In this document: one piece after another, positions 1-64,000 of the stretch | Numbering within the stretch: the stretch's first letter is position 1 | How the letters are laid out: every line of letters starts with the position of its first letter | DNA from: Gammaproteobacteria bacterium | Lineage (GTDB): Bacteria; Pseudomonadota; Gammaproteobacteria; JBCCGL01 | DNA: 64,000 nucleotides | Assembly (NCBI GenBank): GCA_965277715.1 | Contig: OZ255836.1 | Span: 800,001-864,000 of the forward strand | Reading direction: 5' to 3' | Notes under the pieces: generated by a model | The model's input: only the letters and a program-made list of their open reading frames with translations | What the model was told of the DNA's origin: nothing | Database searches by the model: none | Translations under genes and position numbers: made by a program

Positions 1-445
1 CTCGATTGTCGAATTTTTGTTTAGCCCTGCGGAATTATTCAGCAACTTTACCGCCGGTTTATTGTGCCTGGCGTTGTTTGAGGGCGCCTATATCACCGAG
101 ATTGTACGGGCCGGTATCCAATCGATAGATAAAGGCCAATGGGAGGCATCCCGTGCGATTGGCTTAACGCGTTTTAATATACTGCGCGATGTTATTTTAC
201 CGCAGGCATTAAAAAAGATTTTGCCGCCGCTGGCGGGCCAGTTTATTACGCTGGTAAAAGACTCCAGTATCGTTTCATTAATTTCAATCCAGGAACTGAC
301 ATTTCTTACCCAGGATGTCGCCAATACCACGACACAGTTTTTTGAAGCCTGGATTTTGACCGGGTTTCTATATTTTATTGTTTGTTATCCGCTGGCCCTT
401 TTGTTTGGGCGATTGGAGCGAAAACTTAAACGGGCGCCGGGGTAG
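1..445 (+). CDS. Polar amino acid ABC transporter permease, 5'-truncated by window edge
   Basis: EAA loop (AYITEIVRAGIQSIDKGQWEASRAIGL), LVKDSSIVSLI; frame is open back to the window start. Confidence 0.9.
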   Translation, partial: SIVEFLFSPAELFSNFTAGLLCLALFEGAYITEIVRAGIQSIDKGQWEASRAIGLTRFNILRDVILPQALKKILPPLAGQFITLVKDSSIVSLISIQELTFLTQDVANTTTQFFEAWILTGFLYFIVCYPLALLFGRLERKLKRAPG

Positions 446-488
446 TTTTGAAGGGTGAAGGGTGAGTGGTGACGAATTGGGGAATTGT

Positions 489-1286
489 ATGAGTGATGTT
501 GATAAGCACGGTGCGCCGAGTGGTTCGCCTAATGGTTTGTCTAAAAATGGCTCGCCTATATTGCAGCTCGAAGGTGTGGGTAAGTGGTTTGGCCAGTTTT
601 GTGCGCTTTGGGATATTAATCTTGAGGTGACGGCAGGTGAGAAAGTGGTTGTCTGTGGGCCTTCCGGGTCGGGGAAGTCGACGATGATCCGCTGCGTTAA
701 CCGGCTCGAAGAACACCAGGCGGGGGTCATCCGCATCGATGGTGTGGTGCTGGATGAGGATATGAAAAATATCGAAACGATTCGCCGTGAAGTCGGGATG
801 GTTTTTCAGCATTTTAATCTGTTTCCCCATTTGACTATTTTGCAAAACCTTACCCTGGGGCCGATACGCAATTTGAATCAGTCCCGGCAGGAAGCGGAGT
901 CGGTTGCCATGGAGTATTTAACCCTTGTCAGGATTGCCGAACAGGCACAAAAATATCCCAGCCAACTGTCCGGGGGGCAGCAACAGCGGGTGGCGATTGC
1001 GCGCGCGCTGTGTATGCGCCCCAAGATTATGTTATTTGACGAACCGACTTCGGCGCTCGACCCCGAAATGATTTCCGGGGTACTCGATGTGATGGTCGAG
1101 CTGGCGAAGGAGGGCATGACAATGGTGTGTGTCACCCATGAAATGGGGTTTGCCAAGGAAGTGGCCGATACCATGGTGTTTATGGATCACGGCGAAATTA
1201 TCGAGGTGGCACCGCCGGGCGAGTTTTTCTCGAACCCCAAAAATGATCGCACGCAATTGTTTTTGAGCCAGATTCTGTCGCATTGA
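489..1286 (+). CDS. Polar amino acid ABC transporter ATP-binding protein (GlnQ/AapP family)
   Basis: Walker [17 protein letters not shown] signature, [11 protein letters not shown]; ATG 489 preferred over GTG 462. Confidence 0.93.
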
Positions 1287-1410
1287 TAAAGCAGTGTTTT
1301 TATATCGATAACGTAAGCGTATACGAATAAGTAATAATGTCATTTGAATTTATATTTACGCTGTAGTGTGATGGCATTTCGTAGAAACTGAACAACCGAT
1401 ATTACTTTCC

Positions 1411-2664
1411 ATGCAACGTTATTCACTCTTTAGTCTGCTGCGCAATGCGGTTAACCATCACCGTGGCTGGCAGCGGGCGTGGCGTTCACCTGAGATAAAC
1501 CGTGAATACGACGTGGTGATTATCGGTGGCGGTGGGCACGGTCTTGCCAGTGCTTATTACCTGGCAAAAAACCACGGTATTAATAATATTGCGGTTATCG
1601 AAAAAGGCTGGCTGGGCGGTGGTAATACCGGGCGTAATACCGCTGTGATTCGCTCAAACTATCTGCGTGACGCCAGTATTAAATTTTTTGAAAAATCAGT
1701 TCAGCTCTACGAAACCCTGGGTCGCGAATTAAACTACAACATCATGTTCAGCCAGCGCAGTGAAGTCGATGTATTAATGACCTCGGCGAGTATGCGCGCC
1801 ATGCGCCGCCGCGCTTACAATACCGATTTACACGGTGTCGATTTTGATATTCTCTCGGCACAGGAAGTGCGCCGCCGCATCCCGATACTGGCACCGCTGG
1901 ATAACAGCCGGTTGTCGATTGTCGGCGGGACAGTGCAGGAGCGCGCCGGGATTGCCCGTCACGACGCCATCGCCTGGGGGTATGCGCGGGCGGCGGATGC
2001 ACACGGCGTGCATATTCATCAAAACACCGAAGTCATCGCCATCCGCCGGGGCGAACGCGGCGAGGTTAACGCCGTAGAGACCAATCGCGGGGTCATTAAA
2101 GCGAAAAAAGTGGCTATCGTGACCGGCGGTAATAACTACACTGTCGCGAAAATGGCGGGGCTTAAACTGCCCCTTAAAACCTACAACTTGCAGGCCTTTG
2201 TCTCCGAGCCGATTAAACCGGTGCTCGATGTCGTGGTGAACTGCCCCGATTTGGGTGTGTACCTCAGTCACTCAGACAAAGGGGAGCTGGTTATCGGCGG
2301 TGCCACCGACACACAACAGCAGTCCTATCGGCAGGGCGGCAAACTGCCGGTATTTGAGGATGCCGTTGCCGGTTTGTTGGAACTGTTTCCCACCTTTCGG
2401 CGCTTGAAACTACTGCGCCAGTGGGGCGGGGCGCTGGAATTTGCCCAAGACGCCAGCCCGATTGTCTCCACTACCGATATACCCGGCCTGTACGTCAGTG
2501 CCGGTTGGTGGGGGGGGTTTAAAGGCATTCCCGCCGGGGGTTACACGTTTGCCCACACCATCGCGCACAACGCACCCCACCCACTGAATGAACGCTACCG
2601 GCTCGACCGCTTTAAATCCCTGGACTACCTGCTCGAAGCGGGTACAACCGTGCCTAACCGGTAG
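1411..2664 (+). CDS. soxB: Heterotetrameric sarcosine oxidase family, beta subunit
   Basis: GGGGHG FAD motif, GGGNTGRNT, ARHDAIAWGYARAAD; first gene of a soxBDAG order. Confidence 0.88.
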   Translation: MQRYSLFSLLRNAVNHHRGWQRAWRSPEINREYDVVIIGGGGHGLASAYYLAKNHGINNIAVIEKGWLGGGNTGRNTAVIRSNYLRDASIKFFEKSVQLYETLGRELNYNIMFSQRSEVDVLMTSASMRAMRRRAYNTDLHGVDFDILSAQEVRRRIPILAPLDNSRLSIVGGTVQERAGIARHDAIAWGYARAADAHGVHIHQNTEVIAIRRGERGEVNAVETNRGVIKAKKVAIVTGGNNYTVAKMAGLKLPLKTYNLQAFVSEPIKPVLDVVVNCPDLGVYLSHSDKGELVIGGATDTQQQSYRQGGKLPVFEDAVAGLLELFPTFRRLKLLRQWGGALEFAQDASPIVSTTDIPGLYVSAGWWGGFKGIPAGGYTFAHTIAHNAPHPLNERYRLDRFKSLDYLLEAGTTVPNR

Positions 2665-2686
2665 GCTTGGATAGGGAGACTAAACG

Positions 2687-2935
2687 ATGTTGTTAATTCC
2701 CTGCCCCTGGTGTGGTGACCGTTCTGAAACAGAGTTTCGCTGCGGCGGTGAAGCCAAAGGCCCACGCCCCGACCCTGGCGATTACAGCGATCAACAGTGG
2801 GTCGATTATCTATGTGATGGCGGTAACCCGCGTGGTGTACTGGAGGAGATCTGGTGCCACGAGAAGGGCTGTGGCGAGTGGTTTCATTTGCACCGCAATA
2901 CATTAACCCATGCTATCGATAGCATTAAACCATGA
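2687..2935 (+). CDS. soxD: Sarcosine oxidase delta subunit
   Basis: MLLIPCPWCGDRSETEF and WCHEKGC zinc ligands. Confidence 0.9.
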   Translation: MLLIPCPWCGDRSETEFRCGGEAKGPRPDPGDYSDQQWVDYLCDGGNPRGVLEEIWCHEKGCGEWFHLHRNTLTHAIDSIKP

Positions 2936-5916
2936 CGACACAGGTAAACCGACTGCGCAGTGGCGGCCTGATCGACCGCAGTAAACCCATCGCGTTCACC
3001 TTTAATGGCCAACGCTTACAGGGCTTTGCCGGTGATACCCTGGCCTCGGCGCTGTTGGCAAACGGTATTGGCGTAATCTCCAGGAGTTTTAAATACCACC
3101 GGCGTCGCGGTATCCAGGGGGCAGGCGTTGAGGATGCCACCTCGATAGTACAAGTGTGCGGTGACAACGATGCGCCGAATATCCTCGCCACCCAGCAGCC
3201 CCTGTACGAGGGCCTGCAGGCGCGCAGCGTCAATTGCTGGCCCGGCGTTAATGTCGATTTTGGCGCTGTTATCCAGCTCGGCTCGGCATTGTTACCCTCT
3301 GGTTTTTACTACAAAACATTTATGTGGCCGCACTGGCACGCGTTTGAGCCATTTATTCGCAAGGCAGCGGGCTTTGGCACCGCCCCGCAAAACGTAGCCG
3401 GGAAACCCTATGAAAACCGCTTTGGCCATTGCGATGTATTGGTTGTCGGGGCTGGGCCGACAGGCCTCAGTGCCGCCCTGGCGGCAGCGCGCTCGGGGGC
3501 GCGGGTGTTGCTGGTGGATGAAAATCAACACCCTGGTGGCTGTCTGTTCGGGGGTGGCAACGAAATCGATGGTCTGCCAGCGATGAGCTGGGTGAGCCAG
3601 GCAATCGCAGAGCTGGATAGCTATCCCAACCTTGAACGCGTGAGCAATGCCACCGTGTGGGGTTACCATGAGGGCAATTTACTCACCCTGATCGAACGCT
3701 CACCACAACCGGCTGCGCTGGCGCAACGCAACCGGCGCGTATGGGCAAAGCGGGTAGTGCTGGCCAGCGGCGCAATCGAACGCCCGATTATTTTTGAAAA
3801 CAATGATCTGCCGGGCATCATGTTCAGCTCGGCAGTGCAGACGTATATCGGGCGGTATGCGGTATCGCCCGGTGAGCGTGCCGTGCTGTTTACCAATAAC
3901 GACTGCGCCTATGCGGCGATACCGGCCATGCACCGGGCCGGGATGACACTGGTGGCTGTAGTCGATGTGCGGGAAACGGTTGCAGCGCCGTTGCAGGCGC
4001 TTGTCGAAGAAGTCGGTGGGTCACTTTATACCCGGCATGCAGTCAGTAAAGCCTATGGTAGAAAACGCGTTAGCCGGGTGCGTATCACCGCCTTAACAAC
4101 ACCCTGTGAACAGATGCTCGACTGCGATTTGTTGTGTGTCTCCGGCGGTTGGAACCCGGCGGTGCACTTGCATTCACAAGCGCGTGGCAGCCTGCGGTTT
4201 GACGACACACTGGCCTGTTTCCGCCCGGATAAAATAGCCCAGTCGAATAGCTCAGCAGGCGGTGCCAACGGTGATTTCAGCCTTGAACACTGTGTGCAAA
4301 CCGGCTATGCCGCCGGAGTTGATGCGGCCCAATACAGCGGGTTTGACGGCAATGGCCAGAATTGTAATAGCCAGGATTACAATAACCGGGTACCAACCGT
4401 CACCAGCACGGGTATTGACAGCTACGCTATCCAGCCATTTTGGTGTGTGCAGCGTGACGACAAACGCTGCAAAGCCTTTGCCGATCTGGCGGGCGATGTG
4501 ACCGTCGCCGATTTACACCTGGCGGTACGCGAGGGCTACAGTGAAATCGAACACCTTAAGCGTTATACCACCGTGGGCATGGGCTTCGACCAGGGCAAAA
4601 CGGCCAACGTCAATACCATTGGCATTATTGCCGAACTTGCCGGTAAAGCGCTGCCTGAGGTCGGCACCACAACATTTCGCCCACCTTATTCACTGGTGGA
4701 GTTTGGGGCGATTGCCGGTAGTCGCAATGGCCTCTCAGTGTTGCCGTACCGGCATACCGCGATGACCACTGCCCACAAAGCCGCCGGGGCAGTGATGTTT
4801 GAAGCGGGCGCCCGTTGGCAGCGCCCCAGTTACTACCCCACCGCACCTGATGAAACCCTGCAGCAGGCTATGTACCGGGAAAGCCGCGCCGTGCGCGAGC
4901 GGGTGGCGATGTACGATGGCTCACCGCTGGGTAAATTTGAGTTAAAAGGCCCGGATGTCGTTGCGTTGCTTAACCTGGTTTACACCAATAACTGGGATAA
5001 CCTGGCGATTGGCCAGGGGCGCTACGCCCTGATGTTAAGTGAAGACGGTTTACTGTTTGACGACGGCGTTACCTTTCGTATTGACGCCACCCGCTACCTC
5101 ATGTCCGGTGCCACTGGCAATGCTCTGGCGTTACAGGCGAAGCTGGAGCGCCTGCTCAATGTTGAACGCGCTGATTTGCGGGTATTGGTCACACCGGTCA
5201 CCAGCCAATGGGCCAATGTGACGGTATGTGGCCCGCTGGCGCGTGATGTACTGGCGTCAATGGGTACAGATATTGACCTGTCACCGGCGGCATTCCCGTT
5301 TATGAGCTGTCGTGAGGGGCTGTTAGCGGGCCTGGCGGTGCGTATTTTCCGTGTCAGCTTCACCGGCGAGCTGAGTTTTGAAATCAACGTGCCGCGCCGT
5401 TATGGTGAAACCCTGTGGCACGCGGTCGCGGCGGCGGGGGCGGCGCATGGGATTTGCCCTATTGGCTCAGAGGCCAATCATCTGCTGCGGATTGAAAAGG
5501 GCTTTATATCCTTTGGTCACGAGGTGGATGGTGTCGTCGATCCCTACGACCTGGGCCTCGGTTGGTTAGTCCCGAAAACAAAAACAGACTTTATCGGCCA
5601 GCGTGCGATGGCGATACGCCGCGCCGGAAAACCACTGCGCCAGGAGCTGGTTGGCCTGTTGACGGAAAACCCCGATGAAGTGATCGCCGAAGGTGCGCCG
5701 ATTACTGTTGAGGGTGCCGCGATGGATTCCGAGGGGTTTGTCTCCGCTGCTATCTGGAGCGTGGTCAGGCAACGTTCGATTGCCTTGGGCTTGCTGAACA
5801 ATGGCCGGGCGCGCCACGGTGAAACGGTTTATGCACGGGTTAAAGGAAAAATCATCCCCGCTGTTGTTACCGCGCCGGTTTTTTACGATCCGTCCGGTGA
5901 ACGTTTGAGGATGTGA
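2932..5916 (+). CDS. soxA: Sarcosine oxidase alpha subunit
   Basis: GDTLASALLANG, RSFKYHR, GAGPTG Rossmann motif, HLKRYTT, C-terminal GcvT-like folate domain; 4-bp overlap with soxD. Confidence 0.92.
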   Translation: MTTQVNRLRSGGLIDRSKPIAFTFNGQRLQGFAGDTLASALLANGIGVISRSFKYHRRRGIQGAGVEDATSIVQVCGDNDAPNILATQQPLYEGLQARSVNCWPGVNVDFGAVIQLGSALLPSGFYYKTFMWPHWHAFEPFIRKAAGFGTAPQNVAGKPYENRFGHCDVLVVGAGPTGLSAALAAARSGARVLLVDENQHPGGCLFGGGNEIDGLPAMSWVSQAIAELDSYPNLERVSNATVWGYHEGNLLTLIERSPQPAALAQRNRRVWAKRVVLASGAIERPIIFENNDLPGIMFSSAVQTYIGRYAVSPGERAVLFTNNDCAYAAIPAMHRAGMTLVAVVDVRETVAAPLQALVEEVGGSLYTRHAVSKAYGRKRVSRVRITALTTPCEQMLDCDLLCVSGGWNPAVHLHSQARGSLRFDDTLACFRPDKIAQSNSSAGGANGDFSLEHCVQTGYAAGVDAAQYSGFDGNGQNCNSQDYNNRVPTVTSTGIDSYAIQPFWCVQRDDKRCKAFADLAGDVTVADLHLAVREGYSEIEHLKRYTTVGMGFDQGKTANVNTIGIIAELAGKALPEVGTTTFRPPYSLVEFGAIAGSRNGLSVLPYRHTAMTTAHKAAGAVMFEAGARWQRPSYYPTAPDETLQQAMYRESRAVRERVAMYDGSPLGKFELKGPDVVALLNLVYTNNWDNLAIGQGRYALMLSEDGLLFDDGVTFRIDATRYLMSGATGNALALQAKLERLLNVERADLRVLVTPVTSQWANVTVCGPLARDVLASMGTDIDLSPAAFPFMSCREGLLAGLAVRIFRVSFTGELSFEINVPRRYGETLWHAVAAAGAAHGICPIGSEANHLLRIEKGFISFGHEVDGVVDPYDLGLGWLVPKTKTDFIGQRAMAIRRAGKPLRQELVGLLTENPDEVIAEGAPITVEGAAMDSEGFVSAAIWSVVRQRSIALGLLNNGRARHGETVYARVKGKIIPAVVTAPVFYDPSGERLRM

Positions 5917-6425
5917 TGACTTATCGGGTAACTATAGAACCCCTTGTGCTGAGTGCCCTGTTCGATGTGCGCGGTGACCGGGAAAGCCTGGCAGCGCTCT
6001 TTAGTGCGGTCGATCTACCATTGCCGGAAACCGTAAATAGCGTATTGCAAACAGCCTCTACCCGCGTATTGCGGGTCGGCCCCAGGCGTTGCCTGATTCA
6101 GGCTGACATAGAAAACGAAGCGGCTTTGCAAGTGACACTCAAAGGGGCGAGTGAACCACTGTTCGCCAATGCCACCTGTGTATCGGATATGTACCACGCC
6201 CTGCGGATACGGGGTGAAGATGCCGCCGATGTGCTGGCACAGATTACCCCACTGGATTTTTGCCGTTTAGGCCCAGGCTCGGCAACCGCGTGTGAATTGT
6301 TTACCACGGCGGGTTTTCTGTTCAAAAACGCCGAACAGGATTTTACCCTCTACTTTGATAGCAGTTATTTCGACTACGCCTTACAGCGGGTTAAAAAATG
6401 TGCATTGGTCTATATCGATGAATGA
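5913..6425 (+). CDS. soxG: Sarcosine oxidase gamma subunit
   Basis: Position after soxA, 170 aa, short GcvT-like fold (LRIRGEDAADVL). Confidence 0.75.
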   Translation: MMTYRVTIEPLVLSALFDVRGDRESLAALFSAVDLPLPETVNSVLQTASTRVLRVGPRRCLIQADIENEAALQVTLKGASEPLFANATCVSDMYHALRIRGEDAADVLAQITPLDFCRLGPGSATACELFTTAGFLFKNAEQDFTLYFDSSYFDYALQRVKKCALVYIDE

Positions 6426-7458
6426 AGAGAAATCCTTATTCCTAAAAAACACCTGGTATGTTGTTGCGCATAGCAACGCGATTAACCGCACACTCAAAGC
6501 GTTGAAAATCCTGGGTGAAAACATCGTATTTTACCGGGATACGCAAGGCAAACCAGTAGCCCTGGAAGATGCCTGCCCGCACCGCAAGCTGCCGTTATCG
6601 ATGGGGGCTTTGCAGGGGGATACGGTGCAGTGCGGTTACCACGGGCTGACTTTTGATTGCAGCGGTAGCTGTGTGAATGCACCCACGCAAAACAAAATTC
6701 CGGTCAATGCCAGAGTGCGCAGCTACCCGGTTGTCGACAAATATAAACTGCTGTGGATATGGATGGGGGATACGGCACAGGTCGATGAAAATAAAATCCT
6801 GCACGTACCGGATTACGATGACCCCACCTGGGGGTTGACCGATGGCGGCATGTTGCAATGTCAGTGTCACTACTTATATTTGATGGACAACCTGCTCGAC
6901 CCATCACACGTCGCCTGGGTTCACGCCACCTCATTTGCCTCAGAAGGCACCGAGAATTCCCCACTGGATATTGTCGGGGATGAGGCAGGTGTGACTGTCT
7001 CACGCTGGATAAAGGACATCCTACCACCGCCTTATTACGCCGATAGGCTGACGTTCAAAGGCAAAACAGACCGCTTACAATACTACCAGGCCGTCCTGCC
7101 CTCGACGGCAATCAACATGAGCACCTACACCCCCAGCGGCACAGGTGGGGCTGAGCGGGTACTCCCGGCTAACGCATACTGTATGCGCTCCTACCACTTT
7201 CTGACGCCAATAGATGAAAACAACACCCGCTACCACTGGTTTCAGCATTTCAACACCGATACAGACAACCCTGCGGTTAAGGAAAAACTTAACGAAGGTG
7301 CCCGCGCCGCTTTTGAAGAGGATCGTGTCGTGCTCGAAGCGGTGCACCGTGGTATGCACGGTAAACAAACACCTAATATCGACTTGCGACTGGATGCGGG
7401 GGCACGCATTTTCCGTAAAAAACTAAAGGGGTTATTAGCAAGCGAAGCGGTTGATTAA
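6418..7458 (+). CDS. Rieske non-heme iron oxygenase alpha subunit (VanA-like demethylase family)
   Basis: CPHR...CGYHG Rieske motif, DNLLDPSHVAWVH iron site, FEEDR; ATG 6418 overlaps soxG end. Confidence 0.88.
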   Translation: MNEEKSLFLKNTWYVVAHSNAINRTLKALKILGENIVFYRDTQGKPVALEDACPHRKLPLSMGALQGDTVQCGYHGLTFDCSGSCVNAPTQNKIPVNARVRSYPVVDKYKLLWIWMGDTAQVDENKILHVPDYDDPTWGLTDGGMLQCQCHYLYLMDNLLDPSHVAWVHATSFASEGTENSPLDIVGDEAGVTVSRWIKDILPPPYYADRLTFKGKTDRLQYYQAVLPSTAINMSTYTPSGTGGAERVLPANAYCMRSYHFLTPIDENNTRYHWFQHFNTDTDNPAVKEKLNEGARAAFEEDRVVLEAVHRGMHGKQTPNIDLRLDAGARIFRKKLKGLLASEAVD

Positions 7459-7832
7459 TCAAACGGTGGCACCCGTGCAATAAAATGTCCTTTGATACCC
7501 TGTGGCCAGGTTTTGTAGGGCACCTGCCCGGTTTCTGACTGTAGGTATTTTTCAAAATAATCGACTATCGCCCCGGCACTTTCGTCGTTTGGGGCGAACC
7601 CCCCCGTGACATAACAGATCTTGCCAGCCGCACGAAAGTGTAAATTACAGTGATGGTCACACCCCATCAGGCAGCGCGTGGTGCGAATCTCGAAGGCGTC
7701 GGCATATGGGCTGTCTGCTGCCAGTGAGGCGATTTTATCGTGCAGTACCTGGCCACCGCTTTGGCCGTGTTCATTCAGCGCTTCCGCCTCGCTGAAGCGG
7801 CACGTCTCGCATACATAAATACAGGGTTTCAC
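7455..7832 (-). CDS. DUF1636-family metal-binding protein
   Basis: VCETCR...CLMGC..HC thioredoxin-like pattern, C-terminal ARVPP. Confidence 0.75.
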   Translation of the reverse strand: MKPCIYVCETCRFSEAEALNEHGQSGGQVLHDKIASLAADSPYADAFEIRTTRCLMGCDHHCNLHFRAAGKICYVTGGFAPNDESAGAIVDYFEKYLQSETGQVPYKTWPQGIKGHFIARVPPFD

Positions 7833-8104
7833 TCATGCTCCGCAGGTAATGTCTGGATATTGATGGTAACCGTGGCGCCGTTGTTAGTACAACATACAAT
7901 TATTCGGTCTGAATGAAGACCGCTATTGTCGGAGCATTCTGTTTTATTGTGGAAAACTGGATGTGGCGCCAGGTTTCTGAGCAGTATTTCACAATAATTG
8001 ATGTCTTCTCCGTTTTTTGAGAACTTGCATTTACAGCACCGAAAAATTAGGCTAGCTTGCCGGGTAATTGATATTTTTTAAACGCTATTGCTGCCGGAAT
8101 ATAT

Positions 8105-11100
8105 ATGATGTCTAAAAAATCCTATTTCCTTCTCGTCTGCCTTTTTCTGACAAGCTTCAGTATCAGTGCGTTTGCAACCATACCCACCGTTCACAATACC
8201 AATGAAACCTATTATACCAATAACACGGGTCAAAATACGGTCGATGGATTTACCATTAGCCTTACCTCACCTGGCAATATCGCAAGGTATTCCGGGGAGA
8301 GCAGTGGATTCACCAGGGCTTTGGCAATAGAAAGTAATCCAGCAGTAACGACCCACACCTGGACATTTACGGCAGATAACTCTGACCTTGCGACGTTTAA
8401 CCTGGATCAGATTCGAGCTTTCGATTTTAGCGCCTCGGGTGCCGCGATGACTGTTGTGATTAATGCCAGTAATGGCATGTCACAGACCTTTACTACCAGT
8501 ACCTCTACTCAAAATAACCAAGCCATGCTAAATACCACGGCGGGTTTGTTTGATAGCATCAGCAGCTTCTCAGTTTCGCTGTCACTAAGTGGACGTTTGA
8601 ATAGTAATGCTTTATTGGCTGGGTTTACCATTTCCAATATTGTAGAGCCTATATTCGTTAATACGCCGCCAATCATAATCAATGCGCCCGCATCGGTAAC
8701 TGTGGTCGAAGATGTAGCGACTGATATCGGCTTATCCACCATTGTTTTTTTCGATAATGAAGCCAATCCCCTGACCACCACCTTCACTGCCGCCTCAGGC
8801 ACCTTAGCCACCGCATTGGGTAATGGCACCTTCGCAGGTGTGACTGTCAGCGGTTCGGGAACGGCTGCCCTGGTACTTGCCGGTAGCTCAGGCAACCTCA
8901 ATACCTTTTTAGACATCACGACCAATGTGCGCTATACAACGGCGCTAAACAATACAACCGCCACCAGCATTACTATCACTGGCAATGATGGCGATGGCGG
9001 TGATCTGACCACCAACCCCAGCATCACAGTTAATATCACCGCAGTGAATGATGCGCCGACGATAGCGGGTGTGCCTGCATCGGTGACCGTGGCGGAAGAT
9101 GTAGCGACGGCTATCGATTTATCTGCCAGCACCTTTGCCGATGCCGAGGACGATAGCCTGACTGTGACCTTGACCGCTGCCTCGGGCACCTTAGCCACCG
9201 TATCGGGTAATGGCGCCTCAGGCGGCGTAACTGTCAGCGGTTCGGGAACGGCCGCCCTGGTACTTGCCGGTAACCCGGCCAACCTCAATACCTTTTTAGA
9301 CACCGCGACCAATGTGCGCTATACAACGGCGCTAAACAATACAACCGCCACCAGCATTACTATCACTGGCAATGATGGCGATGGCGGTGATCTGACTACC
9401 AACCCCAGCATCACAGTTAATATCACCGCAGTGAATGATGCGCCGACGATAGCGGGTGTGCCTGCATCGGTGACCGTGGCGGAAGATGTAGCGACTGATG
9501 TCGATTTATCTGCCAGCACCTTTGCCGATGTCGAGGACGATAGCCTGACTGTGACCTTGACCGCTGCCTCGGGCACCTTAGCCACCGCATCGGGTAATGG
9601 CGTCTCAGGCGGCGTGACTGTCAGCGGTTCGGGAACGGCCGCCCTGGTACTTGCTGGTAACCCAGCCAACCTCAATACCTTTTTAGACATCACGACCAAT
9701 GTGCGCTATACAACGGCGCTAAACAATACAACCGCCACCAGCATTACTATCACTGGCAATGATGGCGATGGCGGTGATCTGACCACCAACCCCAGCATCA
9801 CAGTTAATATCACCGCAGTGAATGATGCGCCGACGATAGCGGGTGTGCCTGCATCGGTGACCGTGGCGGAAGATGTAGCGACGGCTATCGATTTATCTGC
9901 TAGCACCTTTGCCGATGTCGAGGACGATAGCCTGACTGTGACCTTGACCGCTGCCTCGGGCACCTTAGCCACCGTATCGGGTAATGGCGCCTCAGGCGGC
10001 GTAACTGTCAGCGGTTCGGGAACGGCCGCCCTGGTACTTGCCGGTAACCCGGCCAACCTCAATACCTTTTTAGACACCGCGACCAATGTGCGCTATACAA
10101 CGGCGCTAAACAATACAACCGCCACCAGCATTACTATCACTGGCAATGATGGCGATGGCGGTGATCTGACCACCAACCCCAGCATCACAGTTAATATCAC
10201 CGCAGTGAATGATGCGCCGACGATAGCGGGTGTGCCTGCATCGGTGACCGTGGCGGAAGATGTAGCGACTGATGTCGATTTATCTGCCAGCACCTTTGCC
10301 GATGTCGAGGACGATAGCCTGACTGTGACCTTGACCGCTGCCTCGGGCACCTTAGCCACCGCATCGGGTAATGGCAGCTCAGGCGGCGTAACTGTCAGCG
10401 GTTCGGGAACGGCTGCCCTGGTACTTGCCGGTAACCCGGCCAACCTCAATACCTTTTTAGACACCGCGACCAATGTGCGCTATACAACGGCGCTAAACAA
10501 TACAACCGCCACCAGCATTACTGTCACTGGCAATGATGGCAATGGCGGTGATCTGACCACCAGCCCCAGCATCACAGTTAATATCACCGCAGTGAATGAT
10601 GCGCCGACTATTGCCGGTACGCCTGCAACGGTAACTGTGGTTGAAAATGTAGCGACGGCTATCAATTTATCTTCCAGCACCTTTGCCGATGCCGAGGACG
10701 ACACCCTGACTGTGACCTTGACCGCTGCCTCGGGCACCTTAGCCATCGCATCGGGTAATGGCAGCTCAGGCGGTGTGACTGTCAGCGGTTCGGGAACGGC
10801 TGCCTTGCAGCTTGTCGGTAACCCGGCCAACCTCAATACCTTTTTAGACACCGCGACCAATGTGCGCTATACAACGGCGCTAAACAATACAACCGCCACC
10901 AGCATTACAGTCACGGGCAATGATGGCAATGGTGGCACTCTGACCACCAATCCCAGCATCGTCGTTAATATCGCCGTAGCGGAGAGCGATGTGCCGGTCT
11001 TACCCACAGATACTACGCTCACAGTGACAGCGACAGCCAATAGTTTGGCGATCAATTGGAACGCAGTGACCGATGTCAATTCAGTGATTTATGCGGTGAC

Positions 11101-13600
11101 CCTGACTGATACCATAACCAATAGTACCCAGACATTGTCAGTATCAGCGACCAGTGCCACGTTTAATGATTTAGTGCCAGGCCACCCCCATACCATTAGC
11201 GTTGTCGCGACAGATGCGCTGGGCAACCGCAGTAACTACCCAATCATGACGTTCAGCACATTGTCAGTAGTCGATGCAGATAATGATGGCCTTGCGGATA
11301 GTTTACAAAGCGCAGACAGCAGTGCTACCGACAGCGATGCCGATGGTATTAGCGATGATGTGGAGGCCTTTATTGGCAATGGTGCTGACGTGACTCAAAC
11401 GACCGATACCAATAATAATGGTATCCCTGATGTAGTCGAAGTGGGCATTGGTTTGAACCCTGCTGTCTCCGACCACGGTACGGCATCGGTCGGTGATAGC
11501 CGCCCTGTGATCAGTAACCTGAGCACACCGGCTAATGCCATATCGACGGCGATTTTCACATCCGTATCAGCGGCTACGGCCAGCAACAGTAATGCATCGA
11601 CCTCAGCGACACTGACGGTGCCTGCCTCGGCCTATTTTCGCACGGGCCGTTGCGCTGGTGCGATTTTGCCCGCCAATTTTGCATCGGCCTGTCAAGCGGT
11701 GCAGCGTGATAATAACAACAACCTGTTACTGTTAGCGGGTGCCCACTCATTGTGGTGGATAGCCGTAGACAGTAATGGCAACTGGCCATTAGGTGGTGCG
11801 GTTGCTCAGGCCATCAATGTGGTGCCAAAAGTGTCCTTTAGCTCGGGAAATATTATGACGAATGGTACTGCGACTGTGGTTCTGACGCTCAACGGTGCCC
11901 CGGTTGATCTTACGCGCACCCTGGAAGTACCCTATAGAATAACAGCGAATAGTACCGGCAGCTCGACCAATGCCGTAAACAGTACTGGTACTTTCAGCTT
12001 CGCGCCAGGCCAATTGAACAGTCGTATCAACCTGCCCGTTGGTACCAGTGCTGGCAGCATTGTTTTGCAAATTAACAGTAGTGCAGCGGTATTTGTACAA
12101 AACCCGGCCAATATAACCGCAGCTACCGAACGGGTTACCCTGGGGGCTAACAGCACCCAGACGATTAATGTTATCAGCGGCAATATTGCGCCGCAAACAT
12201 CGCTGACCGTGGTGGATAGCAACAACAGAGCCGTTTCATCTGTTCTGGCGGGCAGTACCATTAGCATCACCGCCATTGCCATCGATGCCAATGGCGATAC
12301 CCTGACTTATGACTGGAGCGCTTCCACCGGCATTACGGTACCGACTAACACCAGCACGCCATCCTTTACGGCTACGCTTCAGGCAGGTGTTGCCACGGTT
12401 ATCCTGTCTGTTTCAGATGGTGTCGCCACAGTGCGCACGCAGTTGCAGATTAGGGTGCTGGCGACTGATCCACTGGTTGGTGTGGCTGCCAACTCGGACC
12501 GGGATAACGATGGTTTAGTGGATAGCATGGAGGGTTTCGCTGACGACGACGGTGACCGGGTGCCCAACTTCATTGAACGTCTGCATGACACCAGCCAATT
12601 GCTGCCTATTGATACGACTGAATCCCGTTTTGTGACCTCTGAACCAGGTGTCGGTTTACGTCTGGGTAATATTGCCTTTACCTCGGCTGTTTTTGGTTCG
12701 AGCACGACGACAGGTTTTAATGCGAGCGTAGTGCCACAGGCACAAAATGGTGCCGGGTCTGAAATTATTCCTGCTGATACAGTGCCGCATGTCGGGAACA
12801 TTGTAGATTTCGAGGTGGTTAATCTGCCGGTAGCAGGCCAACAGATTAATGTGGTTATTCCACTCAGTGTGTCGATACCGGTGAACCCGATTTATCGCAA
12901 ATATTTGCCCGTGGCACTGGCGGGTTCTGGCCGTTCGAGTTGGGTAAATTTTGATACCACTACAGTCAATAGCAATGGTGCCAGAGATGCATTGGCATCG
13001 ACGATGAGCATAGGTGCGGGTATCTGCCCGGATTATGACGATACCAGTTGGCAGTCGGGCCTGGTGGTGGGCAATAACTGCTTACGCCTGACGATTACTG
13101 ATGGCGGCCCCAATGATGCCGACAATGCTATTAATAATGAAATAGCTGACCCTGCGGTACTTTCGGGGCAAATGGCGACGCTGGCAAACAGCTCGCTGAC
13201 ACTGGGTGCATCCTCTTTGGATGCCGATGGTCGGGCGGTGACTTCAATCACTGTTCGGGTGGCTGATATGGGTGGTAACCCTATGTCTGGTGTAACGGTA
13301 ACATTGAGTCAATCTGGCACGGCGGTGACACTGTCTTCTTTGACCGATAATAATGATGGCAGCTATACAGCGCAGCTTACCGCTGGCAATCAGGCAGGTA
13401 ATACCAGCATCTCTGCAAGGGTGGATGATGGCACCAATAGCGCCTTTAATCTCCCAACAGCCCAATTGGCGTTGTTATCAACACAAGCGCCGGTAGCCTC
13501 CACTAATGGTGGTGGTGGTGGTGGCATGGCTGTTTTTGAACTGGCAGGGTTATTAATGATGTTATTACTGTCGTTTTACTGTCGGCGATCAGTCAGGTAA
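8105..13600 (+). CDS. Large surface adhesin: signal peptide, 6 cadherin/Ig-like repeats, Fn3, DxDxDG Ca-binding repeats, choice-of-anchor-U-like and invasin Ig domains, GlyGly-CTERM
   Basis: Signal peptide ending AFA; VNDAP repeats; CLRLTITDGGPNDAD; TDNNDGSYTAQL; C-terminal GGGGGG plus TM plus RR. Confidence 0.85.
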   Translation: MMSKKSYFLLVCLFLTSFSISAFATIPTVHNTNETYYTNNTGQNTVDGFTISLTSPGNIARYSGESSGFTRALAIESNPAVTTHTWTFTADNSDLATFNLDQIRAFDFSASGAAMTVVINASNGMSQTFTTSTSTQNNQAMLNTTAGLFDSISSFSVSLSLSGRLNSNALLAGFTISNIVEPIFVNTPPIIINAPASVTVVEDVATDIGLSTIVFFDNEANPLTTTFTAASGTLATALGNGTFAGVTVSGSGTAALVLAGSSGNLNTFLDITTNVRYTTALNNTTATSITITGNDGDGGDLTTNPSITVNITAVNDAPTIAGVPASVTVAEDVATAIDLSASTFADAEDDSLTVTLTAASGTLATVSGNGASGGVTVSGSGTAALVLAGNPANLNTFLDTATNVRYTTALNNTTATSITITGNDGDGGDLTTNPSITVNITAVNDAPTIAGVPASVTVAEDVATDVDLSASTFADVEDDSLTVTLTAASGTLATASGNGVSGGVTVSGSGTAALVLAGNPANLNTFLDITTNVRYTTALNNTTATSITITGNDGDGGDLTTNPSITVNITAVNDAPTIAGVPASVTVAEDVATAIDLSASTFADVEDDSLTVTLTAASGTLATVSGNGASGGVTVSGSGTAALVLAGNPANLNTFLDTATNVRYTTALNNTTATSITITGNDGDGGDLTTNPSITVNITAVNDAPTIAGVPASVTVAEDVATDVDLSASTFADVEDDSLTVTLTAASGTLATASGNGSSGGVTVSGSGTAALVLAGNPANLNTFLDTATNVRYTTALNNTTATSITVTGNDGNGGDLTTSPSITVNITAVNDAPTIAGTPATVTVVENVATAINLSSSTFADAEDDTLTVTLTAASGTLAIASGNGSSGGVTVSGSGTAALQLVGNPANLNTFLDTATNVRYTTALNNTTATSITVTGNDGNGGTLTTNPSIVVNIAVAESDVPVLPTDTTLTVTATANSLAINWNAVTDVNSVIYAVTLTDTITNSTQTLSVSATSATFNDLVPGHPHTISVVATDALGNRSNYPIMTFSTLSVVDADNDGLADSLQSADSSATDSDADGISDDVEAFIGNGADVTQTTDTNNNGIPDVVEVGIGLNPAVSDHGTASVGDSRPVISNLSTPANAISTAIFTSVSAATASNSNASTSATLTVPASAYFRTGRCAGAILPANFASACQAVQRDNNNNLLLLAGAHSLWWIAVDSNGNWPLGGAVAQAINVVPKVSFSSGNIMTNGTATVVLTLNGAPVDLTRTLEVPYRITANSTGSSTNAVNSTGTFSFAPGQLNSRINLPVGTSAGSIVLQINSSAAVFVQNPANITAATERVTLGANSTQTINVISGNIAPQTSLTVVDSNNRAVSSVLAGSTISITAIAIDANGDTLTYDWSASTGITVPTNTSTPSFTATLQAGVATVILSVSDGVATVRTQLQIRVLATDPLVGVAANSDRDNDGLVDSMEGFADDDGDRVPNFIERLHDTSQLLPIDTTESRFVTSEPGVGLRLGNIAFTSAVFGSSTTTGFNASVVPQAQNGAGSEIIPADTVPHVGNIVDFEVVNLPVAGQQINVVIPLSVSIPVNPIYRKYLPVALAGSGRSSWVNFDTTTVNSNGARDALASTMSIGAGICPDYDDTSWQSGLVVGNNCLRLTITDGGPNDADNAINNEIADPAVLSGQMATLANSSLTLGASSLDADGRAVTSITVRVADMGGNPMSGVTVTLSQSGTAVTLSSLTDNNDGSYTAQLTAGNQAGNTSISARVDDGTNSAFNLPTAQLALLSTQAPVASTNGGGGGGMAVFELAGLLMMLLLSFYCRRSVR
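8660..10981 (+). repeat. Six tandem 387-bp (129-aa) repeats within the adhesin
   Basis: Units start at 8660, 9047, 9434, 9821, 10208, 10595; units 2-5 are near-identical. Confidence 0.95.
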
Positions 13601-13780
13601 TACCACCACCTCTACACTCATTTCCTATCCAGAAGAGCGGTTTCGCGCAAGCACACGATGTCGGAGTCGTATGCGTTTAGCGTGTACGGATTGTGCGGGG
13701 GCGCCGGGTGGTCTGTGTGCCTTCCGCGCCCCATCAAAACCCCCTTCCTGGAACGTGGACTTTTATTTGTTTTATCGGCT

Positions 13781-13817
13781 TGATGTTTTGATGTTTTTTA
13801 TTTTATGCCGTGATGTT
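13781..13817 (+). promoter_or_regulatory. Three TGATGTT direct repeats, candidate VapB operator
   Basis: TGATGTT at 13781, 13789 and 13811, upstream of the antitoxin start. Confidence 0.4.
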
Positions 13818-13859
13818 AGACTATTTGCTTGATTACGACTAAAAAGCAGGTGAGACCAG

Positions 13860-14132
13860 ATGAGAACCACGCTGACTATTGATGATGGGATTGTCGATGC
13901 CTTAAAAGAAGCGGCTTACACCTCGGGGAAACCCTATAAACAAATCGTTAACGAAACCTTACGCGCTGGGATAGCCATGAAGCAAACGGCTTATCGGGCG
14001 GCCACCCCCTACACCCTGAAACCCGCGTCACTCGGCGCAGTGAATGCGGGCTATGACCTCAATAAGTCATTGCAACTGGCCGATGAGCTTGAGGAATTGG
14101 AAATAGTGAAAAAAATGGAAATGCGAAAATGA
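13860..14132 (+). CDS. vapB: VapB-type ribbon-helix-helix antitoxin
   Basis: MRTTLTIDD N-terminus; ATGA overlap with a PIN gene. Confidence 0.85.
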   Translation: MRTTLTIDDGIVDALKEAAYTSGKPYKQIVNETLRAGIAMKQTAYRAATPYTLKPASLGAVNAGYDLNKSLQLADELEELEIVKKMEMRK

Positions 14133-14563
14133 TCCTGATCGACGCCAATTTGCTGATCTATGCGGTTAATTCTGATGCGCCTTACCATCGTCAGGCGCGG
14201 GCCTGGCTGGAAGAGACATTGTCTGGCACCACAGACGTGGGGCTGGCCTGGATTGTTGCGCTCGCCTTTCTACGCATAACAACCCGCCCCGGCATTTTGG
14301 CGCAGCCTTTAAGCAGTGATGAGGCATCAGCTTATATTGATGAGTGGTTAGCGCTGCCCTATGTAAAGCTGATTGGTCCCGGTGCTAATCACTGGCCTGT
14401 ATTTAGAAACTTGCTGCGCCTGGTGGGCACTGCCGGCAACCTCACATCGGATGCCCATATTGCGGCACTGGCCATTGAGCACGGTGCCGAGGTGTATTCA
14501 GCGGATCACGACTTTGCCCGCTTTGTCCAACTGAAGCATGTAAATCCCTTACGGATTGAGTGA
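14129..14563 (+). CDS. vapC: VapC PIN-domain toxin
   Basis: LIDANLLIYA, DAHIAALAIEHG, SADHDF. Confidence 0.92.
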   Translation: MILIDANLLIYAVNSDAPYHRQARAWLEETLSGTTDVGLAWIVALAFLRITTRPGILAQPLSSDEASAYIDEWLALPYVKLIGPGANHWPVFRNLLRLVGTAGNLTSDAHIAALAIEHGAEVYSADHDFARFVQLKHVNPLRIE

Positions 14564-14769
14564 GAAATACTACAAGCACTGTTGCCAGGCGTATTTCAAT
14601 CATTACAAGCCAAATAGAGTGGAAGGCAAAGTGAAGCCACTGATTCACTCACCGATATAAAAAAACACTCATTTCCTGTTAGACTTTACCTGCTGACCCT
14701 AATGTATCTCATATTGATAAAACGGCGTATTTACAGACATTCAACCCAGACACTCTAGGCCATATTACA

Positions 14770-15255
14770 TTGAACCGCCTGCTACCTATTATTGCGTTTA
14801 TATTGGTGACTGCTATTGCCTGTAGCACCTCGCCAACCCCAGATCCGCTAAGTACAAGCCCGGCAACAGATCTCAACAGATCGGCGCCTACCTCAGGTGA
14901 ACCTAAAAAAATTCGCCATAGTATGGATGATTCAAATGTCGTCGAAATGTGGACTAATGCCGAGGCTGCGCGCCAGCAAGGGGCGTTCGAGCAGGCCGGT
15001 GTGTATATCGAGAGTGCATTGCGCATTACCCCAGACGACCCGATGTTGTGGAGCCGCCTGGCGGAGCTGCGGATGCGCCTCGGCGAATACCCGCTGGCTG
15101 AAAACTACGCCGCAAAATCGAACGCACTGGGTGCAGACAACACACCATTGTTGCACCGTAACTGGTTGATTATTCAACATTCACGTGATGAGCGGGGGGA
15201 TGTACTCGGCGCCCGCGAAGCCCAGCTTGAAGTGCGTAAATACGCCGCTGAATAA
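14770..15255 (+). CDS. TPR-domain lipoprotein
   Basis: Lipobox AIAC; TPR-like IESALRITPDDPMLWSRLA. Confidence 0.7.
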   Translation: MNRLLPIIAFILVTAIACSTSPTPDPLSTSPATDLNRSAPTSGEPKKIRHSMDDSNVVEMWTNAEAARQQGAFEQAGVYIESALRITPDDPMLWSRLAELRMRLGEYPLAENYAAKSNALGADNTPLLHRNWLIIQHSRDERGDVLGAREAQLEVRKYAAE

Positions 15256-15318
15256 ATGTATTGTTCGTCTATTTAATACACCATCTTTTGATCGCCAATT
15301 CCTCTGGGGAGCAATTTA

Positions 15319-17250
15319 TTGTCCCACTCGTTTGAATCTGTTACCGAAGTGCTCGGTAAACACGGCCCCTTTGCGGAACACCTGTCCGGTTTTGCACCGC
15401 GTACACAGCAGCAGGCGCTGGCCGAGGCGATCGATAACACCCTCTTGGAGGGGGGAACTTTAATTGGTGAGGCGGGCACAGGGGTTGGCAAAACATTTGC
15501 CTACCTGGTGCCCGCTATTTTGTCCGGGCTGAAGATCATCGTTTCCACCGGCACCCGGCATTTGCAGGATCAGCTTTTTTACAACGACCTGCCACTGGTG
15601 CGGCGGGCATTGCGCAGTGACATCAACGTTGCCCTGTTGAAAGGGCGCAGCAATTACCTGTGCAGGCACCGGATGGCGGCCGCATCGCAACACCCAATGC
15701 TGTCGCGAGCCGAATTATTGAGCCAGCTAACCCAGGTACGGCATTGGGCCGCCACCACTAAAACCGGGGATATCAGCGAAGTTAAAACACTCCCGGAAGA
15801 TGCCCCCATTTGGCACTACGTTACCTCTGATGCGGATTTTTGCGCCGGGCACGAACCGGATCAGCTAAGCGACTGCTTTGTACACCAGGCGCGCAAACAA
15901 GCGCAATCGGCGGATATCGTCGTGGTAAACCACCATCTGTTCTTCGCTGATCTATCACTAAAAGAAGAGGGTTTTGGAGAAATACTGCCCAGTGCCAATG
16001 TATTCGTATTGGATGAAGCCCATCAGATCCCCAAAGTGGCCTCACAATTTTTTGGCCAGCGTTTTAGTAGCCGCCAGTTGACCGATCTGGTGCGCGACAG
16101 CATTGCCGAACAGATGCGCGATGCGGCGGATATGAGCGAGCTTCGCGAGGCGATTTCGACCCTGGAAAAGGCCTCGCGGGATTTTCGGTTGTCATTTGGT
16201 GTCCAGACCCGGCGCGATGCATGGCGGCAGATTCTCGACAACCAAAATATTGCTACCAGTATCGGTGAATTGCAGCAGGCGTACCGTGAACTCGCCGGGC
16301 AACTGGAGCTGGCAGCACCCCGTGGCAGAGGCCTGGCCGCGTGCCTGCGCCGTTGCCTGGCACAACTGGAGGTGCTCGGCAATTTTATCGCGCCGGATAC
16401 ACAAGGCGAATGGGTGCATTGGTTTGAAACATTCCGTACCGGCTATGTACTTAGCCTGACAGCATTAGATGTTGCGGGGCCATTTCAACGAACCGTGAAT
16501 ACATTAAGCGCCTCGTGGCTGTACACCTCGGCGACGCTTTCAGTCGGCAACTCCTTCGCGCATTTTCGTGCGCAACTGGGTATCGAAGAGGCCAACGAGT
16601 GCCAACAAAACAGCCCATTTGATTACCCTAACAATGCCCTGTTGTACCTGCCGGCAAATATGCCTGAGCCAAGTGCCGATAACTATAACCAGAAAGTCAT
16701 CGAGGCGGCCTTGCCTGTTATTCGCGCCAGTGGCGGGCGGGCATTTTTATTGTTTACCAGTTACCGGGCGCTCAACCAGGCGGCGGAGTGGTTGCTGGAT
16801 AAAACCGATCTGCCGCTATTGGTACAGGGTGATTCACCCAAGCGCGAGCTGATTGCTGAATTTCAATCACTCGGCAACGCCGTGTTACTGGGCACCAGCA
16901 GTTTTTGGGAGGGGGTCGATGTGCGTGGACAGGCACTCTCCTGCGTTATCATCGACAAATTGCCCTTTGCCTCGCCCGGTGATCCAGTAATGCAGGCACG
17001 TATTAGCGCGATGCGTGAGCGTGGTGGCAACCCGTTTTTCGACTATCAGGTGCCGCAAGCGGCGATAGCACTGAAACAGGGGGTGGGGCGGCTGATCCGC
17101 GATGTGAACGATAGAGGCGTGGTAATGATCTGTGATCCCCGTTTAAAAACAAAGTCTTATGGTCGACTGTTTATCCAGAGTCTACCTGAGATGCCGCCCA
17201 CTGATTCGCTGCAATCGGTTCAGGCATTTTTTGCACAGGAACAGCGATGA
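15319..17250 (+). CDS. yoaA: DinG/YoaA-family ATP-dependent DNA helicase
   Basis: EAGTGVGKT, DEAH, SATL, FWEGVDVRG, QGVGRLIR; upstream of tsaB. Confidence 0.9.
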   Translation: MSHSFESVTEVLGKHGPFAEHLSGFAPRTQQQALAEAIDNTLLEGGTLIGEAGTGVGKTFAYLVPAILSGLKIIVSTGTRHLQDQLFYNDLPLVRRALRSDINVALLKGRSNYLCRHRMAAASQHPMLSRAELLSQLTQVRHWAATTKTGDISEVKTLPEDAPIWHYVTSDADFCAGHEPDQLSDCFVHQARKQAQSADIVVVNHHLFFADLSLKEEGFGEILPSANVFVLDEAHQIPKVASQFFGQRFSSRQLTDLVRDSIAEQMRDAADMSELREAISTLEKASRDFRLSFGVQTRRDAWRQILDNQNIATSIGELQQAYRELAGQLELAAPRGRGLAACLRRCLAQLEVLGNFIAPDTQGEWVHWFETFRTGYVLSLTALDVAGPFQRTVNTLSASWLYTSATLSVGNSFAHFRAQLGIEEANECQQNSPFDYPNNALLYLPANMPEPSADNYNQKVIEAALPVIRASGGRAFLLFTSYRALNQAAEWLLDKTDLPLLVQGDSPKRELIAEFQSLGNAVLLGTSSFWEGVDVRGQALSCVIIDKLPFASPGDPVMQARISAMRERGGNPFFDYQVPQAAIALKQGVGRLIRDVNDRGVVMICDPRLKTKSYGRLFIQSLPEMPPTDSLQSVQAFFAQEQR

Positions 17251-17960
17251 ACCTACTCGCTATCGATACCGCGACGGAAGTGTGCAGTGCCGCCCTGCTC
17301 AATGGTGAGGCATTGCGTGTTGATTACGTCGAAACCGCCCGCGACCACTCCAGGCTTATTTTAAAAATGCTCGATGCCCTATTGGCCAATGCAGGTCTTG
17401 CACCGCAACAGCTCGATGGGCTGGCGTTTGGCCGTGGCCCAGGGAGTTTCACCGGTGTGCGTATCGCCGCTGGTGTCACCCAGGGCATTGCCCTGGCCGT
17501 TGACTGCCCGGTATGGCCGGTTTCCAATCTTGCCGCTATTGCGCAGCGTTGCTATCGCGAGTCCGCCGTGAAAAATGTACTGGCTGCTATTGATGCGCGT
17601 ATGGGCGAGGTCTACTGGGGCGCTTATCAGTGCAATGAAAATGGCTTGATGCAAGCCTGTATCGATGAATCTGTCTCGGCGCCGCAACACATTGCATTGC
17701 CCATCACACAGGATAATTGTATATGGACTGGCGCCGGTACAGGCTGGTGTCGCCATGAGGCGCTATTGCTTGAGGCAACGGGCCAGTTAAACCTATCCGG
17801 TTTTAGCCACCAGCTCCCCCACGCACAGGACATTTTGGCGTTGGCCAGAACAGACCTGGAGCAGGGCAGGGGATTGGCGCCTGAGAGCGCGCAGCCGGTC
17901 TATCTTCGCGATAAAGTTGCCAGGACAATCGCGGAGCGAAACACGCCAAAACAAGCGTAA
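17247..17960 (+). CDS. tsaB: tRNA t6A biosynthesis protein TsaB
   Basis: LAIDTAT, GPGSFTGVRI, DARMGEVY. Confidence 0.95.
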   Translation: MNLLAIDTATEVCSAALLNGEALRVDYVETARDHSRLILKMLDALLANAGLAPQQLDGLAFGRGPGSFTGVRIAAGVTQGIALAVDCPVWPVSNLAAIAQRCYRESAVKNVLAAIDARMGEVYWGAYQCNENGLMQACIDESVSAPQHIALPITQDNCIWTGAGTGWCRHEALLLEATGQLNLSGFSHQLPHAQDILALARTDLEQGRGLAPESAQPVYLRDKVARTIAERNTPKQA

Positions 17961-18001
17961 CGACACAGTCATAGGCACAATCGCAAATACATTTTCCGGG
18001 G

Positions 18002-18376
18002 CTATTGAAGAACCGCTTTATACCTTTCAACATCAAACCCAATAAGCAATTCACCCCTGGCTTCGAGCACCGGGCGCTTAATCATCGCCGGGTACTCACA
18101 CATCAGTGCAATGGCTATCGATTGATCGATATTTTCACGCTGCGCTTCGGGCAGTTTCCGCCAGGTTGTACCGCGCCGGTTGAGCAGGGTCTGCCAATCG
18201 GCTCTTGTACACCAACCGAGCAACCGGGCCGCGTCGATACCCTCGACGCGGTAATCGTGAAAGCGGTAATCAATATGGTGCGTGTTCATCCAGGCACGCG
18301 CCTTCTTTATCGTGTCACAATTTTTTATGCCGTAGATAACCGGGCCGGGCGAATCATTCATCGGTGAATCACTCAT
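18002..18376 (-). CDS. yffB: ArsC/Spx-family protein (YffB-like)
   Basis: [29 protein letters not shown]; start ATG 18376 or 18361. Confidence 0.88.
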
Positions 18377-19202
18377 CGATGGCGCGCAGCAATGCGTTAA
18401 TGCCCACCTTGGCACGTGTTTTCTCATCGACCTTCTTGACGATCACGGCGCAGTACAGGCTGTAGCGGCCATCAGCACTGGGCAGATTACCGGAGACAAC
18501 CACCGAACCGGCGGGCACGCGCCCGTAGATAACCGTATCGTTTTCCCGGTCATAGATACGCGTGCTTTGACCAATATAGACACCCATCGAAATAACCGAA
18601 CCCTGCTCCACAATAACCCCCTCAACCACCTCCGAACGTGCGCCGATAAAGCAATTGTCTTCAATAATCGTGGGTGAGGCCTGCAAGGGTTCGAGCACAC
18701 CACCAATACCGACCCCGCCGGATAAATGCACGTTTTTACCAATTTGTGCGCAGGAACCGACCGTCGCCCAGGTATCGACCATGGTACCGCTGTCGACATA
18801 GGCGCCAATATTCACATAAGACGGCATCAACACCGCGCCAGGTGCGATATAGCTACCTTTACGCGCCATGGCTGGCGGTACAACGCGCACCCCGGAATCG
18901 GCAAACTGCTGTGCCGACCAACCGGTGAATTTGCTGTCGACCTTATCGTAAAACTGCGTAAACCCGCCTGCCGACATCGGTGCATTATCATTGATGCGAA
19001 ATGACAGCAAGACCGCTTTCTTCAACCATTCATTGACGACCCAATCACCAATACCGCGCTGTTGTGCCACCCGCACTGCACCACTATCGATTTGGGTAAT
19101 GGCTTGATTGACGGCATCGCGCACCTCGGCAGAGACATTGTTCGGTGTAATCTCGGCGCGTTTTTCAAAGGCATCTTCGATCAGGTTTTGTAAATCAGAC
19201 AT
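18369..19202 (-). CDS. dapD: Tetrahydrodipicolinate N-succinyltransferase
   Basis: [35 protein letters not shown]. Confidence 0.97.
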
Positions 19203-19228
19203 TGGTTTTCTCTGTGATTAGTAATTGT

Positions 19229-20440
19229 TTAAAGGGCATCTAAGGTATCGCGGATACACTGGGCGGCATCAATACAATCGTCCAGTGCTGCCACCAATGC
19301 AATGCGCAGGTGGTTCTCCCCAGGGTTAATGCCTGCATTTTCTCGTGCGAGGTAACGCCCAGGCAATACCGTAATATTGTGTTGCCGATAAAGCGCCAGG
19401 GCAAATGCCTCATCGTCGAGAGGTAACTCGGCCGGTAACTGAGGCCATAAATAAAACCCAGCTTGTGGTTTTGTTACAGCGAGTGCCCCGGACAAAATAT
19501 CCAGCACAGCGGTAAATTTCTCCCGGTACAAAAGTCGGTTTTCGCGCACGTGTTGTTCATCCTGCCACGCCGTTGTACTGGCTGCCTGCACTAAGGGTGA
19601 CATTGAACAGCCGTGATAGGTACGGTAACGAAAAAATGCATCGATAATACGGCTGTCACCAGCGATAAACCCAGAGCGCATACCCGGTAGATTAGAGCGT
19701 TTCGATAAGCTGTGAAACACCGCGCAGTGAGAAAAATCGTGATTACCCATCGTTTGGCAGGCTTGCAGCAAACCGGCGGGTGGTGCATTTTCGTCGGCGT
19801 AGATTTCTGAATAACACTCGTCGCTGGCGATAATAAAATTATGCCGTTGTGCGCGTTCAATCAACGTTATCAAATCGGCTTCACCGATAACACTGCCGGT
19901 TGGGTTGCCGGGTGAGCAGATATAAATAAGCTGGCATCGATCCCAGTCGCGTTCACCGATACTGTCGAAGTCGGGTTGGTAGTGAGTATCCGCTCCGGTG
20001 TTATAAAACCGGGGTTGCAAGCCAGCGAGAATAGCGGCCCCTTCATAAATTTGATAAAACGGGTTTGGCATCAGCACGGTATTTTTTTTGCTGGTGTTGT
20101 CCAGCGTACATTGAGCAAAGGCAAATAAAGCCTCGCGGGTGCCATTAACCGGCAATATATGCTTTGCCGGGTCGATGCCTGTGGTGGCTAATTGAAAGCG
20201 GTTTGCCAGCCATTGTGCAATCGCTTCACGCAGCGCGTCATTGCCACGGGTACTGGGGTACTGGCTAACCCCGCCAAGGTTTTCTGCCAGGCTATCGAGC
20301 ACACATTGTGGTGGTGCATGGCGAGGTTCACCGACTGAGAGCAAGACCGCCTTTCGTTGGGTCTGTGGTGTGATGCCGTGTTTTAACGCAGCCAGCTTTT
20401 CGAAAGGGTAGGCCTGTAATTGCTGTAGGTTTGGGTTCAT
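19229..20440 (-). CDS. dapC: Succinyldiaminopimelate aminotransferase
   Basis: MNPNL..LQAYPFEKL start at 20440, NGTREALF, SLSKRSNLPGMRSG; adjacent to dapD. Confidence 0.93.
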   Translation of the reverse strand: MNPNLQQLQAYPFEKLAALKHGITPQTQRKAVLLSVGEPRHAPPQCVLDSLAENLGGVSQYPSTRGNDALREAIAQWLANRFQLATTGIDPAKHILPVNGTREALFAFAQCTLDNTSKKNTVLMPNPFYQIYEGAAILAGLQPRFYNTGADTHYQPDFDSIGERDWDRCQLIYICSPGNPTGSVIGEADLITLIERAQRHNFIIASDECYSEIYADENAPPAGLLQACQTMGNHDFSHCAVFHSLSKRSNLPGMRSGFIAGDSRIIDAFFRYRTYHGCSMSPLVQAASTTAWQDEQHVRENRLLYREKFTAVLDILSGALAVTKPQAGFYLWPQLPAELPLDDEAFALALYRQHNITVLPGRYLARENAGINPGENHLRIALVAALDDCIDAAQCIRDTLDAL

Positions 20441-20626
20441 ATAGGCGTTATTAAGGGAAAGATCGATTGGGAGGTTGCTGATAATGGTCGGAAGTCGATG
20501 AGTAGCTTTTTTAATTTGAGCATATTTTAGCTTATTCACTTTAATGAGTGGTGGCAAATGCTTCAGTGGTTTGGATTCGGTGCGAATTGACAGATCAAAG
20601 TACTTGCACAATGTTTGATTAAGCTA

Positions 20627-20657
20627 ATATCATAGATATCTTGTATATCTATGATAT
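20627..20657. promoter_or_regulatory. Perfect 13-bp inverted repeat, candidate FitA/VapB operator
   Basis: ATATCATAGATAT-N5-ATATCTATGATAT, 12 bp upstream of the antitoxin ATG. Confidence 0.65.
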
Positions 20658-20669
20658 CTGGAGAGTGAT

Positions 20670-20906
20670 ATGGCTAATATTCTTATTCGTGATATTGATG
20701 AGTCGTTGAACAAAGCGTTAAAGTTGAGGGCTATTGAACATGATCGTACCCGTGAAGCTGAAATCAAGGTTATTTTGCGATCAGTCGTCGATAAGCTACC
20801 GCAAAAACGGCCATTGGCTGAGGCATTAATGGACATTCCAACCTTGGATATTGATGTAGATACATTGTTTGAACGATCACACAGCCCTGGTCGTGGATTC
20901 GGCTGA
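20670..20906 (+). CDS. vapB: FitA-like ribbon-helix-helix antitoxin
   Basis: MANILIRDIDE...LKLRAIEHDRTREAEIK. Confidence 0.85.
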   Translation: MANILIRDIDESLNKALKLRAIEHDRTREAEIKVILRSVVDKLPQKRPLAEALMDIPTLDIDVDTLFERSHSPGRGFG

Positions 20907-20908
20907 CA

Positions 20909-21331
20909 ATGTATTTACTCGATACCAATGTCATTTCGCAATTCACAAAACGCCAACCTGATCAAGGGGTTGTCGATTTCTTTGAAAAAATAAAAAACCA
21001 TCAATCCGAACTATATTTGTCAGTGCTGACTATTGGAGAGATTAATAGTGGCATCAGCAAACTAACCCACTATCGAGACCACCAGCAAGCCGAAAAACTT
21101 CAGCGGTGGTTGACCCAATTAAAATCTGAATACACAAATAGAATATTGGCTATAGACAGTGATATCTGTACGCTGTGGGGTGCAATGCTCGCAGCAACTG
21201 ATAATACGAATGCCGTTGATAAGCTGATTGCAGCGACGGCACTCAATTACGGCTTTACACTGGTCACACGCAATGTCGCACATATGGCGGGCACAGGCGC
21301 TCAATGTGTCAATCCCTTTATGTCCAGGTAG
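20909..21331 (+). CDS. vapC: VapC/FitB PIN-domain toxin
   Basis: YLLDTNVISQ, SVLTIGEI, DKLIAATA, LVTRN. Confidence 0.92.
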   Translation: MYLLDTNVISQFTKRQPDQGVVDFFEKIKNHQSELYLSVLTIGEINSGISKLTHYRDHQQAEKLQRWLTQLKSEYTNRILAIDSDICTLWGAMLAATDNTNAVDKLIAATALNYGFTLVTRNVAHMAGTGAQCVNPFMSR

Positions 21332-21426
21332 AGTAACAATGGTAAGAAAGTCAGTGTAACCCACGCAATATTCGCCACCCTCTTTTCTTTACATTACTCA
21401 GTCTTCTACAGCATCCGGGGAAACAC

Positions 21427-22563
21427 ATGCAAGACAACAACACAGAGACACTGCTGGCTCACGCGGGTCATTATCTCGATACCAGCACTGGCGCAATTAT
21501 CCCGCCCATCTCATTAACCACAACCTATGCCCGCGATGAACACTATGCACTGCGCGATAGCGCACTGGGTTATCAGCGCAACAATGCCACCACGAATGTG
21601 CATGTCGAGTCGCTTTTGGCCCAACTGGAAGGGGGCACACAGGCACAGCTATTCAGCTCGGGGCTGGCCGCTGCAACGTCACTGTTTAGCTGCTTGAGTC
21701 CTGGCGATCATGTTGTTCTCCCTAAAGTGTGCTACTACGCCCTGCGCAACTGGGTGATTGAATTTACCGGGCGTTGGGGCTTATCGATTGGTTGGTACGA
21801 TGCACATAACATCGATAGCCTCGAACAGGCCGTATCAGCGGGGAAAACCCGGTTAGTGTGGGTGGAAACCCCCGCTAACCCGAGTTGGGATATTACGGAT
21901 ATAGCCGCAGCGGCAGATATTGCACACCGCGTGGGGGCATTGCTGGCCACTGATTCCACCGTCTCGACTCCGATCATTACCCGGCCTATTGAGCACGGGG
22001 CCGATTTTGTCGTGCATTCGGCCACGAAATATCTCAATGGCCACAGTGACGTATTGGCGGGTGCCGTGATTGCCAGGGCAGACAGCGACTACTGGCAGCA
22101 GATCAAATCGCATCGCACACATGCGGGTGCCGTCCTGGGGCCATTTGAAGCCTGGTTATTACAGCGTGGTATGCGCACCCTGCACCTGCGTGTGGCGCGT
22201 GCCAGCGAGAGTGCAATGGCGATTGCCCAAACACTGCAACAACACCCTGCGGTTGAGCGTGTCCACTACCCTGGGCTGGCCTCCCATCCAGGCCACACCA
22301 CGGCGCAGCGACAAATGGAAAACGGCTTTGGTGGCATGTTATCGGTATTACTGCGCGGGGGGGAAGCGGCTGCGCTACGCGTGGCGAAGGCCACCCGTTT
22401 ATTCTTACCCGCGACCTCATTGGGCGGTGTGGAAAGCCTTATTGAACATCGTGCCAGTGTCGAAGCGGAGGGAAGCCCGGTCGCAAAAAACCTGCTGCGC
22501 CTTTCGATTGGTGTAGAACATACCGGTGACCTGATTGATGATTTACAACAGGCATTGGATTGA
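21427..22563 (+). CDS. Cys/Met metabolism PLP enzyme (cystathionine gamma-synthase/lyase family)
   Basis: HSATKYLNGHSDV PLP lysine motif, SLGGVESLIEH. Confidence 0.88.
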   Translation: MQDNNTETLLAHAGHYLDTSTGAIIPPISLTTTYARDEHYALRDSALGYQRNNATTNVHVESLLAQLEGGTQAQLFSSGLAAATSLFSCLSPGDHVVLPKVCYYALRNWVIEFTGRWGLSIGWYDAHNIDSLEQAVSAGKTRLVWVETPANPSWDITDIAAAADIAHRVGALLATDSTVSTPIITRPIEHGADFVVHSATKYLNGHSDVLAGAVIARADSDYWQQIKSHRTHAGAVLGPFEAWLLQRGMRTLHLRVARASESAMAIAQTLQQHPAVERVHYPGLASHPGHTTAQRQMENGFGGMLSVLLRGGEAAALRVAKATRLFLPATSLGGVESLIEHRASVEAEGSPVAKNLLRLSIGVEHTGDLIDDLQQALD

Positions 22564-22819
22564 TCTATTACTGCTAGATCACCTTAACGAAACCCTTATA
22601 ACAGCATAAATAAACACAAAGATTGATAAATAGTGAGCTAATGCCTACGCTTCTTCTATGTAGGCAGCGTAGGGCGTTATGTAACGCACACAAAAATAAT
22701 GTCCACTTTAAAAGTGTTATTGAAATAATGCGCTATGTATTAATAATGCGCTCAGCCAATTCAGCTATAAGGTGAATCGATGCGCTTACAAATCCCGGAA
22801 TTTATTGCGTACACGTGCC

Positions 22820-24226
22820 TTATATATGCCTACGTTTCCTCTCAGGAAAAGTATGCTTAAGAATATCGTAATAACGCCGAATATTCTGCACATAATGAAC
22901 CGGCTCCCCCCCACGTGCATAACCACTTTTGACCTTCTTGTACCACTTGCGTTTACGCAGCAAAGGCAAACTCTTTTTAACGTTGACCCACTTATTTGGG
23001 TCTTTCTCAAGCATCACGGTAATCGTGCGCGCATCGACTAAATGCCCATAGCCCACGTTATAAGAGGCGAGTGCCATCCAAGTCCTGTCCGGCTCGACAA
23101 TACTCTTTGCAAGTCGTTTGCGTAACTGGGCTAAATACCTGGCGCCCCCCATAATACTCTGCCGGGGATCCAGCCGGTTATTGATACCCAATTGTGAAGC
23201 CGTACTTAACGTCAACATCATCAGTCCACGCACCCCGGTGGGTGACGTCGCCTCCCGGTTCCAATGCGACTCCTGGTGACTCATTGCCGCCAGCAGACGC
23301 CAATCGATTTTATAGCGCTGTCCCGCCTCGCGAAATAACGCCTCATATTTCGGCAGCCGCGATTTAATTCTGCGCATAAACAAATGCGTTCCCGAATAAT
23401 CAAAATTTGCGAAATGACCGTAGTAGCGCTCCAGTAACTCGGTAAGGAAACCATTCGTTTTAACTTGGTGCATATACGTTTGCACCTGCACAAACAAACT
23501 TAAATCATCTGATTGCTTCACCGCCCAGGCCAAACCCTTTTCACCGGGCAAACTGAACGCCGTGCGCAGCTCGGGGTAGTAGTGGCGCACCGCCTGCACC
23601 TCGTTTGAATTGACCAAGGCATAGGAAATCTGCTTGTCGAGCACTTTTTCCATCAGCTCCTCAAACCCCATATCCTGCTCGATCACCCATTCCAATTGCG
23701 GGTGAGAGAGTTGCAGTGTCGCCAATGTTTCCAGGTGGTTGGCGGTTGGCAAGGTACTGAGTGGTGCAGTTAAATCGTCAATAGTTTGTGGTCGTGGTTT
23801 GGTCTTTTGCCGGTCGATAATCTCCTCTTTAACGTTTTGATAGATGGGGGAATAACGCACCAGACCTTCGCTGGATACACTGATTGGCATACCGCTGGCG
23901 ACCAGGTCGACCCTATCCTGTAGCAATAGTTGATTGAGGTCATCGATTGAATCGGCGAGTACAATTTCCAATTCGACCCCCAGTCGACGGGCAAACTCGT
24001 GGGCGAGATCGTATTCCAACCCGGCGGGGCCATTGCTCGCCTGAAAATAAGTGGTCGGCCCATTGCGTGTGGCGACAATCAGGCTGCCGCGCTCCTTGAT
24101 CGTCACCAGATGTGGCTTTTCAACCGGTTGAAACTCACCCGCAAGCTGATACGCTACCGCAGCGATAGCCAATGGCAGTAGCACGCGGTAGTTTATGAGT
24201 AAGCGGAGGTATTGGGTGGGCTGCAT
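22820..24226 (-). CDS. mltF: Membrane-bound lytic murein transglycosylase F
   Basis: Substrate-binding-like N-domain plus SLT domain (QESHWN, GVRGLMMLT, SYNVG, GYARGGEP). Confidence 0.93.
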   Translation of the reverse strand: MQPTQYLRLLINYRVLLPLAIAAVAYQLAGEFQPVEKPHLVTIKERGSLIVATRNGPTTYFQASNGPAGLEYDLAHEFARRLGVELEIVLADSIDDLNQLLLQDRVDLVASGMPISVSSEGLVRYSPIYQNVKEEIIDRQKTKPRPQTIDDLTAPLSTLPTANHLETLATLQLSHPQLEWVIEQDMGFEELMEKVLDKQISYALVNSNEVQAVRHYYPELRTAFSLPGEKGLAWAVKQSDDLSLFVQVQTYMHQVKTNGFLTELLERYYGHFANFDYSGTHLFMRRIKSRLPKYEALFREAGQRYKIDWRLLAAMSHQESHWNREATSPTGVRGLMMLTLSTASQLGINNRLDPRQSIMGGARYLAQLRKRLAKSIVEPDRTWMALASYNVGYGHLVDARTITVMLEKDPNKWVNVKKSLPLLRKRKWYKKVKSGYARGGEPVHYVQNIRRYYDILKHTFPERKRRHI

Positions 24227-24394
24227 AGCATTTTGTTTGTTTTAGAACCAATAATTTAGCATGGGTCTGACAGTAATGGTAACTAATCCCTGTTATTGAC
24301 AGTTTTGCCGTTGTAATTGATCTGTACTTTTACTTGCAAGCAGGCACCTGATAGTTGAAAATCGCGCCCCTTGTCTCACCAACACCTGTTTAAT

Positions 24395-24506
24395 GGTAGC
24401 TCGCACCGGTTCTCCCGCGACAATAAACTGTAAACCCCGTCAGGCCCGGAAGGGAGCAGCGGCAGCAGTGGACTTGGGCGCCGGGATGTGGCTGGTGTGA
24501 GCTGCC
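24395..24506 (+). ncRNA. ffs: SRP RNA (4.5S)
   Basis: TCAGGCCCGGAAGGGAGCAGC domain IV motif inside a long hairpin; upstream of dnaX. Confidence 0.93.
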
Positions 24507-24611
24507 GCCCTAGCACACCACCAATATAAGGTAGGCAGTGTACTAGTTCTCGATATGGGGTAAACACGTTAGAATGGCGCATTATCCCAACCCCTTGGAA
24601 TCACACTGCCG

Positions 24612-26405
24612 ATGAGTTACCAGGTGCTGGCACGCAAATGGCGGCCACGTTTTTTTGCCGAGATGATAGGGCAGGATCACGTCGTGCGCGCCCTCACCAA
24701 TGCACTCGATCAGGATCGACTCCACCACGCCTATCTGTTCTCCGGGACGCGTGGCGTGGGTAAAACCACCGTGGCGCGTATCTTTGCCAAAAGCCTCAAT
24801 TGTGAAAAAGGCGTCAGCGCCTTGCCCTGTGGTGAATGCAGCGCCTGTGTCGAAGTGGATGAAGGGCGCTTTATCGACCTGATCGAAGTCGATGCCGCTT
24901 CACGCACAGGTGTCGATGATACCCGTGAATTGATGGAAAACGTCAGCTACGCGCCCACCCGTGGCCGCTACAAGGTGTACCTGATCGATGAGGTGCATAT
25001 GTTCAGCAAATCGAGTTTTAACGCCCTGTTAAAGACACTCGAAGAGCCACCGCCACACGTTAAGTTTTTACTGGCCACCACCGACCCACAAAAACTATTG
25101 CCCACCGTATTGTCGCGCTGTTTGCAGTTCAATCTGAAACGCGTCCCTGTCGATACCATCGCCACACAGATTGCACATATCCTCGCGGCTGAATCGCTAC
25201 ACGCTGAAACCAGCGCGGTAATGCGTATAGCGCGCGCTGCCGATGGCAGTGTGCGCGATGCATTGAGCCTGCTCGACCAGGCGATTGCCTTCTCGCCGGG
25301 TGAAATAGCGCTCGAACATGTCGATGCAATGCTCGGTGGTGTATCACACGAACGGGTTTACGCCTTGCTTGACGCCGTTTCAGCAGGGGATGCTGTGGCC
25401 GTTTTCAAGCAACTGGCCGCCCTCGACGACTATGCGCCAGACTACCATGCACTGCTCTCTGACCTACTGGCGCTATTGCACCAAATAGCGGTTATCCAGG
25501 CCGTGCCGGACATCGTGCGGGAAGCGATTGCAGACCCTGAACGCGCACGCCGGTTCGCGCACGCCCTGTCTGCGGAAGATGTGCAACTCTACTACCAGAT
25601 TGCACTGACAGGCAGGCGTGATATGCCGCATGTACCCGATGAACGCAATGCACTGGAAATGACTCTGCTGCGTATGATCGCGTTTCGCCCCGTAACGGTG
25701 GCGCCCCCTGGCGAGCTGCCTTCTGGCGCAGTGCCTTCTGGTAAAGGGGTATCGCATCAAGCGCCTGGCCTTCCGCATGTAGAAACCAGCAGCGCGATTG
25801 CAGAGACAAGTACAGTGGCACCTGCACCGGCATTGAAAGCGCCACCACCAATGCCTCCGCAGCCTCGTGAACAGGCACCCACGCCCGCACCACCGGCCCC
25901 AGCTCCAGTTCCCACTGCGGCTGTAATCGACAATGCACCGCCACCCTTGTTATCGGGTGCACCACCAGAACAATCTGAGGCACCGCTACAGGCAACGATT
26001 AAACGGTTTGAAAATTGGCAGGCGGAAGACTGGTCGGTTATCTGTACCCATTTGGGATTACAGGGTATGTATGCACAATTGGTTGCACACTGCGCACTCT
26101 CATCCGTTGAAGGTAACCAGATCAACCTGGTATTGACTGAGATACACCAACACCTCAACAATGAAAAAATGCTGGCGCGTGTCAGAGACGCCCTGTCTAA
26201 ACTTATCGGCAAACCGGTGGTACTAAATGTAACCATCGGGTCGCCCGCCAGTGAAACTCCGGCACAGCAGCTTGAACGCAAGGCCTCTGAGTTCAAAATG
26301 CAGACACAGCAAGCCATCACCAATGACCCGGTGGTGCAGGATATACAACGGCGTTTTGATGCATCCATAGCGGTTGACAGCATTGAGCCTAAATTAAGCA
26401 GTTGA
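24612..26405 (+). CDS. dnaX: DNA polymerase III gamma/tau
   Basis: MSYQVLARKWRP, GTRGVGKT, DEVHM, Pro-rich linker. Confidence 0.97.
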   Translation: MSYQVLARKWRPRFFAEMIGQDHVVRALTNALDQDRLHHAYLFSGTRGVGKTTVARIFAKSLNCEKGVSALPCGECSACVEVDEGRFIDLIEVDAASRTGVDDTRELMENVSYAPTRGRYKVYLIDEVHMFSKSSFNALLKTLEEPPPHVKFLLATTDPQKLLPTVLSRCLQFNLKRVPVDTIATQIAHILAAESLHAETSAVMRIARAADGSVRDALSLLDQAIAFSPGEIALEHVDAMLGGVSHERVYALLDAVSAGDAVAVFKQLAALDDYAPDYHALLSDLLALLHQIAVIQAVPDIVREAIADPERARRFAHALSAEDVQLYYQIALTGRRDMPHVPDERNALEMTLLRMIAFRPVTVAPPGELPSGAVPSGKGVSHQAPGLPHVETSSAIAETSTVAPAPALKAPPPMPPQPREQAPTPAPPAPAPVPTAAVIDNAPPPLLSGAPPEQSEAPLQATIKRFENWQAEDWSVICTHLGLQGMYAQLVAHCALSSVEGNQINLVLTEIHQHLNNEKMLARVRDALSKLIGKPVVLNVTIGSPASETPAQQLERKASEFKMQTQQAITNDPVVQDIQRRFDASIAVDSIEPKLSS

Positions 26406-26535
26406 ATAGACGGCGAATGCTCAATGCACAGAATATTAAAGCACGAAATATTCCCGCTATGGTTCAACGGATTAATTCAGCTTGAACCAGTAGTACGTTG
26501 ATGACAGTTTTATTTCACATAATCGAGGCTTACAG

Positions 26536-26859
26536 ATGAAAGATGGTTTGGGTAACCTGATGAAGCAAGCGCAAAAAATGCAGGCCGATATGCAAAAAGC
26601 GCAAGAGGAAATCGCTTCAATGGAAGTCGAAGGACAGTCCGGCGGTGGCCTGGTAAAAGTAACCATGACCGGCCAGCACGAGCTGCGGCGTGTCGTTATC
26701 GACGACAGCCTGATGGGTGATGACAAAGAAATGCTCGAAGACCTGGTCGCCGCTGCGGTAAACGATGCCAGCCAGCGCGTGGATACCAACAGCAAAGAAA
26801 AAATGTCGGGCATGGCGGCGGGCTTATCCCTGCCGCCGGGTCTGAAAATGCCGTTCTGA
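26536..26859 (+). CDS. ybaB: YbaB/EbfC nucleoid-associated protein
   Basis: [19 protein letters not shown]; lies between dnaX and recR. Confidence 0.95.
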
Positions 26860-26869
26860 GCGCACCGCT

Positions 26870-27463
26870 ATGGCCCACACGCTGCTCGATGAACTGATCG
26901 AGTCATTTTGCTGTCTGCCTGGGGTTGGCCCCAAGTCGGCGCAACGCATGGCGTTCCATTTATTGGAGCGCGACCGCAGGGGAGGGGATCGGCTGGCAAC
27001 AGTGCTCGACCGCGCCATGCGCGATATTGGCCACTGCACCCGCTGCCGCACCTTTACCGAGCAGCCGCTGTGTGATATTTGCAACAACCCTGGGCGCGAT
27101 GCCGCGCAATTGTGCATCATTGAATCACCGGCCGACGTGGCCGCCATCGAGCGATCTACCACGTACCGGGGGCATTACTTCGTATTGATGGGGCACCTCT
27201 CACCACTGGACGGTATTGGCCCGGTGGAAATTGGCATCGATTTACTCTTGGCGCGGTTTACCGATGGCGATGTGCGTGAAGTGATTCTGGCAACCAACGC
27301 GACAGTAGAGGGCGAGGCCACCGCGCATTACCTCGGTGATCTGGCCAAACAACACGCGCTGCGGGTAATGCGCATTGCGCATGGCGTTCCCTTGGGCGGT
27401 GAGTTGGAGTTTGTCGATAAAAGCACACTGTCACACGCCTTTGCCGGGCGCGTAGAAGTATAA
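26870..27463 (+). CDS. recR: Recombination mediator RecR
   Basis: [12 protein letters not shown]4 zinc finger, Toprim EGEATA. Confidence 0.97.
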
Positions 27464-27616
27464 GCGGTGTCATTCAATACGACACAAGACTGCGCCGTTC
27501 GGATGGCAACAACGTATAATAGCGATCAACCCGGTATCTGACTCAGCACCCACGCCTTTCTGCACGGTGCTTATTGAACCTGACAACCCGCTGAATCAAC
27601 AGGCTTTACTCACTCA

Positions 27617-28741
27617 ATGACAAAAAAATTCTTCTGCGTGGCTGATGCACGCGCCGCCGCCAAACGGCGTATGCCAAAAATAATGTTTGATTACGTCGAT
27701 GGCGCAGCCGGGAATGAGTACACCTACCAGCAAAACAGCGAAGTACTCGACAAGGTGCGTATGCAACCACGTGTGCTGGTCAATATTGAAAACCGCACAC
27801 TGGGCAAACACTTTCTCGGTCGCCAGTGGGACCTGCCATTTGGCATTGCCCCGACAGGTATGTGCAACCTCACCTGGCCGGGGGCCGATAAAATGCTGGC
27901 CGCCGCCGCAGTGAAATACAACATGCCCATCGGTTTGGCGACAATGGCCTCCAGCACCATTGAAGACACCTACACACGCGCTGGCGATCACGCCTGGTTT
28001 CAGCTCTATGTGGGCCAGTCAGAGGAAATTGCCTTCGATATGGTCGACCGCGCCGAAAACGCGGGCTACGACACCTTAATCCTCACCGTCGATGTGCCCA
28101 TGGTGGCCTCGCGCCCGCGTGAGCAGCGCAACGGCTTTCAGGCGCCGTTAAAAATTGGGCCTAAACAGTTCTTTGACTTTGCCACCCACCCACAGTGGTC
28201 GATACGTACCCTCCTGGCCGGGGTGCCGGCAGTTGCCAACAACGTTGGCGGCAATACCGGGAAAAAATTTGTGCGCAACGAAAGCCGGGGCAAAGCCGAC
28301 TGGGTTTTTCTCGACCGTTTGCGCCAGCGCTGGAAAGGGAAGCTGGTGGTAAAAGGCGTGTTATCCAGCGTGGATGCCGTGCGCATTCGCGATGCGGGGG
28401 TGGATGCGGTGTATGTCTCCAACCACGGTGGCCGACAGCTCGACAGCGCACCCGCTACAATTCAAATGCTGCCCGCCATTCGCGAGGCCGTGGGTGGCGA
28501 CTACCCCATTATTTTCGACAGTGGCGTGCGCAACGGTGAATCGGTGGTTAAGGCGCTGGCACTCGGTGCTGACTTTGTGATGATGGGCCGCCCCTTTTTA
28601 TATGCAATGGGCGGCGGCGGCAGTGAGGGCCTGGCGTCGATTGTCGATTTGTTAATCCAGCAGATTGATACGACCCTGGCACAATTGGGGCGCACCGATA
28701 TTAACGATATTGACCGCAGTGTGATTGTTGGATCGGTATAG
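27617..28741 (+). CDS. FMN-dependent alpha-hydroxy acid dehydrogenase (L-lactate/mandelate family)
   Basis: SNHGGRQLD, WFQLY, LTVD, DSGVR. Confidence 0.9.
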   Translation: MTKKFFCVADARAAAKRRMPKIMFDYVDGAAGNEYTYQQNSEVLDKVRMQPRVLVNIENRTLGKHFLGRQWDLPFGIAPTGMCNLTWPGADKMLAAAAVKYNMPIGLATMASSTIEDTYTRAGDHAWFQLYVGQSEEIAFDMVDRAENAGYDTLILTVDVPMVASRPREQRNGFQAPLKIGPKQFFDFATHPQWSIRTLLAGVPAVANNVGGNTGKKFVRNESRGKADWVFLDRLRQRWKGKLVVKGVLSSVDAVRIRDAGVDAVYVSNHGGRQLDSAPATIQMLPAIREAVGGDYPIIFDSGVRNGESVVKALALGADFVMMGRPFLYAMGGGGSEGLASIVDLLIQQIDTTLAQLGRTDINDIDRSVIVGSV

Positions 28742-28761
28742 CTGCATATCACCCACTGCGC

Positions 28762-29619
28762 CTATTCCGGCATTTCCCCAAACACCGGCAAACCGTCGGT
28801 GATAGCGTGCCACTTCGCCTTATAGTCAACATAAATATGGTCGATGGGCCTGGCCTCGGGGTCATCGTCCAAACTGCCAAACGGTATCACCGCAATCTGC
28901 CTGTCAGGGTCGAGGCGCGGCATCTTCGACCCGCAGGTTTTGCAAAACACCTGTGAGAAATACTGGGCATCCGGCACCTTGTAGCAGGCCAGATTATCCT
29001 CCCCCGCGACAAATTTAACATCCCCCATCGAAGTAAACCCGTTCGTCGCGTGCGCCGCCGCCCGGGCTTTTCGGCATCGCTGGCAATGGCAATTGTGCAC
29101 CGCTTTAAACGGCGCACTGATATGGTACTTCACCGTTCCACACATACAACTGCCGCGCACAATACCCTCTGGCCTGGGTGCGAGCGGCGCTTCCTCCACG
29201 CGCTGAAACCCGGTGTAGTCCGGGTAGTCATCGTGCTGGGGCAAATCGCCAGTAATGTCATACCAGGGAGCGCTATGGGCGGCGAAGACATGGCAATCCG
29301 ACGGCTTGCCGTCATTGTGGCCGCCGCCGGGCACCAACATTTTTTTGCTCTGCTCGCTGGGGTAGGGCACCACTGAGCCGCAGCTTCCGCAGAAATTTCG
29401 GGCGAGCAAAGGCGATGAGCGATAACGCACAATAGTGTCAGTCTCACTCAGCCAGTGAAAGTGCTCGCGCTCGACAAACCAATACGTGCCAAATGCCGAA
29501 CCATGGGCCTTGCGGCATAGCTTGCAGTGGCAATTAAAGGCATAAAACGGCTCTGCGGTGATTTCCCAACGCACACTACCGCATAGACAGCTCGATTGAT
29601 TTTTCATTGACATGACCAA
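28762..29619 (-). CDS. Tandem GFA/CENP-V domain protein
   Basis: Two copies of CxCG...CHCxxCRK...FCxxCGS. Confidence 0.85.
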   Translation of the reverse strand: MVMSMKNQSSCLCGSVRWEITAEPFYAFNCHCKLCRKAHGSAFGTYWFVEREHFHWLSETDTIVRYRSSPLLARNFCGSCGSVVPYPSEQSKKMLVPGGGHNDGKPSDCHVFAAHSAPWYDITGDLPQHDDYPDYTGFQRVEEAPLAPRPEGIVRGSCMCGTVKYHISAPFKAVHNCHCQRCRKARAAAHATNGFTSMGDVKFVAGEDNLACYKVPDAQYFSQVFCKTCGSKMPRLDPDRQIAVIPFGSLDDDPEARPIDHIYVDYKAKWHAITDGLPVFGEMPE

Positions 29620-29810
29620 TAGGGGAGGTGGCTTTATTCTAGCCCGAATATTTCGTAAAAATCACCTGTTTTGATTAATGCCCGATACCACAATCAACAC
29701 CCTCTTTAGGCATTTCCCGGTGAAACCCACTGCGCTGAAAAGCGAATAACACCTTGTCAGGATTAATAGATAACGGATAATACGCCGGGTTTTTTACGCG
29801 CAGGCTTTCA

Positions 29811-31511
29811 ATGAAAATACGCGGTGGCATATTGCTCGCACGCGCCTTGCAGGAAAAGGGCGTCACTCAGGTCTTCACCCTCAGCGGTGGCTTCTGCAAC
29901 CCAGCGTTGGAAGGCCTGATGCAATGCGGCATAGCGGTTATCAACGCGCCGCACGAACAGGTCGCCGGGCACCTGGCCGACGGCCATACGCGCATTACCC
30001 GCAAACCCGCCGTTTGCCTGGTCGGCCCGGAAGGGTTTGCCAATGCCGTCCCGGCCATGATGGAAGCCTGGGGTGAGCGCTCCCCGGTTATCTTTATTAC
30101 CGGGTCGAGCAGCTTAAAACGCCAGGGCAGTGGTGGTTTCAAAGAGATCGATGACGTGGCCATCGCCGCACCCCTAAGCAAATACAGCGCCTCGATAACC
30201 GATGGCGAACGCATCTCTGAATTTGTCGACCGCGCCTGGAAAATCGCCCTGAGCGGCTATCCGGGCGCGGTGCATTTAAGCGTGCCGGTAGACATTATGT
30301 TCAGCGCCTTTGAAGAGGACGCAATGCGCGACGAACGCCCGTTTCAACGCGGCGCAAAACCACCGCCACGCGCCTGGCCATGCCCGGATGACCTCAACCC
30401 CATCCTCGCATTGATCGACAAGGCCGAAAAACCCATACTTATCGGCGGTCACGGTGTCTGGTGGTCGCACGCCGAGGCAAAGCTTGAAGCGACTGGCCGG
30501 GCGCTTGGCATCCCGGTGTTTAACGTTCCCTACCACCAAAAACTCCTTGGCGAAGAGTGCGAGGCGTATATGGGCCTGGCGGATATACACCAATACGCCC
30601 CGTCCAAATTTGCACTACAGGCATCGGATGTGGTCATCATGCTCGGCACCCGGCTGGATAACCAAATGAATTTTGGCAACCCGCCGTTCCTCCCTGAATC
30701 GACCCAGGTTATCTGTGTGAATGGCTCGCACGAAGAGCTGGCGTTTAACCGGGCGGCAGACCACGTTTTATTGAGCGACCCCGGCGCCTTTTTGGATGCC
30801 CTGAAAACCATCCAGCCCCGCAATCGTCAGTGGTTTGAAAGCAACCGCCAGAAACGCGGCGAGTGGGTGGCGCAAACCCTGGCAGATATCCCCCACCTGG
30901 ATAACGACGGTATTCACCCACTGCACCTCGCGCTCGATGTGCAAACTGCTATGGCGGATAACGATTGGCTGGTGATCGACGGCGGCAACACCCATTTCTG
31001 GTCAGAGATCGCGGTCAATATCGCCGGTTGGCAGGGGCGTAAACTGGGCAACATTTTGCATCCGGGCACCTTTAGCATGTTGGGCGTTGGTGTGCCATTT
31101 GCCACAGCGGCAAAACTGAATAACCCCGGCAGCCACGTCGTGGTGATCAGCGGTGATGGCGCCTTTCTCTCGGGGGGTTCCAGTATTGAAGCCGCGTTTC
31201 AGGAGAAGCTCCCCATCGTCGTTGTTATCGACAACAACGGTGGCCTCGATTGTATCTCCCAACAGCAGGAGCGCCTGTTTAGCAATAGCCAGCACTTCGC
31301 CACCGATTTTCGTGATATTCCGTTTCACGCCATGTTTGAGGGGCTGGGGGGCTATGGTGAATTAGTCGAGAGACGCGAACAGATTATCCCGGCGGTACAG
31401 CGCGCCATTGCCAGCGGTAAAACTGCCTGCGTCAATGTGAAAACCGTCGGCCATATCAGCCCGATTGTGTTGGCCACCACCAGTAAACGGGATAAGGCGT
31501 CTATCGAATAA
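29811..31511 (+). CDS. Thiamine pyrophosphate-dependent enzyme (acetolactate synthase/lyase superfamily)
   Basis: HEQ catalytic Glu, GDGA...NN TPP motif. Confidence 0.88.
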   Translation: MKIRGGILLARALQEKGVTQVFTLSGGFCNPALEGLMQCGIAVINAPHEQVAGHLADGHTRITRKPAVCLVGPEGFANAVPAMMEAWGERSPVIFITGSSSLKRQGSGGFKEIDDVAIAAPLSKYSASITDGERISEFVDRAWKIALSGYPGAVHLSVPVDIMFSAFEEDAMRDERPFQRGAKPPPRAWPCPDDLNPILALIDKAEKPILIGGHGVWWSHAEAKLEATGRALGIPVFNVPYHQKLLGEECEAYMGLADIHQYAPSKFALQASDVVIMLGTRLDNQMNFGNPPFLPESTQVICVNGSHEELAFNRAADHVLLSDPGAFLDALKTIQPRNRQWFESNRQKRGEWVAQTLADIPHLDNDGIHPLHLALDVQTAMADNDWLVIDGGNTHFWSEIAVNIAGWQGRKLGNILHPGTFSMLGVGVPFATAAKLNNPGSHVVVISGDGAFLSGGSSIEAAFQEKLPIVVVIDNNGGLDCISQQQERLFSNSQHFATDFRDIPFHAMFEGLGGYGELVERREQIIPAVQRAIASGKTACVNVKTVGHISPIVLATTSKRDKASIE

Positions 31512-31513
31512 CC

Positions 31514-31870
31514 ATGGCTACAGTTTCCTCACATATCCTCGATTCCATTATCGGTGCATCGGCAGCGGGCATTCGCGTCCAGCTTGTGCGCATCATCAGC
31601 GCCACTGAAAGGCAGCTATTATTTGATACCAACGCCGATCAGGAGGGGCGCATTGCCGAAACGGTTGTGATTGACCCAGCACTGGCCGATTCGGAATACG
31701 AACTCATCTTTCACAGTGCCGGTTATTTCGCTGGCCGGGCTATCCCCGCAGGTGAGCAGCAGATTATCAAAACCGTTGTGATCCGCTTTTCAATGCCAGA
31801 TGCCGGGCAGCGCTACCACATCCCACTAATGCTATCACCGCACGCGTATTCGGTGTGGTGGTCATCGTAA
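31514..31870 (+). CDS. Transthyretin-like / 5-hydroxyisourate hydrolase-like protein with atypical C-terminus
   Basis: SSHILD, EGRI, YHIPLMLSP; ends YSVWWSS. Confidence 0.75.
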   Translation: MATVSSHILDSIIGASAAGIRVQLVRIISATERQLLFDTNADQEGRIAETVVIDPALADSEYELIFHSAGYFAGRAIPAGEQQIIKTVVIRFSMPDAGQRYHIPLMLSPHAYSVWWSS

Positions 31871-31899
31871 CAGCGGATCGAGCAAGCGTGTTACGCACC

Positions 31900-33057
31900 A
31901 TGCCTTCACCCCGATTAAATGTATCGCGCCGTATTCGTGCGACACCCTACACACCGCGTGTCGAAGCGCTGGGCGTCTCCGGTTACTCGGTGGTTAACCA
32001 CACCATCTTACCCAAAGGCTTTCGCCAATCGGTGGCGGAGGATTACTGGCATTTAAAAAACCATGTGCAGATTTGGGATGTCGGTTGTCAACGGCAGGTT
32101 GAATTGCGCGGGCCGGATGCGGCCCGGTTAACCCAGCTAATGACACCGCGTGATTTGCGCAAGGCAGCGCCGGGGCACTGCCTGTACGCACCGATGGTCG
32201 ACGAGCGGGGCCACTTATTAAATGACCCGATCATCCTGAAACTGGCCGATGACCACTTCTGGTTATCGATTGCCGATGCCGATGTACTGCTATGGGCAAA
32301 AGGCCTGGCACTGGGTATGCAGCTCGACGTGGCCATCGAGGAGCCGGATGTCTGGCCACTGGCGGTACAGGGGCCAAAATCCGACGATCTCATGGCGCGT
32401 GTATTCGGTGAAGCAGTGCGTGAAATACGCTTCTTTCGTTTCGCAACGCTGGCGTTTTCCGGTCACCCATTGATTGTCGCCCGCTCGGGTTACAGCAAAC
32501 AGGGCGGCTTTGAAATCTACCTGGATAAACCCGCGCTGGGGTTGGACCTCTGGGATGCGCTCTGGCAGGCCGGGGCTGATTTGCACGTATTGCCCGGTAG
32601 CCCCAATTTAATCGAACGCGTGGAGAGCGGGCTGCTTTCCTACGGCAATGAAATGACCCGCGATGACAACCCGCTGGAGTGTGGGCTGGAAGACTATTGC
32701 TCACTCGATGGCGGTGTCGACTACATCGGGCGCAACGCCTTGCAGCGCATCGCTGCGCGGGGCGCGCAACGGTCGATTCGCGGCGTAGTATTTGATGGTG
32801 AACCGTGCCCGGCGTGCCAGCACCCTTGGCCGTTAACCGTTAATGGCGATAAGGCGGGGTATATCACCACGGCCATCTGGTCGCCACGTTTTAACCATAA
32901 TGTGGCGCTGGCGATGCTGGAAAAAGCCTATTGGGATGCGGGTACGCAGGTGATGGTTGAAAGCGGTGATGGTTTGTTAAGGCAGGGGATTGTTACCGCG
33001 CTGCCAATGGCGGATACCGATGTAGATTTATTTAACACTGCTATTCCCCGCCAGTAA
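31900..33057 (+). CDS. dmdA: DMSP demethylase-like aminomethyltransferase (GcvT family)
   Basis: SRRIRATPY, DYWHLKNHVQIWDV, LAVQGPKSDDLMARVFGEAVR, RSGYSKQGGFEIY, PNLIERVESGLLSYGN match DmdA as recalled; ATG 31900 preferred. Confidence 0.72.
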   Translation: MPSPRLNVSRRIRATPYTPRVEALGVSGYSVVNHTILPKGFRQSVAEDYWHLKNHVQIWDVGCQRQVELRGPDAARLTQLMTPRDLRKAAPGHCLYAPMVDERGHLLNDPIILKLADDHFWLSIADADVLLWAKGLALGMQLDVAIEEPDVWPLAVQGPKSDDLMARVFGEAVREIRFFRFATLAFSGHPLIVARSGYSKQGGFEIYLDKPALGLDLWDALWQAGADLHVLPGSPNLIERVESGLLSYGNEMTRDDNPLECGLEDYCSLDGGVDYIGRNALQRIAARGAQRSIRGVVFDGEPCPACQHPWPLTVNGDKAGYITTAIWSPRFNHNVALAMLEKAYWDAGTQVMVESGDGLLRQGIVTALPMADTDVDLFNTAIPRQ

Positions 33058-36000
33058 TGTCTCGATGCTATCCCAGGTTTCCAGTGGGTAGCGATCCATT
33101 TCCCCATGCTCATTTATCGCGTTAAACCCGAGAAATTGCCATGCGTCCTCGCTTAGAGCCAGTAATTTTCCCGCATGTCCTTCACGCGTAAAGTATTGCC
33201 CATCCGGTAAATACTCAATGGTGTAAATACATTCACCGGACTCGGCGTTCCATATTTTGATGGTTTGGTCATCGGAAGCGGAGGCGATGCGTTTGCTGTT
33301 GTGGTCGAAGGCGACGCTGTTAATTGTGTTGTTATGCCCTTTTAAGGTGTGAATACATTGTGCGGATACGGCGTTCCATATTTTGATGGTTTGGTCATCG
33401 GAAGCGGAGGCGATGCGTTTGCTGTTGTGGTCGAAGGCGACGCTGTTAATTGTGTTGTTATGCCCTTTTAAGGTGAGAATACATTGTCCGGATACGGCGT
33501 TCCATATTTTGATGGTTTGGTCATCGGAAGCGGAGGCGATGCGTTTGCTGTTGTGGTCGAAGGCGACGCTTTGAACCCAATTATCATGCCCTTTTAAGGT
33601 GTGAATACATTGTGCGGATACGGCGTTCCATATTTTGATGGTTTGGTCATTGGAAGCGGAGGCGATGCGTTTGCTGTTGTGGTCGAAGGCGACGCTGAGA
33701 GCTAGGCCTTCATGCCCTTTTAAGGTGAGAATACATTGTCCGGATACGGCGTTCCATATTTTGATGGTTTGGTCAAAGGAAGCGGAGACGATGCGTTTGC
33801 TGTTGTGGTCGAAGGCGACGCTGTTAATTGTGTTGTTATGCCCTTTTAAGGTGAGAATACATTGTGCGGATACGGCGTTCCATATTTTGATGGTTTGGTC
33901 ATTGGAAGCGGAGGCGATGCGTTTGCTGTTGTGGTCGAAGGCGACACTTTGAACCCAATCATCATGCCCTTTTAAGGTGTGAATACATTGTCCGGATACG
34001 GCGTTCCATATTTTGATGGTTTTGTCATATGAAGCGGAGGCGATGCGTTTGCTGTTGTGGTCGAAGGCGACGCTGTTAATTGTGTTGTTATGCCCTTTCA
34101 AGGTGAGAATACATTGTCCGGATACGGCGTTCCATATTTTGATGGTTTTGTCATCGGAAGCGGAGGCGATGCGTTTGTTGTTGTGGTCGAAGGCGACGCT
34201 GAGAACAGTATCTGAATGCCCTTTTAAGGTGTGAATACATTGTCCGGACTCGGCGTTCCATATTTTGATGGTTTTGTCATATGAAGCGGAGGCGATGCGT
34301 TTGCTGTTGTGGTCGAAGGCGACGCTTTGAACCCAATGATCATGCCCTTTTAAGGTGAGAATACATTGTGCGGATACGGCGTTCCATATCTTGATGGTTT
34401 TGTCATATGAAGCGGAGGCGATGCGTTTGTTGTTGTGGTCGAAGGCGACGCTGAGAACAGTATCTGAATGCCCTTTTAAGGTGAGAATACATTGTCCGGA
34501 CTCGGCGTTCCATATTTTGATGGTTTTGTCATATGAAGCGGAGGCAATGCGTTTGCTGTTGTGGTCGAAGGCGACGCTGTTAATTGTATTGTTATGCCCT
34601 TTTAAGGTGTGAATACATTGTCCGGATACGGCGTTCCATATTTTGATGGTTTTGTCAAAGGAAGCGGAGGCGATGCGTTTGCTGTTGTGGTTGAAGGCGA
34701 CGCTGAGAACTAGGCCTTCATGCCCTTTTAAGGTGAGAATACATTGTGCGGATACGGCGTTCCATATTTTGATGGTTTGGTCAAAGGAAGCGGAGGCGAT
34801 GCGTTTGCTGTTGTGGTCGAAGGCAACGCTTTTAACCCAATCATCATGCCCTTTTAAGGTATGAATACATTGTCCGGATTGTGCATCCCAGAGTTTGAGG
34901 GTGTTGTCGTGTGAAGCGGAGGCGATCAGCAGGCCATCATGTGAAAAAGCGGCGGCGCTAACTGCATCGCGGTGTCCGACAAACGGGGTGGCAGGGCGAG
35001 CGGGCGGGCGGGCGATTTTTTTCGCCAGCGGATGCTGGCAACCGGCATTAAACGGTGGGTGCCCGCTTATCGCCGACGGCCATACCACGTCATTGAGCTG
35101 GCAGTGCAGCCACTGGCTACGGTGTTGCTGTGGCGTAGCCAGCCGCGCAGCAGAAAAATCGTTGTGGTAGAACACCGCCCCGCTCAAATCGGCCTGGCTG
35201 AAGTCGGCGGATTGCAGCGCGCTGTCGCGCCATAATACCCGTTGCAGATTGGCCTGTTGAAAGTGGACGTGGTTGAGCTGTACCTGGGTAAAGCGGCTGT
35301 CGCTAAGGTCGGCCCTGTCGAACGCCGCACCGCTGAGGTCCACATCGTTCAATACCAGGCCAGCCAATTGTGCACCGTGGAGCTGAAAACCTTGCAGGCC
35401 GGGCTGGGGTTGCTGGCGCGGCGCGGCGTATAAGCTGTAGTGAAATAGCGCTTCGCTGGCCTGACGAAGGTAGTGCTGCTTCCAGCCTGCCAATATGGCC
35501 AATAAATTGTCGGCGCCACTGTGCAGTTGCAGCAGTTCGCCGAGAAATTGCAGGGTTTCATTGGAGGGGGGGGCGAGACACCAACCCTCTTGCCGATTCT
35601 CGTCTATTGCCCGCAACAGATAACAGGCCAGAAAGTACTCCTGGATTGAGGTGTGGGCAAAGCGAAACTGATCGCTATTGGCACGCACCAACAGGGTGGA
35701 GTTGCGCAAATCGTTTTCCAGTAATTCCTGTATGCCGGTTTTGGCCCCAGCCCGGATTTTGGGGTGGGCGTATAGCCACTCCTCCAGCCAGGCTTCCAGG
35801 GTCTCGACCGGGCAGGCGCGCAGCCCTTCGCGCCAGAAGTGCGCCGCCAGGTCTTCCAGCAGGTATTGCTTGTGCCGGGGCAGTAACTGGTGCTTGCCGT
35901 CATCGCGGCGGAACAGGCGCTCGACCATAATGCGGTACAGCCGGGCGGCGTTGATGGTCTCGCCGCGTTGGTAGGCTAACTCCAGGCTGGGAATATCGTT

Positions 36001-37896
36001 GGCGATAAGGTTTAGGGTGAGCGGGCGCGTCGCCAGGCCACTGAGGTCGTGAATCTTCGCCAGCAATGCCTCGATTTCGAGCGCCTTCTCTGCGCCAAAA
36101 CGCTTGCCCAGGTACTCGCGAATCTGCTCGGTTTCCAGCGGCAACAACTGCCAGCCCTGGTAGTCTTCACCGCTGCGCGCCTCGCGCAAATAGCCCTGCA
36201 AAAACGCGTTTTGCTCGCTTTGGTTGCGAAAGAAATCACTGCGACAACTTATCACCAGACGGCAGCGGGTGTTATCGAGTAGTGCATTCACCTCGGCGGG
36301 CAGCGGTGGCTGACCCGGTCTGTCCTTGGCTTGTTGCCGCCATTGGTTGCGCTGGCTGAGCGCCTCGCGGTAGTCCGGCGGGAACACCCGCCAAAGCTCG
36401 CGTAAAAAGTGCGCTTGCGCATCGCGGTCGAGGTGGGTGAGCTTTTCGTCGAGACCGTCGAAGATCACCAACGCCTCGCCGTTGCGGGCCATATCGACCA
36501 AGTGCTGCCCGTCGATATCCCGCTCTTCTGCCAGGCGGAGAATCTCCGCCAGTATCTGCTCCAGCGTCGGCAGGCGGTGGTCGGCGAATACCGGCGTCAG
36601 GCGCAGGTCGATATACACCGGCAGCGGGTAGATATGCGGTTGCTGCTGGTGTTTCTCTTCGAGCTGCCAGGCGAGCATTTTACACGTGAAGGTTTTACCA
36701 CTGCCAAATTCGCCGAGAATACCGAATAGCGGTGCGACAGGTTTGGTGTCTTTTACCCAGGATAGAACAGTATCCAGAATCCGGCTTGGCGCTTCACTGG
36801 CGTTCGACACCGTTTCACCGACATTGCGCATATCGGTTTCCTGGGCGGATATATCGACATAGGCATCGTATGGGTAGCTTGCGTCCTGGTAGGGTAGGTC
36901 GATAAGTTTTGCTGCACGGTAGGCACTTGGGGTGCGCTCACGTGGGGCTTGGTTATTCCGCCGTGTCATCCGCTGGTCAATCGATTCGACCAAGCCACGA
37001 ATAAAGCGCTTTTGCAGCACCATGGTAATGCACTCTTTGAAGAACGTTGGCTTAACGATGTCTGACAGGGTGTAAAGCTGGCGTTGCTCTAAGCCACAGA
37101 TAGTGAAAAGCGCCTCTATCTCGACGCTTTCCAACCCCACGGGTAATACGCCTTTTTCCAATAGCGGTGGCACTTCGTGGTCTTTTATATAACCGCTGTT
37201 TAAAAAACCGGGTGATACCATCAGCAAACCTGCATCGGCTTGGGCAATGGCTTGTTGAATCGTCTGATGCCAGTTCTCGCCGATCAGAATGTCGCTATCC
37301 CGCCAGAATGTGTAAGTCTTATTCGGGCATTTTTGCTTGGCGATACGGGCAAACTCCGCGATAAAGTTTTCCACATCCTGGGCATTTTTTCGGCTGTAAC
37401 AGACAAAAAGTGTGTGCTCGATTTTGGTTGTAGATTCGGGTTTGTTTACGGGTTCAGGAATGGCGGAGAGGTCGACGTAAGTTTGCTGCGGATATTGTTC
37501 GTTACTGGGGTTGAGCCGCCGGGTTAGACCGCTTTGCTGGCTGATTGTGACCGGCGTGCCCTGCCACCACAAACGGCGTTGTGCCAGAGCGGTTTGTTTG
37601 CGGCTATCGCCTTGCAACTCCAGGCGGTTCATGCCAGACAACTCAGCCGCCTGCTTAATGCGCCCGCGAAACTTGCGCAGCTCCGCCTGCGCCTTATCGT
37701 CTTCCAGATGATCAAACAGCGCCGCCAGCACCTGGGCCATATTCAACTTACCATCGTCCAATAACAACGTCTGGATCGACTCCAGGCGCTGCATATCGCT
37801 GGAACCCAGCTCGTTTTTGTCCAGTAATTGGCTGATTGCACCTGTAGCCTGGCGCTTGTTCAATACGGGAATCGGTTTTTTTGCCTTGCGTTTCAT
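33028..37896 (-). CDS. NLR-like STAND protein: TIR - NACHT NTPase - pentapeptide repeats - 14 WD40 repeats
   Basis: TIR (FVCYSRKN..FWRDSDI..VSPGFLNSGYIKDHEV), Walker A GEFGSGKT, Walker B IFDGLDE, ISCRS, pentapeptide tract, GH...WN repeats. Confidence 0.9.
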   Translation of the reverse strand: MKRKAKKPIPVLNKRQATGAISQLLDKNELGSSDMQRLESIQTLLLDDGKLNMAQVLAALFDHLEDDKAQAELRKFRGRIKQAAELSGMNRLELQGDSRKQTALAQRRLWWQGTPVTISQQSGLTRRLNPSNEQYPQQTYVDLSAIPEPVNKPESTTKIEHTLFVCYSRKNAQDVENFIAEFARIAKQKCPNKTYTFWRDSDILIGENWHQTIQQAIAQADAGLLMVSPGFLNSGYIKDHEVPPLLEKGVLPVGLESVEIEALFTICGLEQRQLYTLSDIVKPTFFKECITMVLQKRFIRGLVESIDQRMTRRNNQAPRERTPSAYRAAKLIDLPYQDASYPYDAYVDISAQETDMRNVGETVSNASEAPSRILDTVLSWVKDTKPVAPLFGILGEFGSGKTFTCKMLAWQLEEKHQQQPHIYPLPVYIDLRLTPVFADHRLPTLEQILAEILRLAEERDIDGQHLVDMARNGEALVIFDGLDEKLTHLDRDAQAHFLRELWRVFPPDYREALSQRNQWRQQAKDRPGQPPLPAEVNALLDNTRCRLVISCRSDFFRNQSEQNAFLQGYLREARSGEDYQGWQLLPLETEQIREYLGKRFGAEKALEIEALLAKIHDLSGLATRPLTLNLIANDIPSLELAYQRGETINAARLYRIMVERLFRRDDGKHQLLPRHKQYLLEDLAAHFWREGLRACPVETLEAWLEEWLYAHPKIRAGAKTGIQELLENDLRNSTLLVRANSDQFRFAHTSIQEYFLACYLLRAIDENRQEGWCLAPPSNETLQFLGELLQLHSGADNLLAILAGWKQHYLRQASEALFHYSLYAAPRQQPQPGLQGFQLHGAQLAGLVLNDVDLSGAAFDRADLSDSRFTQVQLNHVHFQQANLQRVLWRDSALQSADFSQADLSGAVFYHNDFSAARLATPQQHRSQWLHCQLNDVVWPSAISGHPPFNAGCQHPLAKKIARPPARPATPFVGHRDAVSAAAFSHDGLLIASASHDNTLKLWDAQSGQCIHTLKGHDDWVKSVAFDHNSKRIASASFDQTIKIWNAVSAQCILTLKGHEGLVLSVAFNHNSKRIASASFDKTIKIWNAVSGQCIHTLKGHNNTINSVAFDHNSKRIASASYDKTIKIWNAESGQCILTLKGHSDTVLSVAFDHNNKRIASASYDKTIKIWNAVSAQCILTLKGHDHWVQSVAFDHNSKRIASASYDKTIKIWNAESGQCIHTLKGHSDTVLSVAFDHNNKRIASASDDKTIKIWNAVSGQCILTLKGHNNTINSVAFDHNSKRIASASYDKTIKIWNAVSGQCIHTLKGHDDWVQSVAFDHNSKRIASASNDQTIKIWNAVSAQCILTLKGHNNTINSVAFDHNSKRIVSASFDQTIKIWNAVSGQCILTLKGHEGLALSVAFDHNSKRIASASNDQTIKIWNAVSAQCIHTLKGHDNWVQSVAFDHNSKRIASASDDQTIKIWNAVSGQCILTLKGHNNTINSVAFDHNSKRIASASDDQTIKIWNAVSAQCIHTLKGHNNTINSVAFDHNSKRIASASDDQTIKIWNAESGECIYTIEYLPDGQYFTREGHAGKLLALSEDAWQFLGFNAINEHGEMDRYPLETWDSIETLLAGNSSVK
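33214..34977 (-). repeat. Fourteen tandem 126-bp WD40-coding repeats, 13 near-identical
   Basis: Exact 126-bp period; consensus GHxxxxxSVAFDHNSKRIASASxDxTIKIWNAxSxQCIxTLK. Confidence 0.96.
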
Positions 37897-38095
37897 CGGT
37901 TTGCTCCAGATGCCTGGCGACAGTGTAGATAACGGTGAGAGCTATATCAAGGACTATTTAGGACGATTTTAGACTATTGTGTTTATTTGCAGCACTGTCC
38001 GCAGTCATTATCCAGACATCATCCATTAAGTGGTAATAGGAGGGTTGCAATTTCTAAGCCTGTGCCCTTATCAAAGGAACTGATAGTATTCATCT

Positions 38096-38968
38096 ATGAA
38101 AGTTTCACTTGATCATTTATCTGAACAGAAACAGCGCGAGCTGAAATGGGCCACGGATATTGTCCGCGAAGAAGCCAACCCCGAAATGCTCATTTTGTTT
38201 GGCAGCTACGCTCGCGGTGACTGGGTGGAGGACTTAAACCCGGAAACGCTGCATTACCGTTATCAAAGCGATTTTGATTTGTTGGTGGTTACAGAAACCC
38301 GCAAAGAAGCCGGTAAAATTGAGCAAAACAACGCGCTTAACCAGCGTTTAATGAAAGCGATACACAGAACCCCAATCAGCCTGATTGCTGAGGACATCCA
38401 ATTTGTTAACCGGCGTTTAAGAAAGAGCCAGTATTTTTACATTGACATCAAACGTGAAGGTATAACCCTTTATGATTCAGGGCGGTTTGAATTAGCCGAA
38501 CCAAAGGAACTTAATGTAGAAGAAAGAAGGCGACTAGCGGAAGAAGATTTTGACTATTGGTTTGGCAAAGCATCAAGGCTTTTAAATTTCTATGATTTTG
38601 GTATTAGTGAAAAAGCTTATAATGAGGCAGCATTTCAGCTTCATCAAGTAACTGAAAGCTTATATGGAACAATATTGTTGGTTTTTACTCGCTATAAACC
38701 CAGCACCCATGATTTAGCAAAATTGAGCCAACGAGTCACCAGCATTAAACCACAGTTTCTTAGCGTATTTCCGCAGGGGACTGAAGAAGAAAAAAACCAC
38801 TTTGAGTTACTGCGTAAAGCTTATGTCGATGCACGTTACAAGCCGAGCTACAAAATCACTCGGCAAGAATTGGAATGGTTGGCAGGACGGGTGCAACAAC
38901 TAAAATCTTTAACGGAAATGCTTTGCAAGGAAAAAATTGAAAGTTTTAGGGAGTGCTCAAACAAATAA
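38096..38968 (+). CDS. Fused nucleotidyltransferase (MNT)-HEPN protein
   Basis: LFGSYARGD...SDFDLLVV NTase motif; HEPN FQLHQ..E, HDL, YVDARY. Confidence 0.85.
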   Translation: MKVSLDHLSEQKQRELKWATDIVREEANPEMLILFGSYARGDWVEDLNPETLHYRYQSDFDLLVVTETRKEAGKIEQNNALNQRLMKAIHRTPISLIAEDIQFVNRRLRKSQYFYIDIKREGITLYDSGRFELAEPKELNVEERRRLAEEDFDYWFGKASRLLNFYDFGISEKAYNEAAFQLHQVTESLYGTILLVFTRYKPSTHDLAKLSQRVTSIKPQFLSVFPQGTEEEKNHFELLRKAYVDARYKPSYKITRQELEWLAGRVQQLKSLTEMLCKEKIESFRECSNK

Positions 38969-39128
38969 ACATAGCAAATACCCAAACAATCAGTTTCTGG
39001 AAGATGTCACTGTGGCGCATTAGAATATGACGTTATTGCCACTGCAATAGTTGCAGGCTTAGCGCTAAATATCGAACGGTCAGTCGATGTTTTTAGATTA
39101 AAATTAAAACAGTTTTTTGGAATTAAAA

Positions 39129-41396
39129 ATGTCTGATAACTTATTGAATAACATTACAAAAAATTTGCAAGAAAGCACCGATAATGACACTTTTTGCACG
39201 CGCTTCTCTTTTCCTGCAACCGACTTTCCAGTCGAGATAAAACACCTTGGGGAAATAAACTTCCCCGTTTCGACCCGAATAGCCAAAGAGATAATTGATC
39301 AAGCTCAGCTAGCACCCTTCGGCTGGCGGGATCAAACCATAGTAGACACAAGAGTGCGCAATGCCTGGGAAATAAAAAAATCAAAAATCAAGCTACCTGG
39401 TACAAGCATGGAGCAGATTCCTGAAATGCTAGAACGCATAAAGAAAAACCTAAATATGGCCGCTGACGCCACCTTGGTGCCTGAGCTTCACAACTTGGTT
39501 ATCTACGAAAAAGGCCAGTTTTTTTCCAGCCACCAAGACACAGAGAAATGCAAAGATATGATCGCCACCATGGTGATTTTGCTACCATCAAACTTCAAGG
39601 GAGGCACTTTGACAATCGATCGACAAGGTGATGTGAAAAAATACACCGCACCCAGAACCACTAACCACCTTCAAGTCATCGCCTTTTACACGGATTGTGT
39701 TCACGAAGTAAAAAAAATCACCTCGGGCTACCGCATAGCCCTCACTTTCAACTTGCTGCTAAAGGGCGCTGGCACCCTCCAGCCTTTGCAAAACCCAGCG
39801 CTAACAGAGTCGATAAAAGCATACTTCTCGGAAGACGAGAGGCAAGCGCTAAACTGCGCGCAATCAAATCACCCAACCTGGTTAGTTTATCTACTGGATC
39901 ACCAATACTCCCAATATGGCCTAAGTTGGGGACACCTGAAAAGTGCGGATCGCACACACGCCTCACAACTGCTTGCCGCTGCGGAAGCACTCGACCTCGA
40001 AGCGCATTTATCTTTGGCGGATGTTCACGAGGTCTGGCAAACAGAATCGGACTATTCCAATAGTGGGTACTACGGTTACAGGGGGGGCGACGACGATGGA
40101 GAAGATGAAGATATATCGGGCGATGATGTGGAGTGCATCGAGTTTATCGAGGGTGATTGCGAACTCCGACGTTGGGTGAATTCAAACGGTAAGAAACGGG
40201 CTTGGAAGGGGCATTACGTGCCAGATGAAATGGTAGGCTGGACGAAGGCGATGGATAACTTCGAGCCTTTCGATTCCGCGTATGAAGGCTTTATGGGAAA
40301 TTATGGCGACACGATGGAAAAGTGGTATCACCGCGCCGCTATTACACTTTGGCGAAAAACCGACGCATTCCCCAGCCTATTTGCTATCGACGCGAATGGC
40401 ACTCAGAAAAAAGTGCAAAAAATGCTCGATACCAACTTTGAACAAGGTGTGGCGGCTCTAAAGACGCTTTTACCTCAATGGGAACGCAAGGTAGGCTCCG
40501 ATGGTGTACAAATATCTGAGACGCTAAAACTCTGTCTTTTGGTAAAAGATAAAGCGTTAGCGACCCAATTGCTCGAAGGCTATGGAATGGAGGCCGTATG
40601 CAGGAAGCACGGCGTCGGACTAAGAAACCTGGCCCGAAGTTATGGACAGAAATGGTTGGTGGAGCTCCTCGATATTTGGAGCAAATCAGATCGTGACTAC
40701 TTTGATCCGATTGCTGGTCTCGCCTTTCTGATAAACATTTTTCGCGATGATTCAGAGGTGGCGGCATGGCTTTGTGCTTATCAGTTTAAATGGTTCGAGG
40801 TCTCAGACAGTGTGGCTCAAGAACATGATAGCCAGGTGTCGATAGTGAAAACCCGCAATAAACGCGTCTCCCATGCCGTCGATTTTCTGAAATCCTTAGC
40901 CGCCCTTGGGGAAAACAGTATTATGGCGAAATCGACCCGGCACTTCCTCGGTTATCCCAGACTATATGATGCTGTCACCTTGGCAGACATGGTGCTCGGC
41001 TTACAAGACGAAAATTTATCGCCTAACATCCAGAAATTAACCGCAGAAGCGAGGAAGCGGCTCAAGGCGTCGACAGCTAAAACCAGGAAGGAAGGTGACT
41101 ACTCGATTTTGGAAATCGATACCTGTAAATGTAAAGATTGTGTTGTGCTTCACGGCTTCCTCAAAAGCAAAAAAGAAACGCAATATGTTTGGCCTCTGGC
41201 ACAAGGCAGGCGATACCATATACACCGAGTCATAGATGATATGGGCATCGGTGTTTCCCATCAAACCCAGCGGGAGGGCTGCCCGTATAAGCTCGTTCTG
41301 AAGAAGCTCGATAAGTATTTCAAAAATGAAGCGCGTGTAAAGACCATGCAGTCTGAAAAGCTTGCAAAAATTGAAGCAATTTATAGATTAAGATGA
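39129..41396 (+). CDS. 2OG-Fe(II) oxygenase with a long C-terminal extension
   Basis: HQD...HEV...RIALTFNL facial triad and 2OG Arg; acidic loop; C-terminal CKCKDC. Confidence 0.8.
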   Translation: MSDNLLNNITKNLQESTDNDTFCTRFSFPATDFPVEIKHLGEINFPVSTRIAKEIIDQAQLAPFGWRDQTIVDTRVRNAWEIKKSKIKLPGTSMEQIPEMLERIKKNLNMAADATLVPELHNLVIYEKGQFFSSHQDTEKCKDMIATMVILLPSNFKGGTLTIDRQGDVKKYTAPRTTNHLQVIAFYTDCVHEVKKITSGYRIALTFNLLLKGAGTLQPLQNPALTESIKAYFSEDERQALNCAQSNHPTWLVYLLDHQYSQYGLSWGHLKSADRTHASQLLAAAEALDLEAHLSLADVHEVWQTESDYSNSGYYGYRGGDDDGEDEDISGDDVECIEFIEGDCELRRWVNSNGKKRAWKGHYVPDEMVGWTKAMDNFEPFDSAYEGFMGNYGDTMEKWYHRAAITLWRKTDAFPSLFAIDANGTQKKVQKMLDTNFEQGVAALKTLLPQWERKVGSDGVQISETLKLCLLVKDKALATQLLEGYGMEAVCRKHGVGLRNLARSYGQKWLVELLDIWSKSDRDYFDPIAGLAFLINIFRDDSEVAAWLCAYQFKWFEVSDSVAQEHDSQVSIVKTRNKRVSHAVDFLKSLAALGENSIMAKSTRHFLGYPRLYDAVTLADMVLGLQDENLSPNIQKLTAEARKRLKASTAKTRKEGDYSILEIDTCKCKDCVVLHGFLKSKKETQYVWPLAQGRRYHIHRVIDDMGIGVSHQTQREGCPYKLVLKKLDKYFKNEARVKTMQSEKLAKIEAIYRLR

Positions 41397-41502
41397 ACCG
41401 TGTAGGTCTTTTCTAAATGGCGGGCACGCGACACCAAGCCAGCGGGAACACTTGAAAACCGCCAAAACTCCGTTACAACAAAAGCGAGAGCGTGATAAAC
41501 TC

Positions 41503-41552
41503 CCGCGCCTGACATGGCGGGGATTGGAAATTCAAATGCCTCCGCGCCACTA
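41503..41552 (+). pseudogene. Degenerate 3' half of tRNA-Val(GAC), possible att scar
   Basis: GCC-TGACAT-GGCGG anticodon arm, TTCAAAT T-loop, CGCGCCACTA end; located just upstream of thrS. Confidence 0.5.
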
Positions 41553-41571
41553 CTTCCTTGAATTACTTCAT

Positions 41572-41592
41572 GTGGCCTTTGGTAGGGGTCAC
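41572..41592 (+). promoter_or_regulatory. thrS leader hairpin mimicking a tRNA-Thr(GGU) anticodon arm
   Basis: GTGGCCT-TTGGTAG-GGGTCAC just 5' of the thrS ribosome-binding site. Confidence 0.6.
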
Positions 41593-41608
41593 CACTGAAA
41601 GGATCGTT

Positions 41609-43534
41609 ATGCCTATTATCACTTTGCCCGATGGCAGCCAACGCACATTTAACAACCCTTTATCTATTCACGACATTGCCCATGATATTGGCCCAGGTCT
41701 GGCCAAAGCGGCACTCGCCGGGAGGGTGGATGGTGATCTGGTCGATACATCGCATATTGTCACTGACGATTCGGCAATCAGTATTATCACTGCACGCGAT
41801 GACGATGGCCTCGAAGTAATTCGCCACTCCTGTGCACACCTGATGGCCCAGGCGGTAAAACAACTATACCCCGCTGCGCAAGTCACGATTGGCCCCACGG
41901 TCGAAAATGGCTTTTACTACGATTTTGCCTATGAACGGGCATTTACCCCCGAGGATTTGCGGGCGATAGAGGCGCGCATGGTGGCGCTATCGAAAGCCGA
42001 TGATCCGGTCTCGCGCTCGGTGATGCCCCGCGATGAAGCCGTGCGCTTTTTTAAGGATATGGGGGAGCACTACAAGGCCGATATTATCCAGTCAATCCCT
42101 GAAAACGAAGCACTCTCCTTATACCGTCAAAATGACTTTATCGACCTCTGTCGTGGCCCTCATGTGCCCAGCACTGGGCATATCAAGGCATTTAAACTGA
42201 TGAAAGTGGCTGGTGCCTATTGGCGCGGTGATTCCAGCAATGAAATGTTACAGCGTATATACGGCACCGCCTGGCCCGATAAAAAACAGTTGAAACAGTA
42301 TTTATTCCGGCTCAGCGAAGCGGAAAAGCGCGACCACCGGAAACTGGGCAAACAGCTCGATTTGTTTCATCTACAGGACGAAGCGCCCGGCATGGTGTTT
42401 TGGCACCCCAATGGCTGGCATATTTATCAAACCATTGAACAACATATGCGGCAGAAATTGCGCCAGCAGGGGTATCTGGAAATTAAAACACCCCAGGTGC
42501 TGGAGTTTTCGCTGTGGGAACGCTCCGGCCACGCGGATAAGTTTGGCGATGATATGTTCACCCTGGAGGCCGATGATAAGTCGTTTGCGATTAAACCGAT
42601 GAACTGTCCGTGTCATGTGCAGGTGTTCAATCAGGGGTTAAAAAGCTATCGGGATTTGCCTATGCGATTCGCCGAATTTGGCTCATGTCACCGCAACGAA
42701 CTCTCGGGGGCACTGCACGGATTGATGCGGGTGCGTGGTTTTGTCCAGGATGACGGGCACATCTTTTGTAGTGAAGACCAGATTCAGTCAGAAGTGGTTA
42801 AGTTTATCAATTTCTTGCACGATATTTATCAGGACTTTGGTTTCACGGAAGTTATTTACCGTCTATCCACCCGGCCGGCAAAGCGGGTGGGCAGTGATGA
42901 AGATTGGGACCGCGCTGAAAAGGCGCTGGCGGACGCGTTGGACAGTATGCAACTGTCCTGGGAACTGCTGCCTGGTGAAGGCGCATTTTACGGCCCCAAG
43001 GTTGAGTTTTCGTTGAAAGACTGTATTGGCCGCGTTTGGCAGTGCGGGACTGTGCAGGTCGACTTCTCCATGCCGGGGCGGTTGGATGCCAGTTATATTG
43101 CCGAAGACGGCAGCAAGCGCGTACCGGTTATGTTACACCGGGCTATATTGGGTTCATTTGAGCGCTTTATCGGTATTTTGATTGAACAGTACGAAGGTAA
43201 ATTGCCCGTTTGGTTATCACCTCAGCAGGTTGCGGTACTGACAATCACCGATAAACATAATCAGGGCGCTGAAAATATTGCCGAAAGGCTGGAAAATGCC
43301 GGTATTCGTGCCTCTGCTGACTTGAGAAACGAAAAAATAGGTTTTAAGATACGCGATTATACTTTGAAACGCGTTCCCTATATGCTGATCGTCGGCGATA
43401 AGGAACTCGAAACAGATTCCGTGGCCGTCCGCACTCAGTCGGGCCAGGATTTGGGGGTAATGTCTGTTGAGGCATTTACCGGGAAAATTGTTGGCGAGAT
43501 AGAGTCTCGCGGCATAACTCAATTGGAGGGTTGA
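41609..43534 (+). CDS. thrS: Threonine--tRNA ligase
   Basis: [40 protein letters not shown]. Confidence 0.98.
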
Positions 43535-43538
43535 CAAC

Positions 43539-44054
43539 ATCGCTGCAAAAACGCACCGTAAAAACGAAGAACTGGATTTATCTGAAGTTCGTTTAATTAA
43601 TGAAAGTGGTGAGCAGGTTGGCGTGGTGCCACTACAGGAGGCACTTGATGCCGCTGTGGCGGTTGGTTTGGATTTGGTTGAAATTGTACCCAATGCCGAG
43701 CCACCCGTATGCCGTATTATGGATCATGGTCGGTTCAAATTTGAGCAGAGCAAAAAGCAGCATAGCTCTAAAAAGAAGCAGAAGCAGGTTCAAATAAAGG
43801 AAATTAAATTTCGACCGGGTACAGAGGACGGCGATTATCAGGTAAAACTGCGCAATCTTATCCGCTTTCTGGAAAATGGCGATAAAACAAAGGTGACCTT
43901 ACGGTTTCGCGGCAGAGAGATGGCGCATCAGGAACTGGGAGCGCGTTTGTTAACTAGAGTAGAAGCCGATCTGGAGGAATACGGTGTTGTCGAACAGTTT
44001 CCAAAGTTCGAAGGCCGCCAGATGGTGATGGTATTGGCGCCGAAGAAAAAATAG
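43539..44054 (+). CDS. infC: Translation initiation factor IF-3 with non-canonical ATC start
   Basis: GGAGG SD then in-frame ATC at 43539; [20 protein letters not shown]. Confidence 0.95.
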
Positions 44055-44209
44055 TTTCTCCGGTGTTATAAGTAAGTTCTCCTCAAAGAGAGAACCGCGT
44101 CAAAGATGCACAATAAGTGCACATAATTAAAGGCGCATACGTCGTCCGCAACCAGTGATTACTCCGACTGGCCGGATATGTTTAATTTGAGAAAACGGGA
44201 GTCACGATA

Positions 44210-44407
44210 GTGCCTAAACTCAAAACCAATCGAGGCGCGGCCAAACGGTTTAAAAAAACCGGTTCTGGCGGCTTCAAACGTAAACAGTCTCACCTGAGAC
44301 ACATCCTCACCAAGAAGAGCAGTAAGCGTAAACGGCATTTACGCGCCGCTTCAATGGTGCACGAATCCGATGTTGCACTGGTTCGCCAGATGCTACCTTT
44401 TGCTTAG
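44210..44407 (+). CDS. rpmI: 50S ribosomal protein L35
   Basis: [14 protein letters not shown]. Confidence 0.98.
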
Positions 44408-44421
44408 TGAGGAGCTGAAAA

Positions 44422-44793
44422 ATGCCTAGAGTAAAACGCGGTGTTACCGCTCGCGCCCGCCATAAAAAAGTACTGAAGAAAGCCAAAGGTTATTCGGGAG
44501 CCAGAAGTAAGGTTTTTCGCGTTGCCAAGCAGGCTGTTACCAAAGCCGGTCAATACGCTTATCGTGACCGTCGGCAGAAGAAACGGCAGTTTCGTGCACT
44601 GTGGATCGTCCGTATTAATGCCGGTGCCAGGATGTGTGGTTTGTCGTATAGCCGTATGATGAATGGCTTGAGTCGTGCCGGTATTGAAATAGACCGCAAG
44701 GTGCTAGCGTATTTGGCGGTGGATGATATGCCTGCATTTGAGCGGCTAGCAGAGCAGGCTAAAGCGAACCTGGATCAGGCTGACCCGGCTTAA
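44422..44793 (+). CDS. rplT: 50S ribosomal protein L20
   Basis: [16 protein letters not shown]. Confidence 0.98.
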
Positions 44794-44856
44794 CGAACCC
44801 GGCTAAGCCAACGCATGGCAGTAATTAATACGGTTGCTGTCACACTCAAGTAGTGA

Positions 44857-45912
<1,056 letters not shown>

Positions 45913-45936
45913 TATGGCAAACACCAGGGCAAGACG

Positions 45937-48309
45937 ATGAAAATGAGTGAAAACTGGCTCAGAGAATGGGTCGACCCGGCGATTGATAGCGCGGATTTAC
46001 AGCATCAACTGACTTTGCTGGGCCTGGAAGTGGATAATGCGCAACGGATGCCAACGCTGACAAATATTGTTGTCGCCCGCATCGAATCGGCAGAGCAGCA
46101 CCCCAATGCAGACAAGCTGCGCGTCTGTGCGGTAGACGATGGATCGGGGGAGGCACTGTCGATAGTGTGTGGCGCACCTAATGCACGCGCAGGGCTTGTG
46201 GTGCCATTGGCGCGTATTGGCGCTGAGTTACCCGGTGGAATGAAAATCAAATCGGCAAAACTGCGGGGTGTCGCCTCTCGGGGTATGTTGTGTTCTGCCC
46301 GTGAATTAGCGCTTGCCGATGATGCCAGTGGGTTGATGGAATTGTCTGCCGACGCACCAGTTGGTATGCCGATAAGCCAGTACCTGCAACTCGACGATAC
46401 ATTGATCAGCATCGAACTGACCCCTAATCGGGGAGATTGTCTGAGCATTCGCGGTATAGCGCGTGATATTGCGGCGCGCAACCGTATGCCGGTTAAGCCG
46501 CCCGCGATGGAGGCTGTGGCGGCGACAACTGAAGACACCTTTACCGTCGAGCTACAAGCGGGCGCGGGCTGTTGGCGCTATACAGGGCGGGCAATAAAAG
46601 GCATCGACCCCACGGCACAAACTCCATTGTGGATGACAGAAAAACTACGGCGCAGTGGCTTGCGCGCTATCTCGCCGGTAGTCGACATCACCAATTTTGT
46701 GATGCTGGAGTTAGGGCAGCCCATGCACGGTTTTGATCTCGATAAACTCAGCGACAAAATCACCGTGCGCAACGCGACAGACAAAGAGCCGATAAGGCTA
46801 TTGGATGGCCGTGATCTGCAACTTGATGAAGACACACTGGTCATTGCCGACGGCAGTGGCGCCATTGGTATTGCCGGTATCATGGGCGGGGACACAACCA
46901 GTGTCAGCGACAATACCCGCAATGTGTTTTTTGAAGCGGCCATGTTCGACCCTAAAAAGATTGCCGGTCGGCCACGTCGGTACAATGCACACACCGATTC
47001 AGCACACCGTTTTGAACGCACTGTCGACCCCTTATTACAGGTTACTGCACTGCACCGTGCCACCCGTCTACTTATCGATATCTGTGGGGGGGAAGCGGGG
47101 CCGGTGATCGATATAACCGACCCGGCGAACACCTACGCCTCTACTGTGCTCAGCCTCTCCAGGCAGCGCGTACAACAATTGCTCGGTGTTGCATTGCCTG
47201 ACAGTACTATTGCGGAAATCCTATCGTATCTGGGCCTGACGTTGACTGAACAGGCTGAAGGCTGGCAAGTGGAGGTGCCCAGCTATCGACCGGATATCAG
47301 TATTGAGGAAGACCTGATTGAAGAGATTGCCCGCGTTCACGGTTACGACAATATTCCCCGAACCTACCCTGGTTTACTGCCACTCATGCAGCCTCGTGAG
47401 GAGACAACCGTTGATCTTATGTCGTTGAAATCATCGCTGGTCGAGCGCGGTTACCAGGAAGCCGTGACTTACAGCTTTGTCGATGAGGCATTGCAGCGGC
47501 AAATTAACCCCGAGAGCGACATGCTGGCCCTGGCGAACCCCATTTCTATGGATATGGCAATGATGCGCACCTCACTGTGGCCCGGTCTGCTAAGCGCTTT
47601 GCAGCGGAACCTTAATCACCAGCAGTATGATGTAAAGCTATTTGAGACCGGTCTGGTATTTCTGCCTGGTGACGCAGGATTGTTACAGCAAGGAGTTTTT
47701 GCGGGTCTGGCCAGTGGTCAGTGCCAACGCCAACACTGGGACAGCCCCTCACATGAAGTGGATTTTTTCGATGTAAAAGGGGATATAGACGCTTTGTTTT
47801 CGATGGCTGATGCCACCGACATTCGCTATGAAAAAGCCTCGCACCCGGCGCTACACCCTGGGCAGACAGCACGATTACTCAGTGATGGTGAACCGGTTGG
47901 ATGGATAGGCAGATTGCACCCGGTGATACAACAATCGTTGTCACTGCCACAAAGTGCCATACTGTTTGAGGTTGATCAGGCCGCATTAATGGGGCGAAAA
48001 TTAATTAATTTCAAAGAATTCTCCAAATATCCGTCAATTCGCCGAGATATTGCTATAGTAATAGACGAAGATGTTACGCTAAACAGTGTGTTAGCGTGTA
48101 TTTATAATAACTCGCCCAAATATCTTGAGAATGTAGTGATATTTGATGTCTATACGGGCAAAGGTGTGATACCGGGTCGAAAAAGCCTCGCTTTAAGCTT
48201 GATTTTACAGGAGTTATCCCGCACTCTTACAGATGTTGAGGTTGAGAAAACAGTTTCCGGAATTCTCGCTGCACTCGTAAAAGACCTGGGCGCAACCCTG
48301 AGGGAATGA
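45937..48309 (+). CDS. pheT: Phenylalanine--tRNA ligase beta subunit
   Basis: [25 protein letters not shown]-terminal anticodon-binding domain. Confidence 0.98.
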
Positions 48310-48310
48310 T

Positions 48311-48610
48311 ATGGCGCTTACAAAAGCGGATATGGCAGTACTGTTGTTTGAAGAGCTTGGTCTTAACAAGCGTGAAGCTAAAGAACTGGTTGAATTGTTC
48401 TTTGAAGAGGTGCGTAGCGCCCTGGAAAAAGGGGAGGATGTAAAGTTGTCTGGTTTTGGCAATTTTATTCTCAGGTCAAAAAAACAACGACCTGGCCGCA
48501 ACCCGAAAACAGGGGAAGAAATACCGATAACGGCCCGTCGGGTTGTCACTTTTAGACCCGGGCAAAAACTAAAGACACGAGTCGAGGCATATGCTGGAAA
48601 TCAGCAATAA
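48311..48610 (+). CDS. ihfA: Integration host factor alpha
   Basis: [22 protein letters not shown]. Confidence 0.98.
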
Positions 48611-48947
48611 CAAAGAACTTACACCTATACCTAACAAGCGGTACTTCACCATTGGTGAAGTCAGTGAATTATGTGAAGTAAAGCCGCACGTATTGCGTTA
48701 TTGGGAGCAGGAGTTCCCCGGTTTAAAGCCAGTCAAACGCCGGGGTAACCGGCGTTACTATCAACGCCATGATGTCATGCTGATCCGTCAGATTCGCAGC
48801 CTGTTGTACGATGAGGGCTACACCATTGGTGGTGCCCGCCAAAAATTGTCTGGCGAAGAAGCGAAAGACGATACCAGTCAATCCCAGCAAATCGTTAAAC
48901 AATTGCGTAGCGAACTTGAAGAAGTGTTGAAAATACTCAAACACTAG
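48591..48947 (+). CDS. MerR-family regulator conserved after ihfA
   Basis: [20 protein letters not shown]. Confidence 0.92.
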
Positions 48948-48990
48948 TCGACCCTCTCCAGCAATTACTGTATTCTTTTGCTTTCTTAAA

Positions 48991-49068
<78 letters not shown>

Positions 49069-49269
49069 TTTATACAATAGAAAGTACCCAGTGCTAATCA
49101 GACAATACGCTATGGTGGCTGGTTTCGATCAGCCACTGTTCAATGTGAATCAATCCGCAGATCTGTGACTAGCGCAAAGACAATGTTGGCATACGGATTT
49201 CATAGAGCTTATCCAGTGTGCATATGAAAACGCCTCAAGCAACCCAGTTAGATTCTAATCTTAGCGCGT

Positions 49270-49656
49270 CTATTGCGCCATATACTGGCTAACCGCTTTA
49301 TGTATCAGCGCACTGCGCGTCATGCTATTGCTTTTAGCGTATTTATCCATACCGGATAAGAAAGAGGCCGCTAGTGAGATATTCACGCGTTGTGCTTTTG
49401 TGTTGATCTTGCTTATATCAATATCAACAAGCAACCAGTGCCCATCTGTATAGTCGTCCAGGTGTTGCAAATCATCGATTGAAGAAGGCTCAGGGATCGT
49501 TAAATCCTCGCCTTCCATGTGAACTTCTATCGCCTCTTGAATATTGGCTGGCAAATCGGCTTGGCTGTCGGCAGCGGAGAAACACCCCGGAAAGTCCGGG
49601 ATTATGACGCCATAGCATGTGCCAGGTTCTTTAGTTACGTATACAGGGTAGATCAT
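49270..49656 (-). CDS. hicB: HicB antitoxin with C-terminal RHH domain
   Basis: YGVIIPDFPGCFSA, RVNISL...TRSALI. Confidence 0.92.
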   Translation of the reverse strand: MIYPVYVTKEPGTCYGVIIPDFPGCFSAADSQADLPANIQEAIEVHMEGEDLTIPEPSSIDDLQHLDDYTDGHWLLVDIDISKINTKAQRVNISLAASFLSGMDKYAKSNSMTRSALIHKAVSQYMAQ

Positions 49657-49847
49657 CGTTGGCTCCAGTCCCAGTTTGCTTGTCTGAAAATACTTCTTAG
49701 GGTTGTAGTGGTTATGTCTTTTCTTGGATGAGGAACAGTGACATGGCCTTCCTTATAAGGATGTTTTAATTTATGGTGGTCGCCTTTGCCACCCACTTTA
49801 ACCCAACCCTATTTCTTCAATCTTCTGATTATTTGTTTGCTGTTCAT
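49653..49847 (-). pseudogene. hicA: HicA toxin with in-frame amber stop at codon 13
   Basis: Manual translation MNSKQIIRRLKK*GWVKVGGKGDHHKLKHP...VTVPHPRKDI...SIFRQA; ATGA overlap with hicB. Confidence 0.88.
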
Positions 49848-50194
49848 GTATTTATGATACACAACCTTGCGCAAAAATAAGCAAAATGTTTTTTCCCGAG
49901 CCTGTCTACAAAAAAACTCGTAACCAATAAAAACAATGAGCTACAAGGGGTTTATGGAGTGTGTTTTGTAGATGGGGTGATATGTTAACTTTTTGATAAA
50001 CATAGTAATATTATTAAAGCACGCACCTGCATGGATGCAGGTGGCCGGAGGTTCAAATCCTCTCGCCCCGACCAATTTATACAATAGAAAGTACCCAGTG
50101 CTAATCAGACAATACGCTATGGTGGCTGGTTTCGATCAGCCACTGTTCAATCAAATTGAAGGGGAACAGCCATTTGCCGGTTATTTTTGTATCG

Positions 50195-51082
50195 CTATAC
50201 GCCCACCAGTTCGCGCATGCCGGGTGAAGAACGCTGTGGTGTTTTTGGAATTGCATCAAAGGTTATCGTCTCGGCACCGTTGTAAACCAGAAAATGCTTG
50301 CCCTTGGCGCGTGCGATCAGGGTAATGCCCAGTTCTTGGGCAAGCTCAAGGCCCATATGGGTAATCCCAGAGCGGGATAAGAGTACCGGGATGCCCATAA
50401 AAGCCGCTTTCATCACAATCTCTGAGGTCAGGCGGCCTGTGGTATAGAAAATTTTATCTCCACCGGAAATACCCTCCAGCCACATCTGGCCGGAGATGGC
50501 ATCCGCTGCATTGTGTCGCCCGACATCTTCTATATGCATTAACAGTTGGTCGTAATGACATAATCCACAACCGTGCACAGCCCCTGCCTGTCGGTATACC
50601 TCATTGTGCTTGCCGACGGTGTGAATCAATCCGTAGATCTGTGACTGGCGCAAAGACAATGTTGGCATACGGATTTCATAGAGCTTATCCAGTGTGCAAC
50701 TGAACACGGTTCCCTGGCCACAACCACTGGTCACGATGCGCCGTTTCAGTTTCTCCTGCCAGTCGCTGATGCCCTGTCCCTGGTGGGTTTCCACTTCCAC
50801 CAGCTCCCGCTCCCAATTGACGTGGATCGATTTAATGGCGCGAATATCCTCAAATAATTTTTGGTTGCGCAGATAACCCAATGTCAGTGCTTCCGGGCGC
50901 GAACCGAGGGTCATCAATGTCACTACCTCGTGGGCATCCACTTTGATCGTGAGAGGAAATTCTCCAGGAATCGCTTTCTCCACTCGTTGGTTGAATTCGT
51001 CCACAGCTTCGACGGGGTGAGTAGGGCGTAAGCCCTCACTGCTCATTTCCGGTTGATACAACGCGGTATCGGTTTGGTTCAC
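50195..51082 (-). CDS. fdhD: Formate dehydrogenase accessory sulfurtransferase
   Basis: TSGCGQG, GAVHGC, EDVGRHNAAD, TTGRLTSE. Confidence 0.93.
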   Translation of the reverse strand: MNQTDTALYQPEMSSEGLRPTHPVEAVDEFNQRVEKAIPGEFPLTIKVDAHEVVTLMTLGSRPEALTLGYLRNQKLFEDIRAIKSIHVNWERELVEVETHQGQGISDWQEKLKRRIVTSGCGQGTVFSCTLDKLYEIRMPTLSLRQSQIYGLIHTVGKHNEVYRQAGAVHGCGLCHYDQLLMHIEDVGRHNAADAISGQMWLEGISGGDKIFYTTGRLTSEIVMKAAFMGIPVLLSRSGITHMGLELAQELGITLIARAKGKHFLVYNGAETITFDAIPKTPQRSSPGMRELVGV

Positions 51083-51386
51083 ACTAAGGCCTCTTTTGGG
51101 GTTGTTGTTTGGATTGTTGTAAACGGCTACAGCAAGATCTATTCCCCGGCTGATAATGCTGGGTTTCTACGCAGGCACAGGATGATTAGCATACCGATAT
51201 AGCGACATTTTGTCTCAAAATAGAGAGCGCTGGTTTAAATAGTCGCAGGCATACCGATAGCGCTTTGGCGTTATTTTCCCTTTGCTGTTCTTATACCGGG
51301 GTCTTGAGCGCATGTTACCGCTTTTGCTCTATAGTCTTTATAGGGGAATCTATGTGCGCTACGCAATCGTCCACAGAGGCGGGGGT

Positions 51387-51570
51387 ATCGACACCAGCAC
51401 ACACTTTATCTGGTCGGGGTTTGCTTTCTCATTGTACCGGGACAGCGCGGAACAGTATTGGCATAACCTGATTGGGCATAAACCGTCGCTGTATGTGGTG
51501 TGCCGTGAAGACGATTGCCGGGAGTTAAACCCCTACCTGGTGACGATTGATTACGATGAAGCGGGAGCTG
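51387..51570 (+). pseudogene. Internal fragment of a DUF3305-like gene
   Basis: LYRDSAEQYWHNLIGHKPSLYVVCR..PYLVTIDYDEA resembles DUF3305 as recalled; no credible N- or C-terminus. Confidence 0.55.
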
Positions 51571-51634
51571 CCCCCGGCAACTCCTCCTGCGTTGCTCTAC
51601 CTCCTGTATCCCTGAGGGTGAGTCGAAGACCACC

Positions 51635-52171
51635 TTACAACAAATTCAAAAACTCATGCCGCGTATTAATATCACGACGAAAACGACCCAACATCACCGA
51701 AGTAGTCATCTGTGAATTTTGCTTCTCTACACCGCGCATCTTCATACACAGATGCTCTGCCTCAATAATCACCCCAACACCACTGCCCCCCGTCACCAAC
51801 TGAATGGCATCGGCAATCTGCTTGGTCAACCCCTCCTGGATTTGCAATCGTCGCGCATACATATCGACAATCCTGGCCACCTTGGATAATCCGATAACTT
51901 TACCCTGAGGCAAATAACCCACATGGCATTTGCCAATAAAGGGAAGTAAATGGTGTTCACACAATGAGTACAGCTCAATATTTTTAACAATCACCATTTC
52001 ATCGGTATCAGACTCAAACACAGCTGAATTGACCACTTCACTAAGCGATTGCTGATAACCACGGGTAAGAAACGCCATCGCTTTGGCGGCGCGTTTGGGC
52101 GTATCGCGCAGACCATCGCGCTCCAAATCTTCGCCTATCGCCTGCAAGATTTCTGTGTATTGCTTTTCCAT
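51635..52171 (-). CDS. folE: GTP cyclohydrolase I
   Basis: [32 protein letters not shown]. Confidence 0.97.
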
Positions 52172-52244
52172 CGTTTGGGTCTCGTTTATATGTGGCCTGA
52201 TGTAGGAGGGTGATTATATCCCAAGCTGTTTACCTGAACTCAAG

Positions 52245-54581
52245 CTAAAACATCGAAAGCTGAGCACTGGTGATTTTTGCAAAACTGGTGTCCAGGCAAT
52301 TCAACAAACTGTCGGCAGCCGGGGCAAGTTGCCGTTCAATATAATGATCATAATCGAACGCTGAGGTGATGTTGTCTGCCGGTTCGGGGCCATTGACGGT
52401 GATGAAATAGCGAATCCAGCGGTCTTTATGCCGTGATTTACGGGCGGCCTGAACGTGTGGCGGTACGTTTTTTGTGTAGGTATCGAGCGGTTTGCGCAGG
52501 CGTTTTCTATAGCTTAACTGTTGATCCAGCTCGCCTTTGTTAAGGCGTTCGACGGTTTCCAATATCAAATCGGTATACGCCTGATCATTGAATATGCGCT
52601 GGTAGAGCTCACGTTGAAAATTGCGCGCCAAAGGCGTCCAGTCTGAACGCACGCTCTCCATACCCTTAAATATCAATACCCTCTCGCCGTCTTTTTCTAT
52701 TATGCCTGCGTAACGCTTTTTGCTGCCCTTGGTATCACCACGGGTAGTGGGCATCAAAAACCGACTGAAATGGGTCTCGAATTCCAGCTCCAGGCAGGAT
52801 TCGATGGCATATTCCTCTACCAGATGAGTCTGCCACCATTGGTTGAGTGTGTGCAGCAGTTGCATACCAGTTTGTTGTGCCTGATCGTGGGAATACCTTG
52901 GCCCCAACAGTATGAATACCGAGTCGGTATCGCCATAAATAACCGAAAAGCCTGCGGCCTCGATGTGATCACGCGTGTTTTGAATAATCTCATGGCCACG
53001 ACGGGTGATGCTGGAGGCGAGTTTGTGGTGGTGAAACCGACAGCCGGAGGTACCCAAAACGCCGTAAAACGAATTCATAATGATTTTTATCGCCTGCGAT
53101 AACGGGGCGTCATTCTGTTGTTTGGCACTATCACGCGATGCCCACAAGGTTGTGATGAGCTCGGGAAGAATAGGGTTGTCACGGCTAAAGCTGGCACCGT
53201 GAAAACCGGGCACCTGGTTGTCATCGTCCAAAATCAAACCGAGTGGATCGATCAAAAAGCTGCGGATGATACTTGGGTATAGGCTTTTAAAGTCGAATAC
53301 CAGTACGTTTTCATAGAGTCCGGGTTTTGAATCCATTACAAAGCCACCGGGGCTGGCAATATCGCTCTCCACATCGTCGATATTTTTTGCGACAAAACCG
53401 CGACGGTGCAGCCTCGGCAGGTAAAGATTGTCGAAGGCCGCCACTGAACCGCCTATACGGCCCAGGGCCAGGCCCGTGAGCTGGCTGCGCTGTAGGGTAA
53501 AATTGATCAACCCGGTCTTGTCAAAAATATCCTCCACCAACTGGCAGTCCAGGATGTTATAGGCGAGCAATTGATCTGGGTCCTGGGCGTATAAGTGTTG
53601 TATCTCCGCCACCTTGTCGTGGTTTTCGTCGATTAATTTACCTCGGCCAAGCAGTTCCTGAGCAACAAACTCCAGCGAAAAGCGCTCGAATGTCCAAAAG
53701 GCGGCGCGCAGCATTTCGATACCATCGATCACCAGCCGACCAGGTATTGCGGCAATATACGTTTGGCTGGTGTGCCCTGGCAGTAAAATGGCCGCCCGTG
53801 CGTCACCGCGTGCAAAATCAAATGTTAATCGCAGCGCAGCGCAGCGCTTTTGAATATAGGCAAGATCAAAACCGATGACATTCCAGCCAATAATAATGTC
53901 GGGGTCGTGTTGCTGTAACCAGGCAAAAAATGCCTGCAGCATGGCGGCTTCGCTCTCCTGAATCGAGAGCAGGGTGTTATCGGTGTTTTTGGGTGGTGCG
54001 TGCCAGTCTGGGTGTCGTTGGATAAAGGCATAGGCCTGGCGCTGTTGCGCAACGTCATGCCAGCTACAGGCAATCGAGATAATGTTGCCATTGATGCCGT
54101 CTGTCTCTATATCCAGAGAAATAACGGATAGTGTGCTGGTTAATACACCGGGTTTCATGCGGGGGTTGATAAAGGTTGTGTGGCCGTTTTTTGCCACACC
54201 GGTGCCGGTGAACTCGACCGCGCAGGTAATAAATCGCTCCATCAGGTAGCGGTCGGGTGGCTTAATATCGGCTTCGTAGAGGGTAATGCCCTGTTGTTTG
54301 CATTGCTGGCGAAAGTTGAGCAGTGCGCGCTGTTGTTGGAAATATACCGCACAAACCGGTGCTTTCTCATCGAGTGTCAGAAGTTCGAGGGGGCTTACCT
54401 GAGCGGCGGCACGGGCCAGGTCGGCATCCTGCTGTTTGATAAAACACACAGCCTGTTGCTGATTGATAACTAATTTAGCGGGTCCATTGTGTGTGGCCAG
54501 CCAATACGTCAATTCTATACCGCGTGAGGTGTCATACCCATGACGTGTCAGGATAGTGCCGGAAATACTGTTGTCACCCAT
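52245..54581 (-). CDS. polB: DNA polymerase II (family B)
   Basis: SLDIET exonuclease, DFKSLYPS, KIIMNSFYG, YGDTDS, KKRYAG. Confidence 0.96.
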   Translation of the reverse strand: MGDNSISGTILTRHGYDTSRGIELTYWLATHNGPAKLVINQQQAVCFIKQQDADLARAAAQVSPLELLTLDEKAPVCAVYFQQQRALLNFRQQCKQQGITLYEADIKPPDRYLMERFITCAVEFTGTGVAKNGHTTFINPRMKPGVLTSTLSVISLDIETDGINGNIISIACSWHDVAQQRQAYAFIQRHPDWHAPPKNTDNTLLSIQESEAAMLQAFFAWLQQHDPDIIIGWNVIGFDLAYIQKRCAALRLTFDFARGDARAAILLPGHTSQTYIAAIPGRLVIDGIEMLRAAFWTFERFSLEFVAQELLGRGKLIDENHDKVAEIQHLYAQDPDQLLAYNILDCQLVEDIFDKTGLINFTLQRSQLTGLALGRIGGSVAAFDNLYLPRLHRRGFVAKNIDDVESDIASPGGFVMDSKPGLYENVLVFDFKSLYPSIIRSFLIDPLGLILDDDNQVPGFHGASFSRDNPILPELITTLWASRDSAKQQNDAPLSQAIKIIMNSFYGVLGTSGCRFHHHKLASSITRRGHEIIQNTRDHIEAAGFSVIYGDTDSVFILLGPRYSHDQAQQTGMQLLHTLNQWWQTHLVEEYAIESCLELEFETHFSRFLMPTTRGDTKGSKKRYAGIIEKDGERVLIFKGMESVRSDWTPLARNFQRELYQRIFNDQAYTDLILETVERLNKGELDQQLSYRKRLRKPLDTYTKNVPPHVQAARKSRHKDRWIRYFITVNGPEPADNITSAFDYDHYIERQLAPAADSLLNCLDTSFAKITSAQLSMF

Positions 54582-54662
54582 AAGCGGGCATTGTATCGCC
54601 AGTTGGCAGTACGGGCTGTGTTATTTGTGCCTATTGCGAGGCTTTAAAGATGAATTAAATGC

Positions 54663-54815
54663 TTATTCAGAGCTTACCTGAAATGAAGTGTAAACACTGA
54701 TGCTGCGCTTGTTGTCATTGATCTGTTCGACATAACCGTAAACGTAAACAGCCAGTAGCAACACCGTTACCAATAACATTGTTGGCGTATCTGACCATCG
54801 CTGTATATATATCAT
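54663..54815 (-). CDS. Putative 50-aa single-pass membrane protein
   Basis: GGGAGAG directly before ATG; hydrophobic MLLVTVLLLAVYVYGYV; below the ORF-track cutoff. Confidence 0.45.
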   Translation of the reverse strand: MIYIQRWSDTPTMLLVTVLLLAVYVYGYVEQINDNKRSISVYTSFQVSSE

Positions 54816-55108
54816 CTCTCCCGGGGTTTACCTGCGCTGACAGTTGTGTTATCTGCAATTTGGGTTTAAAAAACGGGCAATAGTTATTCCGTATTTGTGA
54901 CGAGTGCCCGAACCTGACAGGTGTTCAAGTACTATCGGTATATTCGGCTTAAAATGATGTGAAAAAATCACCTCGCTGGCTGTTTATTTTATCTGCGCAC
55001 TCCGTGTTTTGCGCTTGTGTGATAAAAAACCAACTGTTTTCAGTATTTGCGCTACTATCCAAACGGATTGTATTGAACGTAAATAAACGAATAATCTGAG
55101 AAAAGACA

Positions 55109-57529
55109 ATGACACTTTTAATCTGGATAGCAATTTTGTTCGGGGCCTTGTACGGCATTGCCAAAACCCGTGCCAGCTTTGTACTGTGCTGCGCCGTCAC
55201 CGCTGTCGCGCTGTTTATTTTGTGTGGCCTTGATTTTCTCGATGGGGCATACGCCTTCGTGGCCTGGAGCGTATTCCTGCTGATTGCCGTACCCCTGAAC
55301 AGCGTACAGATTCGGCAGCGTTTTATCAGTGCGCCCCTGTTGCAATACATCAAATCGGCATTGCCACCGATGTCAGAAACCGAGCGCACGGCCATCGAGG
55401 CGGGCACTGTCTGGTGGGAGGCCGAGTTGTTTCAGGGCAACCCCGATTGGCAAAAACTGCTGCAAATGCCCGCACCGCAGTTTAGCCCGGAGGAACAGGC
55501 GTTTATCGATGGGCCGGTCGAGACACTGTGCGCCATGCTCGATGACTGGCAAATCACCCACGAGTTCAAGGACTTGCCTGAGCCTGTTTGGCAGTTTATG
55601 AAGGATAATGGCTTTTTTGGGTTAATTATCGCCAAAGAATTTGGTGGGCACGGCTTCTCTGCGTTGGCGCACTCGCAAATTGTAATGAAAGTATCCAGCC
55701 GCAGTGTCTCGGCGGGGGTTACCGTAATGGTGCCCAACTCATTGGGGCCTGCCGAGCTGTTATACCACTACGGTACTGAGGAACAAAAGAACCACTACTT
55801 ACCCCGGCTCGCTGCCGGTAAAGAAATTCCCTGTTTTGCACTGACCGGGCCAAATGCAGGATCAGATGCGGGCGCCATCCCCGATTACGGCATTGTCTGC
55901 AAAGGCAGACACAAGGGCAAAACAGTACTGGGGTTAAACGTCAGTTGGGAAAAGCGCTATATCACATTAGGCCCGGTAGCGACATTGCTGGGGCTGGCTT
56001 TCAAAGCCTACGACCCAGACCACTTGCTCGGTGACAGCGAGGAGCTAGGCATTACCTGTGCGCTAATCCCGACAAAAACCAAAGGGGTGAAAATTGGCAA
56101 TCGACATTTTCCGCTTAACCAGGCTTTTATGAATGGCCCGAACAGCGGTGAAAATGTCTTTATCCCGATGGAATGGATCATCGGTGGGCAGGAAATGCTA
56201 GGGCAGGGGTGGCGAATGCTGATGGAATCACTCTCGACCGGGCGTGGTGTATCACTGCCATCCTCCGGCACCAGCTCTGGCAAATTTGCCAGCCGCGTCA
56301 CCGGTGCTTATGCCCGTGTGCGCAAACAGTTTAATCTGCCGATAGGAAAATTTGAGGGGGTCGAGGAAGCCTTGGCGCGCATTGCCGGGTTGACCTATAT
56401 GATGGATGCGGGGCGATTGCTCACCTGCGTCGCCCTCGACCAGGGTGAAAAGCCCTCAGTGGTATCGGCCATACTGAAATACCACAACACCGAACAAATG
56501 CGCCAGGTGATGAATGATGCGATGGATATTCACGGTGGCCGGGGAATTTGCATGGGGCCGAACAACTACCTTGCACGCGCCTATCAGGGAGTACCGGTCG
56601 GCATTACAGTGGAAGGGGCCAACATTCTCACGCGCAGCATGATTATTTTTGGCCAGGGTGCAATGCGCTGCCACCCCTATGTTGTGCGGGAGATTGAAGC
56701 GGCCTCAAATAAAGACAGCCACATTGGTTTGCCCGCATTTGACGAAGCCTTATTTCAACATCTCGGCTATACCGTGCGCAACGGTGCGCGCGCCCTGTTG
56801 TTTGGTTTAACCCGCAGCAACTTAGCCGATGCACCTGTAAACGGCGAGCACGCCAAATACTATAAACGCCTGGCCCGCATGAGCGCCGCTTATGCTTTTG
56901 TCGCTGATCTGGCCATGTTGTTTTTGGGCGGTGGGCTAAAGCGCAAAGAAAAACTCTCTGCCCGTTTTGCCGATGCGCTGACCTATATGTTTATGTGCTC
57001 GGCAGTGTTGAAGCGCTATGAAGACACAGGGCGGCCGACGGCTGACCGACCGCTGATGGAGTGGGGGGTTAAATACGCGCTCTACCAAATACAAAGTGCC
57101 CTCGACGAAATCCTGCGGAACTTCCCCAACCGTCTGGTTGGCCAGTGTTTGCGCGCTATTATTTTCCCTATGGGCCGACGCTTTCGCGCCCCCAACGATG
57201 CATTGGGGCAAAAAGTCGCAACATTATTACTGGCACCTTCTGACGCACGAGACCGATTGACCGATGGCATCTATCACAACAATAACCCCGATGATATTAC
57301 CGGCAAACTTGAACATGCCCTGCAATTGATTATTGAGGCAGATCCCATCGAAAAACGCTTGCGCGATCAAGGTGTAAACAAACCATTTAACTGTGATTAC
57401 CCGCGCTGGATTGCCGCGTTACTGGATGAAAAAAACATCACCCAACAAGAAGCCGATTGCCTGTTAAACAGCTACCAGGCCAGCCGTAATGCCATCATGG
57501 TGGATGACTTTGAGCCGGATAAACTGTGA
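55109..57529 (+). CDS. fadE: Acyl-CoA dehydrogenase FadE
   Basis: N-terminal TM, PNSLGPAELL, CFALTGPNAGSDA, TVEGANILTR. Confidence 0.95.
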   Translation: MTLLIWIAILFGALYGIAKTRASFVLCCAVTAVALFILCGLDFLDGAYAFVAWSVFLLIAVPLNSVQIRQRFISAPLLQYIKSALPPMSETERTAIEAGTVWWEAELFQGNPDWQKLLQMPAPQFSPEEQAFIDGPVETLCAMLDDWQITHEFKDLPEPVWQFMKDNGFFGLIIAKEFGGHGFSALAHSQIVMKVSSRSVSAGVTVMVPNSLGPAELLYHYGTEEQKNHYLPRLAAGKEIPCFALTGPNAGSDAGAIPDYGIVCKGRHKGKTVLGLNVSWEKRYITLGPVATLLGLAFKAYDPDHLLGDSEELGITCALIPTKTKGVKIGNRHFPLNQAFMNGPNSGENVFIPMEWIIGGQEMLGQGWRMLMESLSTGRGVSLPSSGTSSGKFASRVTGAYARVRKQFNLPIGKFEGVEEALARIAGLTYMMDAGRLLTCVALDQGEKPSVVSAILKYHNTEQMRQVMNDAMDIHGGRGICMGPNNYLARAYQGVPVGITVEGANILTRSMIIFGQGAMRCHPYVVREIEAASNKDSHIGLPAFDEALFQHLGYTVRNGARALLFGLTRSNLADAPVNGEHAKYYKRLARMSAAYAFVADLAMLFLGGGLKRKEKLSARFADALTYMFMCSAVLKRYEDTGRPTADRPLMEWGVKYALYQIQSALDEILRNFPNRLVGQCLRAIIFPMGRRFRAPNDALGQKVATLLLAPSDARDRLTDGIYHNNNPDDITGKLEHALQLIIEADPIEKRLRDQGVNKPFNCDYPRWIAALLDEKNITQQEADCLLNSYQASRNAIMVDDFEPDKL

Positions 57530-57904
57530 CCTTAAAACACTGCTTGGCACAGAACCTCGTATCAAGGCCTCTCAGAGGCTAAAACACGGATTTCTGGTTG
57601 ACTGATCGAACGGTATTATTGATGAATTCATAGCTGCCTCCAGGGGATGAGGCTTTTAATATCTGAACCCAACTGTCAAACGGATAGTACGTCTATATAT
57701 TGGTGCTTACGTTGAAGTTGACATACATGCTTTATTTTCCTATAAACGTGGGTAAGCTTTTCAAATCTTAGGTTTCCTGGTTTGCCAGGTAATATCAACT
57801 TATCAGGGCGAACTTGTTTGATTTTCCGGGTAGTATCCAATATTAGGGAAGATTGGTTTGGTGCTAATTGTTATGCATAATTTAAACAACAAAGGAGTTA
57901 ATTT

Positions 57905-58696
57905 ATGAAGAAAATAATAAATAAACTATTGCTAACTGCAGTGGTGTTAATGTCAGGATGTACATCTTTACCAAAGGAAACTGTCGAATTATCAGAAGTG
58001 ACAGGGTACCAAATTACAGCGTTACATGAATCACATATAGGGTTTATTGAGCTGTATTATGGGAAGTTACGCGAAGATATCAATGATTTCATTGATGAGA
58101 AATGGACGCCATTATTTCTGTCCAAAGCTATTAATAATTTAGCGTTTCGCGCTGATCTTGATGCTGCTTATTTGACAAGTAACATTAAAGCTAGTGACAT
58201 ATCTATTACATGGAGAGGCAAAGAAATAAAAGACCCGCAAAAAAGCATCGTTTTACAGGGGGTAGAAACAGCAGTAACAGACGAAAAAGCAAAGTTAGGT
58301 GATACGTTGCTGGAATGGTCAGAGGAGGCTCAATACCAAATAAACAAAAAACGGCATGAACTACTTAAACCAGTAAACGAACAGGAAAAAATGGTAATTA
58401 GTGAAATAAACGGGGCTTTTTTCGACTTGCAAAGGTCTCAGGCAGCAATCAAAGGTTACCTTGCATCGGCTGTTGATTTAAGAGAAAAAAGCAATGAGAT
58501 TCTACAAAAGCTTGGGGCTTTGGAAAGGGTTGGAAATGTTATGAATGCCATCACTGATGCAAATGAAAAGGTAAGCACTATTTTGGGTGCCAAAGATGGT
58601 GCCCAAAAAGCGCTGAAAGATTTTTTAATTCAAATAGAGGCATCGAGTGACAATATAATGAACGCGGCCAATAAAAAAATTGAAGGGGAGAAATAA
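57905..58696 (+). CDS. Hypothetical helical lipoprotein
   Basis: AAGGAG SD, lipobox MSGC, AT-rich, coiled-coil-like. Confidence 0.75.
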   Translation: MKKIINKLLLTAVVLMSGCTSLPKETVELSEVTGYQITALHESHIGFIELYYGKLREDINDFIDEKWTPLFLSKAINNLAFRADLDAAYLTSNIKASDISITWRGKEIKDPQKSIVLQGVETAVTDEKAKLGDTLLEWSEEAQYQINKKRHELLKPVNEQEKMVISEINGAFFDLQRSQAAIKGYLASAVDLREKSNEILQKLGALERVGNVMNAITDANEKVSTILGAKDGAQKALKDFLIQIEASSDNIMNAANKKIEGEK

Positions 58697-58697
58697 A

Positions 58698-58952
58698 ATG
58701 GGAAAATATGATCTAAGCAATGAAGCAGAAGAGACAGATTTGGAGCTTGGTAGTGCTATTGAAAAACTGGGGGCACTTACTGATTCAAAAATTGCTGAGT
58801 TATTGCCTAACAGGGTCGATCAGGATGAGCTTAGCAGGCTGATTAAAGCTGTAAATGAGGCGACTAGTGAAAACGGTAAAAAAACTATAATGGTAGAGCG
58901 CCTAGGAACAATCTCATCAGTTGTGAAAGATGTGGTGTTGAAATTAGTGTAG
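58698..58952 (+). CDS. Hypothetical 84-aa protein coupled to the lipoprotein gene
   Basis: GGGGAG SD; ATG 1 bp after the upstream stop. Confidence 0.7.
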   Translation: MGKYDLSNEAEETDLELGSAIEKLGALTDSKIAELLPNRVDQDELSRLIKAVNEATSENGKKTIMVERLGTISSVVKDVVLKLV

Positions 58953-59374
58953 AGCATAACAAGACCAATTGAGCTGGGCTTACCTTTCAGTAGCTGCGCT
59001 GCGCTTGTAGTTGAAAAAAAGCAGTTGCCTGTGCTTTTCTGATAACGATAGGTCGCCCAAATCTGTAGTGCATGTTCCTAATACACAAATGAATATCAAA
59101 GGTAAGGCTCTTACTCAAGCTGGTTACGGCGTTTTTCAAGCTAGTTATCGCCTAGAGTATAATTTATGCCGCCTTGTTCTTTCCTCGCACAGGGTTAAGG
59201 TGAACGCCTTTCACTTGATCAACCTATTCCTCTGAAAAACGCCTTATAAAAAGTGCATTACTCAGGCTGATGTGTTCGATGCTTAGCGCGCTTTTTACAC
59301 GCAGTTATCCAAAATAACACGTCAGGTATGGCGCTCTATCAGAGGCAACTAAAACCTCTCTTACTCGCATATTT

Positions 59375-61321
59375 GTGATTACTTACCGGACACCAATACT
59401 TATGCATTGTTCTTGGCTAACAACAAAACATTCTCGATACCTTCCAAATAATGTTTTGGATGAGTCTTTACATTATCGGGGTGGAAGCACGACATTGATT
59501 ACGCTCTATAATGAGCCTGGAGAGCAACTGGCACTGAGTTTACTCGCACTTACTAAATCGATTCAATGGTCGCAAGCAAAAAACGCAGCAACCCAGAATA
59601 ACGCTAAACAAATCTTGCCACACACAATATGTATTATCGCAGACGGTTACCACAACCTGAGTGACTCCGCAAAAGCAGTTTTTAAACACTTAGGGAAAGA
59701 CCTGGAACGGGATGAGCTATCCACTAGCGATATGCTAATTCACAATACTTCCATCAATACGGCAGAACTTATTCAATCATTGGAAGGTATCAATTTCCAT
59801 CAAACCAGCTTGCATAAGAATACCGCAGTCAAACTATTACTGTGTATTAAACGCGAAAATTCTGGCAAGTTAGACACTCATTGGTGGTATTACAGATTAC
59901 TGTGCCCAACAATAGAGCCACAATTTTGTTTTCATCTAGATACCGCAACAGAGCCATGCCTCGAATCTATTTACCACATGGAACAGTGTATGCTTGACAA
60001 TAGCGAGGTGGGAGCGGTCGCTAGCAGCGTATGTATAAAACCACTCGAAAATGTTATTGAGATACTGAATATATGGCAATACCGAAGCTTGCTAAACTCC
60101 GTGTATCTTGAGTGGCCGACAGATGAGCTTCTGTCGTATTTAAATGTTATTCCCGGCCAGTATGGTGTAATGCGCTGGGAGGCAATTGCTGATGATAAAG
60201 AGCGGGATGATGTGCAACGAGAAGGTTTACAGCCTCTTGATATATACTTTAAAGGGCTTGGAAAATTGCCGCCATTTGAATCTTCCCTTTACTTGGCTGA
60301 GGATCGTGTACTTTGTAAAGAGGTGATACTTCGGCCAAAGCACTCATGGAAGCTCAAACACGTTGACCACGCCATTGCTTATAGTGACGCTTGCGAGAAC
60401 TTACCTGAGTTGTTGCAACAACGTCGACGCTGGAATGTTGGCACACTAGCCTCTCGTGCAAGCTACCTTTTACGTTTACCCCAATGCCTAACATCAGATG
60501 AGCACTCCCGCCTATCTAAACTTAAGATGCTTTTTTTTGGTGCTATACAAGTTATTCGTCTTCTAATGGATTGGTTTTCACTACTGGTACCGCTAGCCTA
60601 TTACGATATTGCCAGCAGTGCCCTTGCTACAACAAAATCGGGTTCGCTAACATATTATTACAGCTTTGGCATTTCTGTTGTCACGGCGCTCATGCTGATT
60701 TGGCAGTTTTATATATCGCTAAGGGGTAAAACAGACGAGGTTGCAGAATACTCGCTATGGCTATCTATTGCCATTCAAGCGATATTTGCTTTGAGTATGT
60801 ATCCTCATTTGCTTACTAGCGACAAGGGCGGCATCGCCTTATTATTAATGTCATTCTCGCTACTTTGCGTTCCATTTATCTCTGCATACAAAAAGTTCGT
60901 GCCAACGTCTGCGATTTTTCGTGACAGTATTTTTTATTTTGTCTGTTCTCCCATTATCTCTTACCAGCTATGGATATTTGCTATTTGTAATACTCACCAG
61001 ACTAGTTGGGGCACCAAAGGATTACAGGCGCCAAACCGCTATGGGAACAAACACCGCCAAGCCGAATTTACAAGATTTCGCTGGTATATTCTTAGCTTAT
61101 GGATCATCTCAAGCAGTGGTATGACGGTGGCCCTATATAAGTCACTCACTGCAAACGAATATAACGGCGTTATTTTAGCCCTGGGCGTACAAGCGGCGAT
61201 AATACTGCTCGCCACTGTCGCCACGATGATACGAGCGACACTCTCGACAATGAGACAAGGGGTAAAAACAGCTCACAAGTACTTCATCCGAGCCCTGCGG
61301 ACAATTGGAATTACGGGGTAG
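59375..61321 (+). CDS. Chitin synthase (GT2, fungal class I-III-like)
   Basis: ITLYNE, IIADG, KRENSGKLDTHWW, VIPGQY, YLAEDRVLC, QRRRW, several TM helices, SWGTKG. Confidence 0.85.
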   Translation: MITYRTPILMHCSWLTTKHSRYLPNNVLDESLHYRGGSTTLITLYNEPGEQLALSLLALTKSIQWSQAKNAATQNNAKQILPHTICIIADGYHNLSDSAKAVFKHLGKDLERDELSTSDMLIHNTSINTAELIQSLEGINFHQTSLHKNTAVKLLLCIKRENSGKLDTHWWYYRLLCPTIEPQFCFHLDTATEPCLESIYHMEQCMLDNSEVGAVASSVCIKPLENVIEILNIWQYRSLLNSVYLEWPTDELLSYLNVIPGQYGVMRWEAIADDKERDDVQREGLQPLDIYFKGLGKLPPFESSLYLAEDRVLCKEVILRPKHSWKLKHVDHAIAYSDACENLPELLQQRRRWNVGTLASRASYLLRLPQCLTSDEHSRLSKLKMLFFGAIQVIRLLMDWFSLLVPLAYYDIASSALATTKSGSLTYYYSFGISVVTALMLIWQFYISLRGKTDEVAEYSLWLSIAIQAIFALSMYPHLLTSDKGGIALLLMSFSLLCVPFISAYKKFVPTSAIFRDSIFYFVCSPIISYQLWIFAICNTHQTSWGTKGLQAPNRYGNKHRQAEFTRFRWYILSLWIISSSGMTVALYKSLTANEYNGVILALGVQAAIILLATVATMIRATLSTMRQGVKTAHKYFIRALRTIGITG

Positions 61322-61534
61322 AAATTAATCTGTCGAACTCAAAACCTGATCTGACAGTTAATCACCGAAAACCCGGTAACTGTCTGAACTTCTACGCTTC
61401 AGGCCCCTTGATACGGATCTTGATCAATATATTCCCACATTTCATTCTGATGCAGCCACATCGGGTCAGTTACCCTGACAACTTAATCCCGCCTGCAAGT
61501 TTGAGGTGTATTGAGTCTCACCATCAAAATAGAG

Positions 61535-62371
61535 TCAACCGGGCTTTCTATCATCAACAATATCCATACCCGCCATCGCACTGACCCCTAATGAAATAGA
61601 CGCAAACGGGCCGCCGTGGTGGGTGTTTGCCAGGTCGTTCAAGTCCTGGGGCGGGGTTTCAGCGAGGATTTTATCGGCAAACTGTTCGGCATTGTCGTTG
61701 GGGCGAAATCCCAGAAAATGCACTTTGGCATTGTCGACCGGCGCCCTGTCGTTGTTTGATACGCCGTATATCACAGCGAAGCCGGTTGCCGGGGTTGAGA
61801 TGGCTCGCTCGACCAGTTGAATCAAATCCGGGTAGGAGAGCCAGGTGCCCAGGGCGCGGGCGCTGGTTACCTGTGCACACGAGAGGATGCGCAGGCACAC
61901 CGCTTCAACCTGGCGTTTGTCCCAGTAGAGCCTGGCGAGGTCTTCTGCGAAACATTTGGAAAGACCATAGAAGGTATCCGGTTTATGCTGGGCGTCAGTG
62001 CCAATAAAATCCATTTTTGAATGCATACCTACCGCGTGGATGGAGCTGGCGTAAACCACCCGGCGAACGCCTTGCCTGTAAGCCGCTTCCCAGATGTTGT
62101 AGGCACCAATGATGTTAGGGCCAAGGATGTTTTCAAAGGGTGCCTCGTCACCAATTGCACCAAAGTGCACAACCATATCGGCGCCTTCAAGTAAGGCGTG
62201 TATCGCATCGTAATTTTGCAAATCAGCCTGGACATACGACTCACCCGAGTAAAGTGTCTCCAGACCCTCGACCAGATCAGAGGATACCAAGGCATCCGCC
62301 AGCTTGGATAAAGGCTCGCGCAGGTAGGAGCCAAGGCGACCAGCCGCGCCGGTTAGTACGATTTTCTTCAT
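61535..62371 (-). CDS. NAD-dependent epimerase/dehydrogenase (uronate dehydrogenase-like)
   Basis: TGAAGRLG, YASSIHAVG, PDTFYGLSK. Confidence 0.8.
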   Translation of the reverse strand: MKKIVLTGAAGRLGSYLREPLSKLADALVSSDLVEGLETLYSGESYVQADLQNYDAIHALLEGADMVVHFGAIGDEAPFENILGPNIIGAYNIWEAAYRQGVRRVVYASSIHAVGMHSKMDFIGTDAQHKPDTFYGLSKCFAEDLARLYWDKRQVEAVCLRILSCAQVTSARALGTWLSYPDLIQLVERAISTPATGFAVIYGVSNNDRAPVDNAKVHFLGFRPNDNAEQFADKILAETPPQDLNDLANTHHGGPFASISLGVSAMAGMDIVDDRKPG

Positions 62372-63177
62372 CGGGTATTTTCCGTCTGTTTGGGGCTACT
62401 GTGCCCAGTACATTGTCGATTAATCTGGGTGAGTAGCTGGTCGGCATTTTTGGCGAGTAGTGAAATGTCTGAACCACAGGCGACAAAGGTAAAGCCCGCA
62501 TTTAGCAGCGTTGCTGCAAACGTTGGGTCGGCCATTAAGGTGCCAACCGGTATGCCTTTGGCGATGAGTTTCTTTGCGACAGGTAAAATCAAATCCCAGA
62601 CTTTTTCACTCATCGGGTTACCGAGCTGGCCTATGTCGGCGGCTATATCTGCCGGGCCAAAGAAAACACCGCTAACACCCTCGACACTGGCAATGTCTTC
62701 GGCACGCTCGATAGCCTGAGCCGTTTCGAGTTGTAGCAATACTGTTGTTTCATCTTCAACGCGCTCAAAGTAGTCGACGACCCGACCAAAGGCATTTGCG
62801 CGGGTCGCACCGCTAACACCGCGTATACCTCGTGGTGGGTAGCGTGTGGCGGCAACCGCTTTTTGCGCCTCTTCCACTGATTGAATCATGGGGAACAGTA
62901 AGCCCTGAGCACCAATATCCAGTAGGCGTTTGACTAATACCGGATCATTCCAATAGGGGCGCACAATGGCGGTGCTCGCGCTGGCGGCAAAAACCTGAAG
63001 TTGGCTCAAAATGGAGGGCAGGCTGTTGGGCGAGTGTTCCATATCCAGCAGTACCCAGTCATAACCACTGGAGGAGACCACCTCAGCGGCAACGTTACTG
63101 CTCAAGCTTAGCCACAGGCCAATCTGTTTTTCCCCGGCGTGTATCGCGTGGGTAAAGGGGTTATCGATGAGGTTCAT
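62368..63177 (-). CDS. HpcH/HpaI-family class II aldolase
   Basis: DWVLLDMEHSPN, RYPPRGIRG, FFGPAD. Confidence 0.9.
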   Translation of the reverse strand: MNLIDNPFTHAIHAGEKQIGLWLSLSSNVAAEVVSSSGYDWVLLDMEHSPNSLPSILSQLQVFAASASTAIVRPYWNDPVLVKRLLDIGAQGLLFPMIQSVEEAQKAVAATRYPPRGIRGVSGATRANAFGRVVDYFERVEDETTVLLQLETAQAIERAEDIASVEGVSGVFFGPADIAADIGQLGNPMSEKVWDLILPVAKKLIAKGIPVGTLMADPTFAATLLNAGFTFVACGSDISLLAKNADQLLTQINRQCTGHSSPKQTENTR

Positions 63178-64000
63178 ATGACTGCCTTTTCAATAAAGGG
63201 CCGGTTTTCGGCGATGCGTTGGTAGTTAAACGGGGAGAGGTCCAGCGCACGGTATTCACCGTAGGTAATCAATTCGGCGGTGCCGCGCCCCATGGCCGGT
63301 GATTGCTGAAAGCCATGCCCGGAAAAACCGTTGACGAAGATAAAATTCTCCACTTCGGTGTGCGGGCCGAGAATGGCATTTTGGTCGAGGGTATTGAAAG
63401 CGTAGTGCCCCGCCCAGGAGTTGATCAGTTTGATCGCCTCAAACTGAGGAATTCTATTGGCGATAGCCGGCCAGACTTTGTTTTCCCAGAGACTGTGATC
63501 CTGAATGAAATCATCGTAGTCGACCGCTGGATCGTCATCCGGTGGGCAGCCTGCCAGGTAGTAGCTGCCTTCGGTGCGCATGTGTACGCCACTGGGGTCG
63601 ATGGTCAGTGGCAGGTCGCGGTCGAGCGGGTTTTCGGCGGAGAAGATGAAGGTATAGCGCTTACGCGGTTCCACCGGGATGTCGATGCCCGCCATGCGCG
63701 AGGTGAGTACTGCCCGTGGCCCGGAGGCGTTGACCACTGTGCCACAGGCGATCACTTCACCCGATTTGAGAGTGACGCTTTCCACACGCGTACCCGCTGC
63801 GTTGCGGGTCATCGCGACCACTTCGTTGGTGATGTATTCCGTGCCTTTCTCCCGCGCTGAACGCCGCCACCAGTCAAACAGTGTATTGCCATCGAAATAG
63901 CCTTCATCGATTAAGTTATGGCTGCCCGCAACGATGTCTTCGAGGTTGTAGAAGGGGTAATCACGCGCAATCTCTTCAGCCGAGAGGATTCTGGTGCCCG
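63174..64000 (-). CDS. FAD-dependent oxidoreductase (DadA/sarcosine oxidase-like), 5'-truncated by window edge
   Basis: NASG, WAGHY, GFSGHGFQQSPAMG; frame is open to the window end. Confidence 0.85.
   Translation of the reverse strand, partial: GTRILSAEEIARDYPFYNLEDIVAGSHNLIDEGYFDGNTLFDWWRRSAREKGTEYITNEVVAMTRNAAGTRVESVTLKSGEVIACGTVVNASGPRAVLTSRMAGIDIPVEPRKRYTFIFSAENPLDRDLPLTIDPSGVHMRTEGSYYLAGCPPDDDPAVDYDDFIQDHSLWENKVWPAIANRIPQFEAIKLINSWAGHYAFNTLDQNAILGPHTEVENFIFVNGFSGHGFQQSPAMGRGTAELITYGEYRALDLSPFNYQRIAENRPFIEKAVI

Follow-up and report, generated by a model that had tools for sequence, protein, structure and literature searches.

Results

Domain organization of the gene

The window analysed here is a stretch of 64,000 nucleotides from an uncultured sponge-associated gammaproteobacterium, and this DNA is present in sponge metagenome runs from three studies. 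An intact single open reading frame of 1622 amino acids is located on its minus strand (33028..37896, stop codon at 33028-33030). All the features described below lie on the same strand. The N-terminal part carries the NACHT N-terminal helical domain 6, NNH6 (residues 17-122, 37531..37848; Pfam PF22737, 63.4 bits against a cut-off of 27), followed by a TIR-like domain (residues 164-257, 37126..37407; Pfam TIR_2, 33.5 bits against a cut-off of 28). The NACHT NTPase occupies residues 393-601 (36094..36720; Pfam PF05729, 28.9 bits against a cut-off of 26.7). Between the NACHT and the propellers lies a pentapeptide-repeat segment at residues 850-917 (35146..35349; Pfam Pentapeptide and Pentapeptide_4), where NCBIfam pentapeptide models match residues 834-934. 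The WD40 units come next, a divergent unit 1 (34867..34992) and then units 2-14, thirteen units of 126 nt each (33229..34866). The chain ends in a conserved C-terminal tail, residues 1557-1622 (33031..33228), which belongs to no Pfam family and has conserved columns in relatives. The layout is tripartite, with an N-terminal effector part (NNH6, TIR_2), a central NACHT and a C-terminal sensor made of the pentapeptide repeats and 14 WD40 units. Since NACHT, TIR_2 and NNH6 all exceed their Pfam cut-offs, the assignment of the gene product as an NLR-like STAND protein is supported by its sequence, as the first-pass annotation, made from the DNA letters, had proposed.

The Walker A (G395-T402) and Walker B (D480-E484) motifs show no change in the family alignment, and in 12 relatives the NACHT residues G395, G398, G400, K401, T402 and F479-K485 do not vary. 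E241 of the TIR-like domain, a candidate for its catalytic Glu, likewise does not change among 12 family members. The TIR-like domain is likely to be the effector; its TIR_2 score is only 5 bits over the cut-off, and the sole sequence match of this region in the PDB (7uxr, E = 0.1) stops short of E241. The weak PADLOC matches of the protein were to TIR/ThsB, and none of the PADLOC system models describes it as a whole. In the C-terminal tail, A1585, W1586, L1589 and G1598 are unvarying in 12 relatives, and the AlphaFold2 model gives this part a few strands at low confidence. Pfam searches of the tail and of two linker regions returned no match up to E = 1. In a comparison with a protein atlas all leads were below 0.9, and every one of them was a NACHT, pentapeptide, WD40 or TIR cluster. 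When the N-terminus was read by eye, no signal peptide was apparent.

Genomic context and public contigs

The flanking genes are housekeeping genes, and a nearby NTase-HEPN ORF and a 2OG-oxygenase ORF alone hint at defence. The window also encodes a giant protein of cadherin/fn3/invasin type. A promoter scan gave 4 sites against 4.2 expected. No neighbour gene is conserved across the family loci, and no true neighbour cluster occurs at more than 7 loci, in line with a single-gene receptor. The largest neighbour cluster (18 loci) was considered as a partner gene, but it consists of fragments of the NLR gene.

Public Logan contigs, from four runs, break at about 33265-33304 and at 34788-34795, and inside the array only pieces of 49-84 nt are available. 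Pieces of at least 99% identity from one run (X5), possibly the source sample, cover 29 of 30 bins, and those from a run of another study (X8) cover 23 of 30. A strain diverged by 3-4% occurs in two sponge metagenome runs. In contigs of a related strain two of the three listed in-array differences fall at hypervariable codons (unit 9 codon 30, Q to K, and unit 6 codon 9, H to D), the short pieces fitting several units.

Units and variable sites of the WD40 array

Tandem Repeats Finder reported one array at 33226-34926, with a period of 126, 13.5 copies and 88% matches. When set in a 42-residue register, the 14 units correspond to residues 969-1556 and to window positions 33229-34992; the array had been placed earlier at 33214-34977, which is the same array with an offset of about 15 nt. 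It had been described as 13 near-identical 126-bp units out of 14, and indeed pairwise DNA identity among units 2-14 is 84-97%, against 56-62% for unit 1 and the rest. The median pairwise amino acid identity over all the 14 units is 0.81. A 41-nt backbone stretch has 13 matches with at most 3 mismatches, against none in 100 shuffles.

The variation between units is concentrated in a few codons. The four cassette classes noticed at first sight after the GH residues were all recovered in units 2-14: D[D/H/N]WV[K/Q] in four units, EGL[V/A]L in two, NNTIN in five and SDTVL in two. The variation claimed for the SAS-x-D-y motif (x = F/Y/D/N, y = Q/K) is found at unit positions 28 (F in three units, Y in four, D in four, N in two) and 30 (Q in seven, K in six). 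Nucleotide divergence in the seven hot codons (8-12, 28 and 30) is 41.5% compared with 3.9% in the backbone, which bears out the clustering in two spots. Lesser sites that had not been listed vary too, at positions 2 (H/L, 6/7), 38 (V/E, 10/3), 40 (A/G, 5/8) and 20 (S/N, 11/2), and positions 17, 24 and 41 show single-unit changes. Ranked by variability, the top positions at this locus are 28, 8, 12, 9, 10, 11 and 30. All four positions expected from published work (10, 12, 28 and 30) are among the 7 most variable of the 42, for which the chance is 3.1e-4. The two halves of the array differ in chemistry, units 1-7 being aromatic-rich and units 8-14 Asn/Asp-rich.

Recombination and synonymous change at the locus

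Recombination has taken place among the units of the array. There are 22 informative sites, 130 of the 231 site pairs are incompatible and the Hudson-Kaplan Rm is 7. Local incompatibility was below that of all 2000 permutations of site order (0/2000 as low). Distances between units computed from one variable patch do not correlate with those from the other (r = -0.13). The 3' patch follows position along the array, its differences correlating with the distance between units (r = 0.40, p = 0.004). Exact tracts of 107, 91, 77, 68, 68 and 65 nt are common to units. The NNTIN cassette is paired with YDK in units 4 and 8, with FDQ in unit 10 and with DDQ in units 13 and 14, in agreement with the proposal that the alleles reassort.

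Synonymous changes had been described as few. This holds for the backbone (pS 0.085, pN 0.026) but not for the hot codons, where pS is 0.46-0.54 and the Nei-Gojobori dN/dS is 0.81; the ratio does not exceed 1 because pS is likewise high there. An argument from this high pS for a greater age of the cassettes than of the backbone was dropped, as too few clean synonymous comparisons are available. Two sources of diversity were also considered and rejected. A diversity-generating retroelement finds no reverse transcriptase in the 18 neighbouring ORFs scanned and no second copy of a unit or cassette in the window; the cassette differences involve all four bases, in contrast to the adenine-specific changes of such elements. 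Silent donor cassettes, as in antigenic variation, are absent from the 64-kb window, and no copy of a unit or of the cassettes occurs elsewhere in it.

Predicted structure of the sensor

The best sequence match of the array in the PDB is 2ymu_A (E = 1.6e-227), which is also the best fold match (E = 9e-61 across 577 columns). 2YMU is described as a pair of 7-bladed propellers. A fold of the 14 units into two 7-bladed propellers, as had been suggested, is supported by these matches and by an AlphaFold2 model with a mean pLDDT of 80, which drops at residues 220-300, close to the boundary expected after unit 7. Modelled strands occupy unit positions 1-5, 11-16, 22-27 and 31-36; positions 8-10 and 28-30 would therefore be loops. 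In the model the hot sites fall in the d-a loop, at the start of strand a and in the b-c turn. With the sequence rule of Wu 2012 taken together with the loops of the model, unit positions 10, 12 and 28 correspond to the WD40 top-face hotspots R1-2, R1 and D-1. Coincidence of the hot residues with the predicted top binding face of WD40 propellers is supported by this mapping. Positions 10, 12, 28 and 30 match the four positively selected Podospora codons 7, 9, 25 and 27. Both the placement of the variable sites on the top face and their match to positions hypervariable in Podospora had been anticipated in the first-pass annotation.

Pattern of variation across the family

The family comprises 697 clusters at E up to 1e-30 and is spread over Myxococcota, Chlorobiota, Planctomycetota, Verrucomicrobiota, Spirochaetota and others, free-living bacteria included. 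About 30-45% of the relatives, from many phyla, bear such arrays, each with its own consensus unit and the same hot positions, and usually with 14 units. Highly repetitive arrays are seen in almost half of the near-full-length members, and at 30 of 80 genome loci the nucleotide identity at a lag of 126 is at least 0.80. Many related loci stop at a contig end inside the array. No relative was found in viral contigs. A search with the single protein gave no close relatives of the N-terminal part in genome contigs, and metagenome contigs, searched by protein or by the exact 41-nt backbone pattern, gave no close relatives.

The most variable positions in 16 other loci are 28, 10, 12, 9 and 30, and these rank top also in 49 arrays of a library clustered at 50%. 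Hot-codon pN is higher than backbone pS in 22 of 25 loci. Set against hot-codon pS, it is the larger value in no more than 15 of the 25 relatives. When the 25 relatives were pooled, pN was equal to or higher than pS at codons 9, 10, 12, 28 and 30 only, with pN/pS of about 1.0-1.5 there.

Units resemble most the other units of their own gene. The nearest backbone neighbour lies within the same gene for 241 of 256 units, and backbone identity is 0.877 within genes compared with 0.567 between genes. Two proteins of Cystobacter fuscus are 89% identical in their N-terminal part and carry arrays with different backbones and different hot residues. In a sister clade, N-terminal parts of 87-95% identity go with WD regions of only 49-58% (78% in one pair). 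Near-identical alleles of the sister clade (1604/1611 and 1569/1610 identities; 97-99%) have WD regions that are almost unchanged in the part of the alignment displayed, and these sequences speak against fast mutation of the arrays in general. The unit number is 14 in 13 of 24 loci; among long representatives 14 is both the mode and the maximum, reached in 25 of 56. With a unit number near 14 in most relatives, there is no evident sign of unequal crossing-over as in Podospora. The highly repetitive state is scattered on the tree of the N-terminal part, with 21 changes against 22.9 +/- 2.2 when shuffled, and 118 of 500 shuffles gave as few as observed or fewer.

Discussion

Origin of the variable array

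These results make it probable that the product of the gene is a bacterial NLR-like STAND receptor made of one chain, with a repetitive WD40 sensor of known class in which recombination has homogenised the backbone and reassorted the variable patches. By sequence, the sensor is one of the highly repetitive WD40 arrays, also called highly internally conserved. The uniform backbone and the new combinations of patches would both result from homologous recombination or gene conversion between units. In each blade, selection would preserve variety at roughly five residues of the top face: those of the d-a loop, of the b-c turn and of the beginning of strand a. The outcome would be two propeller faces of unlike chemistry.

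Two other histories of the array, each of which we consider unlikely, have to be weighed against this. The array may have been rebuilt recently from one blade, as in the WRAP model of the Lupas group, and have gained substitutions later; the uniform backbone would then reflect youth and not ongoing homogenisation. In the portions available of Afanasieva 2019 and of Pereira and Lupas 2022, near-identical WRAP arrays and gene-specific shared nucleotides are read as independent recent amplifications. The grouping of units by gene and the scatter of the repetitive state on the N-terminal tree are in line with this, and the clean synonymous comparisons give no clear sign of cassettes older than the backbone. 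However, the four cassette classes differ at many of their 15 nt in a backbone that differs by 3.9%. The same cassettes recur with different 3' patches and Rm is 7, and recombination among already diverged units is therefore needed anyway. Unit 1 has escaped homogenisation. Diverged relatives likewise have 14 units, and each re-amplification must therefore restore exactly 14. The sensor may instead be static, its blade differences forming a fixed asymmetric binding site that is the same among strains and is not diversifying now. The positional gradient of the 3' patch and the distinct chemistry of the two halves would be expected of such a site. A unit number near 14 in most relatives, the retention of arrays in the sister-clade alleles of 97-99% identity and a dN/dS below 1 at this locus also favour it. 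Against it stand the same five hypervariable positions in dozens of independent arrays, with pooled pN reaching pS at those five codons only, and the very different arrays of close N-terminal relatives. The differences in contigs of a related strain, two of three at hot codons, point the same way and are weak, since the pieces fit several units.

Two further explanations bear on the data and on the role of the protein. It is very unlikely that the mosaic unit order was made by the assembler. In Podospora, arrays of this kind are not reliably assembled from short reads, according to passages of PMC12222747; public contigs of four runs break inside the array, and many related loci end within theirs. 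The protein, however, lies on a contig of 4,294,796 bp, which suggests long reads, and its ORF is intact, with exactly 14 units and the conserved tail found in relatives. The coverage of X5 and X8 at 99% identity or more argues against an artefact, and similar mosaics occur in complete isolate genomes, e.g. Cystobacter fuscus. It is likewise very unlikely that the gene encodes a eukaryote-like repeat protein of a sponge symbiont, with WD40 and TIR parts acting on the sponge host and not in bacterial immunity. The sponge metagenome runs of three studies and the giant cadherin/fn3/invasin-type protein of the same window would fit this idea, as would the counting of WD40 proteins among the eukaryotic-like proteins of sponge symbionts in the excerpts available of that literature. 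But the family is widespread in the free-living members of the phyla named above, the layout is that of an intracellular STAND switch, and the N-terminus as read by eye lacks an apparent signal peptide.

A stronger form of the preferred reading, recombination among the units as an active process, is possible but doubtful. Here the receptor would be shuffling at present, with short-tract gene conversion between the 14 units reassorting the two hypervariable patches at fixed copy number in natural populations. The conversion would act across the segments between the patches, some 45 and 57 nt long and almost free of variation, in this symbiont and in many phyla; on this too our confidence is low. 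If it is true, each lineage bears a different pair of propeller faces. Bacteria would then have, at germline level, an equivalent of combinatorial immune receptors, and the fungal NWD regime would probably descend from it.

Proposed function

By analogy with homologous systems, a ligand, probably a protein of a phage or other invader, would bind the propeller faces. Binding would free the NACHT module, which would then oligomerise, and oligomerisation would gather the TIR domains. These may consume or convert NAD+, whereupon the infected cell would stop. Cultivable members of the family (Cystobacter, Hyalangium) offer a route to test repeat reassortment against recognition by bacterial NLRs. 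The family-level results, namely its size, its phyla, the five positions shared with fungal receptors and the 14 units, may be useful to the bacterial NLR field.

Comparison with known systems

The locus had been put forward as an undescribed system, which does not stand. Repetitive WD40 arrays with diverse hotspots have been described in bacterial STAND proteins (Hu 2017, Dyrka 2020, Afanasieva 2019, Pereira and Lupas 2022). Since the phenomenon is already in print, the gene is a well-resolved example and not a new system. The Highly-Repetitive prokaryotic WD40 proteins of Hu et al. 2017 are defined by an internal identity of at least 0.7, and the array here has 0.81; the hotspot sites were already noted there as the diverse ones. 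The main text of that survey has 0 occurrences of NACHT/TIR and gives no within-array recombination analysis. The bNACHT (Kibby et al.) and Avs-type STAND sensors share the tripartite arrangement of effector, NACHT and repeat sensor. The partners of bacterial NACHT domains include TIR, beta-propeller and pentapeptide repeats (bNACHT preprint), and WD40 propeller sensors are mentioned in a 2026 STAND survey. The bNACHT preprint does not use the word 'WD40' in its main text, and no beta-propeller is listed in its legend of tested proteins; in the main texts, supplements aside, we found no published test of a WD40 sensor for bacterial NACHT proteins. It is possible that the bNACHT and STAND surveys already include this architecture in their clade tables.

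The WRAP domain of Npun_R6612 from Nostoc punctiforme (2YMU) likewise consists of 14 WD40 units of about 42 residues, placed C-terminally in a STAND ATPase. The few substitutions it has are nonsynonymous and cluster at a single position (W to R) that corresponds to position 12 (R1) of the present units. Only 10 changes occur in the 563 residues of its nearly identical blades, whereas the present array has four multi-residue cassette classes, two more variable sites and a clear recombinant mosaic. The N-terminal parts are also built differently: TIR in Nostoc is on a second, co-transcribed STAND protein, whereas here it belongs to the receptor chain.

The HET-D/E/R proteins of Podospora anserina and their NWD family also combine NACHT with WD40 units of 126 bp or 42 residues of high internal identity. 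Four hypervariable codons flank two conserved ones there, at the equivalent positions, and the units cluster by gene. In Podospora, however, repeat numbers run from 2 to 15, exchange takes place between ten paralogues and RIP operates, in contrast to the 14 units of most relatives here; the effector is HET instead of TIR, and positive selection was formally shown, compared with a dN/dS of 0.81 at this locus. What the present gene adds to these systems is that it has four classes of cassette, that recombination within it is proven, and that its TIR effector and its sensor share one chain.

Organization of the WD40 array and its receptor

Tandem Repeats Finder detected one tandem array in the window at 33226-34926 (period 126, 13.5 copies, 88% matches). 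It is enclosed by a single intact ORF at 33028-37896 on the minus strand, the NLR gene, which encodes a protein of 1622 aa. In a 42-residue register, 14 WD40 units occupy residues 969-1556 (33229-34992). Unit 1 shares only 56-62% DNA identity with the rest, while identity among units 2-14 is 84-97%, in agreement with the first-pass annotation, which had counted 13 of 14 units as near-identical 126-nt repeats. Its list of variants was likewise recovered in full: the residues after GH (5' patch) fall into the classes D[D/H/N]WV[K/Q] (four units), EGL[V/A]L (two), NNTIN (five) and SDTVL (two), and the 3' patch carries F/Y/D/N at position 28 (3/4/4/2 units) and Q/K at position 30 (7/6 units), NNTIN being paired with YDK, FDQ and DDQ. 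Additional variable sites were seen at positions 2 (H/L), 20 (S/N), 38 (V/E) and 40 (A/G), along with three singletons.

Pfam analysis of the protein revealed NNH6 (aa 17-122), TIR_2 (aa 164-257; 33.5 bits, cut-off 28), NACHT (aa 393-601), pentapeptide repeats (aa 850-917, NCBIfam being concordant) and 14 WD40 repeats in the C-terminal array, a domain order that supports the proposed NLR-like receptor. Walker A, Walker B and glutamate E241 of the TIR part are invariant in an alignment of 12 relatives. The TIR assignment is a weak, putative one, as the sole PDB sequence match of this part has E = 0.1 and PADLOC hits are weak. Blade 14 is followed by a tail of about 65-66 residues (33031-33228, minus strand), conserved in the family with a consensus around A-W-x-x-L-G. 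No Pfam model matched the tail and its confidence in the structure model is low; a role in closing the last propeller or in autoinhibition is conjecture.

Clustering and reassortment of variation within the array

Mean nucleotide divergence between units is 3.9% in the backbone versus 41.5% in codons 8-12, 28 and 30 (the hot codons, 21 nt in total). Earlier literature predicts variability at positions 10, 12, 28 and 30, all of which are within the seven most variable of 42 (P = 3.1e-4). Independent reassortment of the two patches, proposed earlier, was confirmed: they are uncorrelated (r = -0.13), 130 of the 231 pairs of informative sites in the unit alignment are tree-incompatible, and at least seven recombination events are required inside the 126-nt unit. 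Adjacent informative sites were more compatible than in all 2000 permutations, and the 3' patch tracks array position (r = 0.40, p = 0.004). Exact tracts common to units measure 65-107 nt, a length sufficient for RecA-type recombination. The claim that synonymous changes are few holds for the backbone (pS 0.085, pN 0.026) and fails at the hot codons; because pS is also high there, their dN/dS at this locus is only 0.81 (Nei-Gojobori). Ongoing shuffling that alters specificity at this locus is still a hypothesis.

The mosaic order of units could in principle have been made by assembly. Public contigs from four runs, two identical to the window and two with a strain whose flanks diverge by 3-4%, do end at about 33265-33304 and 34788-34795, and inside the array only pieces of 49-84 nt were found. 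However, the source contig is 4.29 Mb long, the ORF retains the family-typical 14 units and the tail, and a like mosaic is present in complete isolate genomes. An assembly origin is judged unlikely.

Placement of the variable positions on the propellers

Among solved structures, 2ymu_A is closest to the array (E = 1.6e-227). It represents the WRAP domain of Npun_R6612 from Nostoc punctiforme, in which 14 blades build two 7-bladed propellers (bioRxiv 10.1101/723619). Residues 969-1622 were modelled by AlphaFold2 with 16 homologous arrays as input (mean pLDDT 80, pTM 0.43); pLDDT dips at model residues 220-300, close to the predicted boundary after unit 7. 2YMU is also the top fold match of the model (E = 9e-61, 577 columns); tandem-propeller proteins, Apaf-1, Aip1 and Gemin5 among them, come next. 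Together with the 14 units, these matches support the two 7-blade propellers of the first-pass annotation.

In each unit the modelled strands span positions 1-5 (d), 11-16 (a), 22-27 (b) and 31-36 (c), which places positions 8-10 in the d-a loop, 11-12 at the start of strand a and 28-30 in the b-c turn. The sequence rule of Wu et al. 2012 assigns positions 10, 12 and 28 to the top-face hotspots R1-2, R1 and D-1. In Podospora, positive selection was found at codons 7, 9, 25 and 27, located on the propeller top in the d-a loop and b-c turn, on either side of the conserved codons 8 and 26 (Paoletti et al. 2007); with an offset of 3 the selected codons correspond to positions 10, 12, 28 and 30 here. 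The earlier structural reading is right, both in its top-face placement and in its match to Podospora, the hot positions being mapped from secondary structure and homology and not from computed exposure. Positions 2, 38 and 40 fall in strand d and the c-d loop of the model, off the top face by WD40 topology, and part of the variation therefore lies elsewhere. At D-1, units 1-7 carry H,F,F,Y,Y,Y,D and units 8-14 carry Y,N,F,N,D,D,D; at D+1, K is present in units 3-8, and units 2 and 9-14 have Q. The faces of the first and second half are predicted to be chemically distinct.

Arrays in related proteins

With the N-terminal 960 residues as query, full-length relatives were found at 44-46% identity and many more at about 30-35%. 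An alignment-based scan with one genome per species gave 80 related loci from Chlorobiota, Planctomycetota, Myxococcota, Verrucomicrobiota, Spirochaetota, Acidobacteriota and other phyla; by HMMER the family comprises 697 clusters at E <= 1e-30 and 2117 at 1e-10. High internal conservation is common in the family: lag-126 nucleotide identity is at least 0.80 across four units in 30 of the 80 loci, and lag-42 amino acid identity at least 0.7 in 45 of the 150 best representatives and 31 of the 69 with at least 1400 aa. The repetitive state is scattered on the tree of N-terminal parts (21 changes versus 22.9 +/- 2.2 with shuffled labels). Fourteen units occur in 13 of 24 loci and are both mode and maximum among long representatives (25/56). 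Contig ends inside arrays are frequent among related loci (L025, L028, L034, L041, L043 and others), so that short-read assemblies probably under-count highly repetitive members and often truncate them.

Each array has its own consensus unit, and the nearest backbone neighbour came from the same gene for 241 of 256 units. The most variable positions were 28, 10, 12, 9 and 30 in 16 loci and 28, 10, 9, 12 and 30 in 49 representative arrays. When 25 loci were pooled, pN equalled or exceeded pS at codons 9, 10, 12, 28 and 30 only; hot-codon pN exceeded backbone pS in 22 of these loci.

In the sister clade, the nearest one (proteins P0002, P0004-P0007, P0093, P0094), the N-terminal parts are 87-95% identical whereas WD regions are only 49-58% identical; the one pair reaching 78% WD identity is not the closest by N-terminal part. 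This nearest clade is a mosaic of modules. Two Cystobacter fuscus proteins with 14 units each share 89% identity over 953 N-terminal residues, and their arrays are unlike in backbone and hot residues. In allele pairs at 99% and 97% identity, the arrays are nearly unchanged over the alignment portion displayed, which counts against fast mutation; differences in the 97% pair lie mainly at N-terminal residues 100-480.

Genomic context

The gene lies among chromosomal housekeeping genes. One flank has dnaX, recR, an FMN dehydrogenase, a TPP enzyme, HIUase and a GCV_T-like gene; thrS, pheS and pheT make up the opposite flank. The 3' end of the NLR gene convergently overlaps the end of the GCV_T-like ORF (31855-33057, listed mechanically) by 30 nt (33028-33057). 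The adjoining GC-poor stretch holds two plus-strand ORFs: one of 290 aa (38096-38968), divergent from the NLR gene, with NTase and HEPN domains in one chain and a weak PADLOC hit (candidate family PDC-S09), and one of 759 aa (39117-41396), in which only a 2OG-Fe(II) oxygenase domain (aa 127-212) is recognised, with a weak PADLOC hit to '2OG, CRISPR-associated'. The latter occupies the most GC-poor stretch near the gene (0.43 versus about 0.52-0.55 around). None of the neighbouring genes is conserved throughout the loci, making this a single-gene system.

Elsewhere in the window, a plus-strand ORF of 1831 aa (8105-13600) with bacterial-type cadherin-like, fibronectin type III and invasin D3 domains is probably a giant surface adhesin. 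A 648-aa ORF with a chitin synthase domain (59375-61321, plus strand; Pfam Chitin_synth_1, E = 7.5e-20), an unusual finding in a gammaproteobacterium, sits where GC content is low (0.40). The ThrRS encoded here shares 70-73% identity with ThrRS from Gammaproteobacteria such as Microbulbifer, Porticoccaceae, Thiothrix and Nitrincola. The stretch is present in sponge metagenome runs of three studies and in runs of two coded organisms.

Comparison with described arrays

No paper on this protein, or on intragenic recombination in any bacterial array, was found in a literature search confined to main text. The class of array is known. Hu et al. 2017 classed 305 WD40 proteins as Highly-Repetitive, of which half were bacterial, with diversity at hotspot sites; Dyrka et al. 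2020 described WD and TPR repeats of bacterial NLRs at 80-90% internal identity and suggested a fungal-like regime of rapid diversification; and Kibby et al. listed TIR, beta-propeller and pentapeptide repeats among partners of bacterial NACHT. WRAP arrays in STAND proteins were described by Afanasieva et al. 2019 and Pereira and Lupas 2022, both citing Dunin-Horkawicz et al. 2014, as recent amplifications tied to bacterial innate immunity. A 2026 STAND survey mentions WD40 propeller sensors. The diversified array is real, and since repetitive WD40 arrays in bacterial NLR/STAND proteins are already published, the undescribed system of the first-pass annotation is not sustained; the NLR gene is a well-resolved further example of an already known class of array.

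Follow-up and report, generated by a model that had tools for sequence, protein, structure and literature searches.

The open reading frame at 59375..61321 of the 64,000-nucleotide stretch of DNA analysed here (the window) is a division-1 (fungal class I-III-like) chitin synthase. It probably represents the bacterial branch of these enzymes in intact form, as a chain-making enzyme of the inner membrane that was gained horizontally, most likely from a marine bacterium, with an islet of about 4 kb. The host is a sponge-associated marine gammaproteobacterium near Granulosicoccaceae. The original prediction had placed the gene in a bacterial chromosome, and the window indeed carries the chromosomal markers dnaX, recR, thrS, pheST, polB, dapD, fadE, the SRP RNA and tRNA-Pro.

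Domain structure, motifs and fold

The gene is the sole long frame at its position and, as predicted, is intron-free, a single open frame of 648 codons from a GTG at 59375. The annotated form, on a contig of 4,294,796 bp, has 639 aa and starts at the ATG at 59402. On a truncated metagenome contig the gene caller took the TTG at 59495 as the start. Residue numbers of the motifs are counted from the GTG. The gene has the following features.

59375..61321, + strand: chitin synthase open reading frame, 648 aa
59504..59989, + strand: Pfam Chitin_synth_1 (PF01644) domain, aa 44-205, holding the TLYNE, DG, KxxNxGK and D189 motifs
60299..60307, + strand: E309-D310-R311 of LAEDRVL, unchanged in all 32 aligned sequences and matched to LAEDRIL of ScChs1
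60401..61303, + strand: C-terminal helical membrane domain, predicted chain-translocating channel (model helices 343-643 by DSSP, pLDDT mostly >85, fold match to chitin synthases)
60419..60433, + strand: QRRRW, aa 349-353, with Q349, R350, R352 and W353 invariant, aligned to QRRRW of ScChs1
61004..61021, + strand: SWGTKG, aa 544-549, with W545, G546, T547, K548 and G549 invariant, aligned to SWGTKG of ScChs1

The Pfam search, which had been proposed as a check, placed Chitin_synth_1 well above its cut-off (71.9 bits against 25) and over nearly the whole profile, positions 1-162 of 163. All the motifs that had been named were found in the translation and in the alignment to ScChs1, at a level far beyond chance (71.9 bits for the domain; E 1.7e-33 for ScChs1). 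They stand in the expected order: TLYNE 43-47, DG 90-91, KRENSGK 159-165, IPG 259-261, LAEDRVL 307-313, QRRRW 349-353 and SWGTKG 544-549. Hydrophobic helices span 385-626, in segments at 385-408, 429-449, 484-506, 519-538 and 595-626. The division-1 catalytic set, consisting of D90, D189, E309-D310-R311, Q349-R-R-R-W353 and S544-W-G-T-K-G549, is thus complete and ordered. In GT2 synthases the EDR motif holds the catalytic base.

An alignment of the window protein with 31 relatives has 36 invariant columns, among them EDR, Q-R-x-R-W and WGTKG. In the N-terminal half the invariant residues are T43, N46, E47, D90, G91, K159, N162, G164, K165, H169 and D189. Of 73 columns with a conservation of 85% or more, the window protein departs at 9, and all nine changes are conservative. 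Five of these (S168T, Q187H, G191A, E250D and N580S) fall at positions that are invariant in the other 31 sequences. Three other family members show as many or more departures at conserved columns.

The AlphaFold model of the protein (pLDDT 85.5, pTM 0.87) consists of a GT-A domain followed by a C-terminal helical channel, like ScChs1, CaChs2 and PsChs1. Foldseek gave TM-scores of 0.74-0.79 against the 18 chitin synthase chains listed, and the next family reached no more than 0.41. Hyaluronan synthases scored 0.33-0.41 and cellulose synthases 0.30-0.37 (BcsA 0.30-0.34). A phmmer search of the PDB gave E-values of 1.7e-33 for ScChs1 (residues 41-557), 2e-33 for CaChs2 and 3.4e-26 for PsChs1.

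The solved fungal class I-III and oomycete enzymes (ScChs1 7xs6/8k3x, CaChs2 7stl, PsChs1 7wjm) share with the window protein the GT-A domain and membrane channel, and the TxYNE, DG, KxxNxxK, ED(R), QRRRW and SWGTKG motifs align residue for residue. Identity to them is 17-20% by structural alignment and 24-27% by sequence. The QNFEY motif of these enzymes is WQYRS in the window protein, which also lacks their N-terminal region of 230-450 residues with Chitin_synth_1N (PF08407). Only about 40 residues precede its first strand, and PF08407, which is typical of eukaryotic members, was absent at E 0.01 in the Pfam search of the window.

NodC, class I hyaluronan synthases, PgaC and BcsA, likewise processive GT2 synthases, are built on the same plan: the GT-A domain lies in the cytosol, a QxxRW motif is present, and the enzyme forms its own channel. 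None of the NCBIfam models of these types reached E 0.01; the only model listed was a sub-threshold XrtP-associated glycosyltransferase. A Pfam-level search of the window found no nodAB-, pgaABD- or bcsB-type neighbours. NodC was rejected because the protein has no NodC-type family match and no nodA- or nodB-like neighbours; a class I hyaluronan synthase, PgaC or BcsA was rejected on the low TM-scores, the lack of a family match and the lack of partner genes. The predicted resemblance to class I-III enzymes rather than to NodC or hyaluronan synthase is borne out alike by Pfam, NCBIfam, phmmer, plasmid tblastn and Foldseek.

Phylogenetic position and distribution of the family

In a 68-row tree (a quick search without bootstraps or outgroup, in which only seven eukaryotes were named, oomycetes, viruses and diatoms had no named row and enterobacterial, Dickeya/Pectobacterium-type sequences were absent), 53 rows, all of them bacterial or unnamed, formed one clade and 15 a eukaryotic one, each with an SH-aLRT of 100. 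The window protein lies inside a 28-row subclade (SH-aLRT 100) together with Cellvibrio mixtus J3-8. Its sister group (SH-aLRT 87) consists of two sequences, one of which is a GT2 protein of Teredinibacter turnerae (P0156, with P0151) that is 31% identical to it over 612 columns. The protein is divergent; its branch of 1.54 is among the two longest in the tree and its identity to any full-length relative is at most 36%. Forcing it together with the eukaryotes, in a reduced 29-row LG+G4 set, carried a modest cost of 29.4 in lnL (p-AU 0.032). Given the nesting in the bacterial clade and this cost, the immediate donor was most likely another bacterium and not a eukaryote. The original prediction of a eukaryote-type, horizontally acquired enzyme was therefore overstated in its first part, whereas horizontal transfer fits both the islet and the patchy distribution. 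In the tree, which had been suggested as a test, the protein groups with bacterial and not with fungal chitin synthases; by fold and family it stands apart from NodC and hyaluronan synthases.

The sequence marks of the bacterial clade (Goncalves et al. 2016) are found here. The protein clusters with members already published from bacteria and away from the eukaryotic enzymes, and it has a size of 639-648 aa against about 600-700 aa, a short N-terminus and no PF08407. C. mixtus and T. turnerae are published hosts of bacterial division-1 chitin synthases, and PF08407 is absent from the bacterial enzymes, according to the 2016 paper (PMC5122149). The T. turnerae and C. mixtus proteins belong to the same clade, have about 640-690 aa, a short N-terminus and PF01644 without PF08407, and carry the same invariant motifs; in both cases, as in the window, the hosts are marine or host-associated gammaproteobacteria. 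However, they are only 31-33% identical to the window protein, and their genes lie within NRPS/secondary-metabolite clusters as far as PMC5122149 describes them, whereas the window gene stands alone. Judged by its sequence, the window gene belongs to this bacterial group, which was first described in 2016.

The original prediction had named bacterial chitin synthases from Dickeya and Pectobacterium, which agrees with PMC5122149. There, Dickeya, Pectobacterium, Brenneria and Agrobacterium vitis are described as having horizontally acquired division-1 enzymes, some in low-GC regions; their operons also carry DUF1800 and DUF1501 genes and one for a sugar epimerase, and some of the enzymes are fused to an aminotransferase domain. 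The window shares with these operons the horizontal division-1 enzyme, but their partners are nowhere in it.

An alignment-based scan of 185,579 species genomes found homologues at 40 loci, patchily spread over four bacterial phyla, so the family extends beyond the dozen genomes published. A single-protein scan of the species genomes gave 25 pattern matches with none confirmed, and IMG/VR gave 28 with no confirmed viral carrier. A tblastn search of 72,556 plasmids gave two weak partial matches (35% and 27% of the query), neither under an annotated gene. Among 15 scanned contexts, NRPS modules adjoin the gene in five (L001, L003, L007, L009 and L023) and a lone condensation or thioesterase domain in two more (L011 and L016). 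Further neighbours in L016 are a YdjC-family protein and three sulfotransferases. Only L024 and L031 showed the DUF1800/DUF1501 pair.

The low-GC islet and its retention in sponge metagenomes

The predicted AT-richness of the gene extends over an islet with the following features.

57550..61500, no strand: low-GC islet of about 4 kb, GC 0.33-0.46 against 0.52-0.57 in the flanks; the borders are approximate and drawn from composition only
57552..57584, + strand: 33-nt element just 3' of fadE, single-copy in the window, with several-fold higher word depth in metagenomes
57905..58696, + strand: lipoprotein of 263 aa with a signal peptide ending in LMSGC and no Pfam family
58698..58952, + strand: open reading frame of 84 aa, whose ATG lies 1 nt past the lipoprotein stop behind a GGGGAG run; annotated in this form

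The islet is bordered on the left by fadE (stop at 57529) and on the right by an SDR gene (61535..62371, - strand), which has core GC, is convergent to the chitin synthase gene and has no homologue at the 40 chitin synthase loci. At its borders no tRNA, integrase or flanking repeats were found other than short repeats at chance level, and no tRNA lies closer than tRNA-Pro, at 8.5 kb. An empty site was sought by comparing 80 loci from metagenomes that carry relatives of fadE (≤66% identity). These had no downstream synteny in common, and the borders could therefore not be fixed by comparison. The host's closest relatives are metagenome-assembled genomes with a FadE of 76-79% identity. The only recurrent gene downstream of the fadE relatives, a DUF3305 gene, was seen at 2 of the 80 loci. 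A scan for promoters and terminators gave counts no higher than in shuffled sequences. The low GC of the islet and the patchy spread of the family over four phyla fit its horizontal acquisition, as far as can be judged from composition and distribution.

The lipoprotein belongs to a family of its own, with up to 68% identity in Neptunomonas, Shewanella and Desulfoluna, and in the Atlas it falls only in generic 'lipoprotein' clusters with low recognition. No homologue was found within 10 kb of the 40 chitin synthase loci. It was therefore rejected as a partner of the chitin synthase and is regarded as an independent cassette. None of the window neighbours of the chitin synthase recurs at the 40 loci. 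The prediction that no deacetylase or export gene is adjacent held at the Pfam level, and an outer-membrane exporter, an epimerase partner and the DUF1800/DUF1501 pair were likewise absent beside the gene. Such conserved partners (DUF1800/DUF1501/epimerase or a metabolite cluster) are typical of the clade but do not strictly define it.

The host bacterium is present in sponge metagenomes of three studies, and the chitin synthase gene is a genuine part of its genome that persists in natural populations. One contig (run X4) covers 54500-59683 with no differences and bridges the left junction; this run alone does so and, being identical, may be the same strain. The right junction is bridged by contigs from X5 (60781-63500, 17 differences) and X6 (60221-63500, 22 differences). 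Divergence in the islet (15/2865 nt) is similar to that of the flanks (18/3082 and 17/2720). The four runs hold no frame-breaking change or indel in the gene, and the nine variant sites listed in the frame are six synonymous and three non-synonymous. No RNA is listed among the 11 sequencing runs.

Bridging of the right junction by independent sponge metagenomes, and of the left by one further run, answers the concern that the junctions might be chimeric. An assembly chimera, or sponge or fungal DNA contaminating a bacterial contig, is extremely improbable. The deviant GC would suit it, as would the breaking of contigs of three metagenome runs at 57552-57584; but contigs of separate studies run from the gene into both flanks with the same divergence of about 0.5-0.6%, the gene has no introns, and its closest relatives are bacterial. 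The break site is the 33-nt element, which probably recurs in the genome as a short dispersed repeat, and contigs ending at such a high-depth repeat are ordinary behaviour of a de Bruijn graph. It is also decidedly unlikely that the gene is the remnant of an ancient transfer that has lost its function and drifts without selection. The long branch, the substitutions at five otherwise invariant columns and the absence of partner genes point that way, yet 648 codons remain open without an indel in four runs, the catalytic motifs are intact, synonymous variants outnumber non-synonymous ones among those listed, and the model folds confidently.

Possible products and roles

Seated in the inner membrane, the enzyme would bind UDP-GlcNAc in its cytosolic GT-A domain (aa ~38-340) and, by means of its ED(R) and QRRRW motifs, extend a beta-1,4-linked chain by GlcNAc units. 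The C-terminal helices of the protein (aa ~343-643) would form a channel, with SWGTKG at the channel mouth, through which the nascent chain passes into the periplasm. As a point against this reading, no exporter or partner gene beside the chitin synthase accounts for the exit of a polymer from the periplasm. A literature search found no report of enzymatic activity for any bacterial chitin synthase, and we therefore infer the product, chitin or short chito-oligosaccharides, from the eukaryotic homologues (19-27% identity). Catalysis is likewise a prediction, and a role at the cell surface or towards the host, such as the matrix or host interaction originally proposed, is putative.

The product might instead be short soluble chito-oligosaccharides acting as a signal or immune modulator to the sponge, by analogy with Nod or Myc factors, a possibility that we hold tentatively. 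It is consistent with the lack of export or crystallisation machinery nearby, with the occurrence of the bacterium in sponges, and with the surroundings of the L016 relative, whose YdjC-family protein and sulfotransferases would be expected to act on oligomers. PMC5122149 considers this possibility for the bacterial enzymes, and a review (PMC12491435) treats chitin oligosaccharides as cues in marine symbioses. On the other hand, the fold and channel match those of processive, polymer-forming synthases, the window has no acyltransferase, deacetylase or sulfotransferase, and the sequence holds no chain-length determinant. A role as a natural-product enzyme, placing GlcNAc or an oligomer on a lipid or peptide scaffold, with the window gene as an orphan that has become separated from its cluster, seems unlikely. 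The NRPS modules and lone condensation or thioesterase domains beside homologues speak for it, as do the genes of its closest named relatives, T. turnerae and C. mixtus, which lie inside secondary-metabolite clusters in the account of PMC5122149. However, no NRPS, PKS or tailoring genes were found in the 64-kb window, the islet otherwise holds the lipoprotein cassette only, and no chemistry links the enzyme to a scaffold. For the family as a whole, about a third to half of the contexts lie beside NRPS genes, which hints that a class of natural products with GlcNAc oligomers may exist.

A chain-making inner-membrane enzyme remains the preferred reading. More speculatively, and with considerable doubt, a dominant sponge-associated gammaproteobacterium may itself synthesise chitin or chito-oligosaccharides within an animal host that contains chitin, either to cloak itself against phagocytosis or to be recognised. 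If this self-made, host-like glycan exists, the 'sponge chitin' signal would be partly bacterial in origin. The window copy, free of all accessory genes, offers a minimal test object for what the bacterial enzymes make, and it is an animal-symbiont case of a bacterial chitin synthase, retained over the sponge metagenomes of three studies.

The chitin synthase gene and its predicted enzyme

The gene that the original prediction called a eukaryote-type chitin synthase was confirmed by its open reading frame, motifs, Pfam match, fold and metagenome contigs. It is the sole long open frame at its position and encodes 648 aa from a GTG start; in the record on the 4,294,796-bp source contig the annotated start is the ATG at 59402, giving 639 aa. 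Every predicted motif was found, in the predicted order (residues numbered from the GTG).

59375..61321, + strand: chitin synthase ORF
aa 43-47: TLYNE
aa 90-91: DG
aa 159-165: KRENSGK
aa 259-261: IPG
aa 307-313: LAEDRVL
aa 349-353: QRRRW
aa 544-549: SWGTKG

Hydrophobic helices lie within aa 385-626. The Pfam family Chitin_synth_1 matched with 71.9 bits against a cut-off of 25, covering 162 of 163 profile positions, whereas Chitin_synth_2 stayed below threshold (20.5 bits vs 27). Chitin_synth_1N was not detected in the ORF by the Pfam scan, and the sole NCBIfam model, an XrtP-associated glycosyltransferase, was far below its cut-off (20.3 bits vs 520).

When all PDB chains were searched with phmmer, chitin synthases (six distinct sequences) were the sole matches. 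The E-values were 1.7e-33 for S. cerevisiae Chs1, 2e-33 for Candida albicans Chs2 and 3.4e-26 for Phytophthora sojae Chs1, and the alignments span query residues 41-557. An AlphaFold2 model computed from 32 aligned sequences has a mean pLDDT of 85.5 and a pTM of 0.87. Its Foldseek TM-scores are 0.74-0.79 to the solved fungal and oomycete chitin synthases, but 0.33-0.41 to hyaluronan synthases and 0.30-0.37 to cellulose synthases. A tblastn search of 72,556 plasmids gave two weak partial matches alone, with an annotated feature under neither. The Foldseek scores and the plasmid search thus show no clustering with NodC, HasA or PgaC, and the chitin synthase assignment stands.

The catalytic motifs are all intact, and 36 columns are invariant in the 32 aligned sequences. 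Among 73 columns conserved at 85% or more, the window enzyme is off consensus at nine (S168T, Q187H, G191A, F239L, E250D, G254S, T337S, D542Q and N580S), all conservative changes; three other aligned members are off consensus at 10-11. Because of the intact motifs, the conservative changes and the strain variation described below, the enzyme is very probably functional, with a presumed product. By analogy with what is generally known of processive GT2 enzymes and with solved chitin synthase structures, the cytosolic GT-A domain would bind UDP-GlcNAc, the aspartate of ED(R) would act as the base, QRRRW would hold the acceptor end, and the chain would be pushed through a channel of C-terminal helices into the periplasm. 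Since neither an outer-membrane exporter nor a deacetylase was found near the gene in the window, the product may be retained in the periplasm, leave by a generic export route or consist of short oligomers.

The islet, its junctions and strain variation

The gene lies in a low-GC islet whose borders are drawn from composition; GC is 0.33-0.46 across about 57.55-61.5 kb vs 0.52-0.57 on either side.

57552-57584, after fadE: 33-nt element with a GCCTC/GAGGC hairpin; its word depth is raised several-fold in three metagenome runs
57905..58696, + strand: lipoprotein gene, co-oriented with the chitin synthase gene
58698..58952, + strand: 84-aa ORF, tightly coupled to the lipoprotein gene
61535..62371, - strand: SDR gene of core GC, convergent with the chitin synthase gene

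A chimeric assembly was ruled out by metagenome contigs that bridge the islet junctions. A 5-kb stretch is present (at least half of the sampled words) in 8 runs from 5 studies, three labelled sponge metagenome. Contigs were compared from four runs (X4, X5, X6 and X8) of four studies, all distinct from the likely source. X4 record 1 (54500-59683, 0 differences) joins fadE, the lipoprotein gene and the chitin synthase start; because the sequence is identical, this run may hold the same strain as the source. X5 record 16 (60781-63500, 17 differences) and X6 record 23 (60221-63500, 22 differences) both run from the chitin synthase interior through the SDR and aldolase genes, so the right junction is real in other strains.

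Within the islet, X5 record 12 has 15 differences plus a single gap over 2865 nt, a divergence close to that of the flanks (18 in 3082 nt; 17 in 2720 nt), and the islet is therefore older than the split of these strains. The sole indel, found in X5, X6 and X8, is one extra A behind 59242 in an intergenic A-run; it precedes the chitin synthase start by about 130-160 nt, counted to GTG 59375 or ATG 59402. Among the variant sites listed for a 9-kb stretch, nine fall in the ORF, six synonymous and three non-synonymous (A99T, Q204K and I534T), a weak hint of purifying selection. A 98% identical protein fragment, P0148, is a piece of the chitin synthase gene on a 2892-bp contig; its internal differences are A99T and Q204K alone. 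The X5, X6 and X8 contigs break at the 33-nt element just after fadE, which is probably a REP-like dispersed short repeat since its word depth is several-fold higher though it is single-copy in the window.

Relatives and the probable donor

Among 5.8 billion cluster representatives, a word-indexed search returned 15 relatives, the top one at 32% identity, followed by fungal proteins at about 25%. Exhaustive HMMER over 1.84 billion representatives gave 1056 matches at E <= 0.001 and 222 at <= 1e-30, the best forming a large group of 600-690 aa with 26-36% identity to the window enzyme. The alignment of 32 sequences was also used to scan 185,579 prokaryote species, one genome each. This yielded 40 confirmed loci from 73 pattern matches, all bacterial, in four phyla (Pseudomonadota, Bacteroidota, Cyanobacteriota and Thermodesulfobacteriota), including Cellvibrio mixtus J3-8 and an interrupted Tolypothrix campylonemoides gene.

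A quick maximum-likelihood tree (IQ-TREE, LG+C20 PMSF, SH-aLRT only) was computed for 68 rows: the window enzyme, 32 locus ORFs (590 aa or longer), 20 representatives, seven named eukaryotes and eight further rows (P0014 with 672 aa and seven long proteins with 1006-2326 aa); eight locus ORFs under 590 aa were excluded. It divides into two clades (SH-aLRT 100 each), one of 15 rows that includes every named eukaryote and one of 53 rows that includes every bacterial row. The window enzyme falls in a 28-row subclade (SH-aLRT 100) together with rows from Alteromonadaceae, C. mixtus, Massilia and Flavobacteriales. Its sisters are P0151 and P0156 (SH-aLRT 87), the latter a Teredinibacter turnerae "glycosyltransferase family 2 protein" with 31% identity over 612 columns, and its terminal branch of 1.54 is among the two longest. 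Constraining the window enzyme with the eukaryotic rows changed the log-likelihood by -29.4 units (p-AU 0.032; reduced 29-row LG+G4), so that a eukaryotic grouping is rejected, not strongly. Tree placement and this rejection argue that the immediate donor was most likely another bacterium. The original interpretation is partly upheld: membership of the chitin synthase family and horizontal acquisition are right, the donor is likely bacterial and the function is a prediction. The tree is unrooted and therefore silent on the direction of any ancient transfer between eukaryotes and bacteria.

Passages of Goncalves et al. 2016 (PMC5122149) describe division-1 chitin synthases from "a dozen" bacteria: seven Enterobacteriaceae, two Cellvibrionaceae, one Pseudomonadaceae, one Rhizobiaceae and the broken Tolypothrix gene. 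According to them, the bacterial members have a short N-terminus without PF08407, some lie in low-GC islands, sugar epimerase and DUF1800/DUF1501 genes are co-located, and the T. turnerae and C. mixtus genes sit within secondary-metabolite clusters; the product, chitin exopolysaccharide or chito-oligosaccharides, is left undecided there. Since such enzymes were already described, the window gene is, by its sequence, a new, divergent member of this group. No functional work on bacterial chitin synthases after 2016 was found in the literature searched, and the gene, standing on its own, offers a minimal test case for the biochemistry of this family.

Gene neighbourhoods and host

Around 15 homologue loci, 115 of 160 ORFs were scanned with Pfam, the most distal being excluded. 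In five loci, of Alteromonadaceae (L001, L007), Cellvibrio (L003), Cellvibrionaceae (L009) and Steroidobacteraceae (L023), the homologue lies directly between or beside NRPS modules, vs two such cases in the published passages (PMC5122149), so that natural-product clusters combining a peptide with GlcNAc seem to form a recurring class. Two more loci (L011, L016) have a single condensation or thioesterase domain; DUF1800 with DUF1501 occurs in two (L024, L031) and an epimerase/dehydratase in two (L004, L030). Other neighbours are:

L002: LuxR/LuxI and a lanthipeptide-dehydratase-like gene
L008: IS200 transposase
L010: GT1 and methyltransferase

In a Neomegalonema MAG, the protein encoded directly upstream of the homologue (L018:8626-9624) contains two PilZ-domain stretches, a hint of c-di-GMP control of the kind known from cellulose synthase. 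In Cellvibrionaceae bacterium 1162T.S.0a.05 (L016:6492-18139) the genes around the homologue encode a thioesterase, a YdjC-family protein, a cupin, three or four sulfotransferase-domain proteins and a penicillin-amidase-family acylase, a set resembling a pathway to modified chito-oligosaccharides that may be sulfated.

None of the partner types of the 15 loci was found in the window by Pfam, and homologues of the gene's neighbours in the window occur within 10 kb of the chitin synthase at 0 of 40 loci. The SDR gene, convergent and of core GC, should not be taken for the "sugar epimerase" found in the published operons; its top NCBIfam match, Azf-type glucose-6-phosphate dehydrogenase, is far below the model cut-off. 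The lipoprotein and 84-aa ORF form their own family, with relatives of up to 68% identity (lipoprotein family: Neptunomonas antarctica 62%, Shewanella algae 57%, Desulfoluna spongiiphila 43%). As the full-length relatives of the chitin synthase are all much more distant, the pair is, judged by identity, a separate cassette.

The gene content of the window is that of an ordinary bacterial chromosome: dnaX, recR, thrS, pheS, pheT, polB, dapD, fadE, sarcosine-oxidase-like genes, SRP RNA and and tRNA-Pro. FadE beside the islet is 76-79% identical to MAG proteins and 62-69% to six listed Granulosicoccaceae/Granulosicoccus proteins; these identities and the occurrence in sponge metagenomes assign the host as a sponge-associated gammaproteobacterium near Granulosicoccaceae. 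The interest of the gene rests mainly on this animal-symbiont setting and on its use as a minimal test case. Eukaryote-like repeat proteins of the WD40 kind are enriched in sponge symbionts. Further features of the window are:

8105-13600, + strand: 1831-aa protein of surface type, a possible host-adhesion factor; its domains are bacterial cadherin-like, fibronectin type III and invasin D3
33028-37896, - strand: 1622-aa eukaryote-like repeat protein, its C-terminal ~650 residues WD40 (14 stretches, 547 bits)
38096-41396, + strand: second low-GC patch (GC 0.43)
38096-38968, + strand: nucleotidyltransferase-HEPN protein, in this patch
39117-41396, + strand: protein of 759 aa that includes a 2OG-Fe(II) oxygenase domain, in this patch

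The second low-GC patch may be another acquired islet.
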